Shown one piece after another: positions 1-64,000 of a stretch of DNA of 64,000 nucleotides. Made by a program: the position numbers and the translations under genes. Under the pieces are notes generated by a model. That model had not been told where the DNA came from, searched no databases, and saw only the letters and a list, made by a program, of their open reading frames with translations. The DNA is from Candidatus Omnitrophota bacterium. Its GTDB lineage: Bacteria > Omnitrophota > Gorgyraeia > 1-14-0-20-64-10. The DNA is taken from positions 64,066 through 128,065 of the forward strand of contig JAMWCF010000002.1 of assembly GCA_023818695.1 (NCBI GenBank). The letters are read 5' to 3'. Within the stretch, counting starts at the first letter, position 1, and each line of letters opens with the position of its first letter.

Positions 1-5
1 CGAAG

Positions 6-3000
6 GTGATCGGCCGCCTCCTCGGTTTCCCGGACCTGGCAGACCCGCAGGCCGTCTCCACCGAGGCGGAAGTGACCCATCTGGGGGCTTTGTCGGTTTC
101 CGGTTTCGATGAGAGTTTGACCGGTCCGGCCGGTCCGGAGATCTGGGGGCAGATGATCCCGGGCGAGGCCAGAGGCCAGTTGAGTCGGAAAGCTGGCCTG
201 GCTCCCTGGGTTTTCCTCTATTCTCCGGAGACGATCTTCACATTGATGGGGCGTTTGGCCGAGGGACTTCCGGAGGACCAGAAGGACCGGTATGACGATC
301 TCCCACGCCGACTCCTGGAAAGCGGGCTGGCCTTGAGCCAATGGATGCTGGATCAGGAGCAGGCCAAAGGAGCGCAGGGGAACACCGCTGTGATGGGCCG
401 ATTCTGGCGCTACGTCGAGGGATATGAGGCGCTGCTGAACTCCGGCGCCTGGGAAGGTCCCTGGGCGCAGATGGAGAACGGGATGCGCCGCCCGGCCCAT
501 TGGCGCCAGGTCGGCGAATTCTGGGAAAGCCAGCACCTGCCCCTTTCGGCCATAGAAGAGATTCACCGGAAGGTTCATCCGGTACAGGGAGCGCCTTATC
601 GCCAGGTGACGGTCGATCAGTTGATGAGGATTCCCGGCGGCATCGACCGTCCGGCATGGGATCAGTGGAGCGACTTTTATCCGTCTGCTTCCGATTTTGA
701 AATTCCGGCCTTTCCTCCTTTGGACAAAATGGAGGTGGCTCCGGCTGATCTCGCCCCCTGGCGGATCATCGGCCAGGACGAGAGGTATTACTACACCCAG
801 GAAGGGGGGCGCATCGACAGGGAGATCGACCTGGAGGATATCCATCCCTCCGCCTTCATCGGTCCCGGTACGGTTCTGGTAGGGAAGAAGACCGTCGTTG
901 CGGAGGGGGCGCGGCTGGTGAGGGTCATCGCCAAGGATTCGATGATCTTGACGAACACCCGCCTGCAGTTTGTCAAGATGAGCCATGCCATCATCAGCCA
1001 GGATGTCCGGCTGACCTTCGCCAAGCTCACCGGATCCCAGAGGTCTCCGGTTTCGATCGGCCCGGGGACGACCGGCTCCTTCATCGGGATCGCAGAGTCC
1101 CGGATCGACGCCAACAACACCCTTCACCCGTTTGCGCTGATCATCTCCTCCAGCACGGCTCCGGGCAACATCATCGGCGGCTGGCTCATCCAGAGCGTGA
1201 CACAACCGGGCTACATGAACATGCACCTCTCCACCGCCGCGATGGGGCTTAGCCAGAACCCGGTCACCTTCCGGGTCGACAAAAAGGAATACAACGTGGG
1301 AGCCGCCGCCCTGAATGTAGCGGGCGGGCTCTTCATCGGTTCTTCGCAGGGAAAGGAGGTCGAGATCAGCTCGGCCTATCCGCTTTCCAACGCGACGATC
1401 GGGGCAGGGGCCTGGATCGGCGCTTTCAGCGTGATCAAGGATGAGGTGGAACCCGGCGCTGCGCTCCTGCCGTTCACTTTCTCCGCCTATTCCAATGCCG
1501 CCGGCCATCCCTCTTACGGACAACCGGGCCGGCACAACGACAGGATCGGCGGTTCCCTGGATCTGCCGGGGATCTTCATGCGGAATTTCATTTACCGGAC
1601 CAAGAAGGGGATCTGGGACAGCATGCGGGCCCAGGGATGGTCCGATGAAGATATCCGCAAACACCCCCGCTTGAGCCATTCCGACTACATGGTGGAGGCG
1701 CTGATCGTTGAAACCCTGCGGGAGATTTTTGGCTGGCTGGAATATGCGGATCCCATCGCCCACCGGCATCTGGAGCCGCCGGTTCAGCAGCTTCTGATCG
1801 AAGTCGGCCTGGACCTGGAGCAGATTCAGCAGGCGGATCAGGCTTCTTTGGGGCCCCGGACCCATTTGGTGAGACAGCGGATCCAGGCCCTCATCGCCGA
1901 TATCGGCCAGCGGCTCGGGTCCATTCCCGGCAGCCGGCCGGAGGGGCCACAGGCCCCGGCGGGCCACACGGTTGAACAACTTTTGGACGGCATCCGCCGG
2001 TTGAGCGAGAACCTGGACGGCCGCTGGCGGATGCGGGACCAGACCTTCACTGAAGTCCGATGGGAATACGTCGGTTTCGATTCCCATGGGGTCGCCCGCA
2101 ACACCTGGGTGCCTGTTTCCCTCCATCCCGCGGCGGCAACGCCGTCCGCCGGCCTGGAAGAGGGGACCTTGACCCTGGAGCAGTGGCAGGGAATCCTCAA
2201 GAACCCGATCCCCTCCGGTTTCTGGGGGGTCCTGCGCAAGCGGTACGGCAGCGACAAAGAGATCTTGAACGACCGGCTCAACGCCTACCGGGGGTTGGTC
2301 AAGGGAGCGCTGGCGAACGGATTCGATCCTAAGACAAGGGTGGTGGTCACCGTCGCTGCCCCCGGTCGGGACCGGGTTTTTATGGGGCACACCGACTTCC
2401 CGGGATTGGGCGGCCCCACCATCGACGCCGGGACTCGGGAGGAGATCCTGGCCGTCTTGCAGAAAACCGACGACCGCACCGTTTACTTCAGCAACGCCGA
2501 TTCGAAATTCCAGCCGGTCTCCTTTGTTTTGACAGGCCCGGATCCGGTTCATCAGGAGATGCTGATGGAGCACCATACAGAGGCGGCGGCGAAGGCCTAT
2601 CAGATGTCGGCCATTCAGGAGGTCGCCCATAACCTGAAACATCTTATGGAAACGGGCGGTTGGCCGGATTGGTCGGTGGATAAATGGGACAGCTATCTGC
2701 GAGGAGCGCTGGCCTTCCTCATGGGGGATTTTCCGGGTGTCGAGGCCAAGCTAACAGGCCCCGGTTTCAGGTTCCACGCCGCCAGCGCTGGAAAACTGGC
2801 CCTCTCGGCCGGCATGGGATCCAGCTCCTCCTCCGCGTTGAATCTTGCTCTGGTGAAAGGGCTCAACCGCCTTTTTGACCTTGGGCTCACCGATGAACAG
2901 CTGGGCCGGATCGACTTCAGCGAACAGCTTCTGGGCAAGAAGAAAGGGGCCGGCGACTCGATGGCGATTGTTTACGCCAGGAAAGATAAAGTGGTTGTCA

Positions 3001-6000
3001 CCGGTTCCTACCCGGAACGTTTGATTCAGATGGTCGATTTTCCGGCTGGCCTGGCGGTTCTGATGGCGCAGAGTCCGATTCCCCGGCTGACCACATCGGA
3101 AGGGGAGGCATGGCTGAAGAAGCAGTATCCGGACGCGAAAGTCGCCGATGTCCAGACCTGGGCCCGTGAGACGCTGTACCGGTACAGCGGCCGGGCATAC
3201 GAGTTGGCGGTCGCCCTCCTGCTGGAGACACTGAACGAACCTCATCTGTATGCCGGACAGATTACCGGGAAAGAGGCCACGGCCATCAAAAAAGCGCTGC
3301 TGCACGGCAACAAGGAGGGGCTTTTGCGGGAACTGAACGCCGGTGGCGCGATCGAACAGTACCTGCCGGAACTGGCTGGTTGGGAGAACAGGCACAAGCG
3401 GTACAACCTGATTTACCGTCTCCTGCGTCTTTTGCCGGAGACCGCCTCTCACGGCCAGGGGATCTCTTTCGGTCTGCGCAAGTCGACCCTGTACGGATTG
3501 GCTGAAGTGGAAAGAGGAGTGGTTTATGTCCGGGAGCTTGAAGCCGCGGTGGCGGCCGAGAGGCGGAAAGATTTTGCGGCCGCCAAGCAGCATATTCGTC
3601 GGGTGCTGGAACTTGTCAGGCGGGCCCATGACGGGGACCGGGCCGCGGAAGATTACCGGCAGGACAAGCTGGAGCTGCCTGCCGGCCATCCAAAGAGTCA
3701 AGGCGTTGTGTTTCCGGAGACCGGATGGGCCGGCAGTCCCGGCAACGACGTTTCCAATGCGGCCATCGATGCCTGGATCGCCAAACAGGCTGAACTGGCC
3801 GATCTGCCCGGCGGGTTTGAGCGGTCGATCCCGGATTTCGATGAGATCGCGGACCAGGCCGAGCAGCTGTTTAAAGGGAAGGTGGCCGTGAGGGTGGCGG
3901 CCGCCGGTTTGGGCGGTTCCATGGCCCTGCACATCGACGCCACGGATGGGCCGGAGATCGTGGAGCAGGTGAACGCTTGGTTGACCGGTTTAGGATGGAA
4001 GGTTCGCCGGGTTGAGCCCAGCGCGTCAGTGGAGATCATCGCGCCGCCTGTGCAGGCCGGCAAGGAGGAGGGGATGATCCTTCAGACGCTTTTTGACCAG
4101 ATGCCGGCGGCGGCCGCCGACCAGGCGGTTGCTGATTGGCTGGATTCCGTCCGGCGCGCTTCCCAGCCGGGATTGGCGGCCCCTGCAGTCTCGACAGCCC
4201 GGTATATTTTCGGCCAGTACGAGCAGACCTCCTCCTTGAATTACCGGCAGAAGGAAGAACTGTGGAATGAAGCGGCTCAAAGGATCGGGGACCATCTAGA
4301 AAATCCTTTCGAAACCGCCTGGGCGCTGGAGGTTTTCGGGCATCTGGACGGAATGATCACCACGCCCCCCGCGAAGGATCCGCTCCGGAAAATCCTGACC
4401 ACGCTCGGCTGGATGGCAGGGCAACCGTCCGCCGGTCTGGAAGAGATTCCGCCGGCAGCCAATCCGCTCTCTCCCTCTTACGCTCCCTGGCAGTACGAAG
4501 CGGCCAGCCCGACCGGTTACTCCTCCAAGCCGGTGGCGGTCATCGGCAACCCCGGCCTGGCATCCGAGCTGCGGCACCTCGGTTACCGGGTCGTGGAAAC
4601 CGAAATGGCTGAAGCGGCCACTCTGCCTCTGGAAATCACCGACGTCGGGCAGGCGGTGGTGGCGCTGCAAAAAGCCGGCGTTGAGCTGTCGCCGGTCTTT
4701 GACATCCGAAATTTCAATCCGAAAGATATCGCGGAGGCGGTGAAAGCCGGCAAGCAGGTCCGGATACGGACCCAGCGCAACCGGGTCGGGGAAAATCTCT
4801 GGGCCAAGCAGGCGAACCGGCCGGAGCTCCAGGCCCTTTACAGACTGGTCTACGACATCGCCGACGGGGCGGAGACCCTTTCTTCAGCCGAGATCAGTCG
4901 GGTTATTGAAGGGCTCAACCATCCGAACCAGGCGGTGGCGGCGGCGGCGCGGGATGTGGTGGTGCATACGCGGCTCTATCACCTGACGGAAACGCTCAAG
5001 AAATTGGTGAAGGCCTACCAGGAGCAGGAGGGTTCCGCCTTAGGTCCTTACGCCGCCCATTACATGAGGGATGCCTTGACCACCCGGATCGACCCGGTTG
5101 GCCGCAATGAATGGGGTTCTCCGGAGACGCCGGTTTTCGCAGGGCCGATGACGGCCGATCGAAGGGCAACCCTCCAGAAACAGCTGGTTACCTTTGTGAC
5201 CCCCGGGAACAAACTGGCGATGCTCACCGGCTCCGGGCAGAGGATGGGGGCCACCATCGGGGAAGTGGAGGCGGGGCTGACGCTGACCGACAAGGGAGGT
5301 CCGACCGGTTTCCTGTCGGACCAGATTCTGGTGGATCCCGGTTCCCAGCCGCATGACGTGGTGAATGTCCTCTTCGCGCTGGTGGCGAAGCTTTTCGTCG
5401 AGAACATGCCGAAATGGCGTGAGGATCCGGAATTGGGCGGTAAGCCCGGCGACATGCCGGCGCAGTGGGGGATCGGCCTGGGGATGGATCCCCGGCGCTC
5501 CGGGGCGGCCATCTTCCAGGTGGCGGCCCGGATTTTCCGGAAGAAAGGGGTAAACGTGGTTTTCACCGGGATCAACTCCGCGCCGGAAGCAGCGGCCCGG
5601 GCCCTTCTTTCCGATTCCACGGAGAACGTCCTCGGCTTCTTCGAGATCACCCCGAGCCACATTCCGGAGGGCAACCAGGGGACGAAACTGATGCTCTGGC
5701 TCGGCCAGATTCTGCCCTGGGCGAAGGCGGAGGAGTTCAACGAGCAGATCCGGGCGGCGGCGGCCGACCCGAAGCAGGTGAACGAAGTTATCGATATGCT
5801 GATGGACCCGGCGATGAACGCCGAAGTTGAGAAGCTCATTGAAGGCCTTGAGCAGGGCTACCAGGGATCGCGTCAGAGATACCACCGGTACCTGAAGCAG
5901 CTCTTTACAGGGAATTTCCAAGAAGGGTTCGGCGCTGATCAGTCCCTTGAGCACAGCTGGCAGCAGCTCAAGGCGGATCTTGCCCGCACAGGGGTTGTGC

Positions 6001-9000
6001 CGGTCATTGATATCAATGGCGGGGCGCGGGCTCCGGACCAGCCGCTGTTCAGGGAACTGACCCCCGGCTTCATTGTGGTCGGCGAGCGGTCGGCCGATTT
6101 CGCCCATTCGCTGCCACCTGGTGAGGTCTCCTCCCGTCTTCTGCAGGAGTTTGCCAAGAAGATGACGCCGGCGTTTGAAGCAGCCGGTCTGACCCCGATC
6201 TTCGTTGGGCCGGACCCGGACGGCGACAGGAAATCGATTATCCTGCGGAATCCCAATACCGGTGCGTTTGAATACTTGGATCCGCAGGCCGGCTACATGC
6301 TGGACGTCCTCTACCATGTGATCTCCGCGCAGGAGGTCGGCATCCCCGGCATCGGCGTGGTGGGCAACGGTCCGACGACGGTCGTCGCCGAGGCGCTGGC
6401 GTCCCGGCTCGGCTACGAGTTCCGGACCGCTGAAACAGGCGAGGCCAACGTCGTCAAGGCGATCAACAACCTGATCGTGGAGCTGGAGGGGATCCATGGC
6501 CGGGGCCGGACGGCGGTCATGGGAGGGGAAGGTTCCGCTGCCGCAACGATCCTGGGGAAGGTCCAGGTGCGGGACATGGCGCAGGCCTTCGGTTCCGCCT
6601 TCGGCTTTATCCGGAATCCCGAGCGAGTCAAGCTGCTGATCGATAAATTGATCGACGACCCACAGGAAAAACAGGCGCTTCGGAAGCAGGTGGACCAGGA
6701 CTGGTACAGGCCGGAGCAGATCCAGTTCCTTCTTTGGCGGATCGTCAACGAGATCCTTCCGCCGATGCTCAACAGCGACCCCGCTTACAAGACCGAGGTC
6801 CACCTGGGGGTGGGGCTGGGAGCCGGCAGCAAGCAGAAGTTCTACAAGGACACCGCGGACAAACTGCTCTCACCCGGGTCCGAGTGGGTGCGACGCATCC
6901 AGATGGAGACGGCGGCCCGGATCTCGGCCGTCACCGGAGAGGTCGTCTCTGCGGACCAGATCACCGTCTCCGAACCGATCAACAACATCGAGGCGTACCA
7001 GGTTTTCGGCGCCGGAAACAGGATGGTCCCCGACGGCAGCGGCCGGATCATCCATGACGGCGGATACGAGATCCATGTCTCCTACACCCCGTCGGCGGAT
7101 GCGAAGTTCGGCGTGCCCGGCCGGCCTTACTACCTGTACAAATTGTGGCTCCGCGGCTCCAAGACCGAGGTTGGCGTTACCCGCCGGCTCTTTCTGGGGA
7201 CGGCGGAGTTCCTCCCAAGGGAGAAGGCCAGGGAGTTCCTTCAGGGCCTGCTTGACGGCATCTATCCGATCTGGCTGACCTTCATGAACGCTCTGGAGGC
7301 GGAGGAGCTTCGCGGTCATGTGGATGGGGTTTTCCCGGTCGATGAGCTTCGTGCGGCGTTCCACGCAGAGATTGAGCGGGGTGATCTGGATGGTTCAGAG
7401 ATCGCCATCCGGCGCGCGGTGCTGACCCGTCTGGAGTCGGGCGCCGACGCCCTGCTGGACGGGACGCCGGCGGTCCGGGCCGTCAACATCGGCACGTTTG
7501 CCACACCCGGGAAACCGGACTATAACCCGGTGGACACCCGCAACCTCCGGTGGCAGGACAAGCGCGTGGAAGGGGCCATGGAGGCGCTGAACAGGTTTGT
7601 TTCCTTCGCCCGGCCAGTGGTGGATGAGCTTCGCGACATCGCGCAGGAGGTTCAGCAGAAAAGCCGTGTCATGGCGACTCAAGCCAAGCGGATCAATGAG
7701 CTGATTCATCAGTTGCAGGGATGGTTGGCGGATCAGGCCGAAGCGCCGCTGGCGGCTGGTTCCTCCCCCGAGGAGGTCAATTTCGTGCTGGCGCAGAGGC
7801 TGGTTTTCCAGTCGTTGGTATGGAAGGTGGATCATCTTCTGCAGGGGGTTGATTTCTCCGATGGGCAGCGGGTCCGGCGGAAAGCCGATGTGAACCTCTT
7901 CGCGCGGAGAGTCGATTGGTTGTTCAAGGTATTCGGGGATCTTGAGGCGCTGGCCGGGCGAGGTACGGCCCAACAGCATCCGGACACCGGCGTTGCCCAT
8001 GCCAACCTGGTGGCGGCGAAGATCATCCTTTCCAGAGAGCTGGAGATCCTCCAGGAGGCGGCATCGGCCGGGTTGGAAGGGGACTGGGTTCAGGCCGTTT
8101 TGCAGTATGTGACCGAGTACGAGACTTTCGCGGCGGCTCGCCTGGAGAGACTGCGCGACGCCAAACTGCCGTTGGCCCTTGGTTCCATCCGGGCCCTCTT
8201 AGCCGGCGCGAACCCGAACCCGGTCGCCATCCGGGCCGAACTGGAGCGGATCCAGAACCGGATTGATTCGTCGACCGTCCTCGATCCTTTTTCCTCTGTT
8301 TCCTTGAATCAGATCCTCTTGAATGCGCTGGGCGCGATCCCGACCGCTTCCGCCGGCTTGGAGGAGCTCACGCGAGGCACCATCAGCGAGATTGCCCAAT
8401 GGCTGCCTGCCCAACAGGCCGACTTCCAGGCCAGGGGGATCGGCTATATTCAGCTTGTTTACCCCCAGGGTTCGCCGATTTACAACAGAGGATTCTCTCT
8501 CGCCAGCCGCACCTTGCAGGAAGCCGCGGATGAGATTCTCAACAGCGCCGGGACTATCGTGGCACGTTTAGGTTTGCTGGGCATGCAATTCAAGGCGGTT
8601 GTTGATCAGCAGACGCTGATCATCCAGCCCGCTTCCGCCGGCCTGGAGGAAACGCCGGTCAACGTCGGGCTGTCGATCGGCGGGACCAAGATCGCCGCCG
8701 GCGTTCTCTCCCCGCAGGGTCTTATCGGCAATCCGGACGACCAGCCGGCGCCGGTCACATGGGCCAATCTGAAAGCGGTTTATCCCCAGATCAAGAACGC
8801 CAGGGGACGCGGGCTGCAGGCGATGGTGGATCAGGTGCAGGGAGCTTTGCAGAAATACGGCATTGCCCCGGAGCGTTTGGCGGAGGTGGCCGTCTCCTGG
8901 GCCGGGGACGGGGAGTATGAGCAGGGCCGTGTCCGAAACACCAAGCTGATTGGTTTCCGGGACAAGCGGTATGTGAACCTGAAGAAGTTGCTGGAAGCGG

Positions 9001-10235
9001 AACTGCAGAAAGTTTTCGGCAGGCCCATCCCGGTCAAGATCATGCATGATGGGGCCGCGGGAGCCGTGGGCACTTTCCAGCATCCCCAAGGAGCACTGCA
9101 CGGGCTGCAGCACGGGGTCGGCATCACGCTGGGCACTGGTTTTTCCGTAGGGGTCGTCCAGGATGGCAAACCGGTTTACTCCATTCCCGGGCGCATTCCA
9201 ATCTTTTTGGGGGAGATGGGTTGGCATACCGTTCAGAAATTGGACGGGACTTACCTCTATAAAGGTTCCGAAGTAACGCTTGACAACCGCCTGCCGGCCC
9301 CTTTGCCCGATGAGATTCGGGTGGAGCAGCGGTTGGGCGGCCCCTGGATAGCGGCCCGGTATGTGCGGGCGATCCGAAATGCCGGGCTTACGGATGTCGA
9401 GGTGTTCGGCCAGGAGATCCAGCTCGGGCTCGATATCTACCCGGTCAACCAGCAGGAGATTGTGCCGGCTGAATCGCAGCAGAGGGTTGTTCTGCGGACC
9501 GTCACGCAGAGGGCCCTTGCCGGAGACGTCCTTTCCCGGGATTTCATCCGGCAGATCGGGACCGAGGTCGGGTCGGTCTACCGGGTTTACCGGCAGGCGT
9601 ACGCCGATTTACCGTTCATCAGCCAGGGCAAGACCGCTTTGCTGGGAGGCGTGGGGGAAAAGTTCGGTCTCGGCGTCGCCAATGAGGCGGGGGCAGACCT
9701 TTTCTTAAGCGCCATCCGTGCGGCGGCGGGGACCGACGACATCGTCCGGTCTGAATTGGGATATCAGGGGGAATTCGCTTTCGCCACGCCGAAAACCGAC
9801 TCAGCCGGGCTGGAGGGGCCGGTCGAACTGCCGGCGGGGGCGCTCACCGACAAAATCATCTTCTTGGGGCCGGAGGTCGCAGTACCGGAGCTGTTCTCGG
9901 GGTTGGCCGGACTGCGCCCCGCCCCAGGTGAACGTTTGGAGTTGGTTGTCTTCGCGCGGGATGCTTTTCAGAAGAGCCAGGTCGAGCAGGCCCTTGACTC
10001 GGCCGGTCTGGAACTGCTCGAGCCGGTCATCGACGTGGCGGCCCAGTACGACGGGGATCTCTACTCGGCCGTGGCCGACCGGCAGATGACCTACTTCTCG
10101 CGCAACGTCGATGTGCACGTCCTATTCACCTTCGCTGGCTTAAGAGAACTGGGACGCTTCCTGCAGATTCCAGATCTGTCGATCCGGACCTGGATCGAAC
10201 GGATCGAGCGGGCCGTCTACGGCATTCAGGCCTAA
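6..10235 (+). CDS. Giant multidomain protein (at least 3409 aa, probably 5'-truncated by the window edge): LbH transferase-like + galactokinase-like GHMP kinase + phosphohexomutase + ROK sugar kinase modules
   Basis: Uninterrupted 10.2-kb ORF with no in-frame stop back to nt 3. Hexapeptide-repeat stretch IGPGTVLVGKKTVVAEGARLVRV... (about nt 860-1570). Galactokinase-like AAPGRDRVFMGHTDF, GHMP motif SAGMGSSSSSALNLA and AAAGLGGSMAL (about nt 2340-3930). Phosphohexomutase motifs TPSHIPEGNQG, GPDPDGDRKS and GGEGSAA (about nt 5650-6540). ROK kinase motifs LSIGGTKIAAGV, MHDGAAGAVG and GITLGTGFSVGV (about nt 8650-9170). Confidence 0.85.
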   Translation: MIGRLLGFPDLADPQAVSTEAEVTHLGALSVSGFDESLTGPAGPEIWGQMIPGEARGQLSRKAGLAPWVFLYSPETIFTLMGRLAEGLPEDQKDRYDDLPRRLLESGLALSQWMLDQEQAKGAQGNTAVMGRFWRYVEGYEALLNSGAWEGPWAQMENGMRRPAHWRQVGEFWESQHLPLSAIEEIHRKVHPVQGAPYRQVTVDQLMRIPGGIDRPAWDQWSDFYPSASDFEIPAFPPLDKMEVAPADLAPWRIIGQDERYYYTQEGGRIDREIDLEDIHPSAFIGPGTVLVGKKTVVAEGARLVRVIAKDSMILTNTRLQFVKMSHAIISQDVRLTFAKLTGSQRSPVSIGPGTTGSFIGIAESRIDANNTLHPFALIISSSTAPGNIIGGWLIQSVTQPGYMNMHLSTAAMGLSQNPVTFRVDKKEYNVGAAALNVAGGLFIGSSQGKEVEISSAYPLSNATIGAGAWIGAFSVIKDEVEPGAALLPFTFSAYSNAAGHPSYGQPGRHNDRIGGSLDLPGIFMRNFIYRTKKGIWDSMRAQGWSDEDIRKHPRLSHSDYMVEALIVETLREIFGWLEYADPIAHRHLEPPVQQLLIEVGLDLEQIQQADQASLGPRTHLVRQRIQALIADIGQRLGSIPGSRPEGPQAPAGHTVEQLLDGIRRLSENLDGRWRMRDQTFTEVRWEYVGFDSHGVARNTWVPVSLHPAAATPSAGLEEGTLTLEQWQGILKNPIPSGFWGVLRKRYGSDKEILNDRLNAYRGLVKGALANGFDPKTRVVVTVAAPGRDRVFMGHTDFPGLGGPTIDAGTREEILAVLQKTDDRTVYFSNADSKFQPVSFVLTGPDPVHQEMLMEHHTEAAAKAYQMSAIQEVAHNLKHLMETGGWPDWSVDKWDSYLRGALAFLMGDFPGVEAKLTGPGFRFHAASAGKLALSAGMGSSSSSALNLALVKGLNRLFDLGLTDEQLGRIDFSEQLLGKKKGAGDSMAIVYARKDKVVVTGSYPERLIQMVDFPAGLAVLMAQSPIPRLTTSEGEAWLKKQYPDAKVADVQTWARETLYRYSGRAYELAVALLLETLNEPHLYAGQITGKEATAIKKALLHGNKEGLLRELNAGGAIEQYLPELAGWENRHKRYNLIYRLLRLLPETASHGQGISFGLRKSTLYGLAEVERGVVYVRELEAAVAAERRKDFAAAKQHIRRVLELVRRAHDGDRAAEDYRQDKLELPAGHPKSQGVVFPETGWAGSPGNDVSNAAIDAWIAKQAELADLPGGFERSIPDFDEIADQAEQLFKGKVAVRVAAAGLGGSMALHIDATDGPEIVEQVNAWLTGLGWKVRRVEPSASVEIIAPPVQAGKEEGMILQTLFDQMPAAAADQAVADWLDSVRRASQPGLAAPAVSTARYIFGQYEQTSSLNYRQKEELWNEAAQRIGDHLENPFETAWALEVFGHLDGMITTPPAKDPLRKILTTLGWMAGQPSAGLEEIPPAANPLSPSYAPWQYEAASPTGYSSKPVAVIGNPGLASELRHLGYRVVETEMAEAATLPLEITDVGQAVVALQKAGVELSPVFDIRNFNPKDIAEAVKAGKQVRIRTQRNRVGENLWAKQANRPELQALYRLVYDIADGAETLSSAEISRVIEGLNHPNQAVAAAARDVVVHTRLYHLTETLKKLVKAYQEQEGSALGPYAAHYMRDALTTRIDPVGRNEWGSPETPVFAGPMTADRRATLQKQLVTFVTPGNKLAMLTGSGQRMGATIGEVEAGLTLTDKGGPTGFLSDQILVDPGSQPHDVVNVLFALVAKLFVENMPKWREDPELGGKPGDMPAQWGIGLGMDPRRSGAAIFQVAARIFRKKGVNVVFTGINSAPEAAARALLSDSTENVLGFFEITPSHIPEGNQGTKLMLWLGQILPWAKAEEFNEQIRAAAADPKQVNEVIDMLMDPAMNAEVEKLIEGLEQGYQGSRQRYHRYLKQLFTGNFQEGFGADQSLEHSWQQLKADLARTGVVPVIDINGGARAPDQPLFRELTPGFIVVGERSADFAHSLPPGEVSSRLLQEFAKKMTPAFEAAGLTPIFVGPDPDGDRKSIILRNPNTGAFEYLDPQAGYMLDVLYHVISAQEVGIPGIGVVGNGPTTVVAEALASRLGYEFRTAETGEANVVKAINNLIVELEGIHGRGRTAVMGGEGSAAATILGKVQVRDMAQAFGSAFGFIRNPERVKLLIDKLIDDPQEKQALRKQVDQDWYRPEQIQFLLWRIVNEILPPMLNSDPAYKTEVHLGVGLGAGSKQKFYKDTADKLLSPGSEWVRRIQMETAARISAVTGEVVSADQITVSEPINNIEAYQVFGAGNRMVPDGSGRIIHDGGYEIHVSYTPSADAKFGVPGRPYYLYKLWLRGSKTEVGVTRRLFLGTAEFLPREKAREFLQGLLDGIYPIWLTFMNALEAEELRGHVDGVFPVDELRAAFHAEIERGDLDGSEIAIRRAVLTRLESGADALLDGTPAVRAVNIGTFATPGKPDYNPVDTRNLRWQDKRVEGAMEALNRFVSFARPVVDELRDIAQEVQQKSRVMATQAKRINELIHQLQGWLADQAEAPLAAGSSPEEVNFVLAQRLVFQSLVWKVDHLLQGVDFSDGQRVRRKADVNLFARRVDWLFKVFGDLEALAGRGTAQQHPDTGVAHANLVAAKIILSRELEILQEAASAGLEGDWVQAVLQYVTEYETFAAARLERLRDAKLPLALGSIRALLAGANPNPVAIRAELERIQNRIDSSTVLDPFSSVSLNQILLNALGAIPTASAGLEELTRGTISEIAQWLPAQQADFQARGIGYIQLVYPQGSPIYNRGFSLASRTLQEAADEILNSAGTIVARLGLLGMQFKAVVDQQTLIIQPASAGLEETPVNVGLSIGGTKIAAGVLSPQGLIGNPDDQPAPVTWANLKAVYPQIKNARGRGLQAMVDQVQGALQKYGIAPERLAEVAVSWAGDGEYEQGRVRNTKLIGFRDKRYVNLKKLLEAELQKVFGRPIPVKIMHDGAAGAVGTFQHPQGALHGLQHGVGITLGTGFSVGVVQDGKPVYSIPGRIPIFLGEMGWHTVQKLDGTYLYKGSEVTLDNRLPAPLPDEIRVEQRLGGPWIAARYVRAIRNAGLTDVEVFGQEIQLGLDIYPVNQQEIVPAESQQRVVLRTVTQRALAGDVLSRDFIRQIGTEVGSVYRVYRQAYADLPFISQGKTALLGGVGEKFGLGVANEAGADLFLSAIRAAAGTDDIVRSELGYQGEFAFATPKTDSAGLEGPVELPAGALTDKIIFLGPEVAVPELFSGLAGLRPAPGERLELVVFARDAFQKSQVEQALDSAGLELLEPVIDVAAQYDGDLYSAVADRQMTYFSRNVDVHVLFTFAGLRELGRFLQIPDLSIRTWIERIERAVYGIQA

Positions 10236-10367
10236 GCGTTCCATGTCCCCGCCTCGGGGTGTTCCGCCGCGGACCGTTGGCCTGCCCCAGGGAGGCGGGT
10301 CTCACCTCATAATGGACACTCGCTGGCATCTGTCTGCGTGGTTTGCTATACTGGTTTCACATCCGCG

Positions 10368-10736
10368 ATGGGTAAAATCCTGTTTTTCCTCATGGGGGCT
10401 GTTCCATTCATCTTCAGTTCTGCCTGCCTGGCGGTCTCCGATTCCGAGAGAACCCTTTCGGGCGTCTCGCAGGGCCAGCCGCCTTCCTATGTAGCCGGGC
10501 AGGCCATCGTCCGGTTCCGGGAAGGAACCTCCCAGGTCGAGGTGGACCGGCTGGCCGCCCATTTGGGCGCCAGCCCCAAGCGCCTGACCGACCGGTGGGA
10601 GGTTTATCTTTTTGAGTTCAGTGCGCAGAAGCCGGTCGGAGAGATGGTGAAGAACCTGAAAAACAGCCGTTTTGTCGAGCATGCGGAACCGAACTACGTG
10701 ATGGACAGCGAGGTCGATAACTTCCCCTGGCATTAG
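10368..10736 (+). CDS. Secreted peptidase-inhibitor I9 (subtilase-propeptide-like) domain protein, stand-alone
   Basis: ORF 10338..10736. The ATG at 10368 gives a signal peptide (MGKILFFLMGAVPFIFSSACLA). The body YVAGQAIVRFREG...FVEHAEPNYVM resembles a subtilase N-terminal propeptide, but no protease domain follows. Confidence 0.5.
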   Translation: MGKILFFLMGAVPFIFSSACLAVSDSERTLSGVSQGQPPSYVAGQAIVRFREGTSQVEVDRLAAHLGASPKRLTDRWEVYLFEFSAQKPVGEMVKNLKNSRFVEHAEPNYVMDSEVDNFPWH

Positions 10737-10765
10737 ATTTTTCCCTTTGATAGACTGATGGTTCC

Positions 10766-11482
10766 ATGAAAAAAGCCATTCTCTTCCTGACAGCCGTTCT
10801 CATCCTTTGCGCAGCCGCGCACGCGGCGGTGGAGATGCCGGGCTCCTCCTATCTGAAGGGGTTGACATGGAAAGGGCATGACACCTTCCGTCTGGAAAGG
10901 GAAGGGGTGGTGCTGTACGTAGATCCCTGGCGCATCGAAGGGGAGCCCAAAGACGGGGATATCATCCTGATCACACATCCCCATTTCGACCATTGCGAGC
11001 CGAAGGATATCTTCAAGGTGCTCAAACCGGGCGCGGTGATCGTGACGGTGGAAGAAGCGGCGCAGAAGCTCAAGGAGGGGGGTGTGGAGGCCGCTATCCA
11101 GATCCTGAAGCCGGGCGAAAACCTGGAAATTGGGGCCGTCATGGTGGAAGCGGTTCCCGCCTATAACATCAACAAGGAGTTTCACCCGCAGACCAGCCAG
11201 TGGGTCGGTTTCATCGTGGCGGTGGATGAGGTTCGGATCTACCACGCCGGCGACACCGATTTCATCCCTGAAATGAAGGATTTGCGGGTGGATGTTGCCC
11301 TTTTGCCTGTCAGCGGCACCTACGTGATGACGGCGGATGAGGCGGCTGAAGCGGCCAAGGCGATCCGTCCCAAAGTAGCTGTTCCGATGCATTACGGCAC
11401 CCTGGTCGGCACGGAGGCGGACGCCAGGCGTTTTCAAGAACTGTGCAGTGAAATGATCGTCGAAGTTCTGAAGAAAGAGTAG
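10766..11482 (+). CDS. MBL-fold metallo-hydrolase (secreted)
   Basis: Signal peptide, HxHxDH motif (LITHPHFDHC) and a later YHAGDTDF; the size is typical of the UPF0173/Lactamase_B family. Confidence 0.8.
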   Translation: MKKAILFLTAVLILCAAAHAAVEMPGSSYLKGLTWKGHDTFRLEREGVVLYVDPWRIEGEPKDGDIILITHPHFDHCEPKDIFKVLKPGAVIVTVEEAAQKLKEGGVEAAIQILKPGENLEIGAVMVEAVPAYNINKEFHPQTSQWVGFIVAVDEVRIYHAGDTDFIPEMKDLRVDVALLPVSGTYVMTADEAAEAAKAIRPKVAVPMHYGTLVGTEADARRFQELCSEMIVEVLKKE

Positions 11483-11490
11483 TTCGGGAC

Positions 11491-11961
11491 ATGAGAAAAG
11501 TCATCGTCGGATGCCTGTCATTTTTGTCGGTTTTCGTCTTCCCTCTTGCACCTGTTTTTTCAAATGATCTCGGGGTCCACGCCCAGGTTGACAAGACCGA
11601 GGTTGCCACAGGGGACGTGTTGGCCTTTTCCGTAACGATTGCGGGCGCGTTCAAGCAGCCGCCTAGGGTGGAGCTGAAGTCGTTCGAGGGTTTCGACGTG
11701 GTTGGAACGCGCCAGGCCCAGCAGATCCAGATTCATGGCGGCAAGGCCCTCCAGGCGCTGACTCTGATTTACACCCTGGCGCCCAAAGAGGTTGGCACCC
11801 ATGTGCTGGGGCCGGTGAAGGTGGAGTATGAAGGGCAGGTTTACGAGACCCAGCCGATCGAAGTCAAGGTAGTCAAAGGTTCGGAGCCCCGCAGGGAGGA
11901 AAAATCGAAACGGTCGGAAAAGCGGCGGATGCCGCGTTTGCAGGGAGGAGTGGTGCTGTGA
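11491..11961 (+). CDS. BatD-like (aerotolerance-family N-terminal domain) secreted protein
   Basis: Signal peptide followed by VHAQVDKTEVATGDVLAFSVTI...YTLAPKEVGTHVLGPVKVEYEGQVYETQPIEVKV, which matches the BatD N-terminal pattern. Basic C-terminal tail. Confidence 0.5.
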   Translation: MRKVIVGCLSFLSVFVFPLAPVFSNDLGVHAQVDKTEVATGDVLAFSVTIAGAFKQPPRVELKSFEGFDVVGTRQAQQIQIHGGKALQALTLIYTLAPKEVGTHVLGPVKVEYEGQVYETQPIEVKVVKGSEPRREEKSKRSEKRRMPRLQGGVVL

Positions 11962-12722
11962 AGAGAAACCCGGTCTTTTATTTCATGTTAGGGCTCACCG
12001 TGTCGGTCGTTTTCCTGACCGGCTGTTCGATGAAATGGAAAACGGCCCGCGAGAGGGAGCTGGAAAGCCAGGTGGACCAGCTGGCCGGCCGGATCGCCGA
12101 GGCCGAGAGATCGAGAACCCTGCTGGCTTCCCATGTTGACAAGCTGCAGGATGAATTGAACCGTCTTCAGGATGAAAGGGCGCGGGATATCGAGCGGTTG
12201 ATGCGGGAACAACAAATGGCGCGGGAGCGGGGCCAGGAGTCCGATGAGATGCTGGAAGCGCAGCGGCGGCTGGCCGAGAGTTTGCGCCAGGAGCTGGGCG
12301 ACGCACGGGCGAAACTTGCAATGACCGAGCGGGGGCTGGTGCTGACTTTCCTGGATGAAATCTTCTTCGATTCCGGCAAGGCGCAGATCAAACCGGAAGG
12401 CCAGGAGACCCTCCGCAAAGTGGCGGCGGTCCTGAAGGAAACCGTGCCGGATTCCCCCGTGGCGGTGGAGGGCCACACCGACAACGTGCCGATCAAATAT
12501 TCCGGATGGAAGTCAAACTGGGAACTGTCCGCGGCCAGGGCCTTGGCGGTCGTTCACCATTTCACCGAACAGGAGCAGCTTCCCCCGGAGCGGTTGAGGG
12601 CCGTCGGTTTCGGCGAGTACCAGCCGGTCGCCTCCAACGACGACGATGAGGGACGCCGCCTGAACCGCCGCGTGGAGGTGGTGATCCTGCCATCCTCCAT
12701 CCGCAGAGAGAAGTTTGAGTAA
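11958..12722 (+). CDS. OmpA/MotB-family peptidoglycan-binding lipoprotein with coiled coil
   Basis: Lipobox-like VFLTGCS, a long coiled-coil region, and OmpA_C motifs GHTDNVPI, SNWELSAARA and NRRVEVVI. GTGA overlap with the upstream gene. Confidence 0.8.
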   Translation: MKRNPVFYFMLGLTVSVVFLTGCSMKWKTARERELESQVDQLAGRIAEAERSRTLLASHVDKLQDELNRLQDERARDIERLMREQQMARERGQESDEMLEAQRRLAESLRQELGDARAKLAMTERGLVLTFLDEIFFDSGKAQIKPEGQETLRKVAAVLKETVPDSPVAVEGHTDNVPIKYSGWKSNWELSAARALAVVHHFTEQEQLPPERLRAVGFGEYQPVASNDDDEGRRLNRRVEVVILPSSIRREKFE

Positions 12723-12725
12723 TCG

Positions 12726-13955
12726 ATGACGTTCATCCGAGGGCTGCGCTGCCGGGAATGCGCCAGGGAATACCCGGCGAAGGCGCTGTATGTGTGTGAA
12801 TACTGCTTCGGCTCCCTGGAGGTCGATTACGACTACGCCGCCATCAGCCGGAAGTTGAGCCGCCAGCTCATCGAAAGTCGCCCGCCCAACATCTGGCGCT
12901 ACAAGGAGCTTCTGCCGATCGACGGGGAACCGTCCGTTGGTTTCCACACCGGCATGACGCCGTTCTTCAAGGCCCACAATCTCGGCAGGGCGCTGGGAGT
13001 CAAAGAGCTTTACATCAAGGATGACTCGGTTTGCCACCCCACCCTCTCTTTCAAGGACAGGGTGGTGTCGGTAGCCCTCTCCCGCGCCAAGGAGCTTGGC
13101 TTCGAGACCGTCGCCTGCGCTTCGACCGGCAACCTGGCCAATTCAGTTTCGGCTCTTTCGGCCAAGGCCGGCTTCAAGCGGACGATCTTCATCCCGGCCG
13201 ACCTGGAAGCGGCCAAGATCATCGGCTCTCTGGTCTACGCCCCGCGGCTCATGGCGGTAGAGGGCAACTACGACGAGGTCAACCGCCTCTGTGCCGAGAT
13301 CGGCACCCATTACAAGTGGGCCTTCGTCAACATCAACATCCGGCCCTACTACGCGGAAGGGTCGAAGACCTACGGTTTCGAGGTGGCGGAGCAGATGGGC
13401 TGGAAGGCGCCACAGCACATCGTTGTTCCGGCCGCCAGCGGCTCCCTTCTGGTGAAGATCTGGAAAGGGTTCAAGGAGTTCTATAAATTGGGGTTTCTGG
13501 AGGAGCCCACATGCCGCCTGTACGCGGCCCAGGCGTTCGGCTGCCACCCGATCGTGACTGCGATCGAGGAGGGATCCGACATCATCAAGCCGGTCAAGCC
13601 CAAGACGATCGCCAAGTCGCTGGCGATCGGCAATCCGGCGGACGGCTATTACGCGGCCGACGCCATCCGGGAAACCGGAGGATGGGGTGCGGCGGTGACC
13701 GATGAGGAGATCGTCGACGGGATCAAGCTGCTGGCCCAGACCGAAGGGATCTTCACCGAGACCGCCGGCGGTGTTACGGTGGCCGCCGCGAAGAAACTCA
13801 TCGAGCAAAAAAAGATCCCCAGGGATGAATCGATCGTGGTGTGCGTCACGGGGCAGGGTTTGAAGACCCAGGAGGCGGTCCAGGATCATGTGGGCAAGCC
13901 GATCCGGATCAAACCGAACTTGAGCTCGTTTCAAGAACACGTGAAGGACAACTAA
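12726..13955 (+). CDS. thrC: Threonine synthase (family) with N-terminal Cys4 zinc ribbon
   Basis: PLP-lysine motif HPTLSFKDR, STGNLANS, and an N-terminal CRECAREY...VCEYC zinc ribbon. 409 aa. Confidence 0.8.
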   Translation: MTFIRGLRCRECAREYPAKALYVCEYCFGSLEVDYDYAAISRKLSRQLIESRPPNIWRYKELLPIDGEPSVGFHTGMTPFFKAHNLGRALGVKELYIKDDSVCHPTLSFKDRVVSVALSRAKELGFETVACASTGNLANSVSALSAKAGFKRTIFIPADLEAAKIIGSLVYAPRLMAVEGNYDEVNRLCAEIGTHYKWAFVNINIRPYYAEGSKTYGFEVAEQMGWKAPQHIVVPAASGSLLVKIWKGFKEFYKLGFLEEPTCRLYAAQAFGCHPIVTAIEEGSDIIKPVKPKTIAKSLAIGNPADGYYAADAIRETGGWGAAVTDEEIVDGIKLLAQTEGIFTETAGGVTVAAAKKLIEQKKIPRDESIVVCVTGQGLKTQEAVQDHVGKPIRIKPNLSSFQEHVKDN

Positions 13956-13971
13956 CAGGAGAGGTCTGTTC

Positions 13972-14250
13972 ATGGCTGTGACCGTTCGTATTCCAACGCC
14001 GCTTCAAAAGTTGACTGGGGACAAGGCGGAAGTGAACGCTTCCGGGAAAAACGTGCAGGAGCTGCTGGCCGATCTGGACAGGCAATTTCCCGGTTTCAAG
14101 GACCGGTTGTGCGACCCGGACGGGAAGCTGCGCCGGTTCGTGAACATTTACATTAACGAGGAGGATATCCGGTTTTTGAAAAACGAGCAGACCTCCGTGA
14201 AAGACGGCGACGAGATCTCCATCATCCCGGCCATCGCCGGCGGCTGTTAA
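13972..14250 (+). CDS. MoaD/ThiS-family ubiquitin-like sulfur-carrier protein, C-terminus ...AIAGG-C
   Basis: 92 aa. The pattern MAVTVRIPTPL...GDEISIIPAIAGGC is typical of the beta-grasp family. The Gly-Gly is followed by one extra Cys before the stop. Confidence 0.7.
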   Translation: MAVTVRIPTPLQKLTGDKAEVNASGKNVQELLADLDRQFPGFKDRLCDPDGKLRRFVNIYINEEDIRFLKNEQTSVKDGDEISIIPAIAGGC

Positions 14251-14260
14251 CGGAAAAGGA

Positions 14261-14509
14261 GTGCGCGATATGGCCAAAAAGATGGTCCATCTGATATTCC
14301 CGCAGCGGCTGATCAAAAAGCCGGTCATTTACACGATGGCCGCCAAATGCAAAGTGATTCCGAACGTCCGCAGGGCGAAGGTCACGGAGAGCGCCGGGGA
14401 GATGGTTTTGGAGCTGGACGGCACCCGCGAGAATTTGGACAAAGGGATCCGCTTCCTGACCCGCCAGGGTGTCAAGGTCGAGCCGATCGTGGGAGATGTC
14501 ATTGAATAA
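14261..14509 (+). CDS. NIL-domain protein (stand-alone)
   Basis: 82 aa. LIFPQRLIKKPVIYTMAAKCKVIPNVRRAKVTESAGEMVLELDG...FLTRQGVKVEPI resembles the NIL domain found at the C-terminus of MetN-type ATPases. Confidence 0.5.
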   Translation: MRDMAKKMVHLIFPQRLIKKPVIYTMAAKCKVIPNVRRAKVTESAGEMVLELDGTRENLDKGIRFLTRQGVKVEPIVGDVIE

Positions 14510-14519
14510 ATAAAACCGG

Positions 14520-15101
14520 GTGAGCGACGACAAGGAGCTTATCCAGGGAATCAGTCGCAGGGACCCGGAGGCCTTCCGGCTCCTGCTGGAGCGTTACGCC
14601 CGCCCTCTGGTGAGCATCGCGCACCGCCTGGTGGGCACGCGGCATGAAGCGGAGGATCTGGTGCAGGAGGTGTTCCTGCGCCTTTACGAGCGGTCCCCGG
14701 CGCTGAATGAAAAGAGCCGCCTCTTCACCTGGCTTTACCGGGTGACGATCAACAAGGGCGTGGACCTCCTGCGCGCGAAAAGCCGCGGGGTCCGGACCAT
14801 CTCCCTGGAATCGGCCGGCGGTCCGCAGGAAGAAGAGCCCGCCTCCTGGCTGGATAAACTTCCGGATTTATCGGTTCCTTCGCCCAGGGAGCAGTCGGCT
14901 GTCTCCGAGCATCTTCTCATCGTCCAGAAAGCGGTTTCATCCCTTCCAATTTCTCTGCGCCTTCCTCTTCTGCTGTTTGCCGTGGAAGAGCTTTCCCAGC
15001 AGCAGATCGCTGAAATCCTCCAGATGAGCCCCAAGGCGGTCGAAAGGCGGATCGCCCGCGCCAGGTCGCTTCTGAAAGAACAACTGCGCGACATCATTTA
15101 A
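14520..15101 (+). CDS. ECF-type RNA polymerase sigma-70 family factor
   Basis: Region 2 (EDLVQEVFLRLYE, WLYRVTINKGVDLLR) and region 4 HTH (LSQQQIAEILQMSPKAVERRIARARSLL). Confidence 0.85.
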   Translation: MSDDKELIQGISRRDPEAFRLLLERYARPLVSIAHRLVGTRHEAEDLVQEVFLRLYERSPALNEKSRLFTWLYRVTINKGVDLLRAKSRGVRTISLESAGGPQEEEPASWLDKLPDLSVPSPREQSAVSEHLLIVQKAVSSLPISLRLPLLLFAVEELSQQQIAEILQMSPKAVERRIARARSLLKEQLRDII

Positions 15102-15210
15102 ATAACTCTTTTTGTTCCAGGAGGTTATGCCATCTTTGCTTTCTAAAATTTTTGAGGGGGGATAGCCCGGTCTTTGTCGTTTCATCTGATGGAAGCATAA
15201 GGAGGGTGCT

Positions 15211-15543
15211 ATGAATCTATCTGATCAGAAACTGGATCGCCTGCTCAAGGAAGCGTACCCGCCGGTGGAGGTGTCGCCGGATTTCACGTTCCGGCTGTGG
15301 CGCAGTCTTCTCTCGCAATCGCCCCCTGTCTGGAAGAGGGTGGGCGTCCCTTCTGTTTGCGCCGGGATTCTGGTTGGACTCCTGGCTGGGTTGTGGACAT
15401 GGACGGCGGCTTTGTCCGGTGACGGGGCGTATCCCCCGGCCGCCGGGGTCCGGATGAATCTGCGCCTCGATCTGTTCGGCAACGCCCCCTACGATTCCCT
15501 CGCGGGCGCCTATCTTTCGTTGAAAGGAGAAGATCGCACATGA
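15211..15543 (+). CDS. Putative membrane anti-sigma factor
   Basis: Lies immediately downstream of the ECF sigma gene. 110 aa with one TM helix (VCAGILVGLLAGLWTW). The call rests on position only. Confidence 0.4.
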   Translation: MNLSDQKLDRLLKEAYPPVEVSPDFTFRLWRSLLSQSPPVWKRVGVPSVCAGILVGLLAGLWTWTAALSGDGAYPPAAGVRMNLRLDLFGNAPYDSLAGAYLSLKGEDRT

Positions 15544-16019
15544 TGAAGCGGTTCCTCATAGCGGCCGCCATCCTTCTGCCGACGGCCGCTCTCGTCTATT
15601 TGGCCACCATCGGTTGCTGCCACCTGCTGGCTTCCGGCAGGAAGCCGGCTTCTCTGTTGAGCCACCTTGCTCTTTCGGCTGAACAGAAGAAAGAGTTGGC
15701 CGGGTTGGAAGCTGGTTATCTGGCTGAAAAACAGCGGGCGTGCGAGCGTCTGTGCGCTACAAGAGACCGGCTGCTGACCGCTCTGCAGAAGCCGGATTCC
15801 GACCAGGTCATGCTGACGCAGATGATCGAGGAGATCGGCCGGGAGCAGATGAATCTTGAAAAGGCAACCCTGCAGCATATTCTGGCCGTGCGCGGTCGGC
15901 TGGATTCACGGCAGAAAGTCCAGCTGACTCGGATGGTGTCGGAACGGCTGCACAGCGCTTGCGAAATGACCGCCTGCGGTGCGACGCCCGCCTGCGCAGT
16001 CACCGGAAAGAAAGATTGA
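15540..16019 (+). CDS. Periplasmic Spy/CpxP/ZraP-like heavy-metal sensor/chaperone with Cys-rich tail
   Basis: N-terminal anchor, LTXXQ-like motifs (LSAEQKKEL, LDSRQKVQL) and C-terminal CEMTACGATPACAVTG. ATGA overlap with the upstream gene. Confidence 0.55.
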   Translation: MMKRFLIAAAILLPTAALVYLATIGCCHLLASGRKPASLLSHLALSAEQKKELAGLEAGYLAEKQRACERLCATRDRLLTALQKPDSDQVMLTQMIEEIGREQMNLEKATLQHILAVRGRLDSRQKVQLTRMVSERLHSACEMTACGATPACAVTGKKD

Positions 16020-16026
16020 GGATGCC

Positions 16027-17325
16027 ATGAGAGTGATGACGCTGGCGCTGATCGGGTCGCTCTTGGTCTCCATTCCCGGGCCGGCGGGCAGCGTTTGGGC
16101 GCAGGAGCAGGGCTCCACCCTGGTCCTGCCGCTTCTGTTGGAAGAGGTCCGCCGCGTCAATCCGGATTTGGCAGCGGCCAGAAAACGGGTGGAAGCGGCC
16201 CAGGCCAGAATTCCCCAGACCGCCGGATTGCCCCCTCCGAGAATCGGCGTCGAGTTCGAGGAGATTCCCAGCGGCACGGTCAAGCTCAACAGGGCGACGA
16301 CCATGTATCAGCTGATCCAATCCCTGCCGTTTCTCGGCAAGCTCTCGGCCAAAAAACGGGTGGCTGTCGCCGAAGCGCAGATGATTGCTGCCGATTACAA
16401 ACGGATGGAGTGGGATATCCTCACCCGGCTCAAGACGGTCTACTACGATCTCTATCTCCTGGACAGAGAGATGGAGATTCAACAGGAGCAGCTCGTGTGG
16501 CTGCGGCGGTCGGAGGCGACGGCCGAAGCGGGCTATGCCGCCGGAACCTCTTCTCACATGGATTTGCTGCAGGCGCAGTCGGATCTCCTGGAGGCGGCCA
16601 CCCAGGTGGAGGTCCTTCGCCAACGCCGCCTGGCCATGGCGGCGCACCTGAATCATCTCATGAACCGGCCCATCCATGACCCGGTCGGGCCGGTGTCCGA
16701 ACCGGAGTTCATCCCGGTCCCTTCGGACCCGGAGGCGCTCTTCCTGCAGGCGGTGGAAAACCAGCCGGATCTGCAGGTTTTCAAGTACTCCGCGGAAAGG
16801 TCGGAGGCGGAGTGGAAACTGGCCAAGCGGGAGTTGCTGCCGGATCTGGAATCGATGCTGGAGCTGCGGAATCCGGCCATGGGACCGATCGGGCCGTGGG
16901 ACCTGACGCTGGCTCTGACGCTGCCGTTCTGGTTCTGGACGAAGGAGCGATACGGGGTGCGCGTGGCCCTGAAGGACAAGGAATCGGCGCAGGAGGCCTA
17001 CACGGCCGTGCGCAACGCCGTCGCCAGACGGATCCATGAGCACTGGCACGAGGCCAGGGCGGAGTATGAGACGGCTCTGCTTTTTCGGGACGGCCTGATT
17101 CCAAAGGCCAGGCAGGCGGTTGAATCGGCCCTCTCCGGTTATCAGGGTGGTCAGGTTTCGTACGGGGATCTGCTGGGTTCCATCCGGATGTTGAATGAGC
17201 GCCGCCGCTCTTATTATCAATCGCTTGTCCATCTGGAGCAGAGGATCTCGATGCTGGAAGAGGCGGTCGGGGTTCCCCTGCGGCCGCAGCATCGGCAGAC
17301 GGCGGAAGAAGGAGAGAGCCCATGA
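16027..17325 (+). CDS. cusC: TolC-family outer-membrane efflux protein (CusC-like)
   Basis: ORF 15979..17325. The ATG at 16027 gives a signal peptide (MRVMTLALIGSLLVSIPGPAGSVWA). Two OEP-type repeats. Lies upstream of the adaptor and RND pump genes. Confidence 0.75.
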   Translation: MRVMTLALIGSLLVSIPGPAGSVWAQEQGSTLVLPLLLEEVRRVNPDLAAARKRVEAAQARIPQTAGLPPPRIGVEFEEIPSGTVKLNRATTMYQLIQSLPFLGKLSAKKRVAVAEAQMIAADYKRMEWDILTRLKTVYYDLYLLDREMEIQQEQLVWLRRSEATAEAGYAAGTSSHMDLLQAQSDLLEAATQVEVLRQRRLAMAAHLNHLMNRPIHDPVGPVSEPEFIPVPSDPEALFLQAVENQPDLQVFKYSAERSEAEWKLAKRELLPDLESMLELRNPAMGPIGPWDLTLALTLPFWFWTKERYGVRVALKDKESAQEAYTAVRNAVARRIHEHWHEARAEYETALLFRDGLIPKARQAVESALSGYQGGQVSYGDLLGSIRMLNERRRSYYQSLVHLEQRISMLEEAVGVPLRPQHRQTAEEGESP

Positions 17326-18572
17326 GAAAGTTCGAGGTCACGCGTCGTGCGAGGTTGGCCGTCATCGTGATAGCGCTCATTGCGGTCGGGTTCATGGCCG
17401 TGCGGTATCTTTCCCACGGCACACAGGGGTGGCATGCCGCGCCTACCGCGGCCAAGGAAGAATATTACTGCCCCATGCATCCGGGATTCGTTTCAGATAA
17501 GCCGGGCGATTGTCCCGTCTGCTACATGAAGCTGGTCAAGCGGAAGGAAGGTTCCTCCTCGGCGCAGGCAGGCCGAAGTTCCGAAGAGATCTGCGTCCTG
17601 CATAACTGCGCCAAACTCCATGAAGGGAGGCCGTGCGCCATGATGGTCATCGCCGCGCCGGGAGAAAAGGTGGTCTGCCCCGTGTGCGGGACGTACGTCG
17701 TTTCGGAGCAGGGAACTGTCTCCTCATGGGGATATTCGGCGGTGCTCTTGAGCCCCCAGAAGCGCCAGATGATCGGGCTGAAAACCGCGCCGGTCGTCAA
17801 ACGGGCCATGACAAAGACCATCCGGACGGTCGGGCAGATTGCTTATGACCCGCGGCTGTACCAGGCCCAGCAGGAGTATCTCCAGGCCCTGAAGGCCTCC
17901 ACGGAGCGAACGGCCCCGCCGGCTGTCATCGAGCAGTCCCGCCGCCTGGTGGAGGCGGCCAGGGTCCGGCTGCGGACCCTGGGATTGGGTGAAGATTTTA
18001 TCAAGGAGATGGAAAAATGGGAGGGACCCGATGAAACGCTGCTTCTAACCGGTGAAAACGGACAGGTCTGGCTCTACGCCCCTGTTTATGAATTCGAGCT
18101 GCCGCTTGTCCATGCCGGCCAGAGGGTGTCAGTGGAGGTTCCATCCGTGCCGGGTAAAACACTGGAGGGGATCGTCCGGTCGGTCGACCCGATCCTGGAT
18201 CCGATGACCCGCACGGCCCGGGTCAGGGCGGTGCTGACCGATCCACAGCGGTTTCTGCGGCCGGGCTTTTACGTGAACGCTTTTTTGACGGCCGATATCG
18301 GCGAAGTGCTCGGCATCCCCGAGGAGGCGGTTTTGGAGACCGGTGCCAGGCGGATCGTTTTTGTCGATAAAGGGCAAGGGGTTCTGGAGCCCCGCCAGCT
18401 GAACCTCGGCTTCAAGGCGGACGGCTTCTATGAGGTGAAATCGGGCCTGGCCGAAGGGGAGCTGGTTGTCACCGGCGGCAACTTCCTGCTCGACTCGGAG
18501 AGCCGTCTCAAAGCGGTTTTGCAAGGGATGACCGACGGGGGCGAAGGAGACCAGCACCGGCATGGCCAGTGA
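17322..18572 (+). CDS. cusB: Efflux RND periplasmic adaptor (CusB-like) with N-terminal heavy-metal-binding domain
   Basis: YYCPMHPGFVSDKPGDCPVCYMKLV metal-binding motif, a second VCPVCGTYV motif, and an HlyD-like beta-barrel region. ATGA overlap with the upstream gene. Confidence 0.8.
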   Translation: MRKFEVTRRARLAVIVIALIAVGFMAVRYLSHGTQGWHAAPTAAKEEYYCPMHPGFVSDKPGDCPVCYMKLVKRKEGSSSAQAGRSSEEICVLHNCAKLHEGRPCAMMVIAAPGEKVVCPVCGTYVVSEQGTVSSWGYSAVLLSPQKRQMIGLKTAPVVKRAMTKTIRTVGQIAYDPRLYQAQQEYLQALKASTERTAPPAVIEQSRRLVEAARVRLRTLGLGEDFIKEMEKWEGPDETLLLTGENGQVWLYAPVYEFELPLVHAGQRVSVEVPSVPGKTLEGIVRSVDPILDPMTRTARVRAVLTDPQRFLRPGFYVNAFLTADIGEVLGIPEEAVLETGARRIVFVDKGQGVLEPRQLNLGFKADGFYEVKSGLAEGELVVTGGNFLLDSESRLKAVLQGMTDGGEGDQHRHGQ

Positions 18573-21500
18573 TTCCTCCCTCCCTGAAGCCGGGCGGCAG
18601 CCGGTCCTGCGCACAGGCGGGTTCATCGAGAAAATCATCGAGTTCTCCGCCCACAACAAGTTCCTGGTTCTGATTTTCACGGCCACCGCCATGGTTTGGG
18701 CGGTCTGGTCGATCAAAAATATCCCGCTGGACGCCATCCCGGACCTCTCGGACACGCAGGTGATCATCTACTCCCGCTGGGATCGGTCTCCGGACATCAT
18801 CGAGGACCAGGTGACCTACCCGATCGTCACCGCCATGCTGGGGGCGCCTAAGGTCAAAGCGATCCGCGGATTCTCGGACTTCGGTTTTTCCTACGTCTAT
18901 GTCATTTTTCAGGACGGCACCAACATCTACTGGGCCCGCAGCCGGACGCTCGAGTACTTGAGCAAAATCATCCCCCGCCTGCCGGAGGGGGTCAAAACGG
19001 AACTGGGCCCCGACGCCACCGGCGTGGGGTGGGTTTTCCAGTACGCCCTGGTGGACACCACGGGCCGGAACGACCTCCAGGAATTGCGCTCCTTCCAGGA
19101 TTGGACTCTGCGCTATCACCTGCAGGGTGTTCCCGGCGTCGCCGAGGTGGCTTCCCTCGGCGGGTTCGTCAAGCAGTACCAGGTGATGATCGACCCAAAC
19201 CGGTTGCTCGCCTACAAGATCCCGCTGGCCACGGTGGTCGAGGCGATCCGCCAGGGAAATCAGGAGGTGGGCGGGCGGCTTCTGGAATTCGGCGGCGCCG
19301 AATACATGGTTCGGGGCAGGGGCTACGCGAAATCAGTGGAAGACATCGAGCGGATCGTGGTCGGGACCGACCAGAAGGGAACGCCAGTCCTGGTCCGTCA
19401 CATTGGCACGGTGGCGCTGGGGCCGGATATCCGCCGGGGGCTGGCTGACCTGGACGGCCAGGGGGACGTGGTCGGCGGCACCGTGATCATGCGCTACGGG
19501 GAGAACGCCCTCAACGTGACCAACCGGGTCAAGGCCAAGCTCAAGGAGATCGAGTCCTCGCTCCCCCCGGGCGTCAGGATCGAGGTGACCTACGACCGGT
19601 CGGAGCTGATCCTCCGGGCGATCGAGAACTTGAAGGAGAAGCTGGTGGAGGAGATGATCATTGTCAGCGTCGTCATTTTGATCTTCCTCTGGCATTTCCC
19701 GTCGGCGATCATCCCGATCGTCACCATCCCGGTCTCTGTCCTGCTGGCCTTCATCCCGCTCCACGGGATGCAGATGACCTCCAATATCATGTCCCTCTCC
19801 GGCATTGCGATCTCCATCGGTGTGCTCGTGGACGGCGCCATCGTCGAGGTGGAGAATGCCTACAAGCGGCTGGAACAGTGGATCGAAGGGGGGCGCAAAG
19901 GGGATTACCACGCCATCCGGCTGAAGGCGCTGAAAGAAGTGGGTCCCTCGGTTTTCTTCTCCCTGCTGGTCATCGCGGTCGCCTTCATTCCGATCTTCAC
20001 GCTGGTGGATCAGGAGGGGCGTCTCTTCCGGCCCCTAGCTTGGGCGAAGAACCTGGCGATGGCAATCGCGGCGATCCTGGCGGTCACCCTCGACCCGGCG
20101 ATGCGGATGCTCTTCACCCGTATGGAGCCGGTCAAGCTGCGCCTGCCGTTTCTTCCTAAGAGGGCCGAGGGATGGGCCTCCAAGCTCGCCACGACCGTCG
20201 CCGTCGGCACCTACTATCCGGAGGAGAAGCACCCGGTCAGCAAGGTCCTGTTCAAGATTTACGAGCCGGCCTGCCGGTTTGTCCTGCGGCACCGGTTCGC
20301 CACGGTCGCCGCGGCCGTTCTCCTGGTGCTGACCACGGTCCCGGTCTATCTGCGGCTGGGTTCGGAGTTCATGCCGCCGCTGCGGGAAGGGACCCTCCTC
20401 TACATGCCGACCACCCTGCCGGGGATTTCCGTCACCGAGGCCCAGAACCTGCTGCAGAAACAGGATCAGATCCTGAAAAGTTTTCCGGAGGTCGAGCGGG
20501 TCTTCGGCAAATCGGGGCGGATGGAGAGCTCCACCGATCCAGCCCCCTTCTCCATGATGGAGACCGTCGTTGTCCTGAAGCCGCAGCGGCAGTGGCGAAA
20601 AGGGATGACGTATGAAGCGCTCATCGCCGAAATGGATGCGGCGCTGCAGATCCCCGGGACCACCAACGCCTGGACGATGCCGATCAAAAACCGGATCGAC
20701 ATGCTGACAACCGGCGTGCGCACCCCCATCGGGATCAAGATCCTGGGTTCCGATCTGAAGAGGATCGAGGAGATCGGCACCCATCTGGAGATAATCCTGA
20801 AAGATGTTCGGGGAACCCGCAGCATCTACGCCGAGCGGGTGGCGGGAGGGTACTTCGTTGATTTCGAGCTCAACCGGGATGCCCTGGCCCGGTACGGGCT
20901 CTCCGTCGAGGAGGTCCAGAGGGTCATCATGTCGGCCATCGGGGGAGAGAACATCACCACCACCATCGAAGGCCGGGAGCGCTATCCGGTGAACGTCCGC
21001 TACGGCCGGGAGTTGCGCGATGACCTGGAGGATTTACAGCGGGTTCTGGTCGATACCCCGTTGGGTGAACAAATCCCTCTGGTCCAACTGGCCGACATCC
21101 GGCTGGTTTCCGGGCCGTCGATGATCCGCAACGAGAACGGCCTGCTGGCCGGCTATGTCTACGTCGACATCACCGGGCGGGACATCGGCGGGTACGTGAC
21201 AGAGGCCAAGCGGATCGTGGCCAAAGAGCTCAAATTACCTGAGGGGTATAACCTGATTTGGAGCGGCCAGTACGAGAACATGATCCGGGTCCGGGAGCGC
21301 CTGAAGGTTGTTTTGCCGATGACCCTGTTCATCATCTGCCTCCTGCTCTACATGAATACGAAATCGATGGTCAAGACCGGCATCGTCCTGCTGGCGGTCC
21401 CGTTTTCCCTGGTGGGAGCGGTCTGGCTCCTGTGGGCGTTGGGCTACAACGTGTCGATCGCCGTGTGGGTCGGGATGATCGCCCTGATGGGGCTGGATGC

Positions 21501-21864
21501 CGAGACCGGCGTCTTCATGCTGCTGTTCCTGGACCTGGCTTACCATGAGGCGGTCGGGAAGGGGAGGATGTGCACACAGCAGGATCTGGAAGAGGCGATC
21601 GTCCACGGTGCCGTCAAGCGGGTGCGGCCGAAGATGATGACTGTGATGGCGGCATTCATGGGGCTTCTGCCGATCATGTGGTCGACGGGGGCCGGGGCCG
21701 ATATGATGAAGAGGGTCGCCGCCCCGATGGTCGGGGGGCTGGCGACGTCGTTTCTCCTGGAGCTCCTGATCTACCCGGTCGTTTACTTCATCTGGAAATG
21801 GCGCTTTGAGATGAAACAGGGAAAGGCGCCGTGGCTTCAAAAGCAGGTGAAAGGTATCCCCTGA
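18562..21864 (+). CDS. cusA: CusA/CzcA-family heavy-metal efflux RND transporter
   Basis: 1100 aa with the 12-TM RND architecture. Family-typical segments include FSDFGFSYVYVIF, SLSGIAISIGVLVDGAIV and GLDAETGVFML. Confidence 0.9.
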   Translation: MASDSSLPEAGRQPVLRTGGFIEKIIEFSAHNKFLVLIFTATAMVWAVWSIKNIPLDAIPDLSDTQVIIYSRWDRSPDIIEDQVTYPIVTAMLGAPKVKAIRGFSDFGFSYVYVIFQDGTNIYWARSRTLEYLSKIIPRLPEGVKTELGPDATGVGWVFQYALVDTTGRNDLQELRSFQDWTLRYHLQGVPGVAEVASLGGFVKQYQVMIDPNRLLAYKIPLATVVEAIRQGNQEVGGRLLEFGGAEYMVRGRGYAKSVEDIERIVVGTDQKGTPVLVRHIGTVALGPDIRRGLADLDGQGDVVGGTVIMRYGENALNVTNRVKAKLKEIESSLPPGVRIEVTYDRSELILRAIENLKEKLVEEMIIVSVVILIFLWHFPSAIIPIVTIPVSVLLAFIPLHGMQMTSNIMSLSGIAISIGVLVDGAIVEVENAYKRLEQWIEGGRKGDYHAIRLKALKEVGPSVFFSLLVIAVAFIPIFTLVDQEGRLFRPLAWAKNLAMAIAAILAVTLDPAMRMLFTRMEPVKLRLPFLPKRAEGWASKLATTVAVGTYYPEEKHPVSKVLFKIYEPACRFVLRHRFATVAAAVLLVLTTVPVYLRLGSEFMPPLREGTLLYMPTTLPGISVTEAQNLLQKQDQILKSFPEVERVFGKSGRMESSTDPAPFSMMETVVVLKPQRQWRKGMTYEALIAEMDAALQIPGTTNAWTMPIKNRIDMLTTGVRTPIGIKILGSDLKRIEEIGTHLEIILKDVRGTRSIYAERVAGGYFVDFELNRDALARYGLSVEEVQRVIMSAIGGENITTTIEGRERYPVNVRYGRELRDDLEDLQRVLVDTPLGEQIPLVQLADIRLVSGPSMIRNENGLLAGYVYVDITGRDIGGYVTEAKRIVAKELKLPEGYNLIWSGQYENMIRVRERLKVVLPMTLFIICLLLYMNTKSMVKTGIVLLAVPFSLVGAVWLLWALGYNVSIAVWVGMIALMGLDAETGVFMLLFLDLAYHEAVGKGRMCTQQDLEEAIVHGAVKRVRPKMMTVMAAFMGLLPIMWSTGAGADMMKRVAAPMVGGLATSFLLELLIYPVVYFIWKWRFEMKQGKAPWLQKQVKGIP

Positions 21865-21923
21865 AGGAAGCTGCCGCCATGGCGGAGCGGACGCAGCAGT
21901 GTTTCCTGGAGGATCCGCCGACC

Positions 21924-21944
21924 CCCTGCCGGTGTCCGGCAGGG
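21924..21944 (+). terminator. Stem-loop downstream of cusA (possible terminator; no clear U-tract)
   Basis: CCCTGCCGG-tgt-CCGGCAGGG, a perfect 9-bp stem 60 nt after the cusA stop. Confidence 0.3.
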
Positions 21945-21982
21945 ACATGCGTTTGTCATTGAGAGTCTTTCGAGGATAAAGG

Positions 21983-22420
21983 ATGGAGAATTTACACCCG
22001 GTGTTTGTTCATTTTCCGGTCGCGCTGCTTTTGACTTCCTGCGGGATAGAAGCGGCGGCATTGGCGCTTAAGAGAAGCGCATGGCACAGGGTTTCGATCT
22101 GGAATCTGGCGCTGGGGACGATCGGAGCCGCCGCGGCAGTAGTCACCGGCAGGATGGCGCAGGAGACGGCCAAGCACACTTTCGAGATTCACCAGGTGAT
22201 GTCGCTGCATGAAAAGCTGGGATATGTTGTCCTGGGTCTCTGTTCGGCAGTCCTGGCCTGGCGGTTGCTGCGAAAGGACCGCCTGAAAACGGCTTATCGA
22301 TGGTTGGCATGGGGGCTGCTTCTCGCCGCCTGCGGCGTGATGGTTTTCAGCGCCCACTTGGGCGGCCGCCTGGTCTATGAGTTCGGTGTGGGGGGTATCT
22401 ACGGCCGGCCGAAGTTGTAA
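21983..22420 (+). CDS. DUF2231-family membrane protein
   Basis: N-terminal HPVFVHFPVALLL motif and 4 predicted TM helices. Confidence 0.6.
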   Translation: MENLHPVFVHFPVALLLTSCGIEAAALALKRSAWHRVSIWNLALGTIGAAAAVVTGRMAQETAKHTFEIHQVMSLHEKLGYVVLGLCSAVLAWRLLRKDRLKTAYRWLAWGLLLAACGVMVFSAHLGGRLVYEFGVGGIYGRPKL

Positions 22421-22467
22421 GTTGAAGCCAGTCAGCGTAAGATAGGCATTTACACAAGGAGGTTTCC

Positions 22468-22815
22468 ATGAATAGTCAATTGATGCTGGGGGTTGTTTTC
22501 ATGTTGGCGGTTTTCTTCGCTTTTTCAGGGGTGGTTCAGGCGGAGACCATCACCGGCGAGGTGGTTGACATGACCTGTTATCTAGCCCATGGAGCCAGCG
22601 GCAGCGGCCACTCGAAGTGCGCGCGTGAATGCGTCGAGAAGGGGCTGCCTGTGGGGATCAAGTCGGCAGACGGTCTTTATCTGGCGGTCGGAACGGAGCA
22701 TCAAACCGCCAATCAGTTGCTCGCTTCACGGGCCGGCCAAACCGTGACGGCCACGGGAGAGGTCTCCGAGAAGGATGGCATTCGCCTGATCTCCATCGAG
22801 CAGATTCAAGAATAG
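22468..22815 (+). CDS. Hypothetical secreted Cys/His-containing protein
   Basis: AAGGAGG RBS, a signal peptide ending VVQA, then DMTCYLAHGASGSGHSKCARECVEKG. No family recognised. Confidence 0.5.
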   Translation: MNSQLMLGVVFMLAVFFAFSGVVQAETITGEVVDMTCYLAHGASGSGHSKCARECVEKGLPVGIKSADGLYLAVGTEHQTANQLLASRAGQTVTATGEVSEKDGIRLISIEQIQE

Positions 22816-22822
22816 AACTGCG

Positions 22823-23875
22823 TTGCAGCAGCACACGGCGGAGCATTGCCACGCCTGCGAGCCGGCTAAGCCGAAACCCTGGTGGAAACGGCAGGTCACA
22901 TGGGCCGCCGGCATCGTCATTGCGATTTTTGCCTCCGGATCCTGCTGGGAGGCGGCTCGGCCTGTTTCCGAGGGGCTGCGGTATTACCTGCACAAAGGAG
23001 GTTGGGCTATCCTGTTGGGGTTGATCCTGGGAGGGGTGATCGACCGTTACGTGCCGAAGGAGTACATTGCCCGCTGGCTCACCGGCCACCACCGCAGGAC
23101 CATTCTCGCCTCCGCGGGTCTCGGTTTTCTCGCCAGTTCGTGCAGCCACGGCTGTCTGGTGTTGAGCATCGAGCTTTATAAGAAAGGGGCCTCCGTTCCG
23201 GCCGTTATCACCTTCCTGACGGCATCCCCGTGGGCCAGCATGGCGCTGACCCTCCTGATCATTGGCTTGATGGGTTGGAAGGGACTTTTTATCGTGCTGA
23301 TGGCTCTATTGGTGGCGGTGGCGACCGGGTTTATCTTTCAGCGGCTGGAGCGCAAAGGTTTTGTCGATCCGAACCCTCACACCATTTCGGTGGGGGGGGA
23401 TTTCTCCATCTGGAAAGACCTGGCGGAACGGTTCCGCCGCCGGAAATGGACGCTCCAGTCGGCCGCGTCGGATATCAGGAGAATCGGCGCCGGAGCGGTG
23501 AATCTGGCCGATATGGTCCTGTTTTGGGTCGTTCTGGGGTTCAGTTTGAGCGCTCTTTTCGGTGCGCTGGTGCCGCCGCATTGGTGGGGCCGGTTCCTTG
23601 GGCCGACGCCACTTGGGCTTTTGGCGACCATGGGGTTCGCCGCCGTGATCGAGGTCTGCTCCGAAGGGACGGCCCCGATCGCGGTGGAGATTTACAGGAG
23701 AACCGGCGCCCTGGGCAACGCCTTCGCCTTCCTGATGGGCGGCGTCGTCACCGACGTGACGGAGCTTTCCGTCCTGTGGGGGAATCTGGGCAAAAGGGCG
23801 GTCGGCTGGCTGCTACTGGCGACTCTGCCCCAGATCTTCCTGCTGGGAATGGTCTTGAACTGGTTGAATCTGTGA
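22823..23875 (+). CDS. Predicted permease (UPF0718/ArsP-type) with N-terminal HCHAC motif
   Basis: TTG start. Multi-TM protein with SSCSHGC, and VIEVCSEGTAPIA typical of this permease family. Confidence 0.6.
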   Translation: MQQHTAEHCHACEPAKPKPWWKRQVTWAAGIVIAIFASGSCWEAARPVSEGLRYYLHKGGWAILLGLILGGVIDRYVPKEYIARWLTGHHRRTILASAGLGFLASSCSHGCLVLSIELYKKGASVPAVITFLTASPWASMALTLLIIGLMGWKGLFIVLMALLVAVATGFIFQRLERKGFVDPNPHTISVGGDFSIWKDLAERFRRRKWTLQSAASDIRRIGAGAVNLADMVLFWVVLGFSLSALFGALVPPHWWGRFLGPTPLGLLATMGFAAVIEVCSEGTAPIAVEIYRRTGALGNAFAFLMGGVVTDVTELSVLWGNLGKRAVGWLLLATLPQIFLLGMVLNWLNL

Positions 23876-23885
23876 GGAGGAAAAT

Positions 23886-24068
23886 ATGCCGGTCATTACC
23901 GTGAAGATGTTTGAGGGGCGTACGCGGCAGCAGCGTGAAGAGTTCACCAAGGTCGTCACCAAAGCGGCGGTGGATATTCTCAAAACGCCCGTGGAACATG
24001 TCTGGATCGTTTTTGAGGATCGCCCGAAGTCCCACTGGGCGATCGGTGGGAAGCTCTGCGACCAATAA
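23886..24068 (+). CDS. 4-oxalocrotonate tautomerase family protein
   Basis: 60 aa. MPVITVKMFEGRTRQQREEF...VWIVFEDRPKSHWAIGGK, with the catalytic Pro at position 2. Confidence 0.75.
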   Translation: MPVITVKMFEGRTRQQREEFTKVVTKAAVDILKTPVEHVWIVFEDRPKSHWAIGGKLCDQ

Positions 24069-24803
24069 GTGGAGAACGTCAACTACTTAACGGCGGCCAT
24101 CGCGGGACTGGTTTCGTTCCTGTCCCCCTGCGTCCTACCGCTGATCCCGGCCTATATCTCTTACATTTCAGGGACGTCGCTGCAGGAGCTTCGCGATTCA
24201 GGCGCTTCTGCCCGGATCACTTCACGGGTTTTTTTCAGAACCCTCTGGTTTGTCATCGGTTTCTCGGCTGTTTTCGTTCTGCTGGGAGCTTCGGCCACGG
24301 CGTTTGGCCGTCTCCTGCTTCAGCAGATCGCCGTGCTCCGCCAGACGGCCGGGGTGATCCTGGTGATCTTCGGCCTGCACCTGATCGGGATTTTCAAGAT
24401 TCCGTTCCTGCTGCGGGAGAAGAAGCTGGAGGTGAAAACAAGACCGGCCAGCGCCGCCGGGGCTTTCGTGGTCGGGGCGGCGTTCGGGTTCGGATGGACA
24501 CCCTGTCTGGGGCCGATTCTCGCCGGCATCCTAGCGATCGCCAGCATGCGGGAGACGGTGGGGGAGGGGATGGGGTTGCTGCTCGTCTACTCCCTGGGGC
24601 TGGGGTTTCCATTCCTGGCGACCAGTCTGGCGATATCGCAGTTCCTGCGTTTCCTGAACAGGGTGAGGTGGCTTCCGGTGGTGGTGGAGAGGCTGGGCGG
24701 GCTTCTGCTTGTTGTCGTCGGTGTCGCCATGATCACCAATTGGTTTGTGCGCTGGGCGGCTTATTTCCAGTCGATTCCGTTCTTCAGCCGGTTTAATCTG
24801 TGA
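24069..24803 (+). CDS. ccdA: Cytochrome c biogenesis / thiol-disulfide electron-transfer membrane protein CcdA (DsbD family)
   Basis: SPCVLPLIPAY and WTPCLGPILAGIL motifs; 6 TM helices. Confidence 0.8.
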   Translation: MENVNYLTAAIAGLVSFLSPCVLPLIPAYISYISGTSLQELRDSGASARITSRVFFRTLWFVIGFSAVFVLLGASATAFGRLLLQQIAVLRQTAGVILVIFGLHLIGIFKIPFLLREKKLEVKTRPASAAGAFVVGAAFGFGWTPCLGPILAGILAIASMRETVGEGMGLLLVYSLGLGFPFLATSLAISQFLRFLNRVRWLPVVVERLGGLLLVVVGVAMITNWFVRWAAYFQSIPFFSRFNL

Positions 24804-25363
24804 TCTTCAACAGAGGAGGTGTTTCGGTGAAAAGGAAATTTTCATCCGTTTTCATGTTTCTCGCCGTTTTGTTTCTGTTCGAGATTGCCGGGTTCTCCGC
24901 CGGCCTTCAGCCGGCCGATTCGGCGCAGGATGTGCAGCCGGCCGCCAGCCGGAAGACCGCCTCCGATTTCCAGCTGACCGGTCTCAACGGCGAGGCGATC
25001 GAGTTGGGATCTTTTCGGGGGAAGGTGGTTCTGCTCGATTTCTGGGCCACATGGTGTCCCCCCTGCCGGGCCGAGATTCCCCATTTCAACGAACTTTACT
25101 CGGCCTACAAGGGGCAGGGATTCGAGCTGATCGGTTTGAGCGTCGGGGAGGATCCAGAAGTCGTCAGGTCTTTTGTGGCGGCCAACGACATGCGTTACCC
25201 GGTAGCCATCAGCAATGAAAAGGTCGAGCAGGCCTATGGGGGGATCCGTGGGATCCCGACGACCTTTTTGATCGACAAGAAAGGCCGGATTGCCCAGAAA
25301 TACGTTGGTTACCATGAAAAGGCGGTTTTCGAGGGGGCTATCCGGAAGCTTTTGGCGGAATAG
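24800..25363 (+). CDS. TlpA/ResA-family thioredoxin-like thiol:disulfide oxidoreductase
   Basis: Signal/anchor sequence followed by LLDFWATWCPPCRAEIP. The start may be the internal GTG a few codons downstream. Confidence 0.85.
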   Translation: MIFNRGGVSVKRKFSSVFMFLAVLFLFEIAGFSAGLQPADSAQDVQPAASRKTASDFQLTGLNGEAIELGSFRGKVVLLDFWATWCPPCRAEIPHFNELYSAYKGQGFELIGLSVGEDPEVVRSFVAANDMRYPVAISNEKVEQAYGGIRGIPTTFLIDKKGRIAQKYVGYHEKAVFEGAIRKLLAE

Positions 25364-25394
25364 GGGGGCGCTTCTTACCATTTCCCGGTGAAAT

Positions 25395-25403
25395 TGATAT
25401 AAT
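25395..25403 (+). promoter_or_regulatory. Extended -10-like element (TGaTATAAT) upstream of gcvT
   Basis: TGATATAAT lies 12 nt before the gcvT ATG in a 52-nt spacer. This is a motif match only, and it would imply a very short leader. Confidence 0.25.
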
Positions 25404-25415
25404 AGCCGCCTCCCC

Positions 25416-26543
25416 ATGTCATCATCATCGGAAGAGATCACGCAGACGGTTGACACTTTGAAGCGCACTGCTCTGTATCCGCTTCACGTCCGCCTCCATG
25501 CCAAATTCGCTCCGTTCGGAGGATGGGAGATGCCGATCTATTACTCCTCCATCCTCCAGGAGCACCGCTGCGTTAGGACCAGGGTGGGGGTCTTCGATGT
25601 TTCCCATCTGGGGCACCTGGAACTCAACGGTCCGAAGGCGGTTGAACAGGCGAATCCCCTTGTCACGCAGGATCTGACCCGGCTGGAAGTCGGGCGAGCC
25701 GTGTACACTCCGATGCTGAATGAAAAGGGATGCATCCTGGATGAGATGATCTTTTACCGACTTGGGCCCGACCGGATCCGCCTGGTGGTCAACGCCTCCA
25801 ACGCAGACAAGATCAAGGAGTGGGTCGGCCGCCGCCTCGGTCCCGGTTGCGAATTGGCGGACTTGCGCCGGTCGGTGGGGACCCTGGCCGTCCAGGGGCC
25901 CGAAGCGGTCCCCCTGCTGGAGCGGTTGGCCGGCATCTCCCGCGCTGAAACGCCCCGGTACTCGGCGCGTCAGGTGACTGTCGCGGGCAGGCCGGTCTGG
26001 CTGGCTCGGACCGGCTATACCGGAGAGGACGGTTTCGAGATCTTTGCGGCCGTCGACGACCTAACGGTCATCTGGGAAACCCTCTTGGAAGGGGGGCGAA
26101 GCGTCGGAATCCAGCCGATCGGCCTGGGCGCCAGGGACACCCTGCGGCTGGAGGCCGGCCTGCCGTTGGGTGGGTCGGATCTGGATGAGCAAACCACCCC
26201 TCTGGAGGCCGGGTTGGAGTGGACGGTCAGATGGGACAAAGGGCCGTTCATCGGCCGGGAGGTCCTGGAACGGCAGAGGAAACAGGGGATTAAACGGCGG
26301 CTGGCCGGCTTCCGTTTGACCGAATCGGGGATTCCTCGACACGGTTATCCGATCTTCCATCAGGATCAGGAGGTGGGACAGGTCACCAGCGGGACTTTTT
26401 TGCCTGAAGGGGCGGGGGCGATTGGTTTGGGGTATCTGCCTCCGATCGCAGCCGTCCCCGGGGTCGCCATCGCCGTCCTGATCCACGGCAGGAAAGTTCC
26501 GGCCAAAGTCGCAGCGCTTCCTTTCTACAGAAGGAAAAGATAA
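25416..26543 (+). CDS. gcvT: Glycine cleavage system T protein (aminomethyltransferase)
   Basis: LKRTALYPLHVRLHAKFAPFGGWEMPIYY, VFDVSHLG and TGYTGEDGFEI. Confidence 0.9.
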   Translation: MSSSSEEITQTVDTLKRTALYPLHVRLHAKFAPFGGWEMPIYYSSILQEHRCVRTRVGVFDVSHLGHLELNGPKAVEQANPLVTQDLTRLEVGRAVYTPMLNEKGCILDEMIFYRLGPDRIRLVVNASNADKIKEWVGRRLGPGCELADLRRSVGTLAVQGPEAVPLLERLAGISRAETPRYSARQVTVAGRPVWLARTGYTGEDGFEIFAAVDDLTVIWETLLEGGRSVGIQPIGLGARDTLRLEAGLPLGGSDLDEQTTPLEAGLEWTVRWDKGPFIGREVLERQRKQGIKRRLAGFRLTESGIPRHGYPIFHQDQEVGQVTSGTFLPEGAGAIGLGYLPPIAAVPGVAIAVLIHGRKVPAKVAALPFYRRKR

Positions 26544-26577
26544 ACCACAACAAAGGGAAATTAGACAGGATTCTTCG

Positions 26578-26967
26578 ATGACAGATCTCAACCAGTTGAA
26601 ATTCACGAAAACGCACGAGTGGGTCCGTTTGGAAGGATCGAAGGCGGTCGTCGGTATCACGGAGCACGCGCAGGGGGAGATCTCCGACGTCGTGTTTGTG
26701 GAGCTGCCTAAAAAAGGCAAGCAGGTCAAACAGGCGGAGGAAGCCGCCGTCGTGGAATCGGTGAAGGCGGCTTTTTCCATTTACGCCCCCGTCTCCGGAA
26801 CGGTCGCGAAGGTCAATGAAAGTCTCGTCGCCGATCCGGGAGCGATCAACCGATCGCCCTATGAGGAGGGGTGGATCTTCTCCCTGGAGCCGGCTCACGT
26901 TCAGGAAGCGGAGACACTCATGACCAAAGAGCAGTACGACGCCTGGGTCAAGGGGGGCGGCCACTAA
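26578..26967 (+). CDS. gcvH: Glycine cleavage system H protein
   Basis: 129 aa. FTKTHEWV, and the lipoyl-lysine context VESVKAAFSIYAPVSG. Confidence 0.9.
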   Translation: MTDLNQLKFTKTHEWVRLEGSKAVVGITEHAQGEISDVVFVELPKKGKQVKQAEEAAVVESVKAAFSIYAPVSGTVAKVNESLVADPGAINRSPYEEGWIFSLEPAHVQEAETLMTKEQYDAWVKGGGH

Positions 26968-26970
26968 GCC

Positions 26971-28311
26971 ATGGAGTTTGTCCCGATCACCAAGCAGGAT
27001 CAGGAGGTGATGCTGGCGAAGATAGGGGTCTGCTCCATGGAGGAGCTCCTGAAATGCATCCCTTCCTCCGTGACCCGCGCCCGGCTTCGGCTGCCGCCGG
27101 GTCTTTCGGAACCGGAGCTGCTGCGTGTGGCCGAGCGGCTGGCTTCCAGGAACGCCACCTCGAAGAGCCATGTCTCGTTCCTCGGCGCCGGCGCGTACGA
27201 GCATTTCGTTTCAAGCGTCGTCCGGTACGTCTTTTCGCGGGGAGAATTCCTGACCGCCTACACACCCTATCAGCCGGAGGCCTCCCAGGGAACCCTGCAG
27301 GCCATGTACGAATTCCAGAGCTTGATTTGTGACCTGACGCAGATGGATGCCGCCAACGCCTCCCTCTACGAGGGGGGATCCGCCATGGCGGAGGCCTGCA
27401 TCCTGGCGCTGCGCGAGACGGAAAGGAGAAAACTGGTGGTCAGCGGCACCCTCCATCCTGAAGTCCGGCAGACGCTTTCCACCTATCTCAAACAGGTCGG
27501 CACACAGATCCAGGAGATTCCCAGGGCCGATGGGATCTCCGATATAAAGGAAGCGGGTCGCCTGATCGATTCTCAAACGGCCGCTGTGGTGGTCCAGATG
27601 CCAAACGCCTTTGGGTGTCTGGAGCCGGTCCGGGAGCTGGAAAAGGCGGCGCATGCGCGGGGGGCCCTGTTGATTGTCTCGGTCAACCCGGTTTCCCTGG
27701 GGATCCTGGAGCCGCCCGGTGCTTACGGCGCCGATATCGTCGTTGGGGAGGGGCAGCCGCTGGGGACCGATCTCCTGTATGGGGGGCCTTACCTGGGGCT
27801 GTTCGCGTGCCGTAAAGAGCTGATCCGCAAGATGCCGGGCAGGGTCATCGGTATGACCAGGGACGCGCACGGCCGTCGCGGATTCGTCCTAACGCTGCAG
27901 ACGAGGGAACAGCATATCCGACGGGCGAGAGCCACCTCCAATATCTGCACCAATGAAGCGATGATGGCGCTGGCGGCGGCGGTTCATCTCGGTTCTCTGG
28001 GCAAAGAGGGGTTCCGGGAGGTGGCTTTCCAGAACCTGCAGAAGGCCCATTACTGCCTTGACCGTCTGTCGACCGTCCGGGGGGTCCAGCCCCTGTTCAA
28101 GGCCCCTTTCTTCAATGAGTTTGCCGTTTCCCTCCCGGCTGATCCGGAGGAAGTCAACGGGCGGCTGCTGGAGAAAGGGTTTCTGGGAGGTTTGCCGCTG
28201 CGCCGATGGGATCCATCCCTTCGCAGCGGCTGGCTGCTGGCGGTTACGGAGGCTCGGTCCAGGGAGCAGATCGATCGGTTCGTGCAGGCGGTTCAGGAGA
28301 TCCTCTCATGA
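26971..28311 (+). CDS. gcvPA: Glycine dehydrogenase (decarboxylating) subunit 1
   Basis: FLGAGAYEHF, TPYQPEASQGTLQAMYEFQ and ATSNICTNEA. Confidence 0.9.
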   Translation: MEFVPITKQDQEVMLAKIGVCSMEELLKCIPSSVTRARLRLPPGLSEPELLRVAERLASRNATSKSHVSFLGAGAYEHFVSSVVRYVFSRGEFLTAYTPYQPEASQGTLQAMYEFQSLICDLTQMDAANASLYEGGSAMAEACILALRETERRKLVVSGTLHPEVRQTLSTYLKQVGTQIQEIPRADGISDIKEAGRLIDSQTAAVVVQMPNAFGCLEPVRELEKAAHARGALLIVSVNPVSLGILEPPGAYGADIVVGEGQPLGTDLLYGGPYLGLFACRKELIRKMPGRVIGMTRDAHGRRGFVLTLQTREQHIRRARATSNICTNEAMMALAAAVHLGSLGKEGFREVAFQNLQKAHYCLDRLSTVRGVQPLFKAPFFNEFAVSLPADPEEVNGRLLEKGFLGGLPLRRWDPSLRSGWLLAVTEARSREQIDRFVQAVQEILS

Positions 28312-29846
28312 AAAGGGATACGATGGTAATGGGCAAGGAGTCGGCCCTGCCGGTCGGCGGTAAAACCCCGCACTCCCCCGGACGGCTTCTTGAGCCGCTG
28401 CTGAACCAGCTCGGGTCCCCCGGCCGCCGCGCTTTCGTCCTGCCGGCCCTGGACGTTCCGGTCAAACCGCCGGAGACGCTGGTTCCCGCCGGGATGCTAC
28501 GGAAAACACCGGCTCCCCTGCCGGAGGTTTCCGAGAGGGATCTGGTGAAGCATTTCCTCCGACTGGCCCATTTGAATTTTTCCGGGGAGACGAATTTCTA
28601 TCCACTGGGCTCCTGCACCATGAAATACAACCCAAAAGTGAATGAGGAGATCGCCGGTCTGGCCGGCTTCGCCAAGGTGCATCCTTACACGCCCGACGAA
28701 GCGGCGCAGGGAATTCTGGAACTGCTGTGGACACTGGAGCAGCAGTTGAGAGAGATCCTCGGAATGGACGCCGTCTCCCTGCAGCCGGCCGCCGGCGCCC
28801 ATGGGGAGTTGACGGCCCTTCTGATGGCCAAGGCGTACCATGACGCCAAAGGAAGAAGCCGGCGCAAGGTTGTCGTGCCGGATTCCGCCCACGGGACCAA
28901 CCCGGCCAGCGCCGCCCTGTGCGGCTTCGAGGTGGTCGAGATCGCTTCGGACAAACGGGGCCGAATTTCCCCGGAGGTCCTGCGGTCCGTCATGGACGAG
29001 GATGTGGCGGTTTTCATGGTGACCAACCCGAACACCCTGGGACTGTTCGAGGAGCGGATCGGCGAGGTCGCCTCGATCGTTCACTCTAAAGGAGGTCTGA
29101 TGTATTTGGACGGGGCCAATATGAACGCACTCCTGGGGCTCGTTCGGCCTGGGGACATGGGATTCGACATGGTCCACGTCAACGTCCACAAAACCTTCTC
29201 CATCCCGCATGGATCGGGCGGGCCCGGAGGTGGGCCGGTGGGAGTCAAGGAGCCGCTGCGGCGGTTCCTGCCGAGCCCCATCGTAGTAAAGGAGAATGGG
29301 AGATTCCGACTTTCCTCCGCGGGTCCGGATTCCATCGGACGTGTCCGGACCTTTTTCGGTAATACCGGCGCTCTCGTGAGGGCTTTCGCCTACATCGCTT
29401 CCCTCGGCTCCGATGGGCTCAAGCGGGTGGCGGAGGGAGCGATCCTCAACGCCAACTATGTCAAGGCGCTCATCCGGGACGTTTACCCGGTGCCGGTCGA
29501 TGAGACCTGCATGCATGAATTCGTTGCCTCCGCCAAGGAACTGAAGGCCTCCTGCGGCGTCAAGGCCCTGGATATCGCCAAGCGCCTGCTGGATTACGGC
29601 TTCTACGCCCCGACCATCTATTTCCCCCTCATTGTGGAGGAGGCGCTGATGATCGAGCCGTCCGAGACGGAATCCAGGCAGGTGCTGGAAGCGTTCGCCG
29701 CCGCATTGGTTGCCATCGCAGAGGAGGCGACGTCGTATCCTCAAAAGGTCAAAGGGGCGCCCCACCGGATGCCGGTCACACGGCTGGATGAGGTGCAGGC
29801 CGCCCGCGAACCGAACCTCAAGTGGAGTCCTGGCGAATCCTCTTAG
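28308..29846 (+). CDS. gcvPB: Glycine dehydrogenase (decarboxylating) subunit 2
   Basis: ORF 28206..29846. The ATG at 28308 forms an ATGA overlap with the gcvPA stop. GSCTMKYNPK, and the PLP site NVHKTFSIPHGSGGPG. Confidence 0.9.
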   Translation: MKRDTMVMGKESALPVGGKTPHSPGRLLEPLLNQLGSPGRRAFVLPALDVPVKPPETLVPAGMLRKTPAPLPEVSERDLVKHFLRLAHLNFSGETNFYPLGSCTMKYNPKVNEEIAGLAGFAKVHPYTPDEAAQGILELLWTLEQQLREILGMDAVSLQPAAGAHGELTALLMAKAYHDAKGRSRRKVVVPDSAHGTNPASAALCGFEVVEIASDKRGRISPEVLRSVMDEDVAVFMVTNPNTLGLFEERIGEVASIVHSKGGLMYLDGANMNALLGLVRPGDMGFDMVHVNVHKTFSIPHGSGGPGGGPVGVKEPLRRFLPSPIVVKENGRFRLSSAGPDSIGRVRTFFGNTGALVRAFAYIASLGSDGLKRVAEGAILNANYVKALIRDVYPVPVDETCMHEFVASAKELKASCGVKALDIAKRLLDYGFYAPTIYFPLIVEEALMIEPSETESRQVLEAFAAALVAIAEEATSYPQKVKGAPHRMPVTRLDEVQAAREPNLKWSPGESS

Positions 29847-30424
29847 ATCCACCCGGCGATCCGGCGGCCAACATGGCCGAGGATGAAAAGCTGGCCCAGG
29901 CCGTCCGGAAAGGGGCCCCCCCTGCCTTGCGGATCTACGGTTGGGAGCGGCCAGCCGTTTCGATCGGCCGTCGGCAGAAAAAAGAGGATCTCCCCGAAGA
30001 GATCCTTTCCCAGGATCTTCCCGTGGTGCGGCGTCCCACCGGCGGAGGGATCGTCGTCCATTCCGGCCAGGAGGTTACTTATTCTCTCGCTTTCCCGCTG
30101 TGCCTTATCCCGAAAGGAGTTCGCGTCAGCGCCCTTCCCGTTTCGCTGCACCGGCAGGTGAAGGATTTGCTGGAAAATGCCTCTCCGGATCTCTCGGGGC
30201 AGCTGCGGGTGGCTCCTCGCGACGCCGGAGGGCCTTATCACCTCTGTTTCTCCGCGCCGGTGTGCGGAGACATCCTGCTGGATTCCAAAAAGGTCGCTGG
30301 CTGCGCCGTCCGGGTCTGGAAAGAGGCGGTGCTGATGCAGGGGTCCATCCAGGGGATCCCTCTGCCAGCCGGCCGATGGAGGGAGATCCTCTGCGAAGCG
30401 GTGAGGAGGACTTTCCCGGGGTGA
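29822..30424 (+). CDS. Biotin/lipoate A/B protein-ligase family protein (LplA/LipB-like, probably lipoylates GcvH)
   Basis: GTG start overlapping the gcvPB end. ANMAEDEKL, LRIYGWERPAVSIGRRQ, VVRRPTGGGIVVH and LDSKKVAGCAVR. Confidence 0.6.
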   Translation: MESWRILLDPPGDPAANMAEDEKLAQAVRKGAPPALRIYGWERPAVSIGRRQKKEDLPEEILSQDLPVVRRPTGGGIVVHSGQEVTYSLAFPLCLIPKGVRVSALPVSLHRQVKDLLENASPDLSGQLRVAPRDAGGPYHLCFSAPVCGDILLDSKKVAGCAVRVWKEAVLMQGSIQGIPLPAGRWREILCEAVRRTFPG

Positions 30425-32652
30425 ATCCGCGCCGGCTGGTTCCTTTCGTCACCGTCATTGTTCCGGTACGGAACGAGGAAGGAACGATCGGTGCCTGTCT
30501 GGAGAGTTTGGTCAAGCAGGATTATCCCTCCGGCTGTTTCGAGATCCTGGTCGTAGACAACGGTTCCATCGACCGAACGCCGGAGATCCTGCACCGCTTT
30601 CCGGTCCGGGTGGTCAGGGAACCGGTCCCTGGGGCCGCCCGGGCGCGCAACAGAGGGGCCTGCGAGGCGGCGGGGGAGATCCTGGCCTTTATCGACGCGG
30701 ACTGCACCGCCGCGTCGAACTGGTTGTCGGCTCTTATCGGCGCACTGGAGCGGGAACCGTCCGCCGCATTTGCCGGCGCCGACGTTGTTTCGGGCAGGAA
30801 ATCGGTCCTGGCCGGTTACCTGAACTGGAGGGGATTTGGTTTCTTCCGGGAAGACACCGGTTGCCCGGCTGATCCCTCGGGGGTGCCGTGGCTGATGACC
30901 GGCAATCTGGCGGTCCGGCGGGAGCCGTTTGAATCGGTCGGCGGGTTCGATGCGTCACTCCTGCCCGGCGAAGATATCGATTTTTCCTGGAGGATGCTGC
31001 TTTTGGGGTGGTATCCGGTTTTTGTCCCCGACGCCGCCGTGACCGAAAACCGGCCTTACGACGTCCGGTCCTTCTGCAGGAAAAACTTCCGGACAGGCCG
31101 CGTCTCTTTGATCCTCCAACGGCGTTTTCGCGACCTGTGGTCCGAATGGGGCATCGTTCCGGCCGGCCGCTGCAGGGACCGGGGATTCGCGGGCAAACTG
31201 GTCAGCCGGCTGAAATCGGTTTTCCCCGGAATGGCCGATCTCCTTTCCTCGCGCAGGTGGGCTTACCTCTTTCTGCTTGTTATGAGCCACCTCTGTTTCC
31301 GGTTCGGCCGGCTGGCCCAGCGTTTCAGCCGGGTTCCCGACACGACCGCCGTGCCCGCCGGATCGACCCGCTTTTTCCCCCACCCGCTCCTGCGCTGTCT
31401 GCCTTTGCAGCCGGAAGAGAAGCTGGTTTACCTCTGCGCCGTCTGGAGAGGGCAGGGAGGTGGAGATCAGGCCGTCCGCCGTCTTCTTGCCGGGATTACC
31501 GACTGGGACCGGCTCCTGCAGGGATGCGCCCGCCACAAGTTGCAACCCCGTTTTTTCGCCCTCTTGAAGCGGTGCGGTGCGCAGGCCTTTTTGCCGCCTG
31601 ATCTCTGGCGGAAGATAGAATCTTTCTGCGTTGAATCGCAGGTTTACACCTGCGCCGTCGATTCGGAGCTGACCTGGCTGCTGCCTGCTTTCCATCAAGC
31701 CGGGGTTGAGCCGATGCTTTTGAAGGGGGCGGCGCTCCAGCAGACCGTTTACCGGGGCGAGCCCGGCCGGTTTTATGTGGATCTGGATCTGATGGTCCGG
31801 GGCATCGGCCGGCGGGAGATGGTGGCTCTCATGGACCGCCTGGGGTACCGTCCGATGCCTGTCCGGTCGCCGCTGCCGAGCCGCTGGCATGAACAGGCCC
31901 TGCGGTTCGAAGAGGGCGAGGTCAGCTTTCCGTTCATTCACCAGGAAAGAGGGATCCACGTCGACCTTCATGTCGAGCCGTTTGCCGACCGGTCGCCGGT
32001 CCGCCTGCCTGCCGGATGGATCTGGCAGGAGGCGCGTTCAGCCGAAGTGGCACAGTCGCAAGCGTTTCTGCCGGAGCCGACCCGCCTTTTCACGCATATC
32101 CTGTTTCATCTGGCGAAACATGCCGCCGGTGGGGAACATCGTTTGGGCTGGTATCTCGATCTGGACGAAACAGCCCGTTTTTACGAAGGGCAATTGGACG
32201 GTCCTCTGTGCGCGCGGATCATACGGACCGCCGACCATCCGAGGATGCTCGCCCGGGTTCTGCTGTTTTTGAAGAGCCACTTCGGCACGCCGCTGCCGCC
32301 GGAGGTAGAGGGCATGATTCCGGTTTTCCAGCCGGAGCCGTTTTCCCTCCGGGATCTTTTTTATTCTCCGCGGCGGCCGGATATCGCCGGCTTCCTGCGG
32401 CCCGACTGGACGGATAGGCGGGAGACTTTTATGGTCTATGTGAGGGAAATCCCCCGATGGCCGGCTAAGATCCTGTTCGTCCTGAAGTGGGTTTTCCCGG
32501 CCCCCGCCTATCTCCGGACGAAATACCGGTCTGCCGGGATCTTCGGGATCCCCATCGGCTATGTGAGACACTGGACGGCGGTAGTGGTGAAAGCATCGGT
32601 TGTGGCAGCTTATGGATACCGGCTTTTCAAGGGCGGGAGACAGCGGCTATAA
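30421..32652 (+). CDS. Fusion protein: family-2 glycosyltransferase (N) + PF14907-type uncharacterised nucleotidyltransferase (C)
   Basis: Part of ORF 29941..32652. The likely start is the GTG at 30421 (GTGA overlap with the upstream stop) or the ATG at 30376. GT2 motifs: VTVIVPVRNEE, EILVVDNGSIDRT, AFIDADC and LLPGEDIDFSWR. C-terminal half: LLKGAALQQTVYRGEPGRFYVDLDLMV, typical of NTP_transf_5. Confidence 0.75.
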   Translation: MNPRRLVPFVTVIVPVRNEEGTIGACLESLVKQDYPSGCFEILVVDNGSIDRTPEILHRFPVRVVREPVPGAARARNRGACEAAGEILAFIDADCTAASNWLSALIGALEREPSAAFAGADVVSGRKSVLAGYLNWRGFGFFREDTGCPADPSGVPWLMTGNLAVRREPFESVGGFDASLLPGEDIDFSWRMLLLGWYPVFVPDAAVTENRPYDVRSFCRKNFRTGRVSLILQRRFRDLWSEWGIVPAGRCRDRGFAGKLVSRLKSVFPGMADLLSSRRWAYLFLLVMSHLCFRFGRLAQRFSRVPDTTAVPAGSTRFFPHPLLRCLPLQPEEKLVYLCAVWRGQGGGDQAVRRLLAGITDWDRLLQGCARHKLQPRFFALLKRCGAQAFLPPDLWRKIESFCVESQVYTCAVDSELTWLLPAFHQAGVEPMLLKGAALQQTVYRGEPGRFYVDLDLMVRGIGRREMVALMDRLGYRPMPVRSPLPSRWHEQALRFEEGEVSFPFIHQERGIHVDLHVEPFADRSPVRLPAGWIWQEARSAEVAQSQAFLPEPTRLFTHILFHLAKHAAGGEHRLGWYLDLDETARFYEGQLDGPLCARIIRTADHPRMLARVLLFLKSHFGTPLPPEVEGMIPVFQPEPFSLRDLFYSPRRPDIAGFLRPDWTDRRETFMVYVREIPRWPAKILFVLKWVFPAPAYLRTKYRSAGIFGIPIGYVRHWTAVVVKASVVAAYGYRLFKGGRQRL

Positions 32653-32662
32653 TCAAAGGCAG

Positions 32663-32953
32663 ATGAATATCGGCTCGATCCGCATACCGCAGAAGATAAT
32701 GGGCAAGAAGCTGGGGTCGGAATGGGTCCTCTTGAATCTGGACAACGGCGTTTACTACGGACTCAATGAAACCGGCAGCGTCATCTGGGATGAATTGGCC
32801 GCCGGCACCAACGGATGGGAATCGGTCGTCGGTCGCCTCGAGGGGATGTATGAAGCCGACCGGTCCGAACTGGAAAAGGACGTGAGGGAATTTCTTCGTC
32901 ACCTGCACAAAGAGAGACTGATCGAGCTTGAAGGACCTCTTCCGGAAGATTAA
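32663..32953 (+). CDS. PqqD-family RiPP recognition element (lasso peptide B1)
   Basis: ATG at 32663 within ORF 32600..32953. WVLLNLDNGVYYGLNETGSVIWDEL...DVREFLRHLHKERLIEL. Confidence 0.8.
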   Translation: MNIGSIRIPQKIMGKKLGSEWVLLNLDNGVYYGLNETGSVIWDELAAGTNGWESVVGRLEGMYEADRSELEKDVREFLRHLHKERLIELEGPLPED

Positions 32954-33371
32954 AACCGTCCGGTCCTGGCGGGCCGGCCAGCGGCGGTTGTTCATAGAGG
33001 CGTGCCTTTCTTTCTGGAAGGCGCGCTTTTTTCTTTTCACGTATGGTTCCCGCTTCGTCGAGCGTTTCGTTTCGGACGGCCGGGACGGCCGCCTTGAACC
33101 GGACTGTCCGGTGCCGGAGCTGATCCGAGCTTTCCGGACCGCCCAGCGCAATCAGCCGCTGCGGCCCACCTGTCTTGTTTCAGCCATCGCCGAAAGGATC
33201 TTTCTGGAGCGCCACGGTGTTTCGGCCCGTGTCCGGATTGGGGTCCGGAAAGAAGGGAAAGGGATTCACGCGCACGCTTGGTGTGTGGTGATGGGGCGCT
33301 CTGACGGCGGGGAGATGCAGTTCGCTCCTCTGGAGATGGCCGGTTCCCCACGGAAGGGGGAATCGCTGTGA
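32928..33371 (+). CDS. Lasso peptide leader peptidase B2 (transglutaminase-like Cys protease)
   Basis: TTG start. Catalytic-type Cys (RPTCLVSAIAERIFL) and His (GIHAHAWCVV), as in the McjB C-terminal domain. Confidence 0.8.
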   Translation: MKDLFRKIKTVRSWRAGQRRLFIEACLSFWKARFFLFTYGSRFVERFVSDGRDGRLEPDCPVPELIRAFRTAQRNQPLRPTCLVSAIAERIFLERHGVSARVRIGVRKEGKGIHAHAWCVVMGRSDGGEMQFAPLEMAGSPRKGESL

Positions 33372-35356
33372 GCGCTATCGCCGGCTTGTGTCGCTGGGAC
33401 GGAAAGCCAGTCGACCCATCGGCCGCCTTGCGGATGGTCCGCGCCATGCCACACCGCTGCCCGGACGGCGTCTCCGGCTGGGCGGATGAATCGGCCGCGC
33501 TGGCCCACGGGTTGCTGCGCTGCGGCGCGGCGGATGCCGCCGGAACGGCACCGACCGTTTCACGGGACGGGTCTACGGCTGTCACCGCCGACGCGCGGTT
33601 TGACAACCGGCAGGAACTGCTCTCGCAGTTGGCTCTTCCTGCCGGGTCGGACCTGTCGGACGGCGGGCTGATGATAGCCGCTTACAGGCGTTGGGGCGAG
33701 GAGTTCATCCGCCGCCTGGCGGGAGATTTTGCCTTTTGCCTCTGGGACCGGAGAAAGAGGATTGTCCTGTGCGGCCGGGACCATCTGGGGGTTAAGCCGT
33801 TCTACTATTACGCCGGCGGCCGGTTTTTCGCTTTTTCATCCGAGATCAAAGGGTTGTGGTCTCTTGAAGGCATTCCCCGCCGGCTCAACGAAACCCGGAT
33901 CGCCGATTACCTCCACTCCCTTTTGGAGGATGCGGAGGCGACATTCTTTCAGGAGATCCTCCGGTTGCCTCCGGCACACCTGCTCATTGTTTCCCCGTTC
34001 AAAAAGGAGCTCCGCAGGTACTGGGAGGTCCGTTCGGCGTCTCCAGTCTGCTTTCGGAACGACGCGGATTATGAAGAGGCCTTCCTTTCGGTTTTTCAGG
34101 AGGCGGTCCGGTGCCGCCTCCGCGGCGTTTCAAAGGCCGGCGTCCTCTTGAGCGGTGGGCTGGATTCCTCCGGGGTCGCCGCCGTCGCCGCTGCCTTTTT
34201 CCATGAAGAGGGAAGGGGATCCCTGCCTGTTTTTTCCGCCACCTTCGAGCAGGTCCCGGAATCGGACGAACAGGAGTTCAGCCGCCAGGTCGTGTCGGAT
34301 GGGATGCGGCTCCATCGGGTGGCGGCGGACCGGATCAGCCCGCTGGCGGATCTGGACTCGCTCCTTTTCCATCAGGACGAGCCGTTTTACGCCCCGAACC
34401 TTTTCATGCACTGGGCGCTTTTCCGAAGCGGGAGAGAGGCCGGGGTCCGGGTGATGCTGGACGGCTTGGATGGGGACACCACCGTCTGCCACGCGACCGC
34501 CCGGTTAACGGAGCTGTTGGGCAGGGGGCGGTGGACCGCTTTTATCCGGGAGAGCCGGCTTTTTGCCGGCCGGCACGACCGTCCGTTCGGCCGTGTCATC
34601 TGGGAAAAGGGTTTCCGGCCTTACTTTCTGCGGGCGGTGCATTTGGTGCGCCGTCCGAGACGCGTGGGAATGGTCGGCCATGAGCCGATCATCCATCCGG
34701 AGCTGGAAAGGAGAACCGGTTACCGGTTACGGGCTTTCCGCCTGCGGCGCGGGCGGTGGGATCCTTCGTTGAGCGTCCGGGACGAACACCACAGAAGATT
34801 GACCAGCGGGATGATTCCGTTCGTCCTCGAGGTGGCGGATCGGACGGCCGCCCCCTTTTGCCTCGAGGCGCGCTATCCGTTCTTCGACAAGAGGGTGGTC
34901 GAGTTCTGTTATGGGCTGCCTTCCGGGCAGAAATTCCTCCAGGGATGGACCCGCTCCATTGAACGGAGGGCCTTCACCAGAGTGTTGCCGGCGCCGGTTT
35001 GTTGGCGGGCTAAAAAGGGGAACCTCGGTCCCAATTTCGACCGAGCTCTGGCGAAATTTGAGAGGCAGAGAGTGAATCGTCTTATAATGGGAAAAATAGA
35101 GGTGTTGGAACCGTATGTTTCAATGGAGGTCCTCCGGCGCGTTGGCAGGCGTTTTCTGGATTCCGGATCCAGTCTTGACGCCATGGGCGTCTGGAAGGCG
35201 CTGACGCTGGGTTTGTGGTTGGAACGGTTCCATGGCGGAGGGTCACCGGACATAAAAGAGGAGGCCACACAATGGACAAAAAAAGAGAAAACCCAAGCCG
35301 GGATAGCCAGCAGGCAGACAAGGCAGAGCGGAGAACTTACACGCCACCCCGCCTGA
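33368..35356 (+). CDS. Asparagine-synthetase-like lasso peptide cyclase (C)
   Basis: GTGA overlap with B2. The N-terminus is MSAIAG, so Cys2 is replaced by Ser and no glutaminase nucleophile is present. PP-loop LLSGGLDSS. The last 85 nt overlap the precursor ORF in another frame. Confidence 0.85.
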   Translation: MSAIAGLCRWDGKPVDPSAALRMVRAMPHRCPDGVSGWADESAALAHGLLRCGAADAAGTAPTVSRDGSTAVTADARFDNRQELLSQLALPAGSDLSDGGLMIAAYRRWGEEFIRRLAGDFAFCLWDRRKRIVLCGRDHLGVKPFYYYAGGRFFAFSSEIKGLWSLEGIPRRLNETRIADYLHSLLEDAEATFFQEILRLPPAHLLIVSPFKKELRRYWEVRSASPVCFRNDADYEEAFLSVFQEAVRCRLRGVSKAGVLLSGGLDSSGVAAVAAAFFHEEGRGSLPVFSATFEQVPESDEQEFSRQVVSDGMRLHRVAADRISPLADLDSLLFHQDEPFYAPNLFMHWALFRSGREAGVRVMLDGLDGDTTVCHATARLTELLGRGRWTAFIRESRLFAGRHDRPFGRVIWEKGFRPYFLRAVHLVRRPRRVGMVGHEPIIHPELERRTGYRLRAFRLRRGRWDPSLSVRDEHHRRLTSGMIPFVLEVADRTAAPFCLEARYPFFDKRVVEFCYGLPSGQKFLQGWTRSIERRAFTRVLPAPVCWRAKKGNLGPNFDRALAKFERQRVNRLIMGKIEVLEPYVSMEVLRRVGRRFLDSGSSLDAMGVWKALTLGLWLERFHGGGSPDIKEEATQWTKKEKTQAGIASRQTRQSGELTRHPA

Positions 35357-35436
35357 CAAAACACGGATCAGTCAAAAAGCTGACCCGGATGTTGGGAGGA
35401 CTGCAGCCGGACGGATACACCGGCGACCCCTCTTGA
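35272..35436 (+). CDS. Lasso peptide precursor (A), 54 aa: MDKKRENPSRDSQQADKAERRTYTPPRLTKHGSVKKLTR / MLGGLQPDGYTGDPS
   Basis: Internal ATG of ORF 35215..35436, preceded by AAGAGGAGG 8 nt upstream. Leader motif Y-x-x-P-x-L-x-x-x-G-x5-T (YTPPRLTKHGSVKKLT) with Thr at -2. Predicted core has Asp at position 8 and a C-terminal Ser. Lies between the cyclase and kinase genes. Confidence 0.75.
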   Translation: MDKKRENPSRDSQQADKAERRTYTPPRLTKHGSVKKLTRMLGGLQPDGYTGDPS

Positions 35437-35465
35437 GCCGGTAGGGCGGGAGGTCTCGCCGCGCC

Positions 35466-36377
35466 ATGCGCCGGTTTCGTTATTCCCTTTATGGATTGGT
35501 GATTGACACCAACATTTCCTTCGCCGGTTTGGCACGCGCCGACGGGGAAGCGGATGTCGTGATCCGGTTCGGAACGCTTGATCGTTTGCCCTCTGCCGGG
35601 CGCCGACGTCCGTACGCCGTTTCTTTCTCCGGGCATGAAGCGCTCATCGGCTGGAAGGGGATCGGCCGGTTTCATGTCATGGGCGGCCGTCATGTGCTGG
35701 TTGATTCCGATCCGGGCGTTTATCCGCCGCTGCTTCAGCAGGTAATCGTGGGGTCGGTGATGGGAATCGTCCTGCATCAACGGCGTCTGCTGGTCCTTCA
35801 CGCCAGCGCCGTTGCCTTGGGAAACGAAGCGGTCCTTTTCCTCGGCGGCAAGGGATGGGGGAAATCGACCCTCGCGGCCTTCATGGTTTCCAAGGGGGCC
35901 GACCTGGTTGCGGATGATGTGGCGGCGGTTGATTGGAGGGACGGTCGGCCCGTGGTCCTGCGGGGTAACCTCCAGTTGCGGCTTTGGCCGGACGCCCTGT
36001 CGGCTCTGGGAGAGTCGCCGGCCGGCTTTCAGAAAGCGGTTCCATCGCAGGAAAAGAGGATCTGTCCCCCCCGTTCTTTTTTGGAGAGGACATTTTCCCC
36101 CATCCGCCGCATCTACCTGCTGCAGAAGAGCCGCCGGATTCGGGTTGAAAAAATAGCCGCCGCCGGTGCCGCCATCGAATTGATCCGCCATTCCTACCGG
36201 GTCGAATGGCTGCACGACGCCGATCCCTCCGTCCACTTTTCACGGTGCACCGATCTGGCTTCCTCCGTCGCCGTCAGGCGGCTGCTGCGTCCGCTGGATT
36301 TCAGTCGTCTCGATGAAATTTATTCCGAGGTGAAAACCGATTGCTTCGAAGAGACCGCCGCGGGGCAGGTTGCCTGA
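35466..36377 (+). CDS. HPr-kinase-like serine kinase (lasso peptide tail kinase type)
   Basis: LLVLHASAVALGNEAVLFLGGKGWGKSTLAAFMVSKGADLVADDV matches the HprK C-terminal P-loop domain. Genomic context of a lasso cluster. Confidence 0.75.
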   Translation: MRRFRYSLYGLVIDTNISFAGLARADGEADVVIRFGTLDRLPSAGRRRPYAVSFSGHEALIGWKGIGRFHVMGGRHVLVDSDPGVYPPLLQQVIVGSVMGIVLHQRRLLVLHASAVALGNEAVLFLGGKGWGKSTLAAFMVSKGADLVADDVAAVDWRDGRPVVLRGNLQLRLWPDALSALGESPAGFQKAVPSQEKRICPPRSFLERTFSPIRRIYLLQKSRRIRVEKIAAAGAAIELIRHSYRVEWLHDADPSVHFSRCTDLASSVAVRRLLRPLDFSRLDEIYSEVKTDCFEETAAGQVA

Positions 36378-37606
36378 TGGGGCTTCTTGTCGTTATTCCC
36401 ACCTGGCACTTGACCTACCACCTGTGGCTTTACCGTTGTCTCCGGCGGCTGCAGCCCCACATTTCCATCGCGGCGGCCTGCACGCCGGGGGATCCTCAAT
36501 GGAGTGCCGGCTTTCGGACAGTCAACCTGGATGAGCCGGCCCCGCTGTGGGAAAGAGCGCTGCGAAGGACAGGCATTCCTGGGGATCTTTTTCAACCGGT
36601 TCGCCAACGCCGGCTTGAGCAGGCGGTCCGGGACAGCTCGGTGGACGCCGTTCTCATCCATTTTCTCGATTTCGCCCTTAAATTTTCCCCTGTATGGGAA
36701 CAAACCGGCAAGCCGATTTTCGTCCATTGTCACGGGCCCATGGACATCAACATCGATTTTCGCGACCACCGCCAGCCGGACCAGACGGCTCTACGGGAGG
36801 GGTACCGGGATGCGGTGGTCCGTTTCTCGAAGAGGGTGGTCCTGATCGCGAATTCTCATTGGACCGCCGGCTGTTTAACCAAGATGGGAGCCCCGTCTGA
36901 TCGGATCGTCGTCAAACATCTGGGGGTGCCTGTTCCGGACAGGCCGCCCGTTCGAAAGGGTGACTCCAACGGTTTGAACATTCTGTACCTCAACCAGCTG
37001 GTGGATTGGAAGGGGCCTGACCGGACCATTCAGGCGTTTGAGCTGGCCTGCAGCCGAGGTCTTGACGGGACATTGACCATCGCCGGGGACGGTCCTTTGA
37101 GGCCGATGTGCGAATTGACGGCTGCCAGGTCCCCCTATGCCAGCCGGATCCGGCTGGCGGGCGAGGTCGGTCCGGCGGATGCCGATCGGCTTCGTGCGCA
37201 GGCCGATTGCTTCACCGCGCACCACTGCGAGGGTGAGATTTCTCACGCCCAGGAGGCTTTCGGCGTTTCCGTCGTGGAGGCGATGGCCGCCGCCCTGCCG
37301 GTCGTCACGGGCCGCAGCGGGGCGTTGTCGGAAACCGTGGAACACGGCCGGACCGGCTGGTTGGTGGAACCAGGGGATATCGAGGCCCACGCGGATGCCC
37401 TTCTGCGTCTCTCCAGGGATCCGGCGCTGCGGTCATCAATGGGTGAGGCGGGATGGTTGCAGGCAAAAGAGCGTTTCAGTTTGGAGGGTGAGGTGGAAAA
37501 ACTTTTGGGCATCATTTATCCCTCCGCCCGATCTGAAAGGGCGGTGGGAGGAGATAGACAGGCCGTCGCGGCCGGATATCCGGAGCCGGCAAGGAGAAAG
37601 CTGTGA
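36377..37606 (+). CDS. Family-1 (GT4-type) glycosyltransferase
   Basis: The ATG at 36377 overlaps the kinase stop (TGATG). EAFGVSVVEAMAAALPVVTGRSGALSETVEHGRTGWLVEPGD is the E-x7-E region. Confidence 0.8.
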   Translation: MGLLVVIPTWHLTYHLWLYRCLRRLQPHISIAAACTPGDPQWSAGFRTVNLDEPAPLWERALRRTGIPGDLFQPVRQRRLEQAVRDSSVDAVLIHFLDFALKFSPVWEQTGKPIFVHCHGPMDINIDFRDHRQPDQTALREGYRDAVVRFSKRVVLIANSHWTAGCLTKMGAPSDRIVVKHLGVPVPDRPPVRKGDSNGLNILYLNQLVDWKGPDRTIQAFELACSRGLDGTLTIAGDGPLRPMCELTAARSPYASRIRLAGEVGPADADRLRAQADCFTAHHCEGEISHAQEAFGVSVVEAMAAALPVVTGRSGALSETVEHGRTGWLVEPGDIEAHADALLRLSRDPALRSSMGEAGWLQAKERFSLEGEVEKLLGIIYPSARSERAVGGDRQAVAAGYPEPARRKL

Positions 37607-38448
37607 AGCTCGGATTCCTCAAGCCCCTGGCCAGGATATGGGCGGCCACCCCCATCGGCCGTCGGCACAAAGCGTTCCTTCTTTCTTCTCTGGCGACCCG
37701 GGATGAGTTGGTGCGGGCTCTGCTTAAGCGGGATCCCAACTACTGCGTCCGGGCTCTGTTTTGGAATTACTTCTATTCCTCGACGTTCCGTAACGCGCTC
37801 AAGAACGGAAGCTATCCGGATCCGCCGGTCGTCCGGGGATTCGAGGACCTCACATGGCTTTTCGCGAGCCACTACGCCAATATGGGGATCGCCCTTTTGA
37901 ACCTCGATGAAGCGGCCTACCTTTACCGGCTCGCCGGGTCCCTCCGGCAGGCCAGACTCGCCGAGATCGGCCGGTACAAGGGAGGGTCTACATTTCTCCT
38001 GGCGGCCGCAATCGATGAGGGGTCGACCCTTCTGTCCGTTGATAACCATTCGGAGGGAGTTGTCCACGACTTGAAAGAGCAGGATGAATCCTTAAAGCGG
38101 ATCCTGGAGATCTTCCGTTTGGACGGAAAAGTCGATCTGGTCGTGGGGGATTCAACCGGCGTCCGCGTCGATCCGGAATCGATCGATCTCCTCTTTATCG
38201 ATGGCGACCATCGCTACGAATCGGTTCGCAGGGACTACCATCATTGGAAGGAGGCGTTGAAGCCGGGCGGGCACCTGCTCTTTCACGACGCCGACAACTC
38301 CCGGCCTTTTTCTATAGGGGATTGCCCACTTGGCGCGGTCGATTTCATGCGGGACATGAGAGAAACGGAAAGCAGGTTCTTTACGAGGACGAAGACGGTC
38401 GGTTCGCTCGTCCATTTCGTCCGGACCACCGTGCCGTTTGCAAGATAA
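37603..38448 (+). CDS. Class I SAM-dependent methyltransferase (Methyltransf_24-like)
   Basis: GTGA overlap with AAGGAG upstream. LAEIGRYKGGSTFLLA, LLFIDGDHRYESVRRDYHHW and LKPGGHLLFHD. Confidence 0.7.
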   Translation: MKLGFLKPLARIWAATPIGRRHKAFLLSSLATRDELVRALLKRDPNYCVRALFWNYFYSSTFRNALKNGSYPDPPVVRGFEDLTWLFASHYANMGIALLNLDEAAYLYRLAGSLRQARLAEIGRYKGGSTFLLAAAIDEGSTLLSVDNHSEGVVHDLKEQDESLKRILEIFRLDGKVDLVVGDSTGVRVDPESIDLLFIDGDHRYESVRRDYHHWKEALKPGGHLLFHDADNSRPFSIGDCPLGAVDFMRDMRETESRFFTRTKTVGSLVHFVRTTVPFAR

Positions 38449-38645
38449 AAGCAAGTGCCGAGGCGGGGAGTTGGCGCCCTCCGCTTGTCCGCCGATAACC
38501 CCGGCGGACTCGCTTCGGGTCGGCCATCCGCCGCTCCTAAGGTAAGCAACGGCTCCTGTTTGTCGCCGTTGCCTACATTGTCCGCCATAGGTGGACGGTC
38601 GCGGCTTCCTTCAACTCCCCTTCCTCTTGGGGAGGGGGGTATAGT

Positions 38646-38669
38646 GGGGGGAACGTTACAGTTCCCCCC
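38646..38669. repeat. G-rich perfect hairpin GGGGGGAAC-gttaca-GTTCCCCCC
   Basis: 9-bp perfect stem. Preceded by CCTTCCTCTTGGGGAGGGGGGTAT, which resembles the leader of the copies at 50.46 and 51.79 kb. Confidence 0.7.
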
Positions 38670-38718
38670 AATAAGACATAGGGCGCCGATTTTGGCGCCC
38701 CCTTAGGAAAGAGGAATA

Positions 38719-38748
38719 CTAGGGAGAAAACCTAGGTTTTCTCCCTAG
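38719..38748. repeat. 30-nt perfect palindrome CTAGGGAGAAAACCTAGGTTTTCTCCCTAG
   Basis: The sequence equals its own reverse complement (checked by hand). Arm core is GGGAGAAAACC. Confidence 0.7.
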
Positions 38749-38843
38749 ATACTTCCAAAGTTCCCCTGTTGGTTTGGTGAGGCCGTTAAGCCGGGAGGCA
38801 CAGGACCTTTGTTAAATGACAGATGGGAACTTCGGAAGTATAG

Positions 38844-38927
<84 letters not shown>

Positions 38928-38939
38928 AAAAGAAGATTA

Positions 38940-39860
38940 ATGGCGACGAAACAGGATAACAGAAAGCGTTTGACCGCGTCAATCCGCCAGGGATTGGGAG
39001 CGGTCCGGGTCACGCAATTGAACCAGCTGATGGCCGGCCGCTCCGCGGTCGAAGGGAACTGGTCCTTGACGCCCCGGCATGAGATCCTCTACACCCGGTC
39101 CGGCGATAGGGAGGAGGCGGTTCTCCGGGGACGTCTGGCAGGCGCAGAGCCGGACGCCCTTCTTTTCCTGGTGAGCCAGACGCAGGAAGGGCAGCGCACG
39201 GAAACCCGCACGGTCCGGCTGCAGGGCCGTTGGGAAGCCGACCCCCTCAATCGGCTCGCCTTCCTTGTCGAGCGGGAAGAGGGGCGTTATGACCGTCTCA
39301 CGCTCGAGGGGATGTGGGAGGTCAACGACGCCCATCGGCTGATTTACCGCTCCGTCAGCCGTCCGGATTCGGGAAAGAGATCGACCGTGACCACCCTGAC
39401 TTTTCAAGGGGTTTGGGATATCGACGCTTCCAAGCGATTGGTCTATCTGCTGGATGCGGACGGGACATCCGGTTTCCGGTTCCGGGGCGCTTTTCAGACC
39501 CCCTCCATCCTGGCCAAGGAAGGTCGGATCCGCTACCAGGTCGGCATCGAGCTCAACGGCAAGCGCCGGTTTCAGACCGTCACCCTTTTCGGAAAATGGA
39601 AATTTTCCCGTGATTTGGCCCTTGAATTCGAGATGGACTACGGCAAGGGACGGAAGCGATCGATCCGGTTCGGCGCCGCGTACGAAGTCGGGCACCGCGG
39701 TTTCATCACGGCCCGGCTCATGAGCCGGGAGGGAAGACCTTTGGGGGTGGAGGTGGTTTTCGGCCTGGATCAGGTGTCGGCGGGGGGTCGGTTGTTCGGC
39801 CGATGGAGAAAATCCGGCAAGGAGACCACGGTGGAAGCCGGAGCCCGATGGCCGTGGTAG
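38940..39860 (+). CDS. Hypothetical repeat protein with about 5 tandem G-x-W beta modules
   Basis: Recurring module: LQGRWEADPLNRLAFLVE, LEGMWEVNDAHRLIYRSV, FQGVWDIDASKRLVYLLD, LFGKWKFSRDLALEFEMD. This internal periodicity favours the + ORF over the antisense 38979..39953 ORF. Confidence 0.55.
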   Translation: MATKQDNRKRLTASIRQGLGAVRVTQLNQLMAGRSAVEGNWSLTPRHEILYTRSGDREEAVLRGRLAGAEPDALLFLVSQTQEGQRTETRTVRLQGRWEADPLNRLAFLVEREEGRYDRLTLEGMWEVNDAHRLIYRSVSRPDSGKRSTVTTLTFQGVWDIDASKRLVYLLDADGTSGFRFRGAFQTPSILAKEGRIRYQVGIELNGKRRFQTVTLFGKWKFSRDLALEFEMDYGKGRKRSIRFGAAYEVGHRGFITARLMSREGRPLGVEVVFGLDQVSAGGRLFGRWRKSGKETTVEAGARWPW

Positions 39861-40018
39861 CCGATCCGCCAGCCGGCTCGGGTTTCCTTCGCAGGATTCC
39901 GTTGGGGGTTCTATGAGCATCTGGCTGTTGTGTTCGGCCTGCGGACGGCGCAACGGATCAGCGGTCTCTACCAGCGGTTTCTGCCTGAAAAGGTGCGCCG
40001 TTTCCTTCGGACCCGGCT

Positions 40019-41410
40019 CTAGACGAACCCTTTCTGTTTGAGCACAGTGGCCAGCGCTTCGACCACTTCCCGGCGGAATTTTGTCCCGCTCAACTCCCGA
40101 AGTTCCTGCAGCGCATCGGCCGGCTTCATCGCTTTCTGGTGGGGACGATTGCTGGTCATCGCGTCAAAGGCGTCCGCCACCGAAACGATCGAAACCAAGT
40201 CGGAGAGTTCCTCCCTCGTCTTTCCCTTGGGATAGCCGGAACCGTCCTCCCGCTCATGGTGGTCGGCGATCAGCGCCAATTCTTCCGGAGGAAGCCGCAG
40301 GGGCGCCAGGATTTTGGCCCCGATGATTGGATGGTTTTGGATGTTTTCCCGCTCCTCCTTGGTAAAGATTCCGGGTTTGAGAAGGATGTTGTCCTGGATC
40401 CCGATCTTGCCGATGTCATGGAGTCCGGCCAGGCGGTGGATCGCCTCGACCTCCTTGTGGGACTTCCCCATGACCTTGGCTATGTCGACGGCGTACTGGG
40501 TGACCGACTCCGAATGCCCGCGGGTGTAGGGGTCTTTCGCCTCCAGGGCGGACATCAGCGACTGGGCGGCCCTGACGAACGAATCCCGCAGATCTTTCTC
40601 CGCTTCCCGGAGATTGGAAGTCATCCGATTGAAGGCCTTGGCCGCTTCTTCGAACTCGTCATTCGTGCGCAGGGCGACCTGCGCGTAAAGTTCCCCCTTT
40701 TCCAGCTGGCGCATCCCGAAGATCAGCCGGTCGAGGGGTTTGGATATCCAGCCGGCAATCAAGGTGCTCAGGATAAGGGTCAGAATCAGACCGGCAGCTA
40801 GGCTCAAAAGGAGGTAGTTTTGGAATTTTTCCCGGAAGAGATGAAGCTCCCTGCCGTACATATCCACCCCCAGGACAGCAACCCGCTTGCCTTGGCTGTT
40901 GCGAATGGGGGCGTAGCCGGAGAGGGAGGTTCCCCACGGATCCCTGACCGGCGAAAGGTCCGCGGTCGGTCCCCGGAAGCCGTCCAGAAGTTTCGGGATG
41001 GAGGAGGCGTCATAACGGCGCCCCGGTTCCGCGCGGCTTCCGCCGATGTCTCCGACGATGATCGTTTCACCCGGTTTTTCCCCCTTGACCATCGTCCAGA
41101 TGTACTTGACGCCGGGGTTGCTGCCCTGGATGTACCGCAGACATTGTTGCAGCTGCTGGTAGGCGGGGGTCTGGAGCGCTTCTTGGGAGGGGGGAATGGT
41201 TTCATGGGCGTCCCCATCGATGGTCAGGGCGCTGGTAGCGGCGATGGCTTTGACCATCCGCCGGATTCCTTCCTGTTGTTCCCGCAGGGCCCGGGGGTAG
41301 ATGAGCCCCGCCACGGAAAGGACCAGGCAGGTTGTGGCGAGGGTGAGGATGCTGGTGACCTTAAAACGAAAGGGGAGATATTGGTCTCTTCCATATCCCG
41401 TTATTTTCAT
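40019..41410 (-). CDS. HD-GYP domain protein (c-di-GMP phosphodiesterase type) with periplasmic sensor and HAMP domain
   Basis: Two TM helices flank a sensor region. HAMP (KPLDRLIFGMRQLEKGELY...FNRMTSNL), and HD-GYP motifs GLHDIGKIGI and HHEREDGSGYPKG. Confidence 0.85.
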   Translation of the reverse strand: MKITGYGRDQYLPFRFKVTSILTLATTCLVLSVAGLIYPRALREQQEGIRRMVKAIAATSALTIDGDAHETIPPSQEALQTPAYQQLQQCLRYIQGSNPGVKYIWTMVKGEKPGETIIVGDIGGSRAEPGRRYDASSIPKLLDGFRGPTADLSPVRDPWGTSLSGYAPIRNSQGKRVAVLGVDMYGRELHLFREKFQNYLLLSLAAGLILTLILSTLIAGWISKPLDRLIFGMRQLEKGELYAQVALRTNDEFEEAAKAFNRMTSNLREAEKDLRDSFVRAAQSLMSALEAKDPYTRGHSESVTQYAVDIAKVMGKSHKEVEAIHRLAGLHDIGKIGIQDNILLKPGIFTKEERENIQNHPIIGAKILAPLRLPPEELALIADHHEREDGSGYPKGKTREELSDLVSIVSVADAFDAMTSNRPHQKAMKPADALQELRELSGTKFRREVVEALATVLKQKGFV

Positions 41411-41489
41411 GACCTATTAGTATATCCGATTTTCCAAAACTCGAGAGAATATGGTACTTTTAAAGAGGTGGCTCCGAAGGGCATATGAG

Positions 41490-41954
41490 ATGGCTCAAGC
41501 CGACAACCCTGTGATCGCCCGTAATCCGACAGCCGGCCGCGACTTTACCTTTCTTGAGAATTTTGAGGCCGGGATTCAGCTCACAGGGCCGGAAGTCAAG
41601 TCGATCCGGGCCAAGAAAGTGAACCTGAAAGACAGTTTTGCCCGGATTGAGAAGGGCCAGGCCTGGCTGTATGGGATGGACGTTTCACCCTATCCCCAGG
41701 CGGGAGGAGTCCGACAGGAGTCGAAGCGGATGCGGCGGCTGCTGTTGCACCGCAAGCAGATAGACCGGCTGGAGCTGAAGGTCAAAGAGGGCGGATTGAC
41801 CATCACGGCCGTGAAGCTTTACTTCAAAGGTTCGCTGATCAAGGTGGAGCTGGCCTTGGCCAAGGGCAAGCAGCAGTTCGACAAGCGGGAGACGATCAAG
41901 AAGCGGGAACTGGACCGGGAAATCTCCCGCGCGTTGAGACATAGGAATAAGTGA
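41490..41954 (+). CDS. smpB: SsrA-binding protein SmpB
   Basis: ATG at 41490 in ORF 41451..41954. GIQLTGPEVKSIR, RRLLLHRKQIDRL and LALAKGKQQFDKRETIKKRE. Lies directly upstream of the tmRNA gene. Confidence 0.9.
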   Translation: MAQADNPVIARNPTAGRDFTFLENFEAGIQLTGPEVKSIRAKKVNLKDSFARIEKGQAWLYGMDVSPYPQAGGVRQESKRMRRLLLHRKQIDRLELKVKEGGLTITAVKLYFKGSLIKVELALAKGKQQFDKRETIKKRELDREISRALRHRNK

Positions 41955-41971
41955 TAGCGCTTGATTTTTTT

Positions 41972-42376
41972 GGGGGCGACTGGATTCGACTGAACTGACG
42001 AAACCGTGGTCGCGTGCCGAGGTTGTCCGGAGGCCTCGTAAAAAACCGGGCAAACAATACGTGCCAAAAACATGGTAAATGGGTTCGCCCCGGTTGTGCC
42101 GATTCGGCCGATCGCGGCCCCCATGGCACTGGCCGCGTAAATTACGCGCCCGTCCGTTGATCGACGCCTACTAGGTTAAACGGACGACAGCAGTAGGCTG
42201 GCCGTGGTTTGGTTCCTCTAGGGACCGCGGCGAGGAGACCAACTAGGGGGTAGCCGGCGGCGTGATCCCGTCCGCGGGAGCCGCGGCTGGCGACGTTTCG
42301 AAAACGCGGACTACGCACGTAGTGGACGCGGTGGAGTTATTTCAGGACGGGGGTTCAATTCCCCCCGCCTCCACCA
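41972..42376 (+). ncRNA. ssrA: tmRNA (ssrA), one-piece
   Basis: 5' GGGGGCGACTGGATTCGAC and 3' GGACGGGGGTTCAATTCCCCCCGCCTCCACCA, giving a 7-bp acceptor stem with a G3-U pair. Internal tag reading frame ends ...PMALAA-TAA (stop at 42138-42140). The resume codon is not certain; GCC AAA AAC (AKN...) is possible. Confidence 0.9.
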
Positions 42377-42525
42377 GCTTGTGGGGAATTGAACCCAGGG
42401 GTGGTCAGGGGGACCGCCCCTGACGGGTTCAAGGAGGGGAAGAATAAGGGGAACCATAGGTTCCCCTTATGGAGCGACGAGCGGAAGCGAGGAGCGACGG
42501 GTTCTACTTCCCCCCGCCTCCACCA
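42359..42525 (+). repeat. 18-nt direct repeat of the tmRNA 3' end (TTCCCCCCGCCTCCACCA at 42359-42376 and 42508-42525) bracketing a 131-bp insert
   Basis: Exact 18/18 identity read from the sequence. The insert contains two strong hairpins and an internal GGAGCGACG duplication. Confidence 0.8.
42444..42470. repeat. G-rich perfect hairpin ATAAGGGGAAC-catag-GTTCCCCTTAT
   Basis: 11-bp perfect stem located inside the tmRNA-flanking insert. Confidence 0.7.
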
Positions 42526-42540
42526 CTTAGGGTCCCCTCA

Positions 42541-43353
42541 TTGGAAAACGGCTCTCATCCTGATAAGACGCAAGCGATAGGTGTTTTTGATTCCGGGCTG
42601 GGGGGGCTGACCGTGGTCCGGGAGCTCTTTAAGACGCTTCCGCGCGAGCGGATCGTTTACCTGGGCGACACGGCGCGGGTCCCTTACGGGAACAAATCCA
42701 AGGAAACAGTCCTCCGGTTTTCGACGGAGAACGTCCTCTTCCTGCTCCACCATCGCGTGAAAATGGTGATTGTGGCCTGCCATACCGCTTCCAGCTTCGG
42801 TCTGCCGTTTTTAAGCCGCCATTTCAAGCACCCTGTTCTGGGAGTGGTGGAACCGGGCGTCGAGACGGCGGTGAAGGCGACTCGTTCGGGCCGGATCGGC
42901 GTGATCGGCACGAATTCCACCATCGGATCAGGCGCTTACCTGCATGCCATCCGGCGCCTGCAGCCGTCCATCAAGGTTTTTCAGGCGGCCTGCCCCTTGT
43001 TCGTTCCCCTGGTGGAGGAGGGATTGGTGGATGATCCGCTGACCCGCCAGGCGGCGGTCCGTTATTTGAAGCCTTTGAAGGAAGCCCGCGTCGATACTCT
43101 GATCCTGGGATGCACCCATTATCCCCTCTTGAAAAAGGTGATCGGACAGGTGATGGGGCCCCGCGTGCGGTTGGTCGATTCCGCTCATCAGGTGGCTTTG
43201 AAAGCCCGGCAGATTTTGCTTCAGCTCGGTTTGGAAAACGGCAAAACGGCCGGCAGGAGCCACAGGTTCTACGTGACGGATGAGCCGGCGCTTTTCGGTC
43301 GGCTTTCCAGACGATTCCTTGGTTCCCGGGTTGGCCATGTCGAGAAAGTCTAA
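42541..43353 (+). CDS. murI: Glutamate racemase
   Basis: IGVFDSGLGGLTV, VIVACHTASS and LILGCTHYPLL. The ORF opens at ATG 42469, but that start lies inside the tmRNA-flanking insert. The TTG at 42541 gives a normal-length N-terminus, so the start is uncertain. Confidence 0.8.
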   Translation: MENGSHPDKTQAIGVFDSGLGGLTVVRELFKTLPRERIVYLGDTARVPYGNKSKETVLRFSTENVLFLLHHRVKMVIVACHTASSFGLPFLSRHFKHPVLGVVEPGVETAVKATRSGRIGVIGTNSTIGSGAYLHAIRRLQPSIKVFQAACPLFVPLVEEGLVDDPLTRQAAVRYLKPLKEARVDTLILGCTHYPLLKKVIGQVMGPRVRLVDSAHQVALKARQILLQLGLENGKTAGRSHRFYVTDEPALFGRLSRRFLGSRVGHVEKV

Positions 43354-44032
43354 GGGTTCCAAGGGTAAAGCGGTTGTCCTGCTTTCCGGAGGGCTTGATT
43401 CCGCCACCACCCTCTATCTGGCGAAAGCGAAGGGGTACCGGTGCCACTGCCTCATCTTGGAATATGCCCAGCGTCACCGCCGGGAGGTGAAGGCCGCCGA
43501 GAAGATCGCCAGGACGGCCGGTTGTCCATGGGAGAAGGTGCGGCTGCGCTTCCCCTGGAAGGGAAGCGCCTTGACGGATCGGTCGGTCGGCGTCCCCATG
43601 GATCGTCCGGAAAGCCGGCTGTCGAAAGAGATCCCACCGACCTATGTGCCGGCCCGGAACACCGTTTTTCTCTCGATGGCCGCGGGTTTCGCGGAGGCGA
43701 TCGGGGCCCGCACGATTTTCATCGGGGCCAACGCCGTTGACTTCTCCGGCTACCCGGACTGCCGGCCCTCTTATTACAGGGCGTTTCAAAGAGCGGTCCG
43801 TCTGGGGACCAGGGCCGGGATGCAAGGCGAACCGATCCGGATTGAAACGCCCCTGATCCGGATGACGAAATCGCAGATCATCCGCCTGGGGACCCGGTTG
43901 GGCGTTCCATACCGGATCACCTGGTCATGCTACATGGGAAAGGCGGTTCCATGCGGCCGCTGCGACAGCTGTTTTCTCCGACGCAAAGGATTCCAAGAAG
44001 CGGGTGTTCCCGATCCGGCAATCCTCTCCTGA
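43337..44032 (+). CDS. queC: 7-cyano-7-deazaguanine synthase
   Basis: ATG at 43337 in ORF 43280..44032. KAVVLLSGGLDSAT and the C-terminal Zn site CYMGKAVPCGRCDSC. Confidence 0.9.
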   Translation: MSRKSKGSKGKAVVLLSGGLDSATTLYLAKAKGYRCHCLILEYAQRHRREVKAAEKIARTAGCPWEKVRLRFPWKGSALTDRSVGVPMDRPESRLSKEIPPTYVPARNTVFLSMAAGFAEAIGARTIFIGANAVDFSGYPDCRPSYYRAFQRAVRLGTRAGMQGEPIRIETPLIRMTKSQIIRLGTRLGVPYRITWSCYMGKAVPCGRCDSCFLRRKGFQEAGVPDPAILS

Positions 44033-45146
44033 CTCCCGGAGCCGTCTCCATCCCTGGACCGCCGTGGCGGCGATTATCGTTTTATCCGCCGCCCCTCTTT
44101 TCGCGCAGAGCTTCTCCAGCCGGCATGGGCTCTCTTCTTCGGAGGTGGAACAGATCAGGGCCGCCGTCCTTCAGCTCATCGAGGAGTTGAGGAAATCCGG
44201 TTCCCCGCGGCAGAAGGCCAAGGTCGCTTACGCGCTGGGGCGGATCGGCCCGTTGGCCTCCGCCGCCGTTCCGACTTTGACGTCGGCAATGTCGGAGGAG
44301 GATCCAGAATTGAAGAAGGTCGCCTGCTGGGCCCTCGGTGAAATCGGGCCTGTTGTGGGCGAGAGCGCCGAGTCGGTCAGGAGGATAGCCGGCTTGCTGT
44401 CTGATCCCCGAGAGGGGGCAGAAATCCGCCGGACAGCGGCATGGGTGCTGGGGCGGATCGGAGTGCCGGGGCAGACGATGCATGTTTTGACGAAGGCCCT
44501 GCAGGACCCCGATACGGAGGTGCGGGCGATCGCGGTGATTTCCATGGGCAAGAGTCCGGCCGCGTCCGACGTGATTGGGGTTTTGGGACCCCTTTTAAAT
44601 GATCCCAGCGAAAGGGTTGCATCGGCGGTCGGCAGCGTACTCGCCGCGGTGGGGGAACCGGCCGTTCCGGTCCTGGTGGAGGCGTTGAACGCTCCAACCC
44701 AGCAGGCCCGTCAGACGGCTGCAAAAGCATTGGTTCAGATTGGTGCACCGGCCCTTTCGAAAGTGGCCGCTCTCTTGGTCGCCGACGGCACGGAGCAGGA
44801 AACGCGGGCGGCGGCCGCGGCTATTCTCGCTCGGATCGGCAAGCCCGCTGTTCCGGTCTTGGCCGCTTGTTTGTCCGATCCCAATCAGAAGGTGCGTCTT
44901 TTGAGTTGTCGGGCTTTGGGGGAGATCGGCGCTCCCGTCGCCGCCGATTTAAAATCCCTGGAGCTTTTGCAGGGGGCTCTCCTGGACCCTATCTGGGAAG
45001 TTCGTGAAGCGGCTGCGCTGGCTCTGGGGCAGGTGGGGGCTGTTTCAGCCAGGCCGCTCCTGCTTCAAGCGCTGGATGACGAGGAGAATGCGGTCCGAAG
45101 CGCAGCCGCGAAAGCGCTGGAACAGATCGGCGTCGAACATTTGTAA
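44004..45146 (+). CDS. Secreted HEAT-repeat (PBS-lyase HEAT-like) protein
   Basis: GTG start and signal peptide, then about 10 repeats of the type A-x-ALG-x-IG-x-x-A-V-P-x-L. Confidence 0.7.
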   Translation: MFPIRQSSPDSRSRLHPWTAVAAIIVLSAAPLFAQSFSSRHGLSSSEVEQIRAAVLQLIEELRKSGSPRQKAKVAYALGRIGPLASAAVPTLTSAMSEEDPELKKVACWALGEIGPVVGESAESVRRIAGLLSDPREGAEIRRTAAWVLGRIGVPGQTMHVLTKALQDPDTEVRAIAVISMGKSPAASDVIGVLGPLLNDPSERVASAVGSVLAAVGEPAVPVLVEALNAPTQQARQTAAKALVQIGAPALSKVAALLVADGTEQETRAAAAAILARIGKPAVPVLAACLSDPNQKVRLLSCRALGEIGAPVAADLKSLELLQGALLDPIWEVREAAALALGQVGAVSARPLLLQALDDEENAVRSAAAKALEQIGVEHL

Positions 45147-45253
45147 GACCTCTCTTGAAAAAGATGCGGAGCTTGTGATAGGCCTTTATTAATGTAGCAT
45201 TTTGGCAAGTTGCTCTTTTGCACGTAAAACTCTAACCTATCCGACTGCCGAAG

Positions 45254-45616
45254 ATGGTTCCGCCAACCCATAGAGGAGTTCATGAAAACCAGCAGATTCG
45301 TCTCGTTTCTCTCGGCGCTTTCTCTTCTCTTTCTTCAAGTCGCCCCGGTTCGGGCCCGTTCACTGACGCCTTTGTCCGGCATTCCGGCCCCCTCCTCGCA
45401 GGAAGAGGAAGAGGGTTTTGTTTCTTTGGAGCAGGCGGAGCTCCTACTACCGGGAGTTTGAACAAGGGATTCAGGTCCCGATCGGGCCGCCGCCGGCGTC
45501 GGGGAGCGGCGCTGGGCATCGGGCCCGGGGTTTACACGGTCACCTTCCTGCTCTACAACGGGGCGGATGTCCGGGTCGGGACCGGCTTCTTCGGGAATGT
45601 GGTCGATTTCAATTAA
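45254..45616 (+). CDS. Ambiguous small-protein locus: 120-aa ORF (45254..45616) overlapping a 59-aa signal-peptide ORF (45282..45461) in another frame
   Basis: The ATG at 45282 has a GAGGAG RBS and encodes MKTSRFVSFLSALSLLFLQVAPVRA... The protein-like tail GIGPGVYTVTFLLYNGADVRVGTGFFGNVVDFN is in the other frame, and a terminator follows at 45648. The reading frame is unresolved. Confidence 0.35.
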   Translation: MVPPTHRGVHENQQIRLVSLGAFSSLSSSRPGSGPFTDAFVRHSGPLLAGRGRGFCFFGAGGAPTTGSLNKGFRSRSGRRRRRGAALGIGPGVYTVTFLLYNGADVRVGTGFFGNVVDFN

Positions 45617-45647
45617 GGGCTAGGTTTTGTCGTTCGAACAGGACGGG

Positions 45648-45683
45648 GCCGCTTTTCGGTGAAGAAAAGCGGCTCTGTTTTTG
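45648..45683 (+). terminator. Rho-independent terminator
   Basis: GCCGCTTTTC-ggtgaa-GAAAAGCGGC (10-bp perfect stem) followed by TCTGTTTTTG. Confidence 0.65.
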
Positions 45684-45699
45684 TTATTCTAGGTTCATC

Positions 45700-46404
45700 A
45701 TGCAGCCAACCGCCCGCGTCATAGAGATCTTCTCCTCGATCCAGGGAGAAGGGGTTTACGTCGGCCACCCGCACCTCTTCGTCCGCTTCTGGAACTGCAA
45801 CATGACGTGCGGCTACTGCGACACCGACTACAAAGGCCCCTATGAGGAGTATTCGGTCCAGCAGCTTTCCTCGGAGGTGGAGCGGCTTCTGCTGGAGGAC
45901 GGGCCGTTCCAGGCGGTGAGTCTCACCGGCGGGGAGCCGCTGCTCTGGAAGGATTTCTTGAAGGCGTGGCTGCCGTGGCTGAAGAACAAGGGACAGCGGA
46001 CCTATCTGGAAACCAACGGGACGCTCCCGCAGGCCTTCGCGGAGGTTCTGCACTGGATCGACATCATCGCCATGGATTTCAAGCCGCCGAGCGCCACCTT
46101 TGACCGGGCTTACTGGAAGGAGCACGAGGAATTCCTGCGGCTGGCCTACCGGGCCCGGAAGGAAATTTTCGTGAAGATCATCGCCACCCGGCAGACGACG
46201 GATGTCGAGATGGAGTATTCTTTGCGGCTGATTGCCTCCGTTCATTCCCGCATCCCCGTTGTCCTGCAGCCGGTCACCCCCTGGGGGATCGTCTCCGAGG
46301 GCCCGTCCCCGGAGCAGATCCAGCGCTGGCAGTGGTGCGCCGGTTCGCTGCTCAAAGATGTCCGGGTGATTCCGCAGGTTCACCGGCTGCTAGGCGTTCG
46401 ATAA
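45700..46404 (+). CDS. queE: 7-carboxy-7-deazaguanine synthase (radical SAM)
   Basis: ATG at 45700 in ORF 45418..46404. [34 protein letters not shown]. Confidence 0.85.
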
Positions 46405-46418
46405 GAGGATTTTTCGCC

Positions 46419-47147
46419 ATGGCTCGTTTAGACGGACGTTCGCCCAACCAGATCAGACCGATCAAAATTTCGCGCGGCTACCTGAAATACGCGGAGGGAT
46501 CCTGCCTGATTGAGGCGGGACAGACCCGTGTGGTCTGCAGCGCCTCCGTCGAGGAGAAGGTCCCTCCGTTTCTGCTGGAGAAAAATTCCGGCTGGGTGAC
46601 GGCCGAGTACGGCATGCTGCCGAGATCGACCTTCAAGCGCAGTGCCCGGGAGGCCGTGAAGGGGTCGCAGGGCGGCCGGACCCAGGAGATCCAGCGGCTG
46701 ATCGGCAGGTCCTTGAGGGCGGTCGTCGACCTGGAGGCATTGGGCCAGCGCTCCATCCTGATCGACTGCGATGTGGTTCAGGCCGACGGCGGGACCCGGA
46801 CCGCCGCCATCACCGGTGCCTATGTAGCGCTTGTGGAGGCGCTGGACAGCTTGAGGCGCCAGGGGGCCTTTGTGAAGCTTCCGATCCGGGATCTGGTGGC
46901 GGCGACCAGCGTTGGTCTGGTGAAGGACCAGATCCTCCTGGATCTGACCTTTGACGAGGATTCCCGGGCGGAGGTCGACATGAACGTCGTTATGACCGGT
47001 TCCGGGCAGATCGTGGAGATCCAGGGGACCGGCGAGAGAGGACTTTTGAGCGAAGCCCAGATGCACCAGCTTTTCCAGATGGCGAAATCCGGCATCCAGG
47101 AGCTGATCGGCATCCAGCGGGACGCTTTGAAAGACGTCAGGTTGTGA
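46419..47147 (+). CDS. rph: Ribonuclease PH
   Basis: ATG at 46419. [38 protein letters not shown] and [19 protein letters not shown]. Confidence 0.9.
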
Positions 47148-47758
47148 TCACCCTTCTGCTGGCCACCCGCAACCGGCACAAGGTCAGGGAACTGCGCCAG
47201 TTGCTGCACGGTTTCCCCGTCCGTTTTCTGACCCTTGATCAGTTCAGCGGTTTTCCCCCCGTCAGGGAAGACGGGAAAACATTCCGTTCCAACGCCGTCA
47301 AGAAGGCGGTCGTGATCTCAAGGAAAACCATTCTGCCTGTTTTAGCCGAAGATTCCGGCCTGGAGGTCCGTGCTTTGGGCGGCCGGCCGGGAATACGCTC
47401 CGCCCGCTTCGCCGGATCGGACCAGGACGACCGGAAAAACAACGCCAAACTTCTGAAGCTTCTCGGCTCCACCCCCGCTTCCAGGCGGCAGGCCCGGTAT
47501 GTCTGCTGGATGGCGCTTGCCGTCGGGGGAAGGGTTGTCCGCGCTTTCCAGGGCCGGTGCGCCGGTTCCATCGCTTTCCAGCCCAGGGGCAGGGCCGGTT
47601 TCGGCTACGACCCTCTCTTCATCCCGGCCGGGTATAAAAAGACGATGGCCCAGCTGGGGATCCGCCTCAAGCACCGGATCAGCCATAGGGCTCGGGCTGC
47701 CGCCCGTTTGAAACGGTGGCTTCTTAAAACAGGTCTTTCAGGATGTCCTGCAGATTGA
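47144..47758 (+). CDS. rdgB: Non-canonical purine NTP pyrophosphatase (RdgB/HAM1)
   Basis: GTGA overlap with rph. [45 protein letters not shown] and SHRARA. Confidence 0.85.
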
Positions 47759-50285
47759 AGATCTGCTCGTTTAATATCTGGGTCACCGGTTTTGAGACAA
47801 ACTTCCGCTGTGGGTTTTCCCAGGTGCCGGTGATCTGCACTTCCCCCACGAAGTAGCTGGTTCCTTTTGCCAGAACCTTTCCGATCTTGGATCTGGTCTC
47901 TTCGGGGATCAACTCCGGCGCGAAAGTGGGGATCACCCTGAATTCCACGGGGCTTCTGGGTCCATCCAGAAAGCCGGATTGTCCCCTCACGTTCAAGGTC
48001 ATTTGAGGAGAACTCAATTCCAAGTTGTTCGTCCCCAGGAAACCGTTTTCCACATTGAAATGCCCCTTCGCTTCTTGCAGAATGATCGATTTAAGGGTGG
48101 GCATCTTGAAGAGATCGGCGAACCCTCCCAGGAGAGGCAGTTCCGCAATCCGCCCCCCCTCGATCGTTATGTCCCCCTCGCCCGCGAGGTTTTTCAGGTC
48201 GGAAACGGTCCCGCTTCCCTGGTATTGGACCGACAGCTCTCCTCCGAGCTGACGTTCCTTCCACTCCAGGAGGTCGGCCAGGGTGTCCAGCTGGACCTTG
48301 TGCGCTTCCAGGCGGCCTGACCAGGGTATGCCCTTGCCCTCCGGGTTCATCAGCCCGTTGGTGTGGAGGGTTCCTCCGGCCAGGACCGCTTTGCCGTCCC
48401 ACTCCAGCTGTTTTCCCGGCTGGCGTTTCAGGTCAAGCGTGAGTTCCTGGAACGGCACCTTGTCGAACATAAGGGAAGGAGAGCGTGTCTGGATCTGGTA
48501 CCCGCACCGTTGCGGTTTTTTCAGGGGGCCCTCCAGCATCCACCGCGCCTCCACCGGGCCCTTGACCTTTCCGTCTGTCAGCCGGGCCGGCGGGGAGGGC
48601 AGGAGGGCGATCAGTTCCGCGGCGTCGGCCGAGATCTCGCCGTATAGAGTGGCCGCCGGCTCCTTTTCTTTTGAAATGACCCCCAGGACATTGAAGAGAC
48701 CCTCCCCCAGACGGCCGTTGAACCGGTCGATCCGGATCCGGCTCTCATCGATGGAGACGATCGAATCAAGCTCCAGCCGGTCCCATTCCAGGTGGGCTTC
48801 GATTGTCGGGTTGCGCAGGTCCTCCATCGAGCCGGAGAGAAGGAAAGGGATCCCCTTGTAGAGTCCCTGTCCGCCGGAGAGGATCACCTTGTTATTCCGG
48901 TACAGGATCTGCCCTTTGATCTGCGTGAGTGGTCCAACCTGCGGGATCCGGACCGTCGCCCCCTTGACGGCCCCCTTGACAGAGAGCTGAAGTGCCGGCT
49001 GCGGTAAGAGCGGTCCTTCCGTGGTCAGTTCCAATTCCACCGGTCCGTCCGGCTGGATCCGCTCCAACAGCTTTTCCTGATCGGGGAGGAAGGCGGCAAT
49101 CTCCTTTAGATCGAACCTAGTTGCGCAGGTGAACAGCGACATCCTGTCGGCATCGTGGCGGATGGAGCCGGTCAGCTCCACGGCCGATCCCGATGGCAGC
49201 CGGCCCTTCAGATTTTCAGTTTTAATCCCTTCGGCCGACAGATGAATGAGTCCGCTCAACCCCCGGAGCTCCTCGACGAGCGGCAGCGGCTTCAGAGAGA
49301 TTCCATTCAGACCGATCCGGCCCCGCCATGCTTTCCAGGGGGGCGTCTGCGCCGGCGGGGGAAACGTCCCATCCATGTCGATCCGCAGGTCTCCCGTTTC
49401 CTCCAGAGAGGAGATCGTCCGGTCCCTCCAGACGATGGGGGACGACAGCGGAACTTTTAATCGCAGGCCGCGCGTTTCCAGGATTCCCTGCATGGAGAAA
49501 GGGCCTTTTTTCGGACCGGTCGCCTGAAGCTGAAGCGCGATAGAGCCCCCGATCTCTTCAACCCGCTGGATTGTCCCCTTCGGGACCAGGCCGAGCAGGA
49601 AGCCGCTGTCCGCCACCGAATCGAGAGAAAGGGAGAGTCCGGCCGTTTTGAGATCGTAGCGGCCTTTGATTCGGAGATGGCTTTGCGGCTGCGATTCGAA
49701 CCGGGTGTCAACGGACCACTCGATCCCGGTGGGCAAGGCGGTTTGGATCTGCGCATCGAGCGGGTCGAAAACGACCTGAAGCGGCTGGCCGGTCCCGTCC
49801 ATATTTAACTCCAGGCGGCCTTTTTCAAAGAGGACCCTCGGGACCAGCACCTTCAACGGCCCCGGTTTCGCGCTTTTCCCGGACCGCGCCGGCATGAGGG
49901 ACTGGAAGTTCCATTGTTTTTCCTGGTTCTGGACCAGGCGGATTTTTGGTTCGGTCACCCGGATGGAGGGGATGATCACCTGCCTGCTCCTTAAAAGGGG
50001 CAGGTAAAGGGGCCGGCCGCTGATCCTCTCTACCTGCAGGAACGGCTCCCGCCCGAACCGGCCGTCTTCCGAGACGGAGACCCCCTCCAGGATAACCCCT
50101 CGCCACAGGTGCAAGGAGAGCCGCCGGATCTCAACGGTGCGCCCCAGCGCGTTGCTCAAGCTCTTCTGCGTCCAGCCCTTGATCTTGACCGGGATAAGGA
50201 CCTTGTTGGCGTACTCCATGGCGGCTATCCCCGCGCCAGCGGAGATGATGAGGAAAATGAGGACGATCTTCCAGGGTTTCTTCAT
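47724..50285 (-). CDS. AsmA-family (TamB/AsmA-like) membrane-anchored protein
   Basis: 853 aa with an N-terminal anchor (KIVLIFLIISAGAGIAA) followed by a long beta-rich body beginning LGRTVEIRRLSLHLWRGVILEGVSV. The 3' end overlaps rdgB convergently by 35 nt. Confidence 0.6.
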   Translation of the reverse strand: MKKPWKIVLIFLIISAGAGIAAMEYANKVLIPVKIKGWTQKSLSNALGRTVEIRRLSLHLWRGVILEGVSVSEDGRFGREPFLQVERISGRPLYLPLLRSRQVIIPSIRVTEPKIRLVQNQEKQWNFQSLMPARSGKSAKPGPLKVLVPRVLFEKGRLELNMDGTGQPLQVVFDPLDAQIQTALPTGIEWSVDTRFESQPQSHLRIKGRYDLKTAGLSLSLDSVADSGFLLGLVPKGTIQRVEEIGGSIALQLQATGPKKGPFSMQGILETRGLRLKVPLSSPIVWRDRTISSLEETGDLRIDMDGTFPPPAQTPPWKAWRGRIGLNGISLKPLPLVEELRGLSGLIHLSAEGIKTENLKGRLPSGSAVELTGSIRHDADRMSLFTCATRFDLKEIAAFLPDQEKLLERIQPDGPVELELTTEGPLLPQPALQLSVKGAVKGATVRIPQVGPLTQIKGQILYRNNKVILSGGQGLYKGIPFLLSGSMEDLRNPTIEAHLEWDRLELDSIVSIDESRIRIDRFNGRLGEGLFNVLGVISKEKEPAATLYGEISADAAELIALLPSPPARLTDGKVKGPVEARWMLEGPLKKPQRCGYQIQTRSPSLMFDKVPFQELTLDLKRQPGKQLEWDGKAVLAGGTLHTNGLMNPEGKGIPWSGRLEAHKVQLDTLADLLEWKERQLGGELSVQYQGSGTVSDLKNLAGEGDITIEGGRIAELPLLGGFADLFKMPTLKSIILQEAKGHFNVENGFLGTNNLELSSPQMTLNVRGQSGFLDGPRSPVEFRVIPTFAPELIPEETRSKIGKVLAKGTSYFVGEVQITGTWENPQRKFVSKPVTQILNEQIFNLQDILKDLF

Positions 50286-50372
50286 GGGATGGGATGACGT
50301 GAACCGGCTCTATTATATCTTTTAAACGGGTGGGTGACCGATTAGAATGGAGGATACGAATGCGAGCAAGCG

Positions 50373-50447
50373 CGGGGTGTAGCTCAGCTTGGCTAGAGCG
50401 CTTGCTTTGGGAGCAAGAGGTCCTGAGTTCAAATCTCAGCACCCCGA
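50373..50447 (+). tRNA. tRNA-Pro (anticodon TGG)
   Basis: CGGGGTG-TA-GCTC..GAGC-G-CTTGC-TTTGGGA-GCAAG-AGGTC-CTGAG-TTCAAAT-CTCAG-CACCCCG-A cloverleaf. Confidence 0.9.
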
Positions 50448-50473
50448 TAACTTCTCCTTAGAAAAGGGGGTAT

Positions 50474-50502
50474 ATCGGGGGGAATGTAAAATTCCCCCCG
50501 AT
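50474..50502. repeat. G-rich perfect hairpin ATCGGGGGGAAT-gtaaa-ATTCCCCCCGAT
   Basis: 12-bp perfect stem 27 nt after tRNA-Pro, preceded by TAACTTCTCCTTAGAAAAGGGGGTAT. The 3' arm shares AATTCCCCCCG with the tmRNA T-arm. Confidence 0.75.
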
Positions 50503-50534
50503 CGCACCGATAGCATTTGCCGGATGGGGGAGTC

Positions 50535-50569
50535 CTGAGGGGGAAACCAGGCAGCGGTTTTCCCCTCAG
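50535..50569. repeat. G-rich hairpin CTGAGGGGGAAACC-aggcagc-GGTTTTCCCCTCAG
   Basis: 14-bp stem with one G-T pair, located between tRNA-Pro and tRNA-Arg. Confidence 0.7.
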
Positions 50570-50619
50570 AATGAGCCGCGGCAGAAGTGGGCTTAACGGG
50601 CTGACAAAAGTGGCTCATT

Positions 50620-50693
50620 GCGCCCATAGCTCAATTGGATAGAGCAGGGGACTTCTAATCCTCAGGTTGGCCGTTCGATTCGGCCTGGGCGCG
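50620..50693 (+). tRNA. tRNA-Arg (anticodon TCT)
   Basis: GCGCCCA-TA-GCTC..GAGC-A-GGGGA-CTTCTAA-TCCTC-AGGTT-GGCCG-TTCGATT-CGGCC-TGGGCGC-G cloverleaf. Confidence 0.9.
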
Positions 50694-50722
50694 TGAAATT
50701 TTCATTCAAGGGTTCGGGAGAG

Positions 50723-51784
50723 ATGGAGAAAACGGCGAAAACAAAATCAAACTGGCTATTGATCTGGCTTCTCGCCGCCGTCGCGATCGCCGGCGGCTAC
50801 TTGGGCGGCACCGTGGTCCTGAAAGGGGAAATGGAGAAGTGGATCGCCGACGCGGTTGGCCGTCCGGTCCAGATTGACGTCCTGCAGGGGACCTTTCCAC
50901 CCGGTATCACCGCCAAGGGGATTACCCTGGCGCAAGAGCCCGATGCAGCCAACCTCCCCTTTGCGATTCATAAAGTGATAGCCCGGTTTTCCTTCCTGTC
51001 CCTTCTGCGCGGGCAGTTCGGGTTGGATGTGGAGCTGATTTCCCCGGTCATTTCCATGGAGCGTTCGTCGGATGGGACATGGCGCCTGCCGGTGAACGCC
51101 CGCTCGGCCGGAGGCGGACGGGGCGGTCTGCCGGTTGTCCGTTTGAGGGTACGCGACGCGGAGATCACGATTATTGACAAATTCGTCAGTCCGGAAGCCA
51201 TGTGGTTTTTCCGGAAGGTCAGCTTGAGTGCCAAAAGGGAGGCGGGCGGCCTGTACATGTACACCTTTTTGAGCGCTCTGGAGGGGTTGGACCGCCAGCC
51301 GGTCGGGCAGGTGGGGGTCACTGGATCGGTCTCTTTCAAGGAACAGGCCGCCGAAGCGCATTTGTCTGCGGATTACAGCGCCCTGGAGTTCCTGGCCCCT
51401 TACATACAGCTTGCCATCGGCGCCGCCCCGAGCCGGGGAACGTGCTCCATCAACAGCGCGATCACCGTGCGCGGAAGGGAATTTTCAGCCGACACGAAAT
51501 TCATCGGCAAGGGAATCCTCTTCGCGATGGAACAGCCGACCGCGCTGGGCCCCTCCGGCAACCGCCTTGTCGAGCTCCTGAAAGACAGGGAGGGCAGGGT
51601 GCACCTGACCTTCACGATCGCCGGCAAACTCGGCGAGCAGATGGACTGGTCCGGCCTGATCACGGGCACCGTCCGGGAAGCGATGCGTCAGGCGATGGCC
51701 AGATCGATCCAGAAAGTGCTGGGCAGCTCCGAGACCAACGTGGGCGAAAGCGTTCAAAAGGGCGTTGAATCCCTCGGAAGATAA
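50723..51784 (+). CDS. Membrane-anchored AsmA-like/DUF748-like protein (hypothetical)
   Basis: The ATG at 50723 avoids overlap with tRNA-Arg (the ORF opens at GTG 50693). N-terminal TM helix (WLLIWLLAAVAIAGGYLGG), then GRPVQIDVLQGTFPPGITAKGITL, similar to the start of AsmA-type proteins. Confidence 0.45.
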   Translation: MEKTAKTKSNWLLIWLLAAVAIAGGYLGGTVVLKGEMEKWIADAVGRPVQIDVLQGTFPPGITAKGITLAQEPDAANLPFAIHKVIARFSFLSLLRGQFGLDVELISPVISMERSSDGTWRLPVNARSAGGGRGGLPVVRLRVRDAEITIIDKFVSPEAMWFFRKVSLSAKREAGGLYMYTFLSALEGLDRQPVGQVGVTGSVSFKEQAAEAHLSADYSALEFLAPYIQLAIGAAPSRGTCSINSAITVRGREFSADTKFIGKGILFAMEQPTALGPSGNRLVELLKDREGRVHLTFTIAGKLGEQMDWSGLITGTVREAMRQAMARSIQKVLGSSETNVGESVQKGVESLGR

Positions 51785-51807
51785 CCTTCCTCTTAGAAAA
51801 AGGGGAT

Positions 51808-51836
51808 TTCGGGGGAAATGTAAAATTTCCCCCGAA
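51808..51836. repeat. G-rich perfect hairpin TTCGGGGGAAAT-gtaaa-ATTTCCCCCGAA
   Basis: 12-bp perfect stem with the same GTAAA loop and the same TAACCTTCCTCTTAGAAAAAGGGGAT leader as the copy at 50.47 kb. Lies 10 nt upstream of tRNA-His. Confidence 0.75.
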
Positions 51837-51846
51837 TAGTCCTCAT

Positions 51847-51921
51847 GGTGGGTGTAGCTCAGCTGGTTAGAGCACGAGATTGTGGATCTCGGGGTCGCGG
51901 GTTCGAGCCCCGTCACCCACC
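51847..51921 (+). tRNA. tRNA-His (anticodon GTG) with encoded G-1; CCA follows at 51922-51924
   Basis: G-GTGGGTG-TA-GCTC..GAGC-A-CGAGA-TTGTGGA-TCTCG-GGGTC-GCGGG-TTCGAGC-CCCGT-CACCCAC-C cloverleaf. Confidence 0.9.
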
Positions 51922-51931
51922 CCATCTATTA

Positions 51932-51976
51932 CCCTCATGCGAACCGTGCCACAAGGATTCGCATGAGGGCTTTTTT
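51932..51976 (+). terminator. Rho-independent terminator after tRNA-His
   Basis: CCCTCATGCGAA-(14-nt loop)-TTCGCATGAGGG (12-bp perfect stem) followed by CTTTTTTC. Confidence 0.7.
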
Positions 51977-52009
51977 CAGGGGGAGAGGGTGGAGTTTGCC
52001 CCCGCAGAC

Positions 52010-52540
52010 ATGCTCGCCTATGTCAGGCAGGTGCAGCGATATGCCTTTATGCAGCCCCGCACCTACTGGTGCGAGTTTCCGTTCTTTACGATGATCAGCG
52101 GCTTCCGGCAGCAGTTTCGCTTAGGCTCTCGCCCCGAGGATTTGTCTGACGTTGACACCATCGAGCAGAAAGCCTGGGAGAAGCATCAAGCCTATCTCAA
52201 CCGCCTGGAACGTCTGCCTCTTGAGAAGGCGGAATACTATCTCAGGTTGAAGGACGCGCACGGCGTCAATACAGTGAGAGGTCTTGCGAACATTACCGGC
52301 GAGGACTGGTCATACATCGCCAAAATTCTCAGAACCGTGGAGCTGCCTGAGCCAGTCAAGGGCTTCTTGCACAGCAACAAAACCGAGCCTGCCATCATCA
52401 GATTCTTCCACCTGCGCAGGCTTCTTGACATTGCCAGGCAGGGTGAAGAGCGGTTGCAGTTAGCCCGTTTCAGAGAGCTGATGGAGGAATTGGAGAACGG
52501 TGCCTCTCCTACGATGGAAGTGCTTGGGATTCAGGCCTGA
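52010..52540 (+). CDS. Hypothetical DNA-binding protein (ParB-like HTH region)
   Basis: ATG at 52010 in ORF 51845..52540; the ORF's 5' part overlaps tRNA-His. VRGLANITGEDWSYIAKILRTVELPEPVKGFL resembles the ParB/Spo0J HTH. First gene of the lower-GC segment. Confidence 0.4.
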   Translation: MLAYVRQVQRYAFMQPRTYWCEFPFFTMISGFRQQFRLGSRPEDLSDVDTIEQKAWEKHQAYLNRLERLPLEKAEYYLRLKDAHGVNTVRGLANITGEDWSYIAKILRTVELPEPVKGFLHSNKTEPAIIRFFHLRRLLDIARQGEERLQLARFRELMEELENGASPTMEVLGIQA

Positions 52541-52572
52541 GGGAGCGTAGAATATGCGAAAACCTTCCCGCC

Positions 52573-53127
52573 ATGCCAAGCTTGAAATGCACTCAGAAGC
52601 TCCTCAAGGTTATCGGCGTTCAGCCCGTTGCAGGGGTTGAGAGCTCAAGCCCTTCCGCGCTCTTGGGTGACTGGTATGCCAACCTTCTTGTGACTGCAAG
52701 GCAGAAGGTCCTCCTGTTCACGAACGAGCCCACCCTTTACTCCTTCGCCGTCCTCGGCGTCAGGAAGCCTGACTTGGACAGGATAGCGGAAGTATTCGTC
52801 GAGCATCTCCGGCTCAATCTGGCCCATGAGGAAATCCCTGCTCATGTGATAGCGAGGGTCGTGTCAGCCTATCGGGATATGACCATTACGAGGACAGACA
52901 ACAGAAGCGTACTCGGCTCGATGAACGATTTGGCTGAGATGCTTGAGCATTATGTGTTCGATGCCGGAGGGCCAGGAGCATGCAACATCTTGGAAATCAA
53001 CAAGCAGCTTAACCAATCGCCGCACAAACCCCTTGCCTGGAAATCTTCGGCTGAAGTGCTGCGTGAAAGGCTGCTCAGCGAGGTTTCCATTCCAGGCAGG
53101 CCAATCCGTCGGGTGTTTGTGAACTGA
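52573..53127 (+). CDS. Hypothetical protein
   Basis: 184-aa ORF with coding-like composition in the lower-GC segment. No family recognised. Confidence 0.45.
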   Translation: MPSLKCTQKLLKVIGVQPVAGVESSSPSALLGDWYANLLVTARQKVLLFTNEPTLYSFAVLGVRKPDLDRIAEVFVEHLRLNLAHEEIPAHVIARVVSAYRDMTITRTDNRSVLGSMNDLAEMLEHYVFDAGGPGACNILEINKQLNQSPHKPLAWKSSAEVLRERLLSEVSIPGRPIRRVFVN

Positions 53128-53154
53128 CACGCTGATTTTGTTTTCTGATACAAT
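53124..53154 (+). promoter_or_regulatory. Sigma-70-like promoter candidate (cTGACA ... TGaTACAAT)
   Basis: -35-like CTGACA (53124-53129) and extended -10 TGATACAAT (53146-53154), 37 nt upstream of the 53191 ATG. Motif match only. Confidence 0.25.
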
Positions 53155-53190
53155 ATGGAGTCATAAGGAATCGCAAGGAATTTAAAGAAG

Positions 53191-54054
53191 ATGTCTGTAG
53201 CAGTTGCTGTGAGAAAGCGAATCAAGAAAAAACCCGAATCTGAGAAGTACGAGTTTAAGGGTTCCTTCTTCGGAACAGACGCAGAATGGCTGAAGCTTAT
53301 TAAGACAATAGTGGCGATAGCGAATACATCTGGTGGAAGTCTGGAAGTAAAGACGACGAATGACGTAGATCTAAGACTGTTTGATGCTGCTCGAATAGAC
53401 GACAAAGTGAACGCCTATATCAGTCCGAGAATCCAGAATCTTACGACACGCACAAAGAACAGTGCAGTTATAATCGCGATTCCTAATTCTCCTTCCAAGC
53501 CCCACATTTTCATAAAGAGAGGTATGTATCAAAACCCAAAGCCTCCTCCTCAGCAGCTCCCGGAGTTCCATGAGGGGCAAATATGGGTGAGGCATTCTGG
53601 TAAGAACGAGTTGCTGACAAAGGACGATTTCGACCGCATCCTCAAAGAAAAATTGAATGAGTTTCTGGCAAGCATCAACATCATGGCAAGCCAGTTTCCC
53701 ATCAGCGCGAAGGAGCTGAAAGTTGTGGAAAGCACCGTAGACCCCAACGCTGTACCAATTCAGGTTAAGGAATCGGGAGAGGGCTTACCTGTATTGCTCA
53801 AGAAGGAGCGAGTTGACCCGAATCTTGACTATCCATACAACGCAAAAGAAATGGGGAAACTCCTCGGAAAGAGTCAGAATTTTATTGCATACACGGTGAA
53901 AAAGCTCGGGTTGAAAGGCGATATGAAGTACGCAGTTCAATTAAAGAATCCGCAAGGGAAAGTAGTGATGGTAAAGTACAGCAACGAGGCTCTGGTATTT
54001 TTGAAAAAGTTTCTGGCCGATAATCCGACGTTCAACCCCTACAAGCAGATATGA
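53191..54054 (+). CDS. AlbA_2 (Schlafen-type) putative DNA-binding domain protein
   Basis: ESEKYEFKGSFFG...LIKTIVAIANTSGGSLEV matches the N-terminal AlbA_2 pattern (E-x-LEFK ... AFANT-GG). Confidence 0.55.
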   Translation: MSVAVAVRKRIKKKPESEKYEFKGSFFGTDAEWLKLIKTIVAIANTSGGSLEVKTTNDVDLRLFDAARIDDKVNAYISPRIQNLTTRTKNSAVIIAIPNSPSKPHIFIKRGMYQNPKPPPQQLPEFHEGQIWVRHSGKNELLTKDDFDRILKEKLNEFLASINIMASQFPISAKELKVVESTVDPNAVPIQVKESGEGLPVLLKKERVDPNLDYPYNAKEMGKLLGKSQNFIAYTVKKLGLKGDMKYAVQLKNPQGKVVMVKYSNEALVFLKKFLADNPTFNPYKQI

Positions 54055-54233
54055 CGACGGTTGACCTGAGCCAATATCTTACTGTCAGAGAAGCTGCAAA
54101 GAAGCTTGATCTTACCGAGGAGAGAGTGCGAGAGCTCATCAATCTCAAGGAGATTCGCGCGACGAAAATCAAGAGATGGCGCATTGCTCCCGAGGATCTT
54201 GAGGAATTCGTGAGAAGCAGAAGGAATAAATAG
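54051..54233 (+). CDS. Excisionase-family helix-turn-helix DNA-binding protein
   Basis: 60 aa. LTVREAAKKLDLTEERVRELINLKEIRATKIKRWRIAPEDLEEFV (HTH_17/MerR-like). ATGA overlap with the upstream gene. Confidence 0.65.
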   Translation: MTTVDLSQYLTVREAAKKLDLTEERVRELINLKEIRATKIKRWRIAPEDLEEFVRSRRNK

Positions 54234-54254
54234 TGGTTTGCGATAGCTAGAGAG

Positions 54255-57200
54255 ATGGGCAGGGATGCGCTGCTGGAGAAGGGCAAGCGAATAATCAGAA
54301 TGAAAGAGAAACCAAAAAAAGCGGAGGAGTTACAGCCGAGATTCTTGCCCGACGTACCTCTGCCGGCCGATAAGGAGAAGGACGCTGTTTTCGGGCACGG
54401 CAGTATTGCCCGTAATCTCGCAAAAATCATCCAATCGTGCCCAGCACCCTTTACCATCGGCCTCTTTGGGAAGTGGGGTACTGGCAAGACAACGGTCATC
54501 AATCTTCTGAGCAGTGAACTAGAATCCTCCAAGAGACCTATCAGAATAGCCCGAGTAGATGCATGGAAGTATGAGGAGGATTCGCTCCGTCGGCAATTTC
54601 TAATAACGCTTGATAACGAACTTCAGCTCGGCTTGCAGTACCAGGACAAGCTTAACCAGACGCTCACGGAGGCCGACCCAACCAAAGGAAGAATTACTTT
54701 CGATTGGGGGTTACTCACCCGCGGTACCGTTGCTGTCTCTGCCGGACTTGTACTTATTGGTTTTATTCTTCAGCACCTGCCAGCCAAATATATTCCCCTG
54801 TTTAAGGCGATTGTTCCATCGTTATCGAATGTCCTCATCAGCTCGGGATTTCTCATTTTCATCTTGAATGTCCTCTTGGGACTCGTTAAAAGGGCGGGAA
54901 TCACTATAACCGAGCACCGGACGGATTCCGCTGAGGGTTTTGAACGGAAATTTACCGAGGACATCTTGAAGCACAAGATTCTTAGGGGGAAGCGTTTGCT
55001 GATAATCGTAGATAACCTGGATAGGTGCAGCCACGCGAAAGCCGTCGAGCTATTATCGACAATCAAGACGTTCTTAGCGAAGGATGAGCCGAAGGGTGGG
55101 GATCATTCAGAGCAGGCAGAATGTGTATTCTTGATCACCTGTGACGATCAAGCCATCAAGCAGCACATCAGGAGCGTCTATCTCAAGGATCATGAGAACA
55201 ATGCATCAGGCGCTTTTGATGTGGATGAGTTCCTGAGGAAGTTTTTCAACGCCTTCGTTCGCATCCCAAGCTTTATTGACACTGAATTGCAGAGCTATAC
55301 CGAAAAGCTTCTGGATAAGACGAATGTACCTCAACTTAAGTCAAAGGATTTGGCATATGTAATTACCAGTTCTTTCCGAGAGAACCCAAGGCAGATCAAG
55401 CAGTTTATTAATACTCTCTTGGCTCATTTTCTCTTAGCGAAGGAACGTGAGGAAGATGCCCATCCATTAATGCCGCCCGCTACCGTTACAGGAAATGTGG
55501 CCTTCCTTGCGAAACTGTTGATAATCCGTCAGCACTTCCCTGATGTATACCGGGAAATCGAAGAAAAGCATCTGACCGTTGACGAATTGCAGGATATTGG
55601 GATTTCAGATGCGGAACAACTCGAGGAGTTTAGGGCCTTCTTAAGAGCTACAAAGACGATTACCACCACAGACATCAGACCATTCATACATCTGAAGCAA
55701 TCCGAAGAAGAGCTCAAGATCCCTGCGGCAAAGGAGCTCGAGCTCGGTTTGGTCGATAACAAGCCAGAGAGCGTATCTGAGAAACTAAAAACCATCAAAG
55801 CGAATCCAAGTCAGCTTGAGAGTCTTAAAAGGTTTATCCCGGACCTTATCGGCAGAAACGCTGGCAGGAAGCAGTTATTGCTCAACATCGTGTCGTGCTC
55901 TCTCGAAAGCCTGAGGCAGAACAACATACAGTTAGGCAAGGAGTTCTATGACAAGATAGGAGATCTATTAGTCGAGGAAGGGGAGTTAAAGGGTGAGCTT
56001 CAAACGATTGAGCCTGTTTTGATCTTTGGAGAAGTATTGCCACGGTGTGATGCGAAATACAAGAGCGTAATCCTTAAACAGTACGCAGAATTATTCGCAC
56101 CCCAAGGGCAGTCACCACAGCGCCCCCCCATTGATTACGCGACAAAGCTGCTGGACCAGTTCATTTCTCACAAGGAAGAAATCAGACACAAGCTGCCTGA
56201 AATTAGGAAGGCGATGGTGGAGTTGTATTTTGCAGAGACGAAGCTGCTGGCTCTCCTCAAAGATAAGGCGGACGACCAGAAGGATTTTCTGACAGAGGAA
56301 TCACCATCGAAGTTAGCGGAAAGCTTGTCTGACCAGGATGTTGAGAATCAGGAGAGCCTAAAGGAGAAGTTAGACCTCTACATTAATTTTATAACAGTCG
56401 CCAAACCAGCGGCGGCAGACATGTTCCTCAAGCTGGCAACGCAATTGATTACCAACGAGAGCCAGAAGCCATATCGGCCAGCTAAGGAGCATCTCTTTTC
56501 CTGCGTTAGTGACGTTCTTTCGACTTACGAAAACTTGATCGGACAGATAGCGGACAAGAGCAATCTAACTAAGTTGTCAGATGCTTCGATACAGGCGTTC
56601 GGAAGGATTGGTGATTGGACGCAAAAGAGAATTGCGGTGCCGTTGCTATTAACCCTCGCACGACTTGATTCCGCGAGGGTTGGGCCTCTGGAATCCAACG
56701 TGCAGCGATTTGTCGGTAATACTGCGGTAGAGAATATTCAACACGTGCTTTCGAACCTGAATCAAGAGGCTCAACAGGCGTTTATTCAAAGGTACGAATC
56801 TGTTCTCAGGCCAAGGGTGCAGCAAGACCCAGCATTCTTTGAATTCATATATGAGAAGGCACCTGTAAGTATCAGGATGCAATGGTTTGGAAATCTCATT
56901 GCGTCTCCAAACTACGCGAGAGCTCTCAAGAAGCTAGAGGACATGAAATTCAAGGTAGATGACCCTAAAGCGATTGTCGACAAGCTGCTGAGCTATGTGC
57001 AGAACGTCGGTGAGAATGACAAGAGGGTCTTCTACAATGCGGTCAACCAAATGGAATGTGCGAACAACGCCGACCTCAAGACATTGTTCTGTTCACAAAT
57101 TAGGGCGTTACTGAAAGAAGGAAATGCTCAAGCGCAAGAGACGGGGCATTTAGCGCTGAAAGGAGCAGGCTATCTTTCGGAAACCCATAAACGGGACACG

Positions 57201-57593
57201 ACACGGGAAACAGTTGAGTGGCTGAAAACCTTAAGTCCTAATAATGCGCTCCATGCTCACGTGCATGCTATTAAGAGCGTGATGATTGGCTGGGCAATCG
57301 TGCCAGAGCCCGTGCAAAGAGGCTACGTGGATTTTGTCTTTGACAAGCTTATACGAAGGTCGTCGTCCCTCGACAGTATTAAGTTGGGTTTCGAGATACT
57401 TGTCGAAGTGACCCCGACTTACGAATCTCACAAGACGTACTTCGACGACTTATATACGAAGATTGAAGGTGAAGGCAACGCACAAATCAAGGCCGAGCTG
57501 ATAGCCGGATTAATGAAGCTGAAACCGAAAGAAAAGGGAATGGCCGATAAAGAGTTTTGGGAAAAGGTCGAAAAGTTGGCCAGTTCTGCATAG
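54255..57593 (+). CDS. KAP-family P-loop NTPase with inserted TM hairpin and about 650-aa helical-repeat C-terminal extension
   Basis: Walker A GLFGKWGTGKTTV and Walker B LLIIVDNLDRC. Two TM helices sit between them (AVSAGLVLIGFILQHL, ISSGFLIFILNVLLGLV), as in KAP NTPases. Confidence 0.8.
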   Translation: MGRDALLEKGKRIIRMKEKPKKAEELQPRFLPDVPLPADKEKDAVFGHGSIARNLAKIIQSCPAPFTIGLFGKWGTGKTTVINLLSSELESSKRPIRIARVDAWKYEEDSLRRQFLITLDNELQLGLQYQDKLNQTLTEADPTKGRITFDWGLLTRGTVAVSAGLVLIGFILQHLPAKYIPLFKAIVPSLSNVLISSGFLIFILNVLLGLVKRAGITITEHRTDSAEGFERKFTEDILKHKILRGKRLLIIVDNLDRCSHAKAVELLSTIKTFLAKDEPKGGDHSEQAECVFLITCDDQAIKQHIRSVYLKDHENNASGAFDVDEFLRKFFNAFVRIPSFIDTELQSYTEKLLDKTNVPQLKSKDLAYVITSSFRENPRQIKQFINTLLAHFLLAKEREEDAHPLMPPATVTGNVAFLAKLLIIRQHFPDVYREIEEKHLTVDELQDIGISDAEQLEEFRAFLRATKTITTTDIRPFIHLKQSEEELKIPAAKELELGLVDNKPESVSEKLKTIKANPSQLESLKRFIPDLIGRNAGRKQLLLNIVSCSLESLRQNNIQLGKEFYDKIGDLLVEEGELKGELQTIEPVLIFGEVLPRCDAKYKSVILKQYAELFAPQGQSPQRPPIDYATKLLDQFISHKEEIRHKLPEIRKAMVELYFAETKLLALLKDKADDQKDFLTEESPSKLAESLSDQDVENQESLKEKLDLYINFITVAKPAAADMFLKLATQLITNESQKPYRPAKEHLFSCVSDVLSTYENLIGQIADKSNLTKLSDASIQAFGRIGDWTQKRIAVPLLLTLARLDSARVGPLESNVQRFVGNTAVENIQHVLSNLNQEAQQAFIQRYESVLRPRVQQDPAFFEFIYEKAPVSIRMQWFGNLIASPNYARALKKLEDMKFKVDDPKAIVDKLLSYVQNVGENDKRVFYNAVNQMECANNADLKTLFCSQIRALLKEGNAQAQETGHLALKGAGYLSETHKRDTTRETVEWLKTLSPNNALHAHVHAIKSVMIGWAIVPEPVQRGYVDFVFDKLIRRSSSLDSIKLGFEILVEVTPTYESHKTYFDDLYTKIEGEGNAQIKAELIAGLMKLKPKEKGMADKEFWEKVEKLASSA

Positions 57594-57599
57594 GGGCTC

Positions 57600-59165
57600 A
57601 TGGAAAACGTTATAAGTTCCGCGCCACCCGTTAAGAGCATGGACATTAAGACACTCGAATCGTGGCTGTGGGAGGCTGCTTGCAGCATTCGCGGTGCCGT
57701 CGATGCGCCAAAGTTCAAGGACTACATTCTTCCGCTTATTTTCATAAAGCGACTTTCCGATGTGTTTGAAGACGAAATCAAGCGGCTTGCCGATGAGTTT
57801 GGCGATGAGAAGACTGCCTATGAGATGGCATCAAAGGACCATAAGCTCGTCAGGTTCTTTATCCCTAGGAAAGCGTCGTGGCCTGAAATAAGGAAGCAAA
57901 CGTCGGAAATAGGACAGAAGCTTACCGATGCTGCGAGAGCCATTGCCAAGGAAAACCCTTCGCTGCAAGGTGTTATTGATATCGTGGACTTTAATGCCAC
58001 GGTAAGCGGGCAGCGAATTATCGAGGACGGCAAGCTCAGCAAGCTCATTGAAATCATCAGCAAGCACCGGCTCGGATTGCTGGATGCGGAGCCTGACATT
58101 CTTGGTAGGGCATACGAATATCTTCTGAGGAAGTTTGCCGAGGGGCAGGGGCAAAGTGCCGGCGAGTTCTACACTCCGAAGGAAGTTGGCTGGATTATGG
58201 CTTACATTCTGGATCCTCAGCAAGGGCAAGAAGTGTATGACCCTGCTTGTGGTTCAGGCGGCTTGCTCGTGAAGTGCCAGCTCGCTCTCAAGGAGAAAGA
58301 GAGGAAAATCACAAGGCCGTTGCAATTGCATGGCCAGGAACAGAATCACGTCACTTACGCAATGGCAAAGATGAACATGATTATTCACGACATGGAGGGC
58401 GAGATTGCCATTGGCGATACACTCAGAAATCCAAAGTTCCTTGAAAGGGATGGGCTGAAGAAGTTCGATTTTGTCGTTGCCAATCCCATGTGGAACCAGG
58501 ATGGCTACGATGCTGCGTTCTATGAGGGTGATACCTTCAACCGCTTTGTCCATGGCTACCCGCCTGCAAGCTCTGCGGATTGGGGCTGGATACAGCATAT
58601 GTTTGCCTCTCTCAGCAGCGACGGCAAGGCGGCAATAGTCCTTGATACCGGCGCTGTTTCGCGGGGCTCTGGCGGAGAAGGAAGCAACAAGGAACGCGAT
58701 ATCAGAAAACAGTTCGTCGAGAAGGACTGGATTGAGGCTGTGCTGCTTCTTCCCGAAAACCTGTTTTACAACACTACAGCCCCGGGCATTGTCTTGATCC
58801 TGAACAAGAACAAAGCGAAAGCCCGCAAGGGAAAGATCCTGCTCATCAATGCCTCGCTCCTGTTCGAGAAGGGTAGGCCCAAGAATTTCATTCCCGACGA
58901 TAAAATCAAGCAGATCGCCAAAGCATTCCACAATTGGAAGGACGTGGCGAAGCTGACGAAGATTATCACGACGGAAGAAGCCGCAAAGAACGACTACAAC
59001 CTGAGCCCATCGCGGTACGTTGGCAATGGTGAGGCTGTGCAGTACCGTGACGTTGATGAAATCCTCGTCGAGCTCTCGGAATTGGAGGAAGAGCGCGCAA
59101 AGACAGACAAGGAGCTCGACGCCATCATGAAGAAAATCGGTTTCAGGGGGTTCTTGCAACGATGA
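57600..59165 (+). CDS. hsdM: Type I restriction-modification system methyltransferase subunit
   Basis: N-terminal HsdM domain (LWEAACSIRGAVDAPKFKDYILPLIFIKRLSD), motif I YDPACGSGGLL and motif IV VVANPMWNQ. Confidence 0.9.
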   Translation: MENVISSAPPVKSMDIKTLESWLWEAACSIRGAVDAPKFKDYILPLIFIKRLSDVFEDEIKRLADEFGDEKTAYEMASKDHKLVRFFIPRKASWPEIRKQTSEIGQKLTDAARAIAKENPSLQGVIDIVDFNATVSGQRIIEDGKLSKLIEIISKHRLGLLDAEPDILGRAYEYLLRKFAEGQGQSAGEFYTPKEVGWIMAYILDPQQGQEVYDPACGSGGLLVKCQLALKEKERKITRPLQLHGQEQNHVTYAMAKMNMIIHDMEGEIAIGDTLRNPKFLERDGLKKFDFVVANPMWNQDGYDAAFYEGDTFNRFVHGYPPASSADWGWIQHMFASLSSDGKAAIVLDTGAVSRGSGGEGSNKERDIRKQFVEKDWIEAVLLLPENLFYNTTAPGIVLILNKNKAKARKGKILLINASLLFEKGRPKNFIPDDKIKQIAKAFHNWKDVAKLTKIITTEEAAKNDYNLSPSRYVGNGEAVQYRDVDEILVELSELEEERAKTDKELDAIMKKIGFRGFLQR

Positions 59166-60469
59166 AAGCGGTGGCGTCATCCGCGAATGGCCTCAAGCAG
59201 ACGGAGATTGGCGAAGTGCCGTCGGATTGGGACACTGCGACTCTTCGTGAGAAATATTCTTTTACGAAGAAGCCACGCGGTTTGCGGCTTGAAAAGTTTG
59301 AGATGATTCCTTTTGTTCCTATGGACCTTATCCCATACGCGAGCCCATCGTTCGCTGATTATCTTCTGAAGAAGCCAAGCGAGATATCCAGCGGGACTTA
59401 CTTTGAAGCAGGAGATATCCTGCTACCAAAAATCACCCCTTCTTTTGAGAACGGCAAACAGGGAATCATTCACGACTTGCCTCACGGATTTGGAATGGCT
59501 ACTACCGAGGTGATTCCGATAAATCAAGTAGCTGGCGTTAGTGACAGGCTCTTTCTCTTCTATTACTTGCTCAAAGATGACATAAGGGATGGACTCGCCG
59601 GCAAGATGGAAGGGAGTACAGGACGGCAACGCCTAAGCAAGGCTGTTCTTGAGGAGCTGCATATCCCTTTTCCACCGCTTCCGGAACAAAAACGGATCGC
59701 TGGGTTCCTTTTCAAAATCCAACAAGTCATCGTGCTTCAGGAAAAACTCATCACAAAAACCCGCGAACTCAAGGCTGCCCTGATACAGAAGCTCTTCACT
59801 GAGGGGTTGCATGGAGAAGAGCAGAAGCAGACAGAGATTGGATTGATACCGAAGAGTTGGGAACTACAGCGCGTCGGCGAAATCTGCGAAAAGCCCACCT
59901 ATGGCTACACAGAACGCGCATCCGAGAAGCCAGTTGGGCCGAGATTCTTGAGAATCACTGATATAACGGAACAGGGTGTTGATTGGTCACAGGTTCCGTA
60001 CTGTAAATGTCCCCACAAGTTTCTTCCGAAATACCAATTAAAGCAGGGCGATATTCTCTTTGCCAGGATAGGCGCTACCACGGGCAAGAGTTATCTCGTT
60101 GAGAATCCCCCTGTTGCCATTTACGCCTCCTATCTCATCAGAGTACGGACTAATCCAACTCTCAGCCCCTCTTATCTTTATCACTACTTCAACTCTGAAC
60201 TCTACTGGAAACAGGTGAACGCGAACAAAGGAAGCAATCTGAAGAAAGGCGTAAATGGATCGATACTCGCAAGGTTATTAGTACCCATTCCAAAAGACCG
60301 CGATGAACAGAGGCAGATCGCCGATGTGTTGGTTGCTGTTGATGGAAAGATAGCTCGCGCTACAACGAGAAAAAGACGCCTTCAGGCCCTCTTCCATTCC
60401 ATGCTCCACCAACTCATGACCGGGAAAATCAGAGTTAAAGACCTCGATCTCGTAACTGAAAATGTCTGA
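59162..60469 (+). CDS. hsdS: Type I restriction-modification system specificity subunit
   Basis: ATGA overlap with hsdM. Two target-recognition domains separated by conserved helices (PPLPEQKRIAGFL, RDEQRQIADVL). Confidence 0.85.
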   Translation: MKAVASSANGLKQTEIGEVPSDWDTATLREKYSFTKKPRGLRLEKFEMIPFVPMDLIPYASPSFADYLLKKPSEISSGTYFEAGDILLPKITPSFENGKQGIIHDLPHGFGMATTEVIPINQVAGVSDRLFLFYYLLKDDIRDGLAGKMEGSTGRQRLSKAVLEELHIPFPPLPEQKRIAGFLFKIQQVIVLQEKLITKTRELKAALIQKLFTEGLHGEEQKQTEIGLIPKSWELQRVGEICEKPTYGYTERASEKPVGPRFLRITDITEQGVDWSQVPYCKCPHKFLPKYQLKQGDILFARIGATTGKSYLVENPPVAIYASYLIRVRTNPTLSPSYLYHYFNSELYWKQVNANKGSNLKKGVNGSILARLLVPIPKDRDEQRQIADVLVAVDGKIARATTRKRRLQALFHSMLHQLMTGKIRVKDLDLVTENV

Positions 60470-63341
60470 AAGGAAGGTTGTGCAGAATCCACTGATTAAG
60501 TATGCGACGCAGATAGGCTGGACGCTCTTAAAGCAAGAAGAAGCCCTGTCTCTCAGGAATGGCGAGGCAGGGCTGTTTTTGTATGAAGTTCTGAAACGAA
60601 AACTTATCGAGCTCAATCCGAAGCTGATAACGCAGAGCAACGTCGGCGAGCTTGTGAAGCGGCTTGAGAACGTCCGCGCCGGCATGGATGGCAATCTCGA
60701 AATCCTTGAGTTTCTTCGTGGCGAGAAATCAATCTACGACGCCAAAGAGAAGCGGGAGATTAACGTCGAGTTCATTGACTTCGAGAATCCAGACAACAAT
60801 GAGTTCCACGTCACGGACGAATGGCAGTACACGAATGGTAAGTTCACCAATCGCAGCGACGTCATGTTTCTCATCAATGGCATTCCCGTCGTGATTGCCG
60901 AAACGAAGGGAGCCAACAAGCGGGAAGGTATCACCGAGGGAATCACGCAGATCCGCAGATACCATGCGGAAACCCCGGAGATGATGACCCCGCCGCAGAT
61001 ATTCGACGTCACGCACATGCTTGATTTCTATTATGGGGTGACCTGGAACCTCGACAGGAAAGGATTGTTCAACTGGAAGGACGTCGAGAAAGGCAACTAC
61101 GAGAAGAAGGTCAAGACGTTCTTCCAAAGGGAGCGCATCCTCCAGTTTCTCCGAGATTACATCGTGTTCTATCGCAAGGATGACGTTCTCTCCAAGATTA
61201 TCCTCAGACAGCATCAGACACGAGCTGTCGAAAAGATTGTCGTTAGAGCTCTCGATAGGAAGAAAAAGACCGGCTTGATATGGCATGCTCAGGGCTCAGG
61301 CAAGACCTTCACGATGATTGTGGCAGCAGAGAAGATTCTTGAGCAGCCGGAGTTCGAGAAGCCCACCATCATTATGCTCGTGGATAGAAATGAACTGGAA
61401 AGCCAGCTATTCCGCAATCTTGAAGCATATGGGTTCAAAGAAGGCTCAGGATTCGAGATAGCTGATTCGAAGAGTGAGCTTGAGGATTTGCTTTCTTCCG
61501 ATTATCGAGGGCTTATCGTTTCGACGATTCAGAAGTTCGAAAGCATGCCGAAGAAAGTGGACGAGCGACATAACATATTCGTGCTCGTCGATGAAGCCCA
61601 TCGGACGACTACAGGCGATCTCGGCAATTACCTCATGGCTGCATTGCCAAATGCCTCGTACTTCGGATTCACCGGCACTCCGATAGACAAGATTCTCTAC
61701 GGCAGAGGCACGTTCAAAGTGTTCGGAAAGGACGACAAAGGCGGCTATCTCGATAAGTATTCCATCGCTGAATCAATCGAAGACGGCACTACAGTACCTC
61801 TGCATTACACTCTTGCTCCGAACGAAGTCAGAGTTCCCAAGGACATGCTCGAAAAGGAATTCTTCTCCCTCATGGAGAAGGAGGGCGTCAGCGATATCGA
61901 CGAGCTGAACAAGCTCCTTGAAAGGTCGGTGAACCTCAAGAACTTCCTGAAATCGAAAGACAGGGTGAGGAAAGTCGCGGCGTTCGTTGCCGAGCATTAC
62001 CGCAAGAACGTCGAGCCGCTTGGCTACAAGGCATTTCTCGTCGGCGTAGATAGGGAAGCCTGCGCACTCTACAAGAAGGAACTCGACAGGCATCTGCCGC
62101 CGGAATACTCGGAAGTCGTGTACACGCAGATGCACAACGACAAGGAGCTGCTGAAGGAGTTCTATCTGGCAGAGCAGGAGGAGAAGCAGCTTCGCAAGGA
62201 TTTCCTCAAGAAAGACACGCAGCCGAAGATTCTCATCGTCACGGAGAAGCTTCTTACTGGCTATGATGCGCCGATTCTCTACTGCATGTATCTCGACAAG
62301 CCCATGAAGGATCATACGCTCCTGCAGGCAATCGCGAGAGTGAATCGCCCGTATGAAGATGCGGATGGTGTCAAGAAACCCTCGGGATTCGTGCTCGATT
62401 TCGTGGGCATATTCGAGAAACTTGAGAAGGCGTTGGCTTTCGACTCGGAAACAGTCGGCAGCGTCGTCAAGAACATCGACGTTTTGAAGAGGAGTTTTGC
62501 CAACCTGATGGAGAAGCAGGGCGCGAAATATCTCAGACTTATCGCGAATGGCTTCGATGACAAGGTTGTCGAACGAGCAATAGACAGCTTCTCTGACAAG
62601 GATAAGCGCGAGGATTTCTTCAAGTTCTTCAAGCAGACCGAGATGCTCTACGAAATCATCTCTCCCGATTCATTCATGCGGGACTACATGGAAGGCTACT
62701 TCAAGCTCTCGTATCTCTACAGCGTCGTGCAGAATGCCTATTCCAAGAGGATACTGGTTGACCCTGACTTGATGCGGAAGACACGGGAGCTTGTAAGAGA
62801 GCAGGTGCAATCAGATGGCCTGCAATCCATGCTCCCCATCTATGAAATCAACGAGCAGACGCTTGAATCTCTCAAGAAAGGAAAGCAGTCGGACAACGTG
62901 AAAGTCATCAACCTGAGCAAGAGTATCGCCAAGGTTGTGCTCGATAACGAGGATGACGAGCCATTCCTGATTCCCATAGGGGAGAAGGCGCAGCAGGTAA
63001 TCGAATCATACGACGAGCGGAGAATCACGACGCTGGATGCCTTGCGAAGGCTGGAAGGCATCATCAAGGAGATTAACGAGGCGAGGAAAGAGCAGGCAGA
63101 GAAGAACTTCGACGTCGAAACCTTTACGGTTTACTGGATTCTCAAGAAATCAGACATACAAAGGCCCGAAGAGGTTGCCGTAAAAATAAGCGAGGTATTC
63201 AAGGCATTTCCGAACTGGAGAGTAAACGGCGAGGAATCGCGGCAGCTTACGACGCAGCTCTACAAGATTTTGCTCAAGGCAGCGGAGAAAGACAAAGCCG
63301 TCGAGCTGGTCGATGGGCTGCTTGGATTGAAGAGGAAATAA
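60462..63341 (+). CDS. hsdR: Type I restriction enzyme R subunit
   Basis: N-terminal PD-(D/E)xK region (SDVMFLINGIPVVIAETKG) and helicase motifs HAQGSGKTFTM and VLVDEAHRTT. 8-nt overlap with hsdS. Confidence 0.9.
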   Translation: MSERKVVQNPLIKYATQIGWTLLKQEEALSLRNGEAGLFLYEVLKRKLIELNPKLITQSNVGELVKRLENVRAGMDGNLEILEFLRGEKSIYDAKEKREINVEFIDFENPDNNEFHVTDEWQYTNGKFTNRSDVMFLINGIPVVIAETKGANKREGITEGITQIRRYHAETPEMMTPPQIFDVTHMLDFYYGVTWNLDRKGLFNWKDVEKGNYEKKVKTFFQRERILQFLRDYIVFYRKDDVLSKIILRQHQTRAVEKIVVRALDRKKKTGLIWHAQGSGKTFTMIVAAEKILEQPEFEKPTIIMLVDRNELESQLFRNLEAYGFKEGSGFEIADSKSELEDLLSSDYRGLIVSTIQKFESMPKKVDERHNIFVLVDEAHRTTTGDLGNYLMAALPNASYFGFTGTPIDKILYGRGTFKVFGKDDKGGYLDKYSIAESIEDGTTVPLHYTLAPNEVRVPKDMLEKEFFSLMEKEGVSDIDELNKLLERSVNLKNFLKSKDRVRKVAAFVAEHYRKNVEPLGYKAFLVGVDREACALYKKELDRHLPPEYSEVVYTQMHNDKELLKEFYLAEQEEKQLRKDFLKKDTQPKILIVTEKLLTGYDAPILYCMYLDKPMKDHTLLQAIARVNRPYEDADGVKKPSGFVLDFVGIFEKLEKALAFDSETVGSVVKNIDVLKRSFANLMEKQGAKYLRLIANGFDDKVVERAIDSFSDKDKREDFFKFFKQTEMLYEIISPDSFMRDYMEGYFKLSYLYSVVQNAYSKRILVDPDLMRKTRELVREQVQSDGLQSMLPIYEINEQTLESLKKGKQSDNVKVINLSKSIAKVVLDNEDDEPFLIPIGEKAQQVIESYDERRITTLDALRRLEGIIKEINEARKEQAEKNFDVETFTVYWILKKSDIQRPEEVAVKISEVFKAFPNWRVNGEESRQLTTQLYKILLKAAEKDKAVELVDGLLGLKRK

Positions 63342-63342
63342 C

Positions 63343-63696
63343 ATGGCAGGGAATGGAACTGTGGCAGAGAGGAATGGCAGGCTTAGCCTCGCTGATTTCA
63401 AAGCCTCTGTATCAGAGTGGGCTCAGAGGATAGAAGTGCAGCCGAAAGAGATACACATTCGTCAGATGAGGAACAAGTGGGCGTCGGTTTCAACGAATGG
63501 AAGGCTAAGCTTTAATGCAGAGCTGCTTGAGATGGAAAAAAGGTACAGGGATTACGTTATCGTTCACGAGTTGGTTCACATGAAAGTCCCGAATCACGGA
63601 AAGCTGTTCAAGAGTTTGATGTTTGCCTTTCTGCCGAAATGGGAGAGCCTCGCCGGACAGCTTGGCGTGAGAGAATCAGCCGCAAGTTCCGCTTGA
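63343..63696 (+). CDS. DUF45/YgjP-like (M48-type) zinc metallopeptidase, short form
   Basis: Zn motif VIVHELVHMKVPNHGKLF. Starts 1 nt after the hsdR stop. At 117 aa it is shorter than typical family members. Confidence 0.6.
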   Translation: MAGNGTVAERNGRLSLADFKASVSEWAQRIEVQPKEIHIRQMRNKWASVSTNGRLSFNAELLEMEKRYRDYVIVHELVHMKVPNHGKLFKSLMFAFLPKWESLAGQLGVRESAASSA

Positions 63697-64000
63697 CGAG
63701 TTCACCTTTCTTCAGAAAAGCGAACGCCTCACCCACCGAAGCCCAAACCAGCCCCGTTTCCCGACGAAGAAGCACTGCATTACCTGCCAGCAGTAAGCAT
63801 CCAAAAGCCCTCGCTTAAAATCAGACCGCTTTCCTAACTGCTTGAGGGGCTGTGAGTAAAACACCACTCCCGGCAGGAAAGGCTTATAAACTCTTGAGGT
63901 GCTCCCCATCAAACTGTACCATTTTGAGCCTTGGATAAGACAAGGTCCAAAGCCCCATGCCTGACCGCTTGAGGGGTCCGGTAGCCGAGGGATTGATGAA

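Follow-up and report, generated by a model that had tools for sequence, protein, structure and literature searches.

A lasso peptide precursor gene very probably overlaps the 3' end of the cyclase gene in a kinase-type cluster of an Omnitrophota MAG

Where is the substrate of the lasso cyclase encoded in this locus? The 64,000-nucleotide stretch analysed here (the window) comes from an uncultured bacterium of the Omnitrophota, a candidate phylum from which hardly any natural products have been described; a literature search on natural products of this phylum returned no relevant paper. A lasso precursor gene that is missing from public annotations very probably lies at the 3' end of the cyclase gene itself. 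This supplies the substrate gene that an Omnitrophota lasso cluster had lacked, so that its product becomes predictable and can be expressed.

Gene cluster and candidate precursor

All genes of the cluster lie on the + strand in the order N-B1-B2-C-A-K, with the precursor between the cyclase and an HPr-kinase-like gene. The cyclase (C; 33368..35356, 662 aa) scores 629 bits against the NF033535 model (cut-off 525), contains Asn_synthase and GATase domains, and is identical to MCM8812187.1 from a Candidatus Omnitrophota MAG. Upstream of it are a transglutaminase-like B2 leader peptidase (32928..33371; NF033537, 53.7 bits against a cut-off of 33; PF13471), a B1 or PqqD-like RiPP recognition element (32612..32953; PF05402, 64.4 bits), and a GT2 glycosyltransferase with a PsmN-like NTP_transf_5 domain as its C-terminal half (30421..32652; PF00535, 101 bits; PF14907, 127.5 bits against a cut-off of 31.2). 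Downstream are the HPr-kinase-like tailoring kinase (K; 35466..36377), a GT4 (group 1) glycosyltransferase (36377..37606; PF00534, 91 bits), and a Methyltransf_24 SAM-dependent methyltransferase (37603..38448; PF13578, 77 bits). The starts of the B1, GT2 fusion, and GT4 genes follow the gene call on the Logan contig L006. The cluster is flanked by glycine-cleavage genes and genes for LplA, an HD-GYP-type protein, and SmpB, and no ABC exporter gene (D) was found between 26971 and 43353 or within about 5 kb.

The precursor gene (A; 35272..35436, + strand) comprises 54 codons plus a TGA stop, which is read directly at 35434-35436. Translation from the ATG at 35272-35274 gives MDKKRENPSRDSQQADKAERRTYTPPRLTKHGSVKKLTRMLGGLQPDGYTGDPS, the same 54-aa peptide that a first-pass annotation had proposed from the sequence. 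On re-reading, the mechanical ORF list does contain only a 73-aa GTG ORF (35215..35436) here, as that annotation had stated. The Shine-Dalgarno (SD) sequence AAGAGGAGG (35256..35264, + strand) lies inside the cyclase coding region and is the best among the 10 start sites of the cluster that were inspected. The pairing of this SD with the ATG at 35272 stood, but the spacer between them is 7 nt by direct reading and not 8 nt as first given. The N-terminus MD(K/D)(K/R)R(Q)ENP is common to the homologue P0124 in the alignment, which supports the ATG at 35272 as the start codon.

Homologous precursors were obtained by several routes. Among 80 metagenomic loci with cyclase homologues, a small ORF bearing the leader is almost always found just downstream of the cyclase and, where flanking sequence exists, almost always upstream of a kinase, in the order C-A-K. 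An unbiased phmmer search of 1.84 billion proteins returned P0122 and P0124, and a profile search added P0125-P0130; the top phmmer match, P0121, was set aside as a low-complexity repeat protein. The contexts of the retrieved precursors are lasso clusters with a kinase, NTP_transf_5, GT4, or Methyltransf_24. NTP_transf_5 was also found in L087, L089, L093, L094, and L097, and Methyltransf_24 adjoins the closest cluster, L087. Some relatives carry lasso precursors with a self-cleaving Peptidase_S74 domain, such as the 162-aa protein of L096, and a literature search found no paper on this arrangement. A lack of conservation would have told against the small ORF and its leader motif, and dozens of related clusters carry homologous precursors in this position.

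The precursor itself is known from a single MAG, to which the Logan contig is identical. Its best identity to any relative is 40-44%, with no close orthologue found by these searches. A cyclase scan of the genome contigs of GTDB representatives returned relatives at 27-33% as the sole matches, so the species of this MAG is apparently absent from the GTDB representatives under the patterns scanned.

Overlap with the cyclase gene

The cyclase ORF ends in a 3' extension that is not conserved. The precursor gene overlaps this extension by 85 nt (35272..35356, + strand) and is read in the -1 frame relative to the cyclase. Homologues of the cyclase end about 35 aa earlier, after a WLxR motif; the stop at 35356 falls within the leader of the window precursor, which is not in frame with the cyclase. 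Because of this overlap, gene callers miss such precursor genes. The precursor is uncalled on L006, its exact sequence is absent from a collection of 15 billion proteins, and a word-indexed search with the 54-aa peptide gave no match.

The overlap of 85 nt in another frame had been listed among the unusual points of the locus. Its length is exact, but the arrangement is not peculiar, and precursors of this clade typically overlap the cyclase. The nearest relative, L095, has a 73-nt overlap that is likewise out of frame. In 8 of the 120 best cyclase homologues, from at least five places of the tree, a whole precursor stands in frame at the C-terminus of the cyclase (P0002, P0018, P0031, P0038, P0063, P0064, P0073, and P0075), an arrangement that no paper found in a literature search describes. 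An internal SD and start precede the leader in all four fused ORFs for which DNA is available (L094, L097, L098, and L099), and the retention of these signals means that nested, independent translation explains the fused ORFs.

An A7 run (35278..35284, + strand) falls within the overlap. In the cyclase frame it reads A_AAA_AAA, which matches the X_XXY_YYZ slippery heptamer of dnaX-type -1 frameshift sites and makes it a potential -1 slippery site; in the precursor it occupies codons 3-4 and encodes Lys-Lys. An AGGAGG motif lies 13 nt upstream. The segment that follows the run (35285-35350) folds at -12.2 kcal/mol, with z = -0.69 relative to shuffled sequences, and thus offers no stimulatory stem-loop.

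Two other accounts of how this ORF is translated were weighed against an independent start at 35272. We consider it extremely unlikely that a cyclase-precursor fusion is made, at least in part, via the A7 run, whether by -1 frameshifting, transcriptional slippage, or assembly error. Compared with the cyclase frame, that of the precursor is shifted by exactly -1, the slippery heptamer has its upstream AGGAGG, and a -1 shift at this site would recreate the in-frame state of the relatives; nevertheless, the precursor has its own ideal SD and ATG, no significant structure lies downstream of the run, and the fused ORFs with DNA retain their internal signals. L095 is out of frame yet has no comparable A run in its overlap, Lys-rich leader N-termini yield A runs by chance, and the A7 run is identical in two assemblies. 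Still less weight, next to none, is given to initiation at GTG 35215 or to a chance ORF in the GC-rich overlap region. Position 35215 is the first start in the mechanical list, and several spurious ORFs overlap the precursor region on both strands, but no SD precedes this GTG, nothing in the homologues corresponds to the 19 residues that it would add, and the sequence from the Met at 35272 aligns with P0124 from residue 1; the GTG start was rejected on the missing SD and the unconserved extra residues. A chance ORF is excluded by the match to a curated model together with homologues in syntenic positions. In Pfam, neither the 73-aa form nor the overlapping minus-strand ORFs (35337-36236, 34909-35364, and 35082-35321) had any match.

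Two further candidates at this locus were rejected. The internal ATG at 35389 (Met40) would start a leaderless core, but aaaagctgacccgg contains no SD and nothing is missing from the leader. The 29-nt intergenic segment 35437-35465 was considered as an attenuator or terminator hairpin and dismissed, its folding being no better than that of shuffles (z = +0.19), and a scan of the same segment for a consensus terminator gave nothing convincing.

Leader, core and ring

The leader peptide comprises residues 1-39 (MDKKRENPSRDSQQADKAERRTYTPPRLTKHGSVKKLTR; 35272..35388, + strand) and aligns with about 45 precursors encoded beside cyclase homologues, an alignment that the first-pass annotation had suggested as a check. 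The lasso leader motif that it had placed at residues 23-38 is an exact match, Y23-x2-P26-x-L28-x3-G32-x5-T38, and the NCBIfam lasso leader model NF033521 recognises residues 23-42 with 25.4 bits against a cut-off of 19. A search of the six frames of the window for its strict form finds the motif once, compared with an expectation of 0.04 (analytic) to 0.115 (200 shuffles). The model NF033528 (lasso_cyano) gives 27.7 bits, below its cut-off of 33, with only the leader part (residues 21-43) matching, which places the precursor outside the lasso_cyano sub-family. The hexapeptide YTPPRL (35338..35355, + strand; residues 23-28) fits YxxPxL, the putative B1/RRE recognition motif, at leader positions -17 to -12, where it has been described for lasso leaders (PMC10368454). 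Thr38 (ACC, 35383..35385, + strand) is read directly as Thr(-2) and is invariant in the precursor alignment; this residue serves as the recognition element of the leader peptidase, and in some lineages Ile or Val takes its place (PMC10368454). The predicted junction is therefore Thr38-Arg39 | Met40.

The core peptide predicted from this site is MLGGLQPDGYTGDPS (35389..35433, + strand; 15 aa), and three features set its register: Thr(-2), YxxPxL at -17, and an Asp8 that is conserved in relatives. Asp8 (GAC, 35410..35412, + strand) is the predicted macrolactam acceptor for the Met1 amine. Metagenomic relatives share the core pattern x7-Asp8-Gly9-(Y/F/M/L/I)10-(T/S)11-Gly12. In the D8-G9-x-x-G12 sub-family, all 20 cores have Asp8 and 18 have Gly12, whereas residue 1 varies (A, G, N, S, L, K, or M). 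An invariant Asp8 combined with a variable residue 1 speaks for a cut after Arg39 and for ring closure between Met1 and Asp8, and the first-pass proposal of this cleavage, core, and ring is supported by the model match, the gene order, and the homologous precursors. Across the wider clade, an Asp or Glu stands at position 8 alone in 24 of 48 cores, and 16 of the 48 have no acceptor at positions 7-9 in the Thr(-2) register, which thus does not account for the clade as a whole.

Met1 had been flagged as unusual. It is indeed rare, being unique to the window precursor among the 48 clade cores, but it is no anomaly, as position 1 varies across them (G, A, Q, N, V, S, L, D, T, M, W, H, E, and K follow the Thr-x site). 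Large-scale analysis is reported to have found every residue except Pro at core position 1 (PMC13632552). In contrast to the predicted Met1 of the window, characterized peptides with unusual first residues include fusilassin/cellulassin (Trp1), halolassin (Tyr1), metanodin (Asn1), and the palassoptides (Phe1, Glu1) (bioRxiv 10.1101/2020.11.25.399105, PMC12670498, PMC13632552), which show that large or polar residues are tolerated at this position by cyclases from some lineages. Our literature search found no characterized lasso peptide with Met1. If it is made, the product would be the first as far as this search shows, a modest novelty of the same order as the Asn1 of metanodin (PMC12670498).

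We hold with good confidence that 35272-35436 is a genuine, unannotated A gene of a B1-B2-C-A-K cluster in this Omnitrophota MAG, and that its product is processed as follows. Translation would begin on its own at ATG 35272, served by a strong SD that sits in a 3' extension which the cyclase can do without. From the biochemistry of the family we infer the subsequent cleavage, isopeptide bond, threading, and tailoring: the B1/PqqD protein would bind YTPPRL at -17 to -12, B2 would cut after Arg39 using Thr(-2), and the cyclase would adenylate Asp8 and join it to the Met1 amine. We predict an 8-membered macrolactam that carries a tail of 7 residues and has an [M+H]+ of 1489.66. With less certainty, the HPr-kinase-like enzyme would phosphorylate the precursor, most likely at the C-terminal Ser15, and the GT2-NTP_transf_5 fusion, the GT4 enzyme, and the methyltransferase may build a methylated sugar-phosphate on this residue. 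Since nothing bulky stands below the ring in the tail, such a group could act as a steric lock.

Tail topology and tailoring

The tail GYTGDPS has no obvious lower plug. Tyr10 is its sole bulky residue, and its role as a plug, as first suggested, is doubtful; we regard it as sterically unlikely since it lies just two residues past the ring Asp. Two departures from the proposed product were weighed. A shift of register within the same gene, to Leu1-Asp7 (a 7-membered ring with Thr at -3) or Arg1-Asp9, is very unlikely. Peptides of 15 residues that combine an 8-membered ring with a 7-residue tail are known as lassos, sungsanpin and chaxapeptin among them, and this counts against the other departure, namely that the peptide is cyclized yet forms no stable threaded lasso on its own, being branched-cyclic unless a C-terminal modification locks it, or unthreaded. 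We take that outcome seriously although we think it rather improbable. In its favour, the segment G9-Y10-T11-G12-D13-P14-S15 has one bulky residue, two positions past the ring Asp, and the cluster encodes K, an N-like domain, two glycosyltransferases, and a methyltransferase. Moreover, pseudomycoidin made without its kinase and PsmN was not threaded, and its authors proposed a phospho-glycosyl lock (PMC6993621); against this, topology is not judgeable from sequence. As to the shifted register, Asp47 would fall at position 7 or 9, both of which are allowed ring sizes (PMC12480086), the Ile or Val of some lineages means that the Thr(-2) rule is not absolute, and the 16 clade cores lacking an acceptor at 7-9 under this rule point the same way. 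However, Thr(-2) and YxxPxL at -17 to -12 independently give one site, and the resulting register puts Asp at position 8 in every one of the 20 sub-family members.

A bolder version of the proposal is unlikely in our judgement: that the systematically nested or fused arrangement of A in this clade is itself functional, through tight translational coupling or through an occasional cyclase-substrate fusion, with delivery in cis either way, and that a plugless 15-mer with Met1 would be kept threaded solely by a methyl-glycosyl-phosphate that the kinase, glycosyltransferases, and methyltransferase build on Ser15. In the window, such a fusion would arise by a -1 slip on A_AAA_AAA.

Ser15 (TCT, 35431..35433, + strand) is a candidate phosphorylation site by analogy with PadeK, which modifies the C-terminal Ser (PMC9266682), and with PsmK, which does likewise (PMC6993621). 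The precursor ends in GDPS before the stop, and P0126 and P0129 also end in Ser. The likeness to paeninodin-type tails that the first-pass annotation had pointed out is present, but the inference from it is weaker than it seemed, with a C-terminal Ser in 11 of 36 kinase-linked clade cores and precursors ending in G, N, and L in L087. The kinase target may accordingly differ, for example being the conserved Thr/Ser11. His112, the P-loop Lys133, and Asp150-Asp151 of the window kinase are invariant in 5 kinases encoded beside related precursors, and at the level of sequence they appear to match the published H-K-D-D motif (PMC9266682) and the catalytic pair D158/D159 of PsmK (PMC6993621).

Comparison with known lasso systems

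The window cluster is a kinase/PsmN-type lasso cluster, a kind that is already known. In paeninodin from Paenibacillus dendritiformis and in the polyphosphorylated lassos of ThcoK and SyanK, the kinase modifies the precursor while it is still linear, on a C-terminal Ser that is conserved (PMC9266682, citing Zhu et al. 2016). This rule fails clade-wide for the relatives of the window precursor (11/36), and the window kinase reaches 25.8 bits in a partial match to Hpr_kinase_C, short of the gathering score of 33.3. Like the window, the bsf-type clusters of Bradymonadales combine YxxPxL at leader positions -17 to -12 and a ring of eight members closed on Asp8 with kinase and N genes, and B1 is present in them as well; their precursors have Ile(-2) and Gly1, in contrast to the canonical Thr(-2) and Met1 of the window (PMC10368454).

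The pseudomycoidin cluster psmCAKB1B2ND of Bacillus pseudomycoides (PMC6993621), whose proteins were compared by description, resembles the window in its class II precursor ending in Ser, its HPr-kinase-like PsmK with an Asp-Asp pair, and its split B1 and B2. PsmN, an uncharacterized NTP-transferase of the NTP_transf_5 type, adds a hexose to the phosphate in pseudomycoidin (PMC6993621), and an NTP_transf_5 domain is likewise present in the window. The two systems differ in phylum (Omnitrophota versus Bacillota), gene order (N-B1-B2-C-A-K versus C-A-K-B1-B2-N-D), predicted ring (Met1-Asp8 versus Ala1-Glu9), and core length (15 versus about 24 aa). The window cluster lacks an ABC exporter and has additional GT4 and Methyltransf_24 genes, and its N-like domain, unlike that of pseudomycoidin, is fused to GT2. 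With a kinase, a GT2-PsmN-like fusion, a GT4 enzyme, and a methyltransferase, its accessory set is richer than that of pseudomycoidin, and the physical fusion of a PsmN-like domain to a recognizable glycosyltransferase could help to settle the role of PsmN-type enzymes.

The probable precursor gene and its cluster

All cluster genes (30421-38448) lie on the + strand; domains were assigned with Pfam and NCBIfam models, and gene starts were taken from L006, a Logan contig identical to the window locus. They encode a GT2 glycosyltransferase fused in a single ORF to a PsmN-like NTP_transf_5 domain (30421-32652), a PqqD-like B1 protein (32612-32953), the leader peptidase B2 (32928-33371; NF033537 above its cut-off), the lasso cyclase (33368-35356; NF033535, 629 bits against a cut-off of 525), the proposed precursor (35272-35436), an HPr-kinase-like protein (35466-36377), a GT4 glycosyltransferase (36377-37606), and a Methyltransf_24 protein (37603-38448). 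A Candidatus Omnitrophota MAG protein, MCM8812187.1, has the same sequence as the cyclase. The mechanical ORF list extends the fusion gene to a 903-aa TTG ORF (29941-32652, +), the first ~160 residues of which are low-complexity Arg/Pro/Gly sequence that reads through the LplA-like gene; translation most probably begins at GTG 30421, the start given by the L006 gene call. Flanking genes are housekeeping (glycine-cleavage P proteins, LplA, an HD/HAMP protein, and SmpB), and no ABC exporter was found in the cluster or the flanks examined. Directly 3' of the cluster lies a repeat-like, Arg/Gly/Glu-rich 306-aa ORF (38940-39860, +) with no Pfam or NCBIfam match and a promoter-like site upstream (38816-38844).

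Direct reading and translation confirmed the 54-aa peptide proposed in the first-pass annotation, MDKKRENPSRDSQQADKAERRTYTPPRLTKHGSVKKLTRMLGGLQPDGYTGDPS, which runs from ATG 35272-35274 to TGA 35434-35436 on the + strand. The Shine-Dalgarno sequence AAGAGGAGG (35256-35264, +) is separated from the ATG by 7 nt, not 8 nt as first given, and is by far the best among ten cluster start sites compared. As had been noted, the only entry here in the mechanical ORF list is a 73-codon GTG ORF starting at 35215; ATG 35272 is favoured because the N-terminus MD(K/D)(K/R)R(Q)ENP is common to the window peptide and the database protein P0124. In both lengths, the small ORF is absent from a 15-billion-protein collection, and the gene call on L006 did not predict it, so it is unannotated in every source queried. 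The exact YxxPxLxxxGxxxxxT leader motif also stood: in six-frame translation, the strict pattern Y..P.L...G.....T matches once in the whole window, where 0.04 (analytic) or 0.115 (200 shuffles) matches are expected. The peptide scores 25.4 bits with NF033521, the curated NCBI lasso-leader model (cut-off 19), and 27.7 bits with NF033528 (lasso_cyano sub-family), below the cut-off of 33.

A metagenome scan with an alignment of cyclase homologues yielded 80 loci. A six-frame regex scan showed that nearly all loci with DNA 3' of the cyclase contain a small ORF with a leader, and an HPr-kinase-like gene then follows wherever the flank is long enough. Cyclase-precursor-kinase is therefore a conserved gene order, which the window fits exactly.

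Core pattern, cleavage register and residue 1

Two small proteins, P0122 (leader end ...LTR, core AMSGSPSDGFSGGPDPLG) and P0124 (MDDRRQENP...ITQ, core LLAKGASDGMTGTSVL), came from an index-free phmmer search against 1.84 billion representative proteins, and a profile search added P0125-P0130. The contigs of these relatives are lasso clusters: L087 carries B2, PqqD, cyclase, three precursors, and kinase, with NTP_transf_5, Methyltransf_24, GT4s, and MurJ nearby, and L088 carries the cyclase end, precursor, and kinase. With other loci included, 20 cores share x7-D8-G9-(Y/F/M/L/I/A)10-(T/S/N/A)11-G12, in which Asp8 is invariant and residue 1 is A, G, N, S, L, or K, with M in the window only. Counted from cleavage after Arg39, the window leader has Thr at -2 and YxxPxL at -17..-12, in agreement with PMC10368454. 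Together with the conserved Asp8, these make three independent lines that predict cleavage after Arg39 and an eight-residue Met1-Asp8 ring, as originally proposed.

Across the clade, Asp/Glu is missing at positions 7-9 in 16 of 48 cores. A core sub-family with the pattern xxxKxxGxxDGFxFxGxxIxxxS occurs just 3' of the cyclase in L007, L008, L010, L013, L016, L019, L040, L043, and L050. Under the Thr(-2) register, its first acidic residue past position 3 is Asp10, which implies either that the ring exceeds the usual 7-9 residues or that cleavage falls elsewhere.

Met1, singled out earlier as unusual, is indeed rare; the residue after Thr-x in the 48 clade cores is Met once (G 13, A 8, Q 6, N 5, V 3, nine others), and no characterised Met1 lasso peptide was found in the literature searched. 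The unusualness was overstated, since position 1 varies widely. Gly and Ala predominate there, every residue except Pro has been found in large-scale analysis, and almost any is tolerated by some cyclases (PMC13632552); characterised lasso peptides now include Trp1, Tyr1, Asn1, Phe1, and Glu1 (bioRxiv 10.1101/2020.11.25.399105, PMC12670498, PMC13632552). Met1 is thus a small novelty and not an anomaly.

Overlap of the cyclase and precursor genes

The cyclase ORF covers the first 85 nt of the precursor, which lies in its -1 frame, as first described. To call this overlap unusual was too strong, since L095, whose cyclase is the nearest neighbour of the window cyclase in an NJ tree, has a 73-nt out-of-frame overlap, and L022, L083, L092, and L093 also overlap. 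A typical cyclase homologue has ~631 aa and stops soon after a conserved WLxR motif; the last ~35 residues of the window cyclase have no counterpart in the homologues, and late or missing cyclase stops recur across the clade. Of the 120 best homologues, 8 (P0002, P0018, P0031, P0038, P0063, P0064, P0073, and P0075) are single ORFs that comprise cyclase, linker, complete lasso leader, and 16-aa core (for example, leader end ...ITA, core NIGTKGTDGLTGSTLV). Such in-frame fusions occur at no fewer than 5 positions in the tree, and among them are sister pairs whose linkers are unrelated; our literature search found no paper on lasso cyclase-precursor fusions.

All four fused ORFs with DNA (L094:2147-4240, L097:4064-6160, L098:254-2350, and L099:1162-3219) contain an SD-like sequence and a start codon 5' of the leader. 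Most simply, such precursors are nested and translated on their own; the window, where the SD lies within the 3' end of the cyclase gene, shows this design out of frame. The A7 run at 35278-35284, which the cyclase frame reads as A_AAA_AAA and which has AGGAGG 13 nt upstream, would restore a fusion in the window if a -1 slip occurred on it; however, no downstream structure supporting a slip was found, and we consider it very improbable.

Lasso precursor-like proteins with a Peptidase_S74 domain (a self-cleaving endosialidase intramolecular chaperone) were also observed. The 162-aa protein at L096:3573-4061, encoded between cyclase and kinase, combines a leader and the core SLVLGASDGITGTQPL with an S74 domain that starts at Ser58 (30.3 bits, cut-off 22). 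In P0123 (382 aa), five leader-core units stand in tandem, an SDRxxKEGFAPVD motif comes after each of them, and there is one full S74 domain (59.7 bits). This arrangement suggests that S74 self-cleavage sets the core C-terminus in such proteins; no paper linking lasso peptides and S74 was found in the literature search.

Kinase, proposed tailoring and known systems

The window kinase retains His112, P-loop Lys133, and Asp150-Asp151, corresponding to the H-K-D-D motif of PadeK/ThcoK (PMC9266682) and, for the Asp pair, to D158/D159 of PsmK (PMC6993621). These three kinases act on the linear precursor and phosphorylate its C-terminal Ser (PMC9266682, PMC6993621), and the NTP_transf_5-type PsmN is required for adding hexose to the phosphate (PMC6993621). 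Given the C-terminal Ser of the window peptide and, in the cluster, the PsmN-like domain fused to GT2, the GT4, and the methyltransferase, our best guess by analogy is that Ser15 is phospho-glycosylated and possibly methylated. The earlier match to a paeninodin-type tail holds for this peptide, but just 11 of 36 kinase-linked clade cores end in Ser, and the other 25 end in L, V, A, I, G, N, or other residues. Whereas the C-terminal Ser of paeninodin-type clusters is reported as 'extremely conserved', in this clade Thr/Ser11 is conserved instead and would be an alternative kinase target. Non-Ser endings occur at L087, L088, L094, L097-L099, and other kinase-linked loci; the L087 precursors end in G, N, and L, and P0122, one of the cores closest to that of the window, comes from this locus.

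In L093, the NTP_transf_5 domain is fused to the B2 peptidase, compared with GT2 in the window. The GT2-NTP_transf_5 fusion bears on whether PsmN transfers sugars itself or partners a glycosyltransferase. The related lasso clusters at L087:1-6524 and L097:8286-13160 have polysaccharide-type genes in their flanks (GT4s, a MurJ flippase or Wzy_C, a carbamoyltransferase, methyltransferases, and a radical SAM/SPASM protein). These echo the GT4 and Methyltransf_24 genes of the window and hint at elaborate glycan tailoring.

Tyr10, two residues past the ring Asp, is unlikely to be the lower plug once suggested; apart from this and the overstated unusualness of Met1 and the overlap, the first-pass interpretation as a lasso precursor is supported. 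Judged by sequence, the ORF has the leader, ring-acceptor, and gene-context features of a split-B lasso precursor but lies outside the NF033528 sub-family, and the cluster has most features of the kinase/PsmN type, except for an exporter. It is a known kind of system with modest distinguishing features: Met1, a very short core, Omnitrophota origin, the nested gene, and the GT2-NTP_transf_5 fusion with an extra GT4 and methyltransferase. As proposed for the C-terminal modification of pseudomycoidin, a modified Ser15 may serve as the lock.

Follow-up and report, generated by a model that had tools for sequence, protein, structure and literature searches.

Copies of the 3' end of a tRNA gene are routinely taken as footprints of integrases and are used to delimit genomic islands. 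A scheme for the sublocation of att sites within tRNA and tmRNA genes was reportedly set out by Williams in 2002. In Escherichia coli, the distal repeats of the tyrT operon, to which the names rtT RNA (rttR) and tpr and the Rfam family RF00391 belong, were reportedly treated by Egan and Landy in 1978 and by Rossi et al. in 1981; to our knowledge, they have stood unexplained since the late 1970s. In the K-12 genome (NC_000913.3), the tyrTV array had a period of 178 bp and 3.1 (3.14) copies, and its unit began with the last 19 nt of tRNA-Tyr, the break lying in the T-loop. The annotated rttR (positions 1067-1237 of our locus L032) started 7 nt after tyrV, ended at the copied CCA, and thus spanned exactly one unit. 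The passages of PMC3318445 and PMC2965389 that cite Bosl and Kersten (1991) name rtT among the processed products of the tyrT operon. Among genomic islands, some published examples are mobilizable in cis and have no integrase, such as those at ssrA of Dehalococcoides (PMC3146451).

We investigated a copied tRNA end in a 64-kb window (the whole stretch of DNA analysed, 64,000 nt) from Candidatus Omnitrophota. An earlier note on this DNA had described a 20-nt repeat of the 3' end of tRNA-Leu around a single insert of 368 bp, and had compared it with the att sites left by integrases. We found that the insert has two parts, a distal module (38454-38620) and a proximal hairpin block (38621-38841), and that a module of the same design stands behind the tmRNA gene 3.5 kb away. 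The features of the tRNA-Leu locus are as follows.

37603-38448, plus strand: Methyltransf_24 gene (Pfam), the last gene of the lasso-peptide cluster
38454-38473, minus strand: distal 20-nt direct copy, the 3' end of the module
38474-38609, minus strand: module body, 136 nt, aligned with L020/L027
38610-38620, minus strand: T-loop and 3' strand of the T-stem, copied in inverted orientation, reading GGGGAGUUGAA in the tRNA sense, the 5' end of the conserved module
38621-38841, minus strand: proximal hairpin block, 221 bp, with terminator- or REP-like hairpins, separating the tRNA from the module
38842-38861, minus strand: gene-proximal 20-nt direct copy, the 3' end of tRNA-Leu
38843-38927, minus strand: tRNA-Leu(CAG), functional gene (ARAGORN)

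The direct repeat was confirmed by our search of the window. The 20-mer AGTGCCGAGGCGGGGAGTTG occurred in exactly two copies, and no third was present in the 64 kb even when 3 mismatches were allowed (shuffled sequences gave an expectation of 0 matches). Rfam also recognized the gene (RF00005, 38844-38927, 47.3 bits); its body was identical to the tRNA-Leu of the relatives L004 and L005, and its CCA was not encoded, the gene reading ...GGCACU. Given the placement by ARAGORN and Rfam, the right copy spans part of the T-loop through to trailer bases: 5 nt of the T-loop (CAACU), the 3' strands of the T-stem and of the acceptor stem, the discriminator, and 1-2 trailer bases (CU). The distal copy lay 5 nt from the stop codon (ending at 38448) of the convergent methyltransferase gene. 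The lasso-peptide cluster spans 30.4-38.45 kb, and no third att copy was found in the window at its far end; the stop codon of LplA overlaps the start of the next gene there (GTGA, 30421-30424), which leaves no room for one. In an independent Logan assembly (L003, SRR27730035), a single contig of identical sequence contained the lasso genes, both copies of the repeat and the entire insert, so the insert is not an artefact of the assembly of this MAG. Open reading frames of 83, 101, and 48 aa overlap the segment (the last one basic, at 38381-38527 on the minus strand). None of them was conserved in the homologous unit of L020, and therefore the earlier statement that the segment holds no credible ORF stands.

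The idea of one 368-bp insert did not hold. The distal 167 bp alone were common to another lineage (L020/L027), while the hairpin block has so far been seen in the genome of the window only and is replaced by 12 nt in L020 and L027. The apparent insert of 368 bp results from this block, which separates the module from its tRNA. The three perfect hairpins that had been listed were all found, at 38646-38669 (9-bp arms), at 38681-38700 (7-bp arms), and as a 30-nt palindrome at 38719-38748. That inventory was incomplete: it had missed a 17-bp stem of the block (arms 38749-38765/38825-38841) and the inverted copy at 38610-38620. The block further contained an imperfect enclosing stem (38621-38639/38698-38716), and its predicted fold reached -106.3 kcal/mol (z = -9.9). 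On the minus strand, the hairpins 38748-38719 and 38701-38680 had T-rich tails and scored as terminator-like. The hairpin at 38646-38669 resembled another at 50475-50499 behind tRNA-Pro; hairpins of this family (GGGGAAY...RTTCCCC) occurred 3 times in the 64-kb window, all in the trailers of tRNA-type genes.

Considering these hairpins, the segment might be read as a shared terminator or 3'-UTR of the convergent lasso operon and tRNA-Leu, with the 20-nt repeat as an incidental product of slippage. The position between convergent transcription units agrees with such a reading, and so do the two terminator-like hairpins on the tRNA strand and the hairpin family in the trailers. However, it accounts for 38621-38841 only. 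The exact 20-mer and the 11-mer inverted copy are left unaccounted for, as are the unit of L020/L027, where the neighbouring operon is reversed, and the module behind tmRNA. We therefore considered this explanation very improbable, and for 38454-38620 it is largely refuted.

Read in the tRNA sense, the module opens with a short spacer, which is followed by the T-loop and T-stem in inverted form. Next come ~110-136 nt of GC-rich hairpins, and the closing element is a direct copy, 18-21 nt long and beginning within the T-loop, of the 3' end of the gene. We propose that the module is a non-coding unit of ~150-170 bp, assembled from the sequence of the tRNA-type gene behind which it lies, and in the orientation of that gene. 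In the window, the inverted copy behind tRNA-Leu was exact (11/11), with 0.10 matches expected window-wide and 2 matches in none of 100 shuffles. The body contained a central hairpin (38539-38553/38565-38579) whose loop GCGACAAACAGGAGC is conserved, a further conserved stretch (UGGCCGACC), another strong hairpin, and a GGCGC adjoining the repeat. The predicted fold of the module on the tRNA strand had -92.1 kcal/mol (z = -7.4), and only one unit was present (1.05 periods).

A homologous unit was found behind tRNA-Leu(CAG) in L020 (Omnitrophica CG11 MAG), which belongs to a distant lineage (its SmpB was only 61% identical to that of the window). Its direct repeat measured 21 nt and its inverted copy 14 nt, the latter exact (14/14) in both L020 and L027. 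In L027, which is from the same population, the period was 166 with 2.2 copies, that is, two tandem 166-bp units that differed by 3 SNPs; the single unit of L020, against two in L027, could be an assembly collapse. No terminator-like site was found between the tRNA and the units in L027. The L020 unit also folded on the tRNA strand (z = -3.2). In L020/L027, the operon next to the module ran the opposite way, and the neighbouring gene in L020 was ScmC-like. Between the bodies of the window module and L020, the likeness consisted of short collinear motifs and shared helices (local alignment, p = 0.054), and nhmmer with the module bodies alone gave no match.

The covariance analysis that had been suggested should homologues exist was possible with these units. 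Between the window module and L020/L027, 12 of 46 pairs were changed on both sides, compared with 4.4 +/- 1.7 in shuffles (0/500 reached the observed count) and 0-3 in slid-alignment controls, a count that represents effectively two independent lineages and a structure derived from the same alignment. In the central hairpin, 5 of 8 pairs were compensatory. Searches of the units against the window and 49 loci with blastn and nhmmer returned orthologous units only. The scan of JGI metagenomes yielded L027 and one unrelated hairpin (L026), the GTDB scan with the 306-aa neighbour protein gave no relatives, and walks along the ScmC-like and methyltransferase neighbour genes gave no further tRNA-linked units.

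The second module of the window was built from tmRNA sequence, with a period of 149 bp.

41972-42376, plus strand: tmRNA gene (ARAGORN and Rfam)
42359-42376, plus strand: proximal copy of the tmRNA module, the last 18 nt of the tmRNA gene
42383-42396, plus strand: inverted T-arm copy GGGGAATTGAACCC, 14/14 exact against 42351-42364, 6 nt after the gene
42397-42507, plus strand: tmRNA module body, with two strong hairpins and GGAGCGACG twice
42508-42525, plus strand: distal direct copy TTCCCCCCGCCTCCACCA of the last 18 nt of tmRNA, 18/18 exact, 0.01 expected

The two GGAGCGACG stood 20 nt apart next to the repeat, and a degenerate T-arm preceded the distal copy (ACGGGTTCTACTT vs ACGGGGGTTCAATT). 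The predicted fold of the 150-nt unit had -80.5 kcal/mol (z = -5.6). The module was also present in the Logan contig L001 and was absent behind the tmRNA of L004, L027, L028, and L029. Homology of its body to the tRNA-Leu bodies was not significant (p = 0.12-0.31).

Empty sites, for which the earlier note had recommended a search, were found. In L004, L005, L006, and L028, none of which is close to the window organism, tRNA-Leu abutted the neighbouring gene, with neither a direct nor an inverted copy. L028 was the empty counterpart of L020/L027, with the same ScmC-like gene starting 13 nt from the end of the tRNA. In L004 and L005, LplA abutted tRNA-Leu and the lasso cluster was missing between them; in L006, another lasso cluster ended 8 nt from tRNA-Leu. 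Compared with these relatives, the bracketed DNA is an insertion. The distribution of the tRNA-Leu module was patchy: the window and the most distant relative have it and closer ones do not, so that several losses or independent gains are needed. Among 26 tRNA and tmRNA genes compared, the direct and inverted copies were either present together, in 4 independent cases (tRNA-Leu of the window, tmRNA of the window, L020/L027, and E. coli tyrT), or both absent, in 15 genes. Different RiPP or glycosyltransferase clusters flanked tRNA-Leu in different relatives.

These empty sites, together with the patchy distribution, bring back the possibility of an integrase. A tyrosine or serine integrase crossing over in the T-loop may have inserted one element into tRNA-Leu and another into tmRNA, each element supplying a replacement 3' end while the displaced original end became the distal copy. 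The remnant would then be a CIME-like or miniature non-autonomous element, mostly two att arms and possibly mobilisable in trans, and the expected attP would be ...GGAGGGCGC-CAACTCCCCGCCTCGGCACT-ATACTTCC..., with the ends of the module as the P and P' arms. The repeats run from the interior of the T-loop to the 3' end of a tRNA and a tmRNA, which are classical targets, the same geometry has a published precedent, and the perfect repeats are as recent events would give. The tandem units of L027 and the differing RiPP and glycosyltransferase clusters beside tRNA-Leu also agree with an integrase. So does the first base of the repeat, which is genome-specific and the same in both copies (AGTG in the window, TGTG in L020). 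At the tmRNA gene, the degenerate 5' arm of the T-stem before the distal copy is like a core-type site, and the paired GGAGCGACG are like arm-type sites.

However, no unit contained an integrase, an excisionase, or any coding capacity, and the search for integrases that had been proposed gave no recombinase or transposase Pfam match among 35 long ORFs from the 64-kb window. Recombination would have to act on a circle of 146-166 bp, which is a very small substrate. Three independent units were nearly equal in size and internal order, unlike the outcome of random deletion from larger islands. The arms of the inverted T-arm copy lay 18-20 bp from their partners, too far for the core of a tyrosine recombinase, and we know of no description of an inverted T-arm copy as a feature of att sites or att scars. 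In viral contigs, the tRNA-Leu junction, the tmRNA junction, and the core of the 30-nt palindrome gave zero matches or three chance ones in coding sequence, and blastn of the insert against phage and plasmid collections gave no match. The junction scan of GTDB (185,579 species representatives) gave 18 matches, about as many as estimated by chance (~13 for an 18-mer in 596 Gb). Only L020 was genuine, and no island with the junction was found; of the other 17, 15 had no tRNA in the locus, one had tRNA-Pro, and one had an unrelated tRNA-Leu(GAG) ~2 kb off. Thus the att reading of the earlier note keeps the extent of the repeat and the empty sites in its favour, while the integrase and attP were not found and an inverted copy is not known from att scars. 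It is not the best-supported explanation, and we regard an integrase scar as a serious rival, though less likely than not.

A neutral origin was also weighed, in which a tandem duplicate of the whole tRNA-Leu with ~80 nt of spacer decayed into a functionless pseudo-tRNA that has not yet been deleted, with the 20-nt repeat as its best-preserved part. The best local match of the first 24 nt of the tRNA in the unit was collinear (distance to the repeat 63 vs 63 nt in the window, 65 vs 66-67 in L020; p = 0.083 and 0.036), and a banded collinear alignment gave 40/66 identities (p = 0.061 and 0.035). The L020 unit kept, in order, the 5' strand of the acceptor (GCCGAGG, 7/7), a D-loop-like CUGGCCGAC, and a variable-arm-like GCCGAAGGCC, and tyrT-tyrV of E. 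coli is an example of tandem tRNA genes coexisting with such units. On the other hand, under neutral decay, 20/20 identity does not drop abruptly to near-random sequence, nor do compensatory helices and an exact inverted copy persist between lineages as far apart as these (SmpB, above). Within the units, no tRNA was recognised by ARAGORN or by the Rfam tRNA model, even with matches up to E <= 10 admitted, and a free global alignment of the tRNA to the unit was not significant. The tmRNA unit falls far short of the length of tmRNA and is therefore not a duplicate of the whole gene. A decayed, functionless relic is thus improbable in our view.

Several other candidates were tried and rejected. 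A MITE does not fit, since no target-site duplication lies beside the inverted pair; in addition, that pair consists of target sequence, the adjoining bases differ, and no dispersed copies were present in the window or the 49 loci. A retron was rejected as no reverse-transcriptase match was found in the scanned ORFs of the window, the neighbour in L020 being ScmC-like. A group II intron or a hammerhead has the wrong size, and no core motifs were seen on reading the sequence. As for tRNA pseudogenes, ARAGORN and Rfam recognised no cloverleaf beyond those of the functional genes.

Our preferred explanation, to which we give an even chance, is that the repeat closes a tRNA-trailer module of the rtT type, which is gained, lost, and amplified as a whole through its terminal repeat. 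Such a module probably goes back to a duplication of the tRNA gene and its spacer; what remains in the unit of the acceptor, D-arm, and variable arm, in collinear order, is suggestive only. The copy number of units would change by recombination or slippage between the direct copies. Where no terminator intervenes, as in L027, the module would be transcribed together with the tRNA as a structured trailer, in which the fold may be closed by pairing of the inverted with the direct copy, and the 3' terminus of the RNA may be set by the copied end of the tRNA, as in rtT. By analogy with rtT of E. coli, the module has a putative role as an RNA. In the window, predicted terminator-like hairpins separate the module from the tRNA, which speaks against a trailer RNA; transcription from the tRNA promoter probably stops at them before reaching the module. 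A trailer RNA maintained over a long time also fits the perfect repeat (20/20) and inverted copy (11/11) less well than does a young or DNA-level feature. The trailer module gives no account of how the inverted copy arose.

A bolder hypothesis, which we consider unlikely, is that an undescribed process writes non-coding modules behind tRNA-type genes, using the T-arm of each gene as template and leaving one inverted and one direct copy each time. Two perfect modules lie no more than 4 kb apart, and none of the relatives examined has the tmRNA one; module writing therefore appears to have been recently active in this lineage. The RNA of such a module, with a scaffold, 3' 18-20 nt identical to the host gene, and a segment complementary to the T-arm, could be a guide or bridge for a recombinase or nuclease acting in trans; if true, this would also explain the tyrT repeats of E. 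coli.

As far as the compared sequences indicate, there is a second kind of tRNA-end copy besides the integrase footprint, namely a gene-less unit of ~150-170 bp that always comes with an inverted T-arm copy and that stands, in this uncultured phylum, behind a tRNA as well as behind tmRNA. If this is general, tools for finding islands would mis-call such units, and rtT would be one member of a widespread class and not an enterobacterial oddity. The class could then be defined by a rule (3' end, inverted T-arm, 100-140 nt, direct copy of the 3' end), and experiments in E. coli could then address how it arose and what it does.

Three kinds of known elements are comparable with the modules. T-loop att-site duplications of tRNA and tmRNA genes, such as those of the ssrA islands of Dehalococcoides (PMC3146451), share with them an 18-21-nt copy of the 3' end that starts in the T-loop and a regenerated gene; empty sites in relatives and possible tandem arrangement are further likenesses. 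In contrast, att islands are kilobases long while the DNA here is gene-less and of 131-368 bp, with no cognate integrase or attP found, the inverted T-arm copy always present, and a conserved order. REP/BIME elements and intrinsic terminators resemble the block 38621-38841, with its perfect GC-rich hairpins, some of them T-tailed and one belonging to a repeat family. However, this likeness concerns the proximal 221 bp only, the family occurs in trailers of tRNA-type genes only, 3 times in 64 kb, and no RAYT or other transposase was seen in the window.

The closest likeness is to the tyrT units of E. coli. No match to RF00391 was obtained at E <= 10 in 38300-39000 of the window or at E <= 5 in 1650-2150 of L027, and Rfam at gathering thresholds recovered only the tRNA and tmRNA in the whole window, matches in the insert and L027 at looser E values being noise. 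The likeness to rtT is therefore one of architecture and not of homology. The systems differ in the host phylum (Omnitrophota) and in the genes concerned, tRNA-Leu(CAG) and tmRNA. The inverted copy comes 59 nt after the gene in E. coli, in contrast to 6-13 nt in the tmRNA module and in L020/L027; only one tRNA-Leu unit is present in the window, 221 bp away from its tRNA; and no conserved tpr-like ORF is present in the Omnitrophota modules. In both, nevertheless, the unit stands directly behind a tRNA, in the same orientation, and ends in a copy of the 3' end (19 nt in E. coli, 20 in the window, 21 in L020/L027). The inverted T-arm copy of E. coli is exact over 10/10 nt (22 nt at 86%) and lies 91 nt upstream of the direct copy, compared with 115-137 nt in Omnitrophota. 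An internal GC hairpin is shared, and in the minimum free energy structure of the E. coli unit a closing helix like that of the module leaves an 8-nt 3' tail. The tandem arrangement of E. coli, with its period of 178, has a counterpart in L027 (period 166); the tmRNA module has a period of 149, and the window has one tRNA-Leu unit.

A search bore out the duplication of the tRNA-Leu end claimed in the earlier note: the 20-mer AGTGCCGAGGCGGGGAGTTG was found at 38454-38473 and 38842-38861, and no further site existed in the whole 64-kb window even with up to 3 mismatches tolerated (shuffles gave 0 matches). The three perfect hairpins which that note had placed in the insert were all found there as well. 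The right-hand features are as follows.

38843/4-38927, minus strand: tRNA-Leu(CAG)
38842-38861: right repeat copy, comprising 5 T-loop bases, the T-stem 3' strand, the acceptor-stem 3' strand, the discriminator and 2 trailer bases

The position of the gene therefore makes the right copy run from within the T-loop to 2 bases of the trailer. In an independent Logan assembly, both copies, the entire insert and the lasso genes were on a single contig, identical in sequence to the window. Two Logan contigs of the source samples (L001 at 1-42 and L003 at 7240-7306) break within tRNA-Leu with an overlap of only 11 nt (window 38898-38908), so that continuity through the tRNA depends on the MAG contig and on conserved gene order in relatives; the likely cause of the break is an identical tRNA common to other community members.

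The source organism is a Candidatus Omnitrophica MAG. Left of tRNA-Leu lies a lasso-peptide cluster (PqqD, transglutaminase-like protease, Asn-synthase-like cyclase, HPr-kinase/ScmC-like protein, glycosyltransferases and methyltransferase), and right of it are genes for a 306-aa protein, an HD-GYP protein, SmpB and tmRNA. The closest relatives found, L004 and L005 (identities of 71% for SmpB and 53% for the 306-aa protein), share the order GcvT-H-P1-P2-LplA, convergent tRNA-Leu(CAG) and 285-aa homologue; the tRNA body is identical to that of the window, LplA directly adjoins its 3' end, and there is no lasso cluster. Another relative, L006, has a different lasso cluster ending 8 nt from the tRNA end. 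Because the flank content differs among these three loci, the entire 30.4-38.8 kb is variable DNA behind tRNA-Leu. A third repeat copy was absent from the far end of this stretch. The LplA stop overlaps the start of the next gene (GTG start; GTGA at 30421-30424). Relative to L004 and L005, the lasso-peptide and glycosyltransferase cluster (29822-38448) is an insertion between LplA and tRNA-Leu, and different RiPP, ScmC or glycosyltransferase clusters, in either orientation, flank tRNA-Leu in L006, L020/L027 and L028. Elsewhere in the window, a single 3409-aa ORF (6-10235) starts almost at the window start, and defence-type genes directly follow the tRNA-Pro/Arg/His cluster; no copy of the tRNA-His end was present in the window.

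51845-63341: defence-type run with DUF6933, a Schlafen/AlbA_2 protein and a KAP-family NTPase (1112 aa)
59162-60469: type I restriction-modification specificity subunit (Methylase_S)
57600-59165 and 60462-63341: two large adjacent ORFs

GTDB species representatives (596 Gb) were scanned for the tRNA end followed by a non-T-loop base. The 18 matches approximate the number estimated by chance for an 18-mer in 596 Gb, and only one of them, in another Omnitrophica MAG (L020), adjoins tRNA-Leu(CAG) in the arrangement sought. Its tRNA-end copy is 21 nt long and 166 bp away from the gene, and the 146 bp between its copies align with the left part of the window insert at five places.

Place 1: GCGCC adjoining the repeat
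Place 2: block TGGCCGACC
Place 3: hairpin with conserved loop GCGAC(A/G)A(A/G)CAGGAGC, in which 5 stem pairs differ on both sides
Place 4: AAGG(A/G)AG
Place 5: inverted T-loop/T-stem copy, 14/14 in L020 and 11/11 in the window (38610-38620)

A JGI contig (L027) with flanks identical to L020, and thus of the same population, contains two tandem 166-bp units with 3 SNPs between them. L028 is the empty counterpart: its tRNA-Leu sits between the ScmC-like gene and the 286-aa gene, SmpB and tmRNA that also flank it in L020/L027, 13 nt separate the tRNA end from the start of the ScmC-like gene, and copies are absent. The alignment with L020/L027 and the empty L028 thus define 38454-38620 as a conserved module. 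A very basic 48-aa ORF (38381-38527, minus strand) begins within the module, 7 nt after an AGGAG, and crosses the distal repeat.

The fold of the window unit on the tRNA strand was predicted at -92.1 kcal/mol (z = -7.4) and that of L020 at -81.4 (z = -3.2), with weaker z-scores on the opposite strand (-5.1 and -2.0, respectively). In a three-sequence alignment, 12 of 46 pairs were changed on both sides versus 4.4 +/- 1.7 in shuffles (0/500), a count in which only two lineages are truly independent and which uses a structure derived from that very alignment; a slid-partner control gave 0-3 such pairs. The insert is composite: the 221 bp at 38621-38841 occupy the place of 12 nt in L020 and fold as a chain of hairpins (z = -9.9), two of which score as terminators on the tRNA strand. 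One of its hairpins, GGGGGTATAGTGGGGGGAAC...GTTCCCCCC, has a near-twin behind tRNA-Pro (50466-50502) and a relative within the tmRNA trailer, and these three places are the only ones in the window with the GGGGAAY...RTTCCCC hairpin. The tRNA-Pro/tRNA-Arg spacer (50448-50618) contains a hairpin GGGGGGAAT...ATTCCCCCC and, at ~50533-50571, a second one with a 23-nt loop, whose stem reuses GTCCTGAG...CTCAG of the tRNA-Pro T-arm and is further T-arm-derived sequence in a tRNA trailer.

Each tRNA-type gene of the window was tested for a recurrence of its end. For tmRNA, the last 18 nt (42359-42376) are repeated at 42508-42525 (0.01 matches expected), an inverted copy of its T-arm (14/14) lies at 42383-42396, 6 nt past the gene, and hairpins make up the 111 nt that separate the inverted copy from the direct one (unit z = -5.6); a degenerate T-arm precedes the distal copy. 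This unit is also present in Logan contig L001 and is absent behind the tmRNA of L004, L027, L028 and L029. Its body has no significant sequence similarity to the tRNA-Leu bodies; the two modules share a design, and each duplicates sequence of the gene that it follows. As called, the racemase ORF (42469-43353) overlaps the unit; since the conserved IGVFDSG motif lies further on, the true start of the ORF is probably past 42525. In the gene calls of L004 and L028, an amidase (Amidase_3) gene missing from the window lies between ssrA and the racemase gene. MITE-like elements of ~160 bp with terminal inverted repeats GTCATTGCGAG...CTCGCAATGAC occur in L004 (~7810-7978 and 11340-11500), in the tRNA-Leu/285-aa gene interval and behind tmRNA, and L029 has a related copy behind its tmRNA (~5920-6010).

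Upstream of the distal copy of the tRNA-Leu end, 66 nt hold remnants collinear with the tRNA, namely GCCGAGG (acceptor strand, 7/7), D-loop-like CUGGCCGAC and variable-arm-like GCCGAAGGCC in L020 and GAGCGGCGGA-UGGCCGAC in the window; the best local tRNA match is spaced from the repeat exactly as in the tRNA, and banded alignment of the unit with the tRNA gave p = 0.035-0.061. These similarities suggest that the unit could be a decayed duplicate of the whole tRNA gene, which would however not explain why identity drops abruptly from perfect to near-random, why an inverted copy exists and how the tmRNA unit arose.

The earlier note had compared the duplication with the att-site signature of integrase-mediated insertion and had named a decayed island, a non-autonomous element or a structured RNA as candidates; we regard an integration scar as rather unlikely, although part of the note's interpretation stood. 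The repeat extent is that expected of a T-loop att site, the distribution is patchy, and empty sites exist, as L028 and the tRNA end abutting LplA in L004 and L005 confirmed. Dehalococcoides ssrA islands, including tandem arrays and integrase-less members, offer the same geometry (PMC3146451). The repeats are perfect although terminator-like hairpins probably cut the window module off from the tRNA promoter. Moreover, the tRNA-end variant of each unit-bearing genome is present in both its repeat copies, and the first repeat base varies between genomes while being identical in both copies within each. The CCA end is encoded in L004 (7622-7626) and L005 (7845-7849), and not in the window (38842-38846, ACU) or L020 (ACA). 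On the other hand, the units have no coding capacity, their size and internal order are uniform across independent cases, and the inverted copy is present every time; no recombinase turned up among 35 long ORFs checked in the window, and searches for an attP-type junction in viral contigs, and with exact matching in other genomes, gave none. Within the end of the tRNA-overlapping LplA call of L004 (7601-7631), 11 nt of the tRNA-Leu 3' end are present twice (AGTGGTGCCGA, 20 nt apart), perhaps a last remnant of a unit since deleted.

The E. coli tyrT operon ends in 178-bp repeats, each carrying the last 19 nt of tRNA-Tyr. On NC_000913.3 we found this array with a period of 178 x 3.1, overlapping the tyrV 3' end. 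The copied tRNA end breaks within the T-loop, and each unit has an internal GC hairpin and an exact 10-nt inverted T-arm copy (22 nt at 86%), 91 nt from the direct copy; the predicted MFE structure is closed by an inverted:direct helix with an 8-nt 3' tail. The annotated rttR RNA starts 7 nt past tyrV and ends at the copied CCA, and so spans exactly one unit. When 26 tRNA/tmRNA genes were surveyed over 450 nt downstream for direct copies of 14 nt or more and inverted copies of 10 nt or more, both occurred together in 4 independent cases, and neither was found at the other 15 genes. The window's 48-aa ORF recalls the small tpr ORF of the E. coli unit, but is not conserved in L020. The best description of the tRNA-Leu feature is an rtT-type tRNA-trailer module together with a hairpin block observed in the window genome alone, with a sister module behind tmRNA. 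The Omnitrophota module is not a sequence member of the Rfam RtT family and is thus a variant of a known design. Its interest lies in how such modules form, in the role of the inverted copy and in the apparent generality of the design (two phyla, three kinds of gene); the Omnitrophota and E. coli units share the same layout of inverted T-arm copy, hairpin body and direct copy of the gene end.
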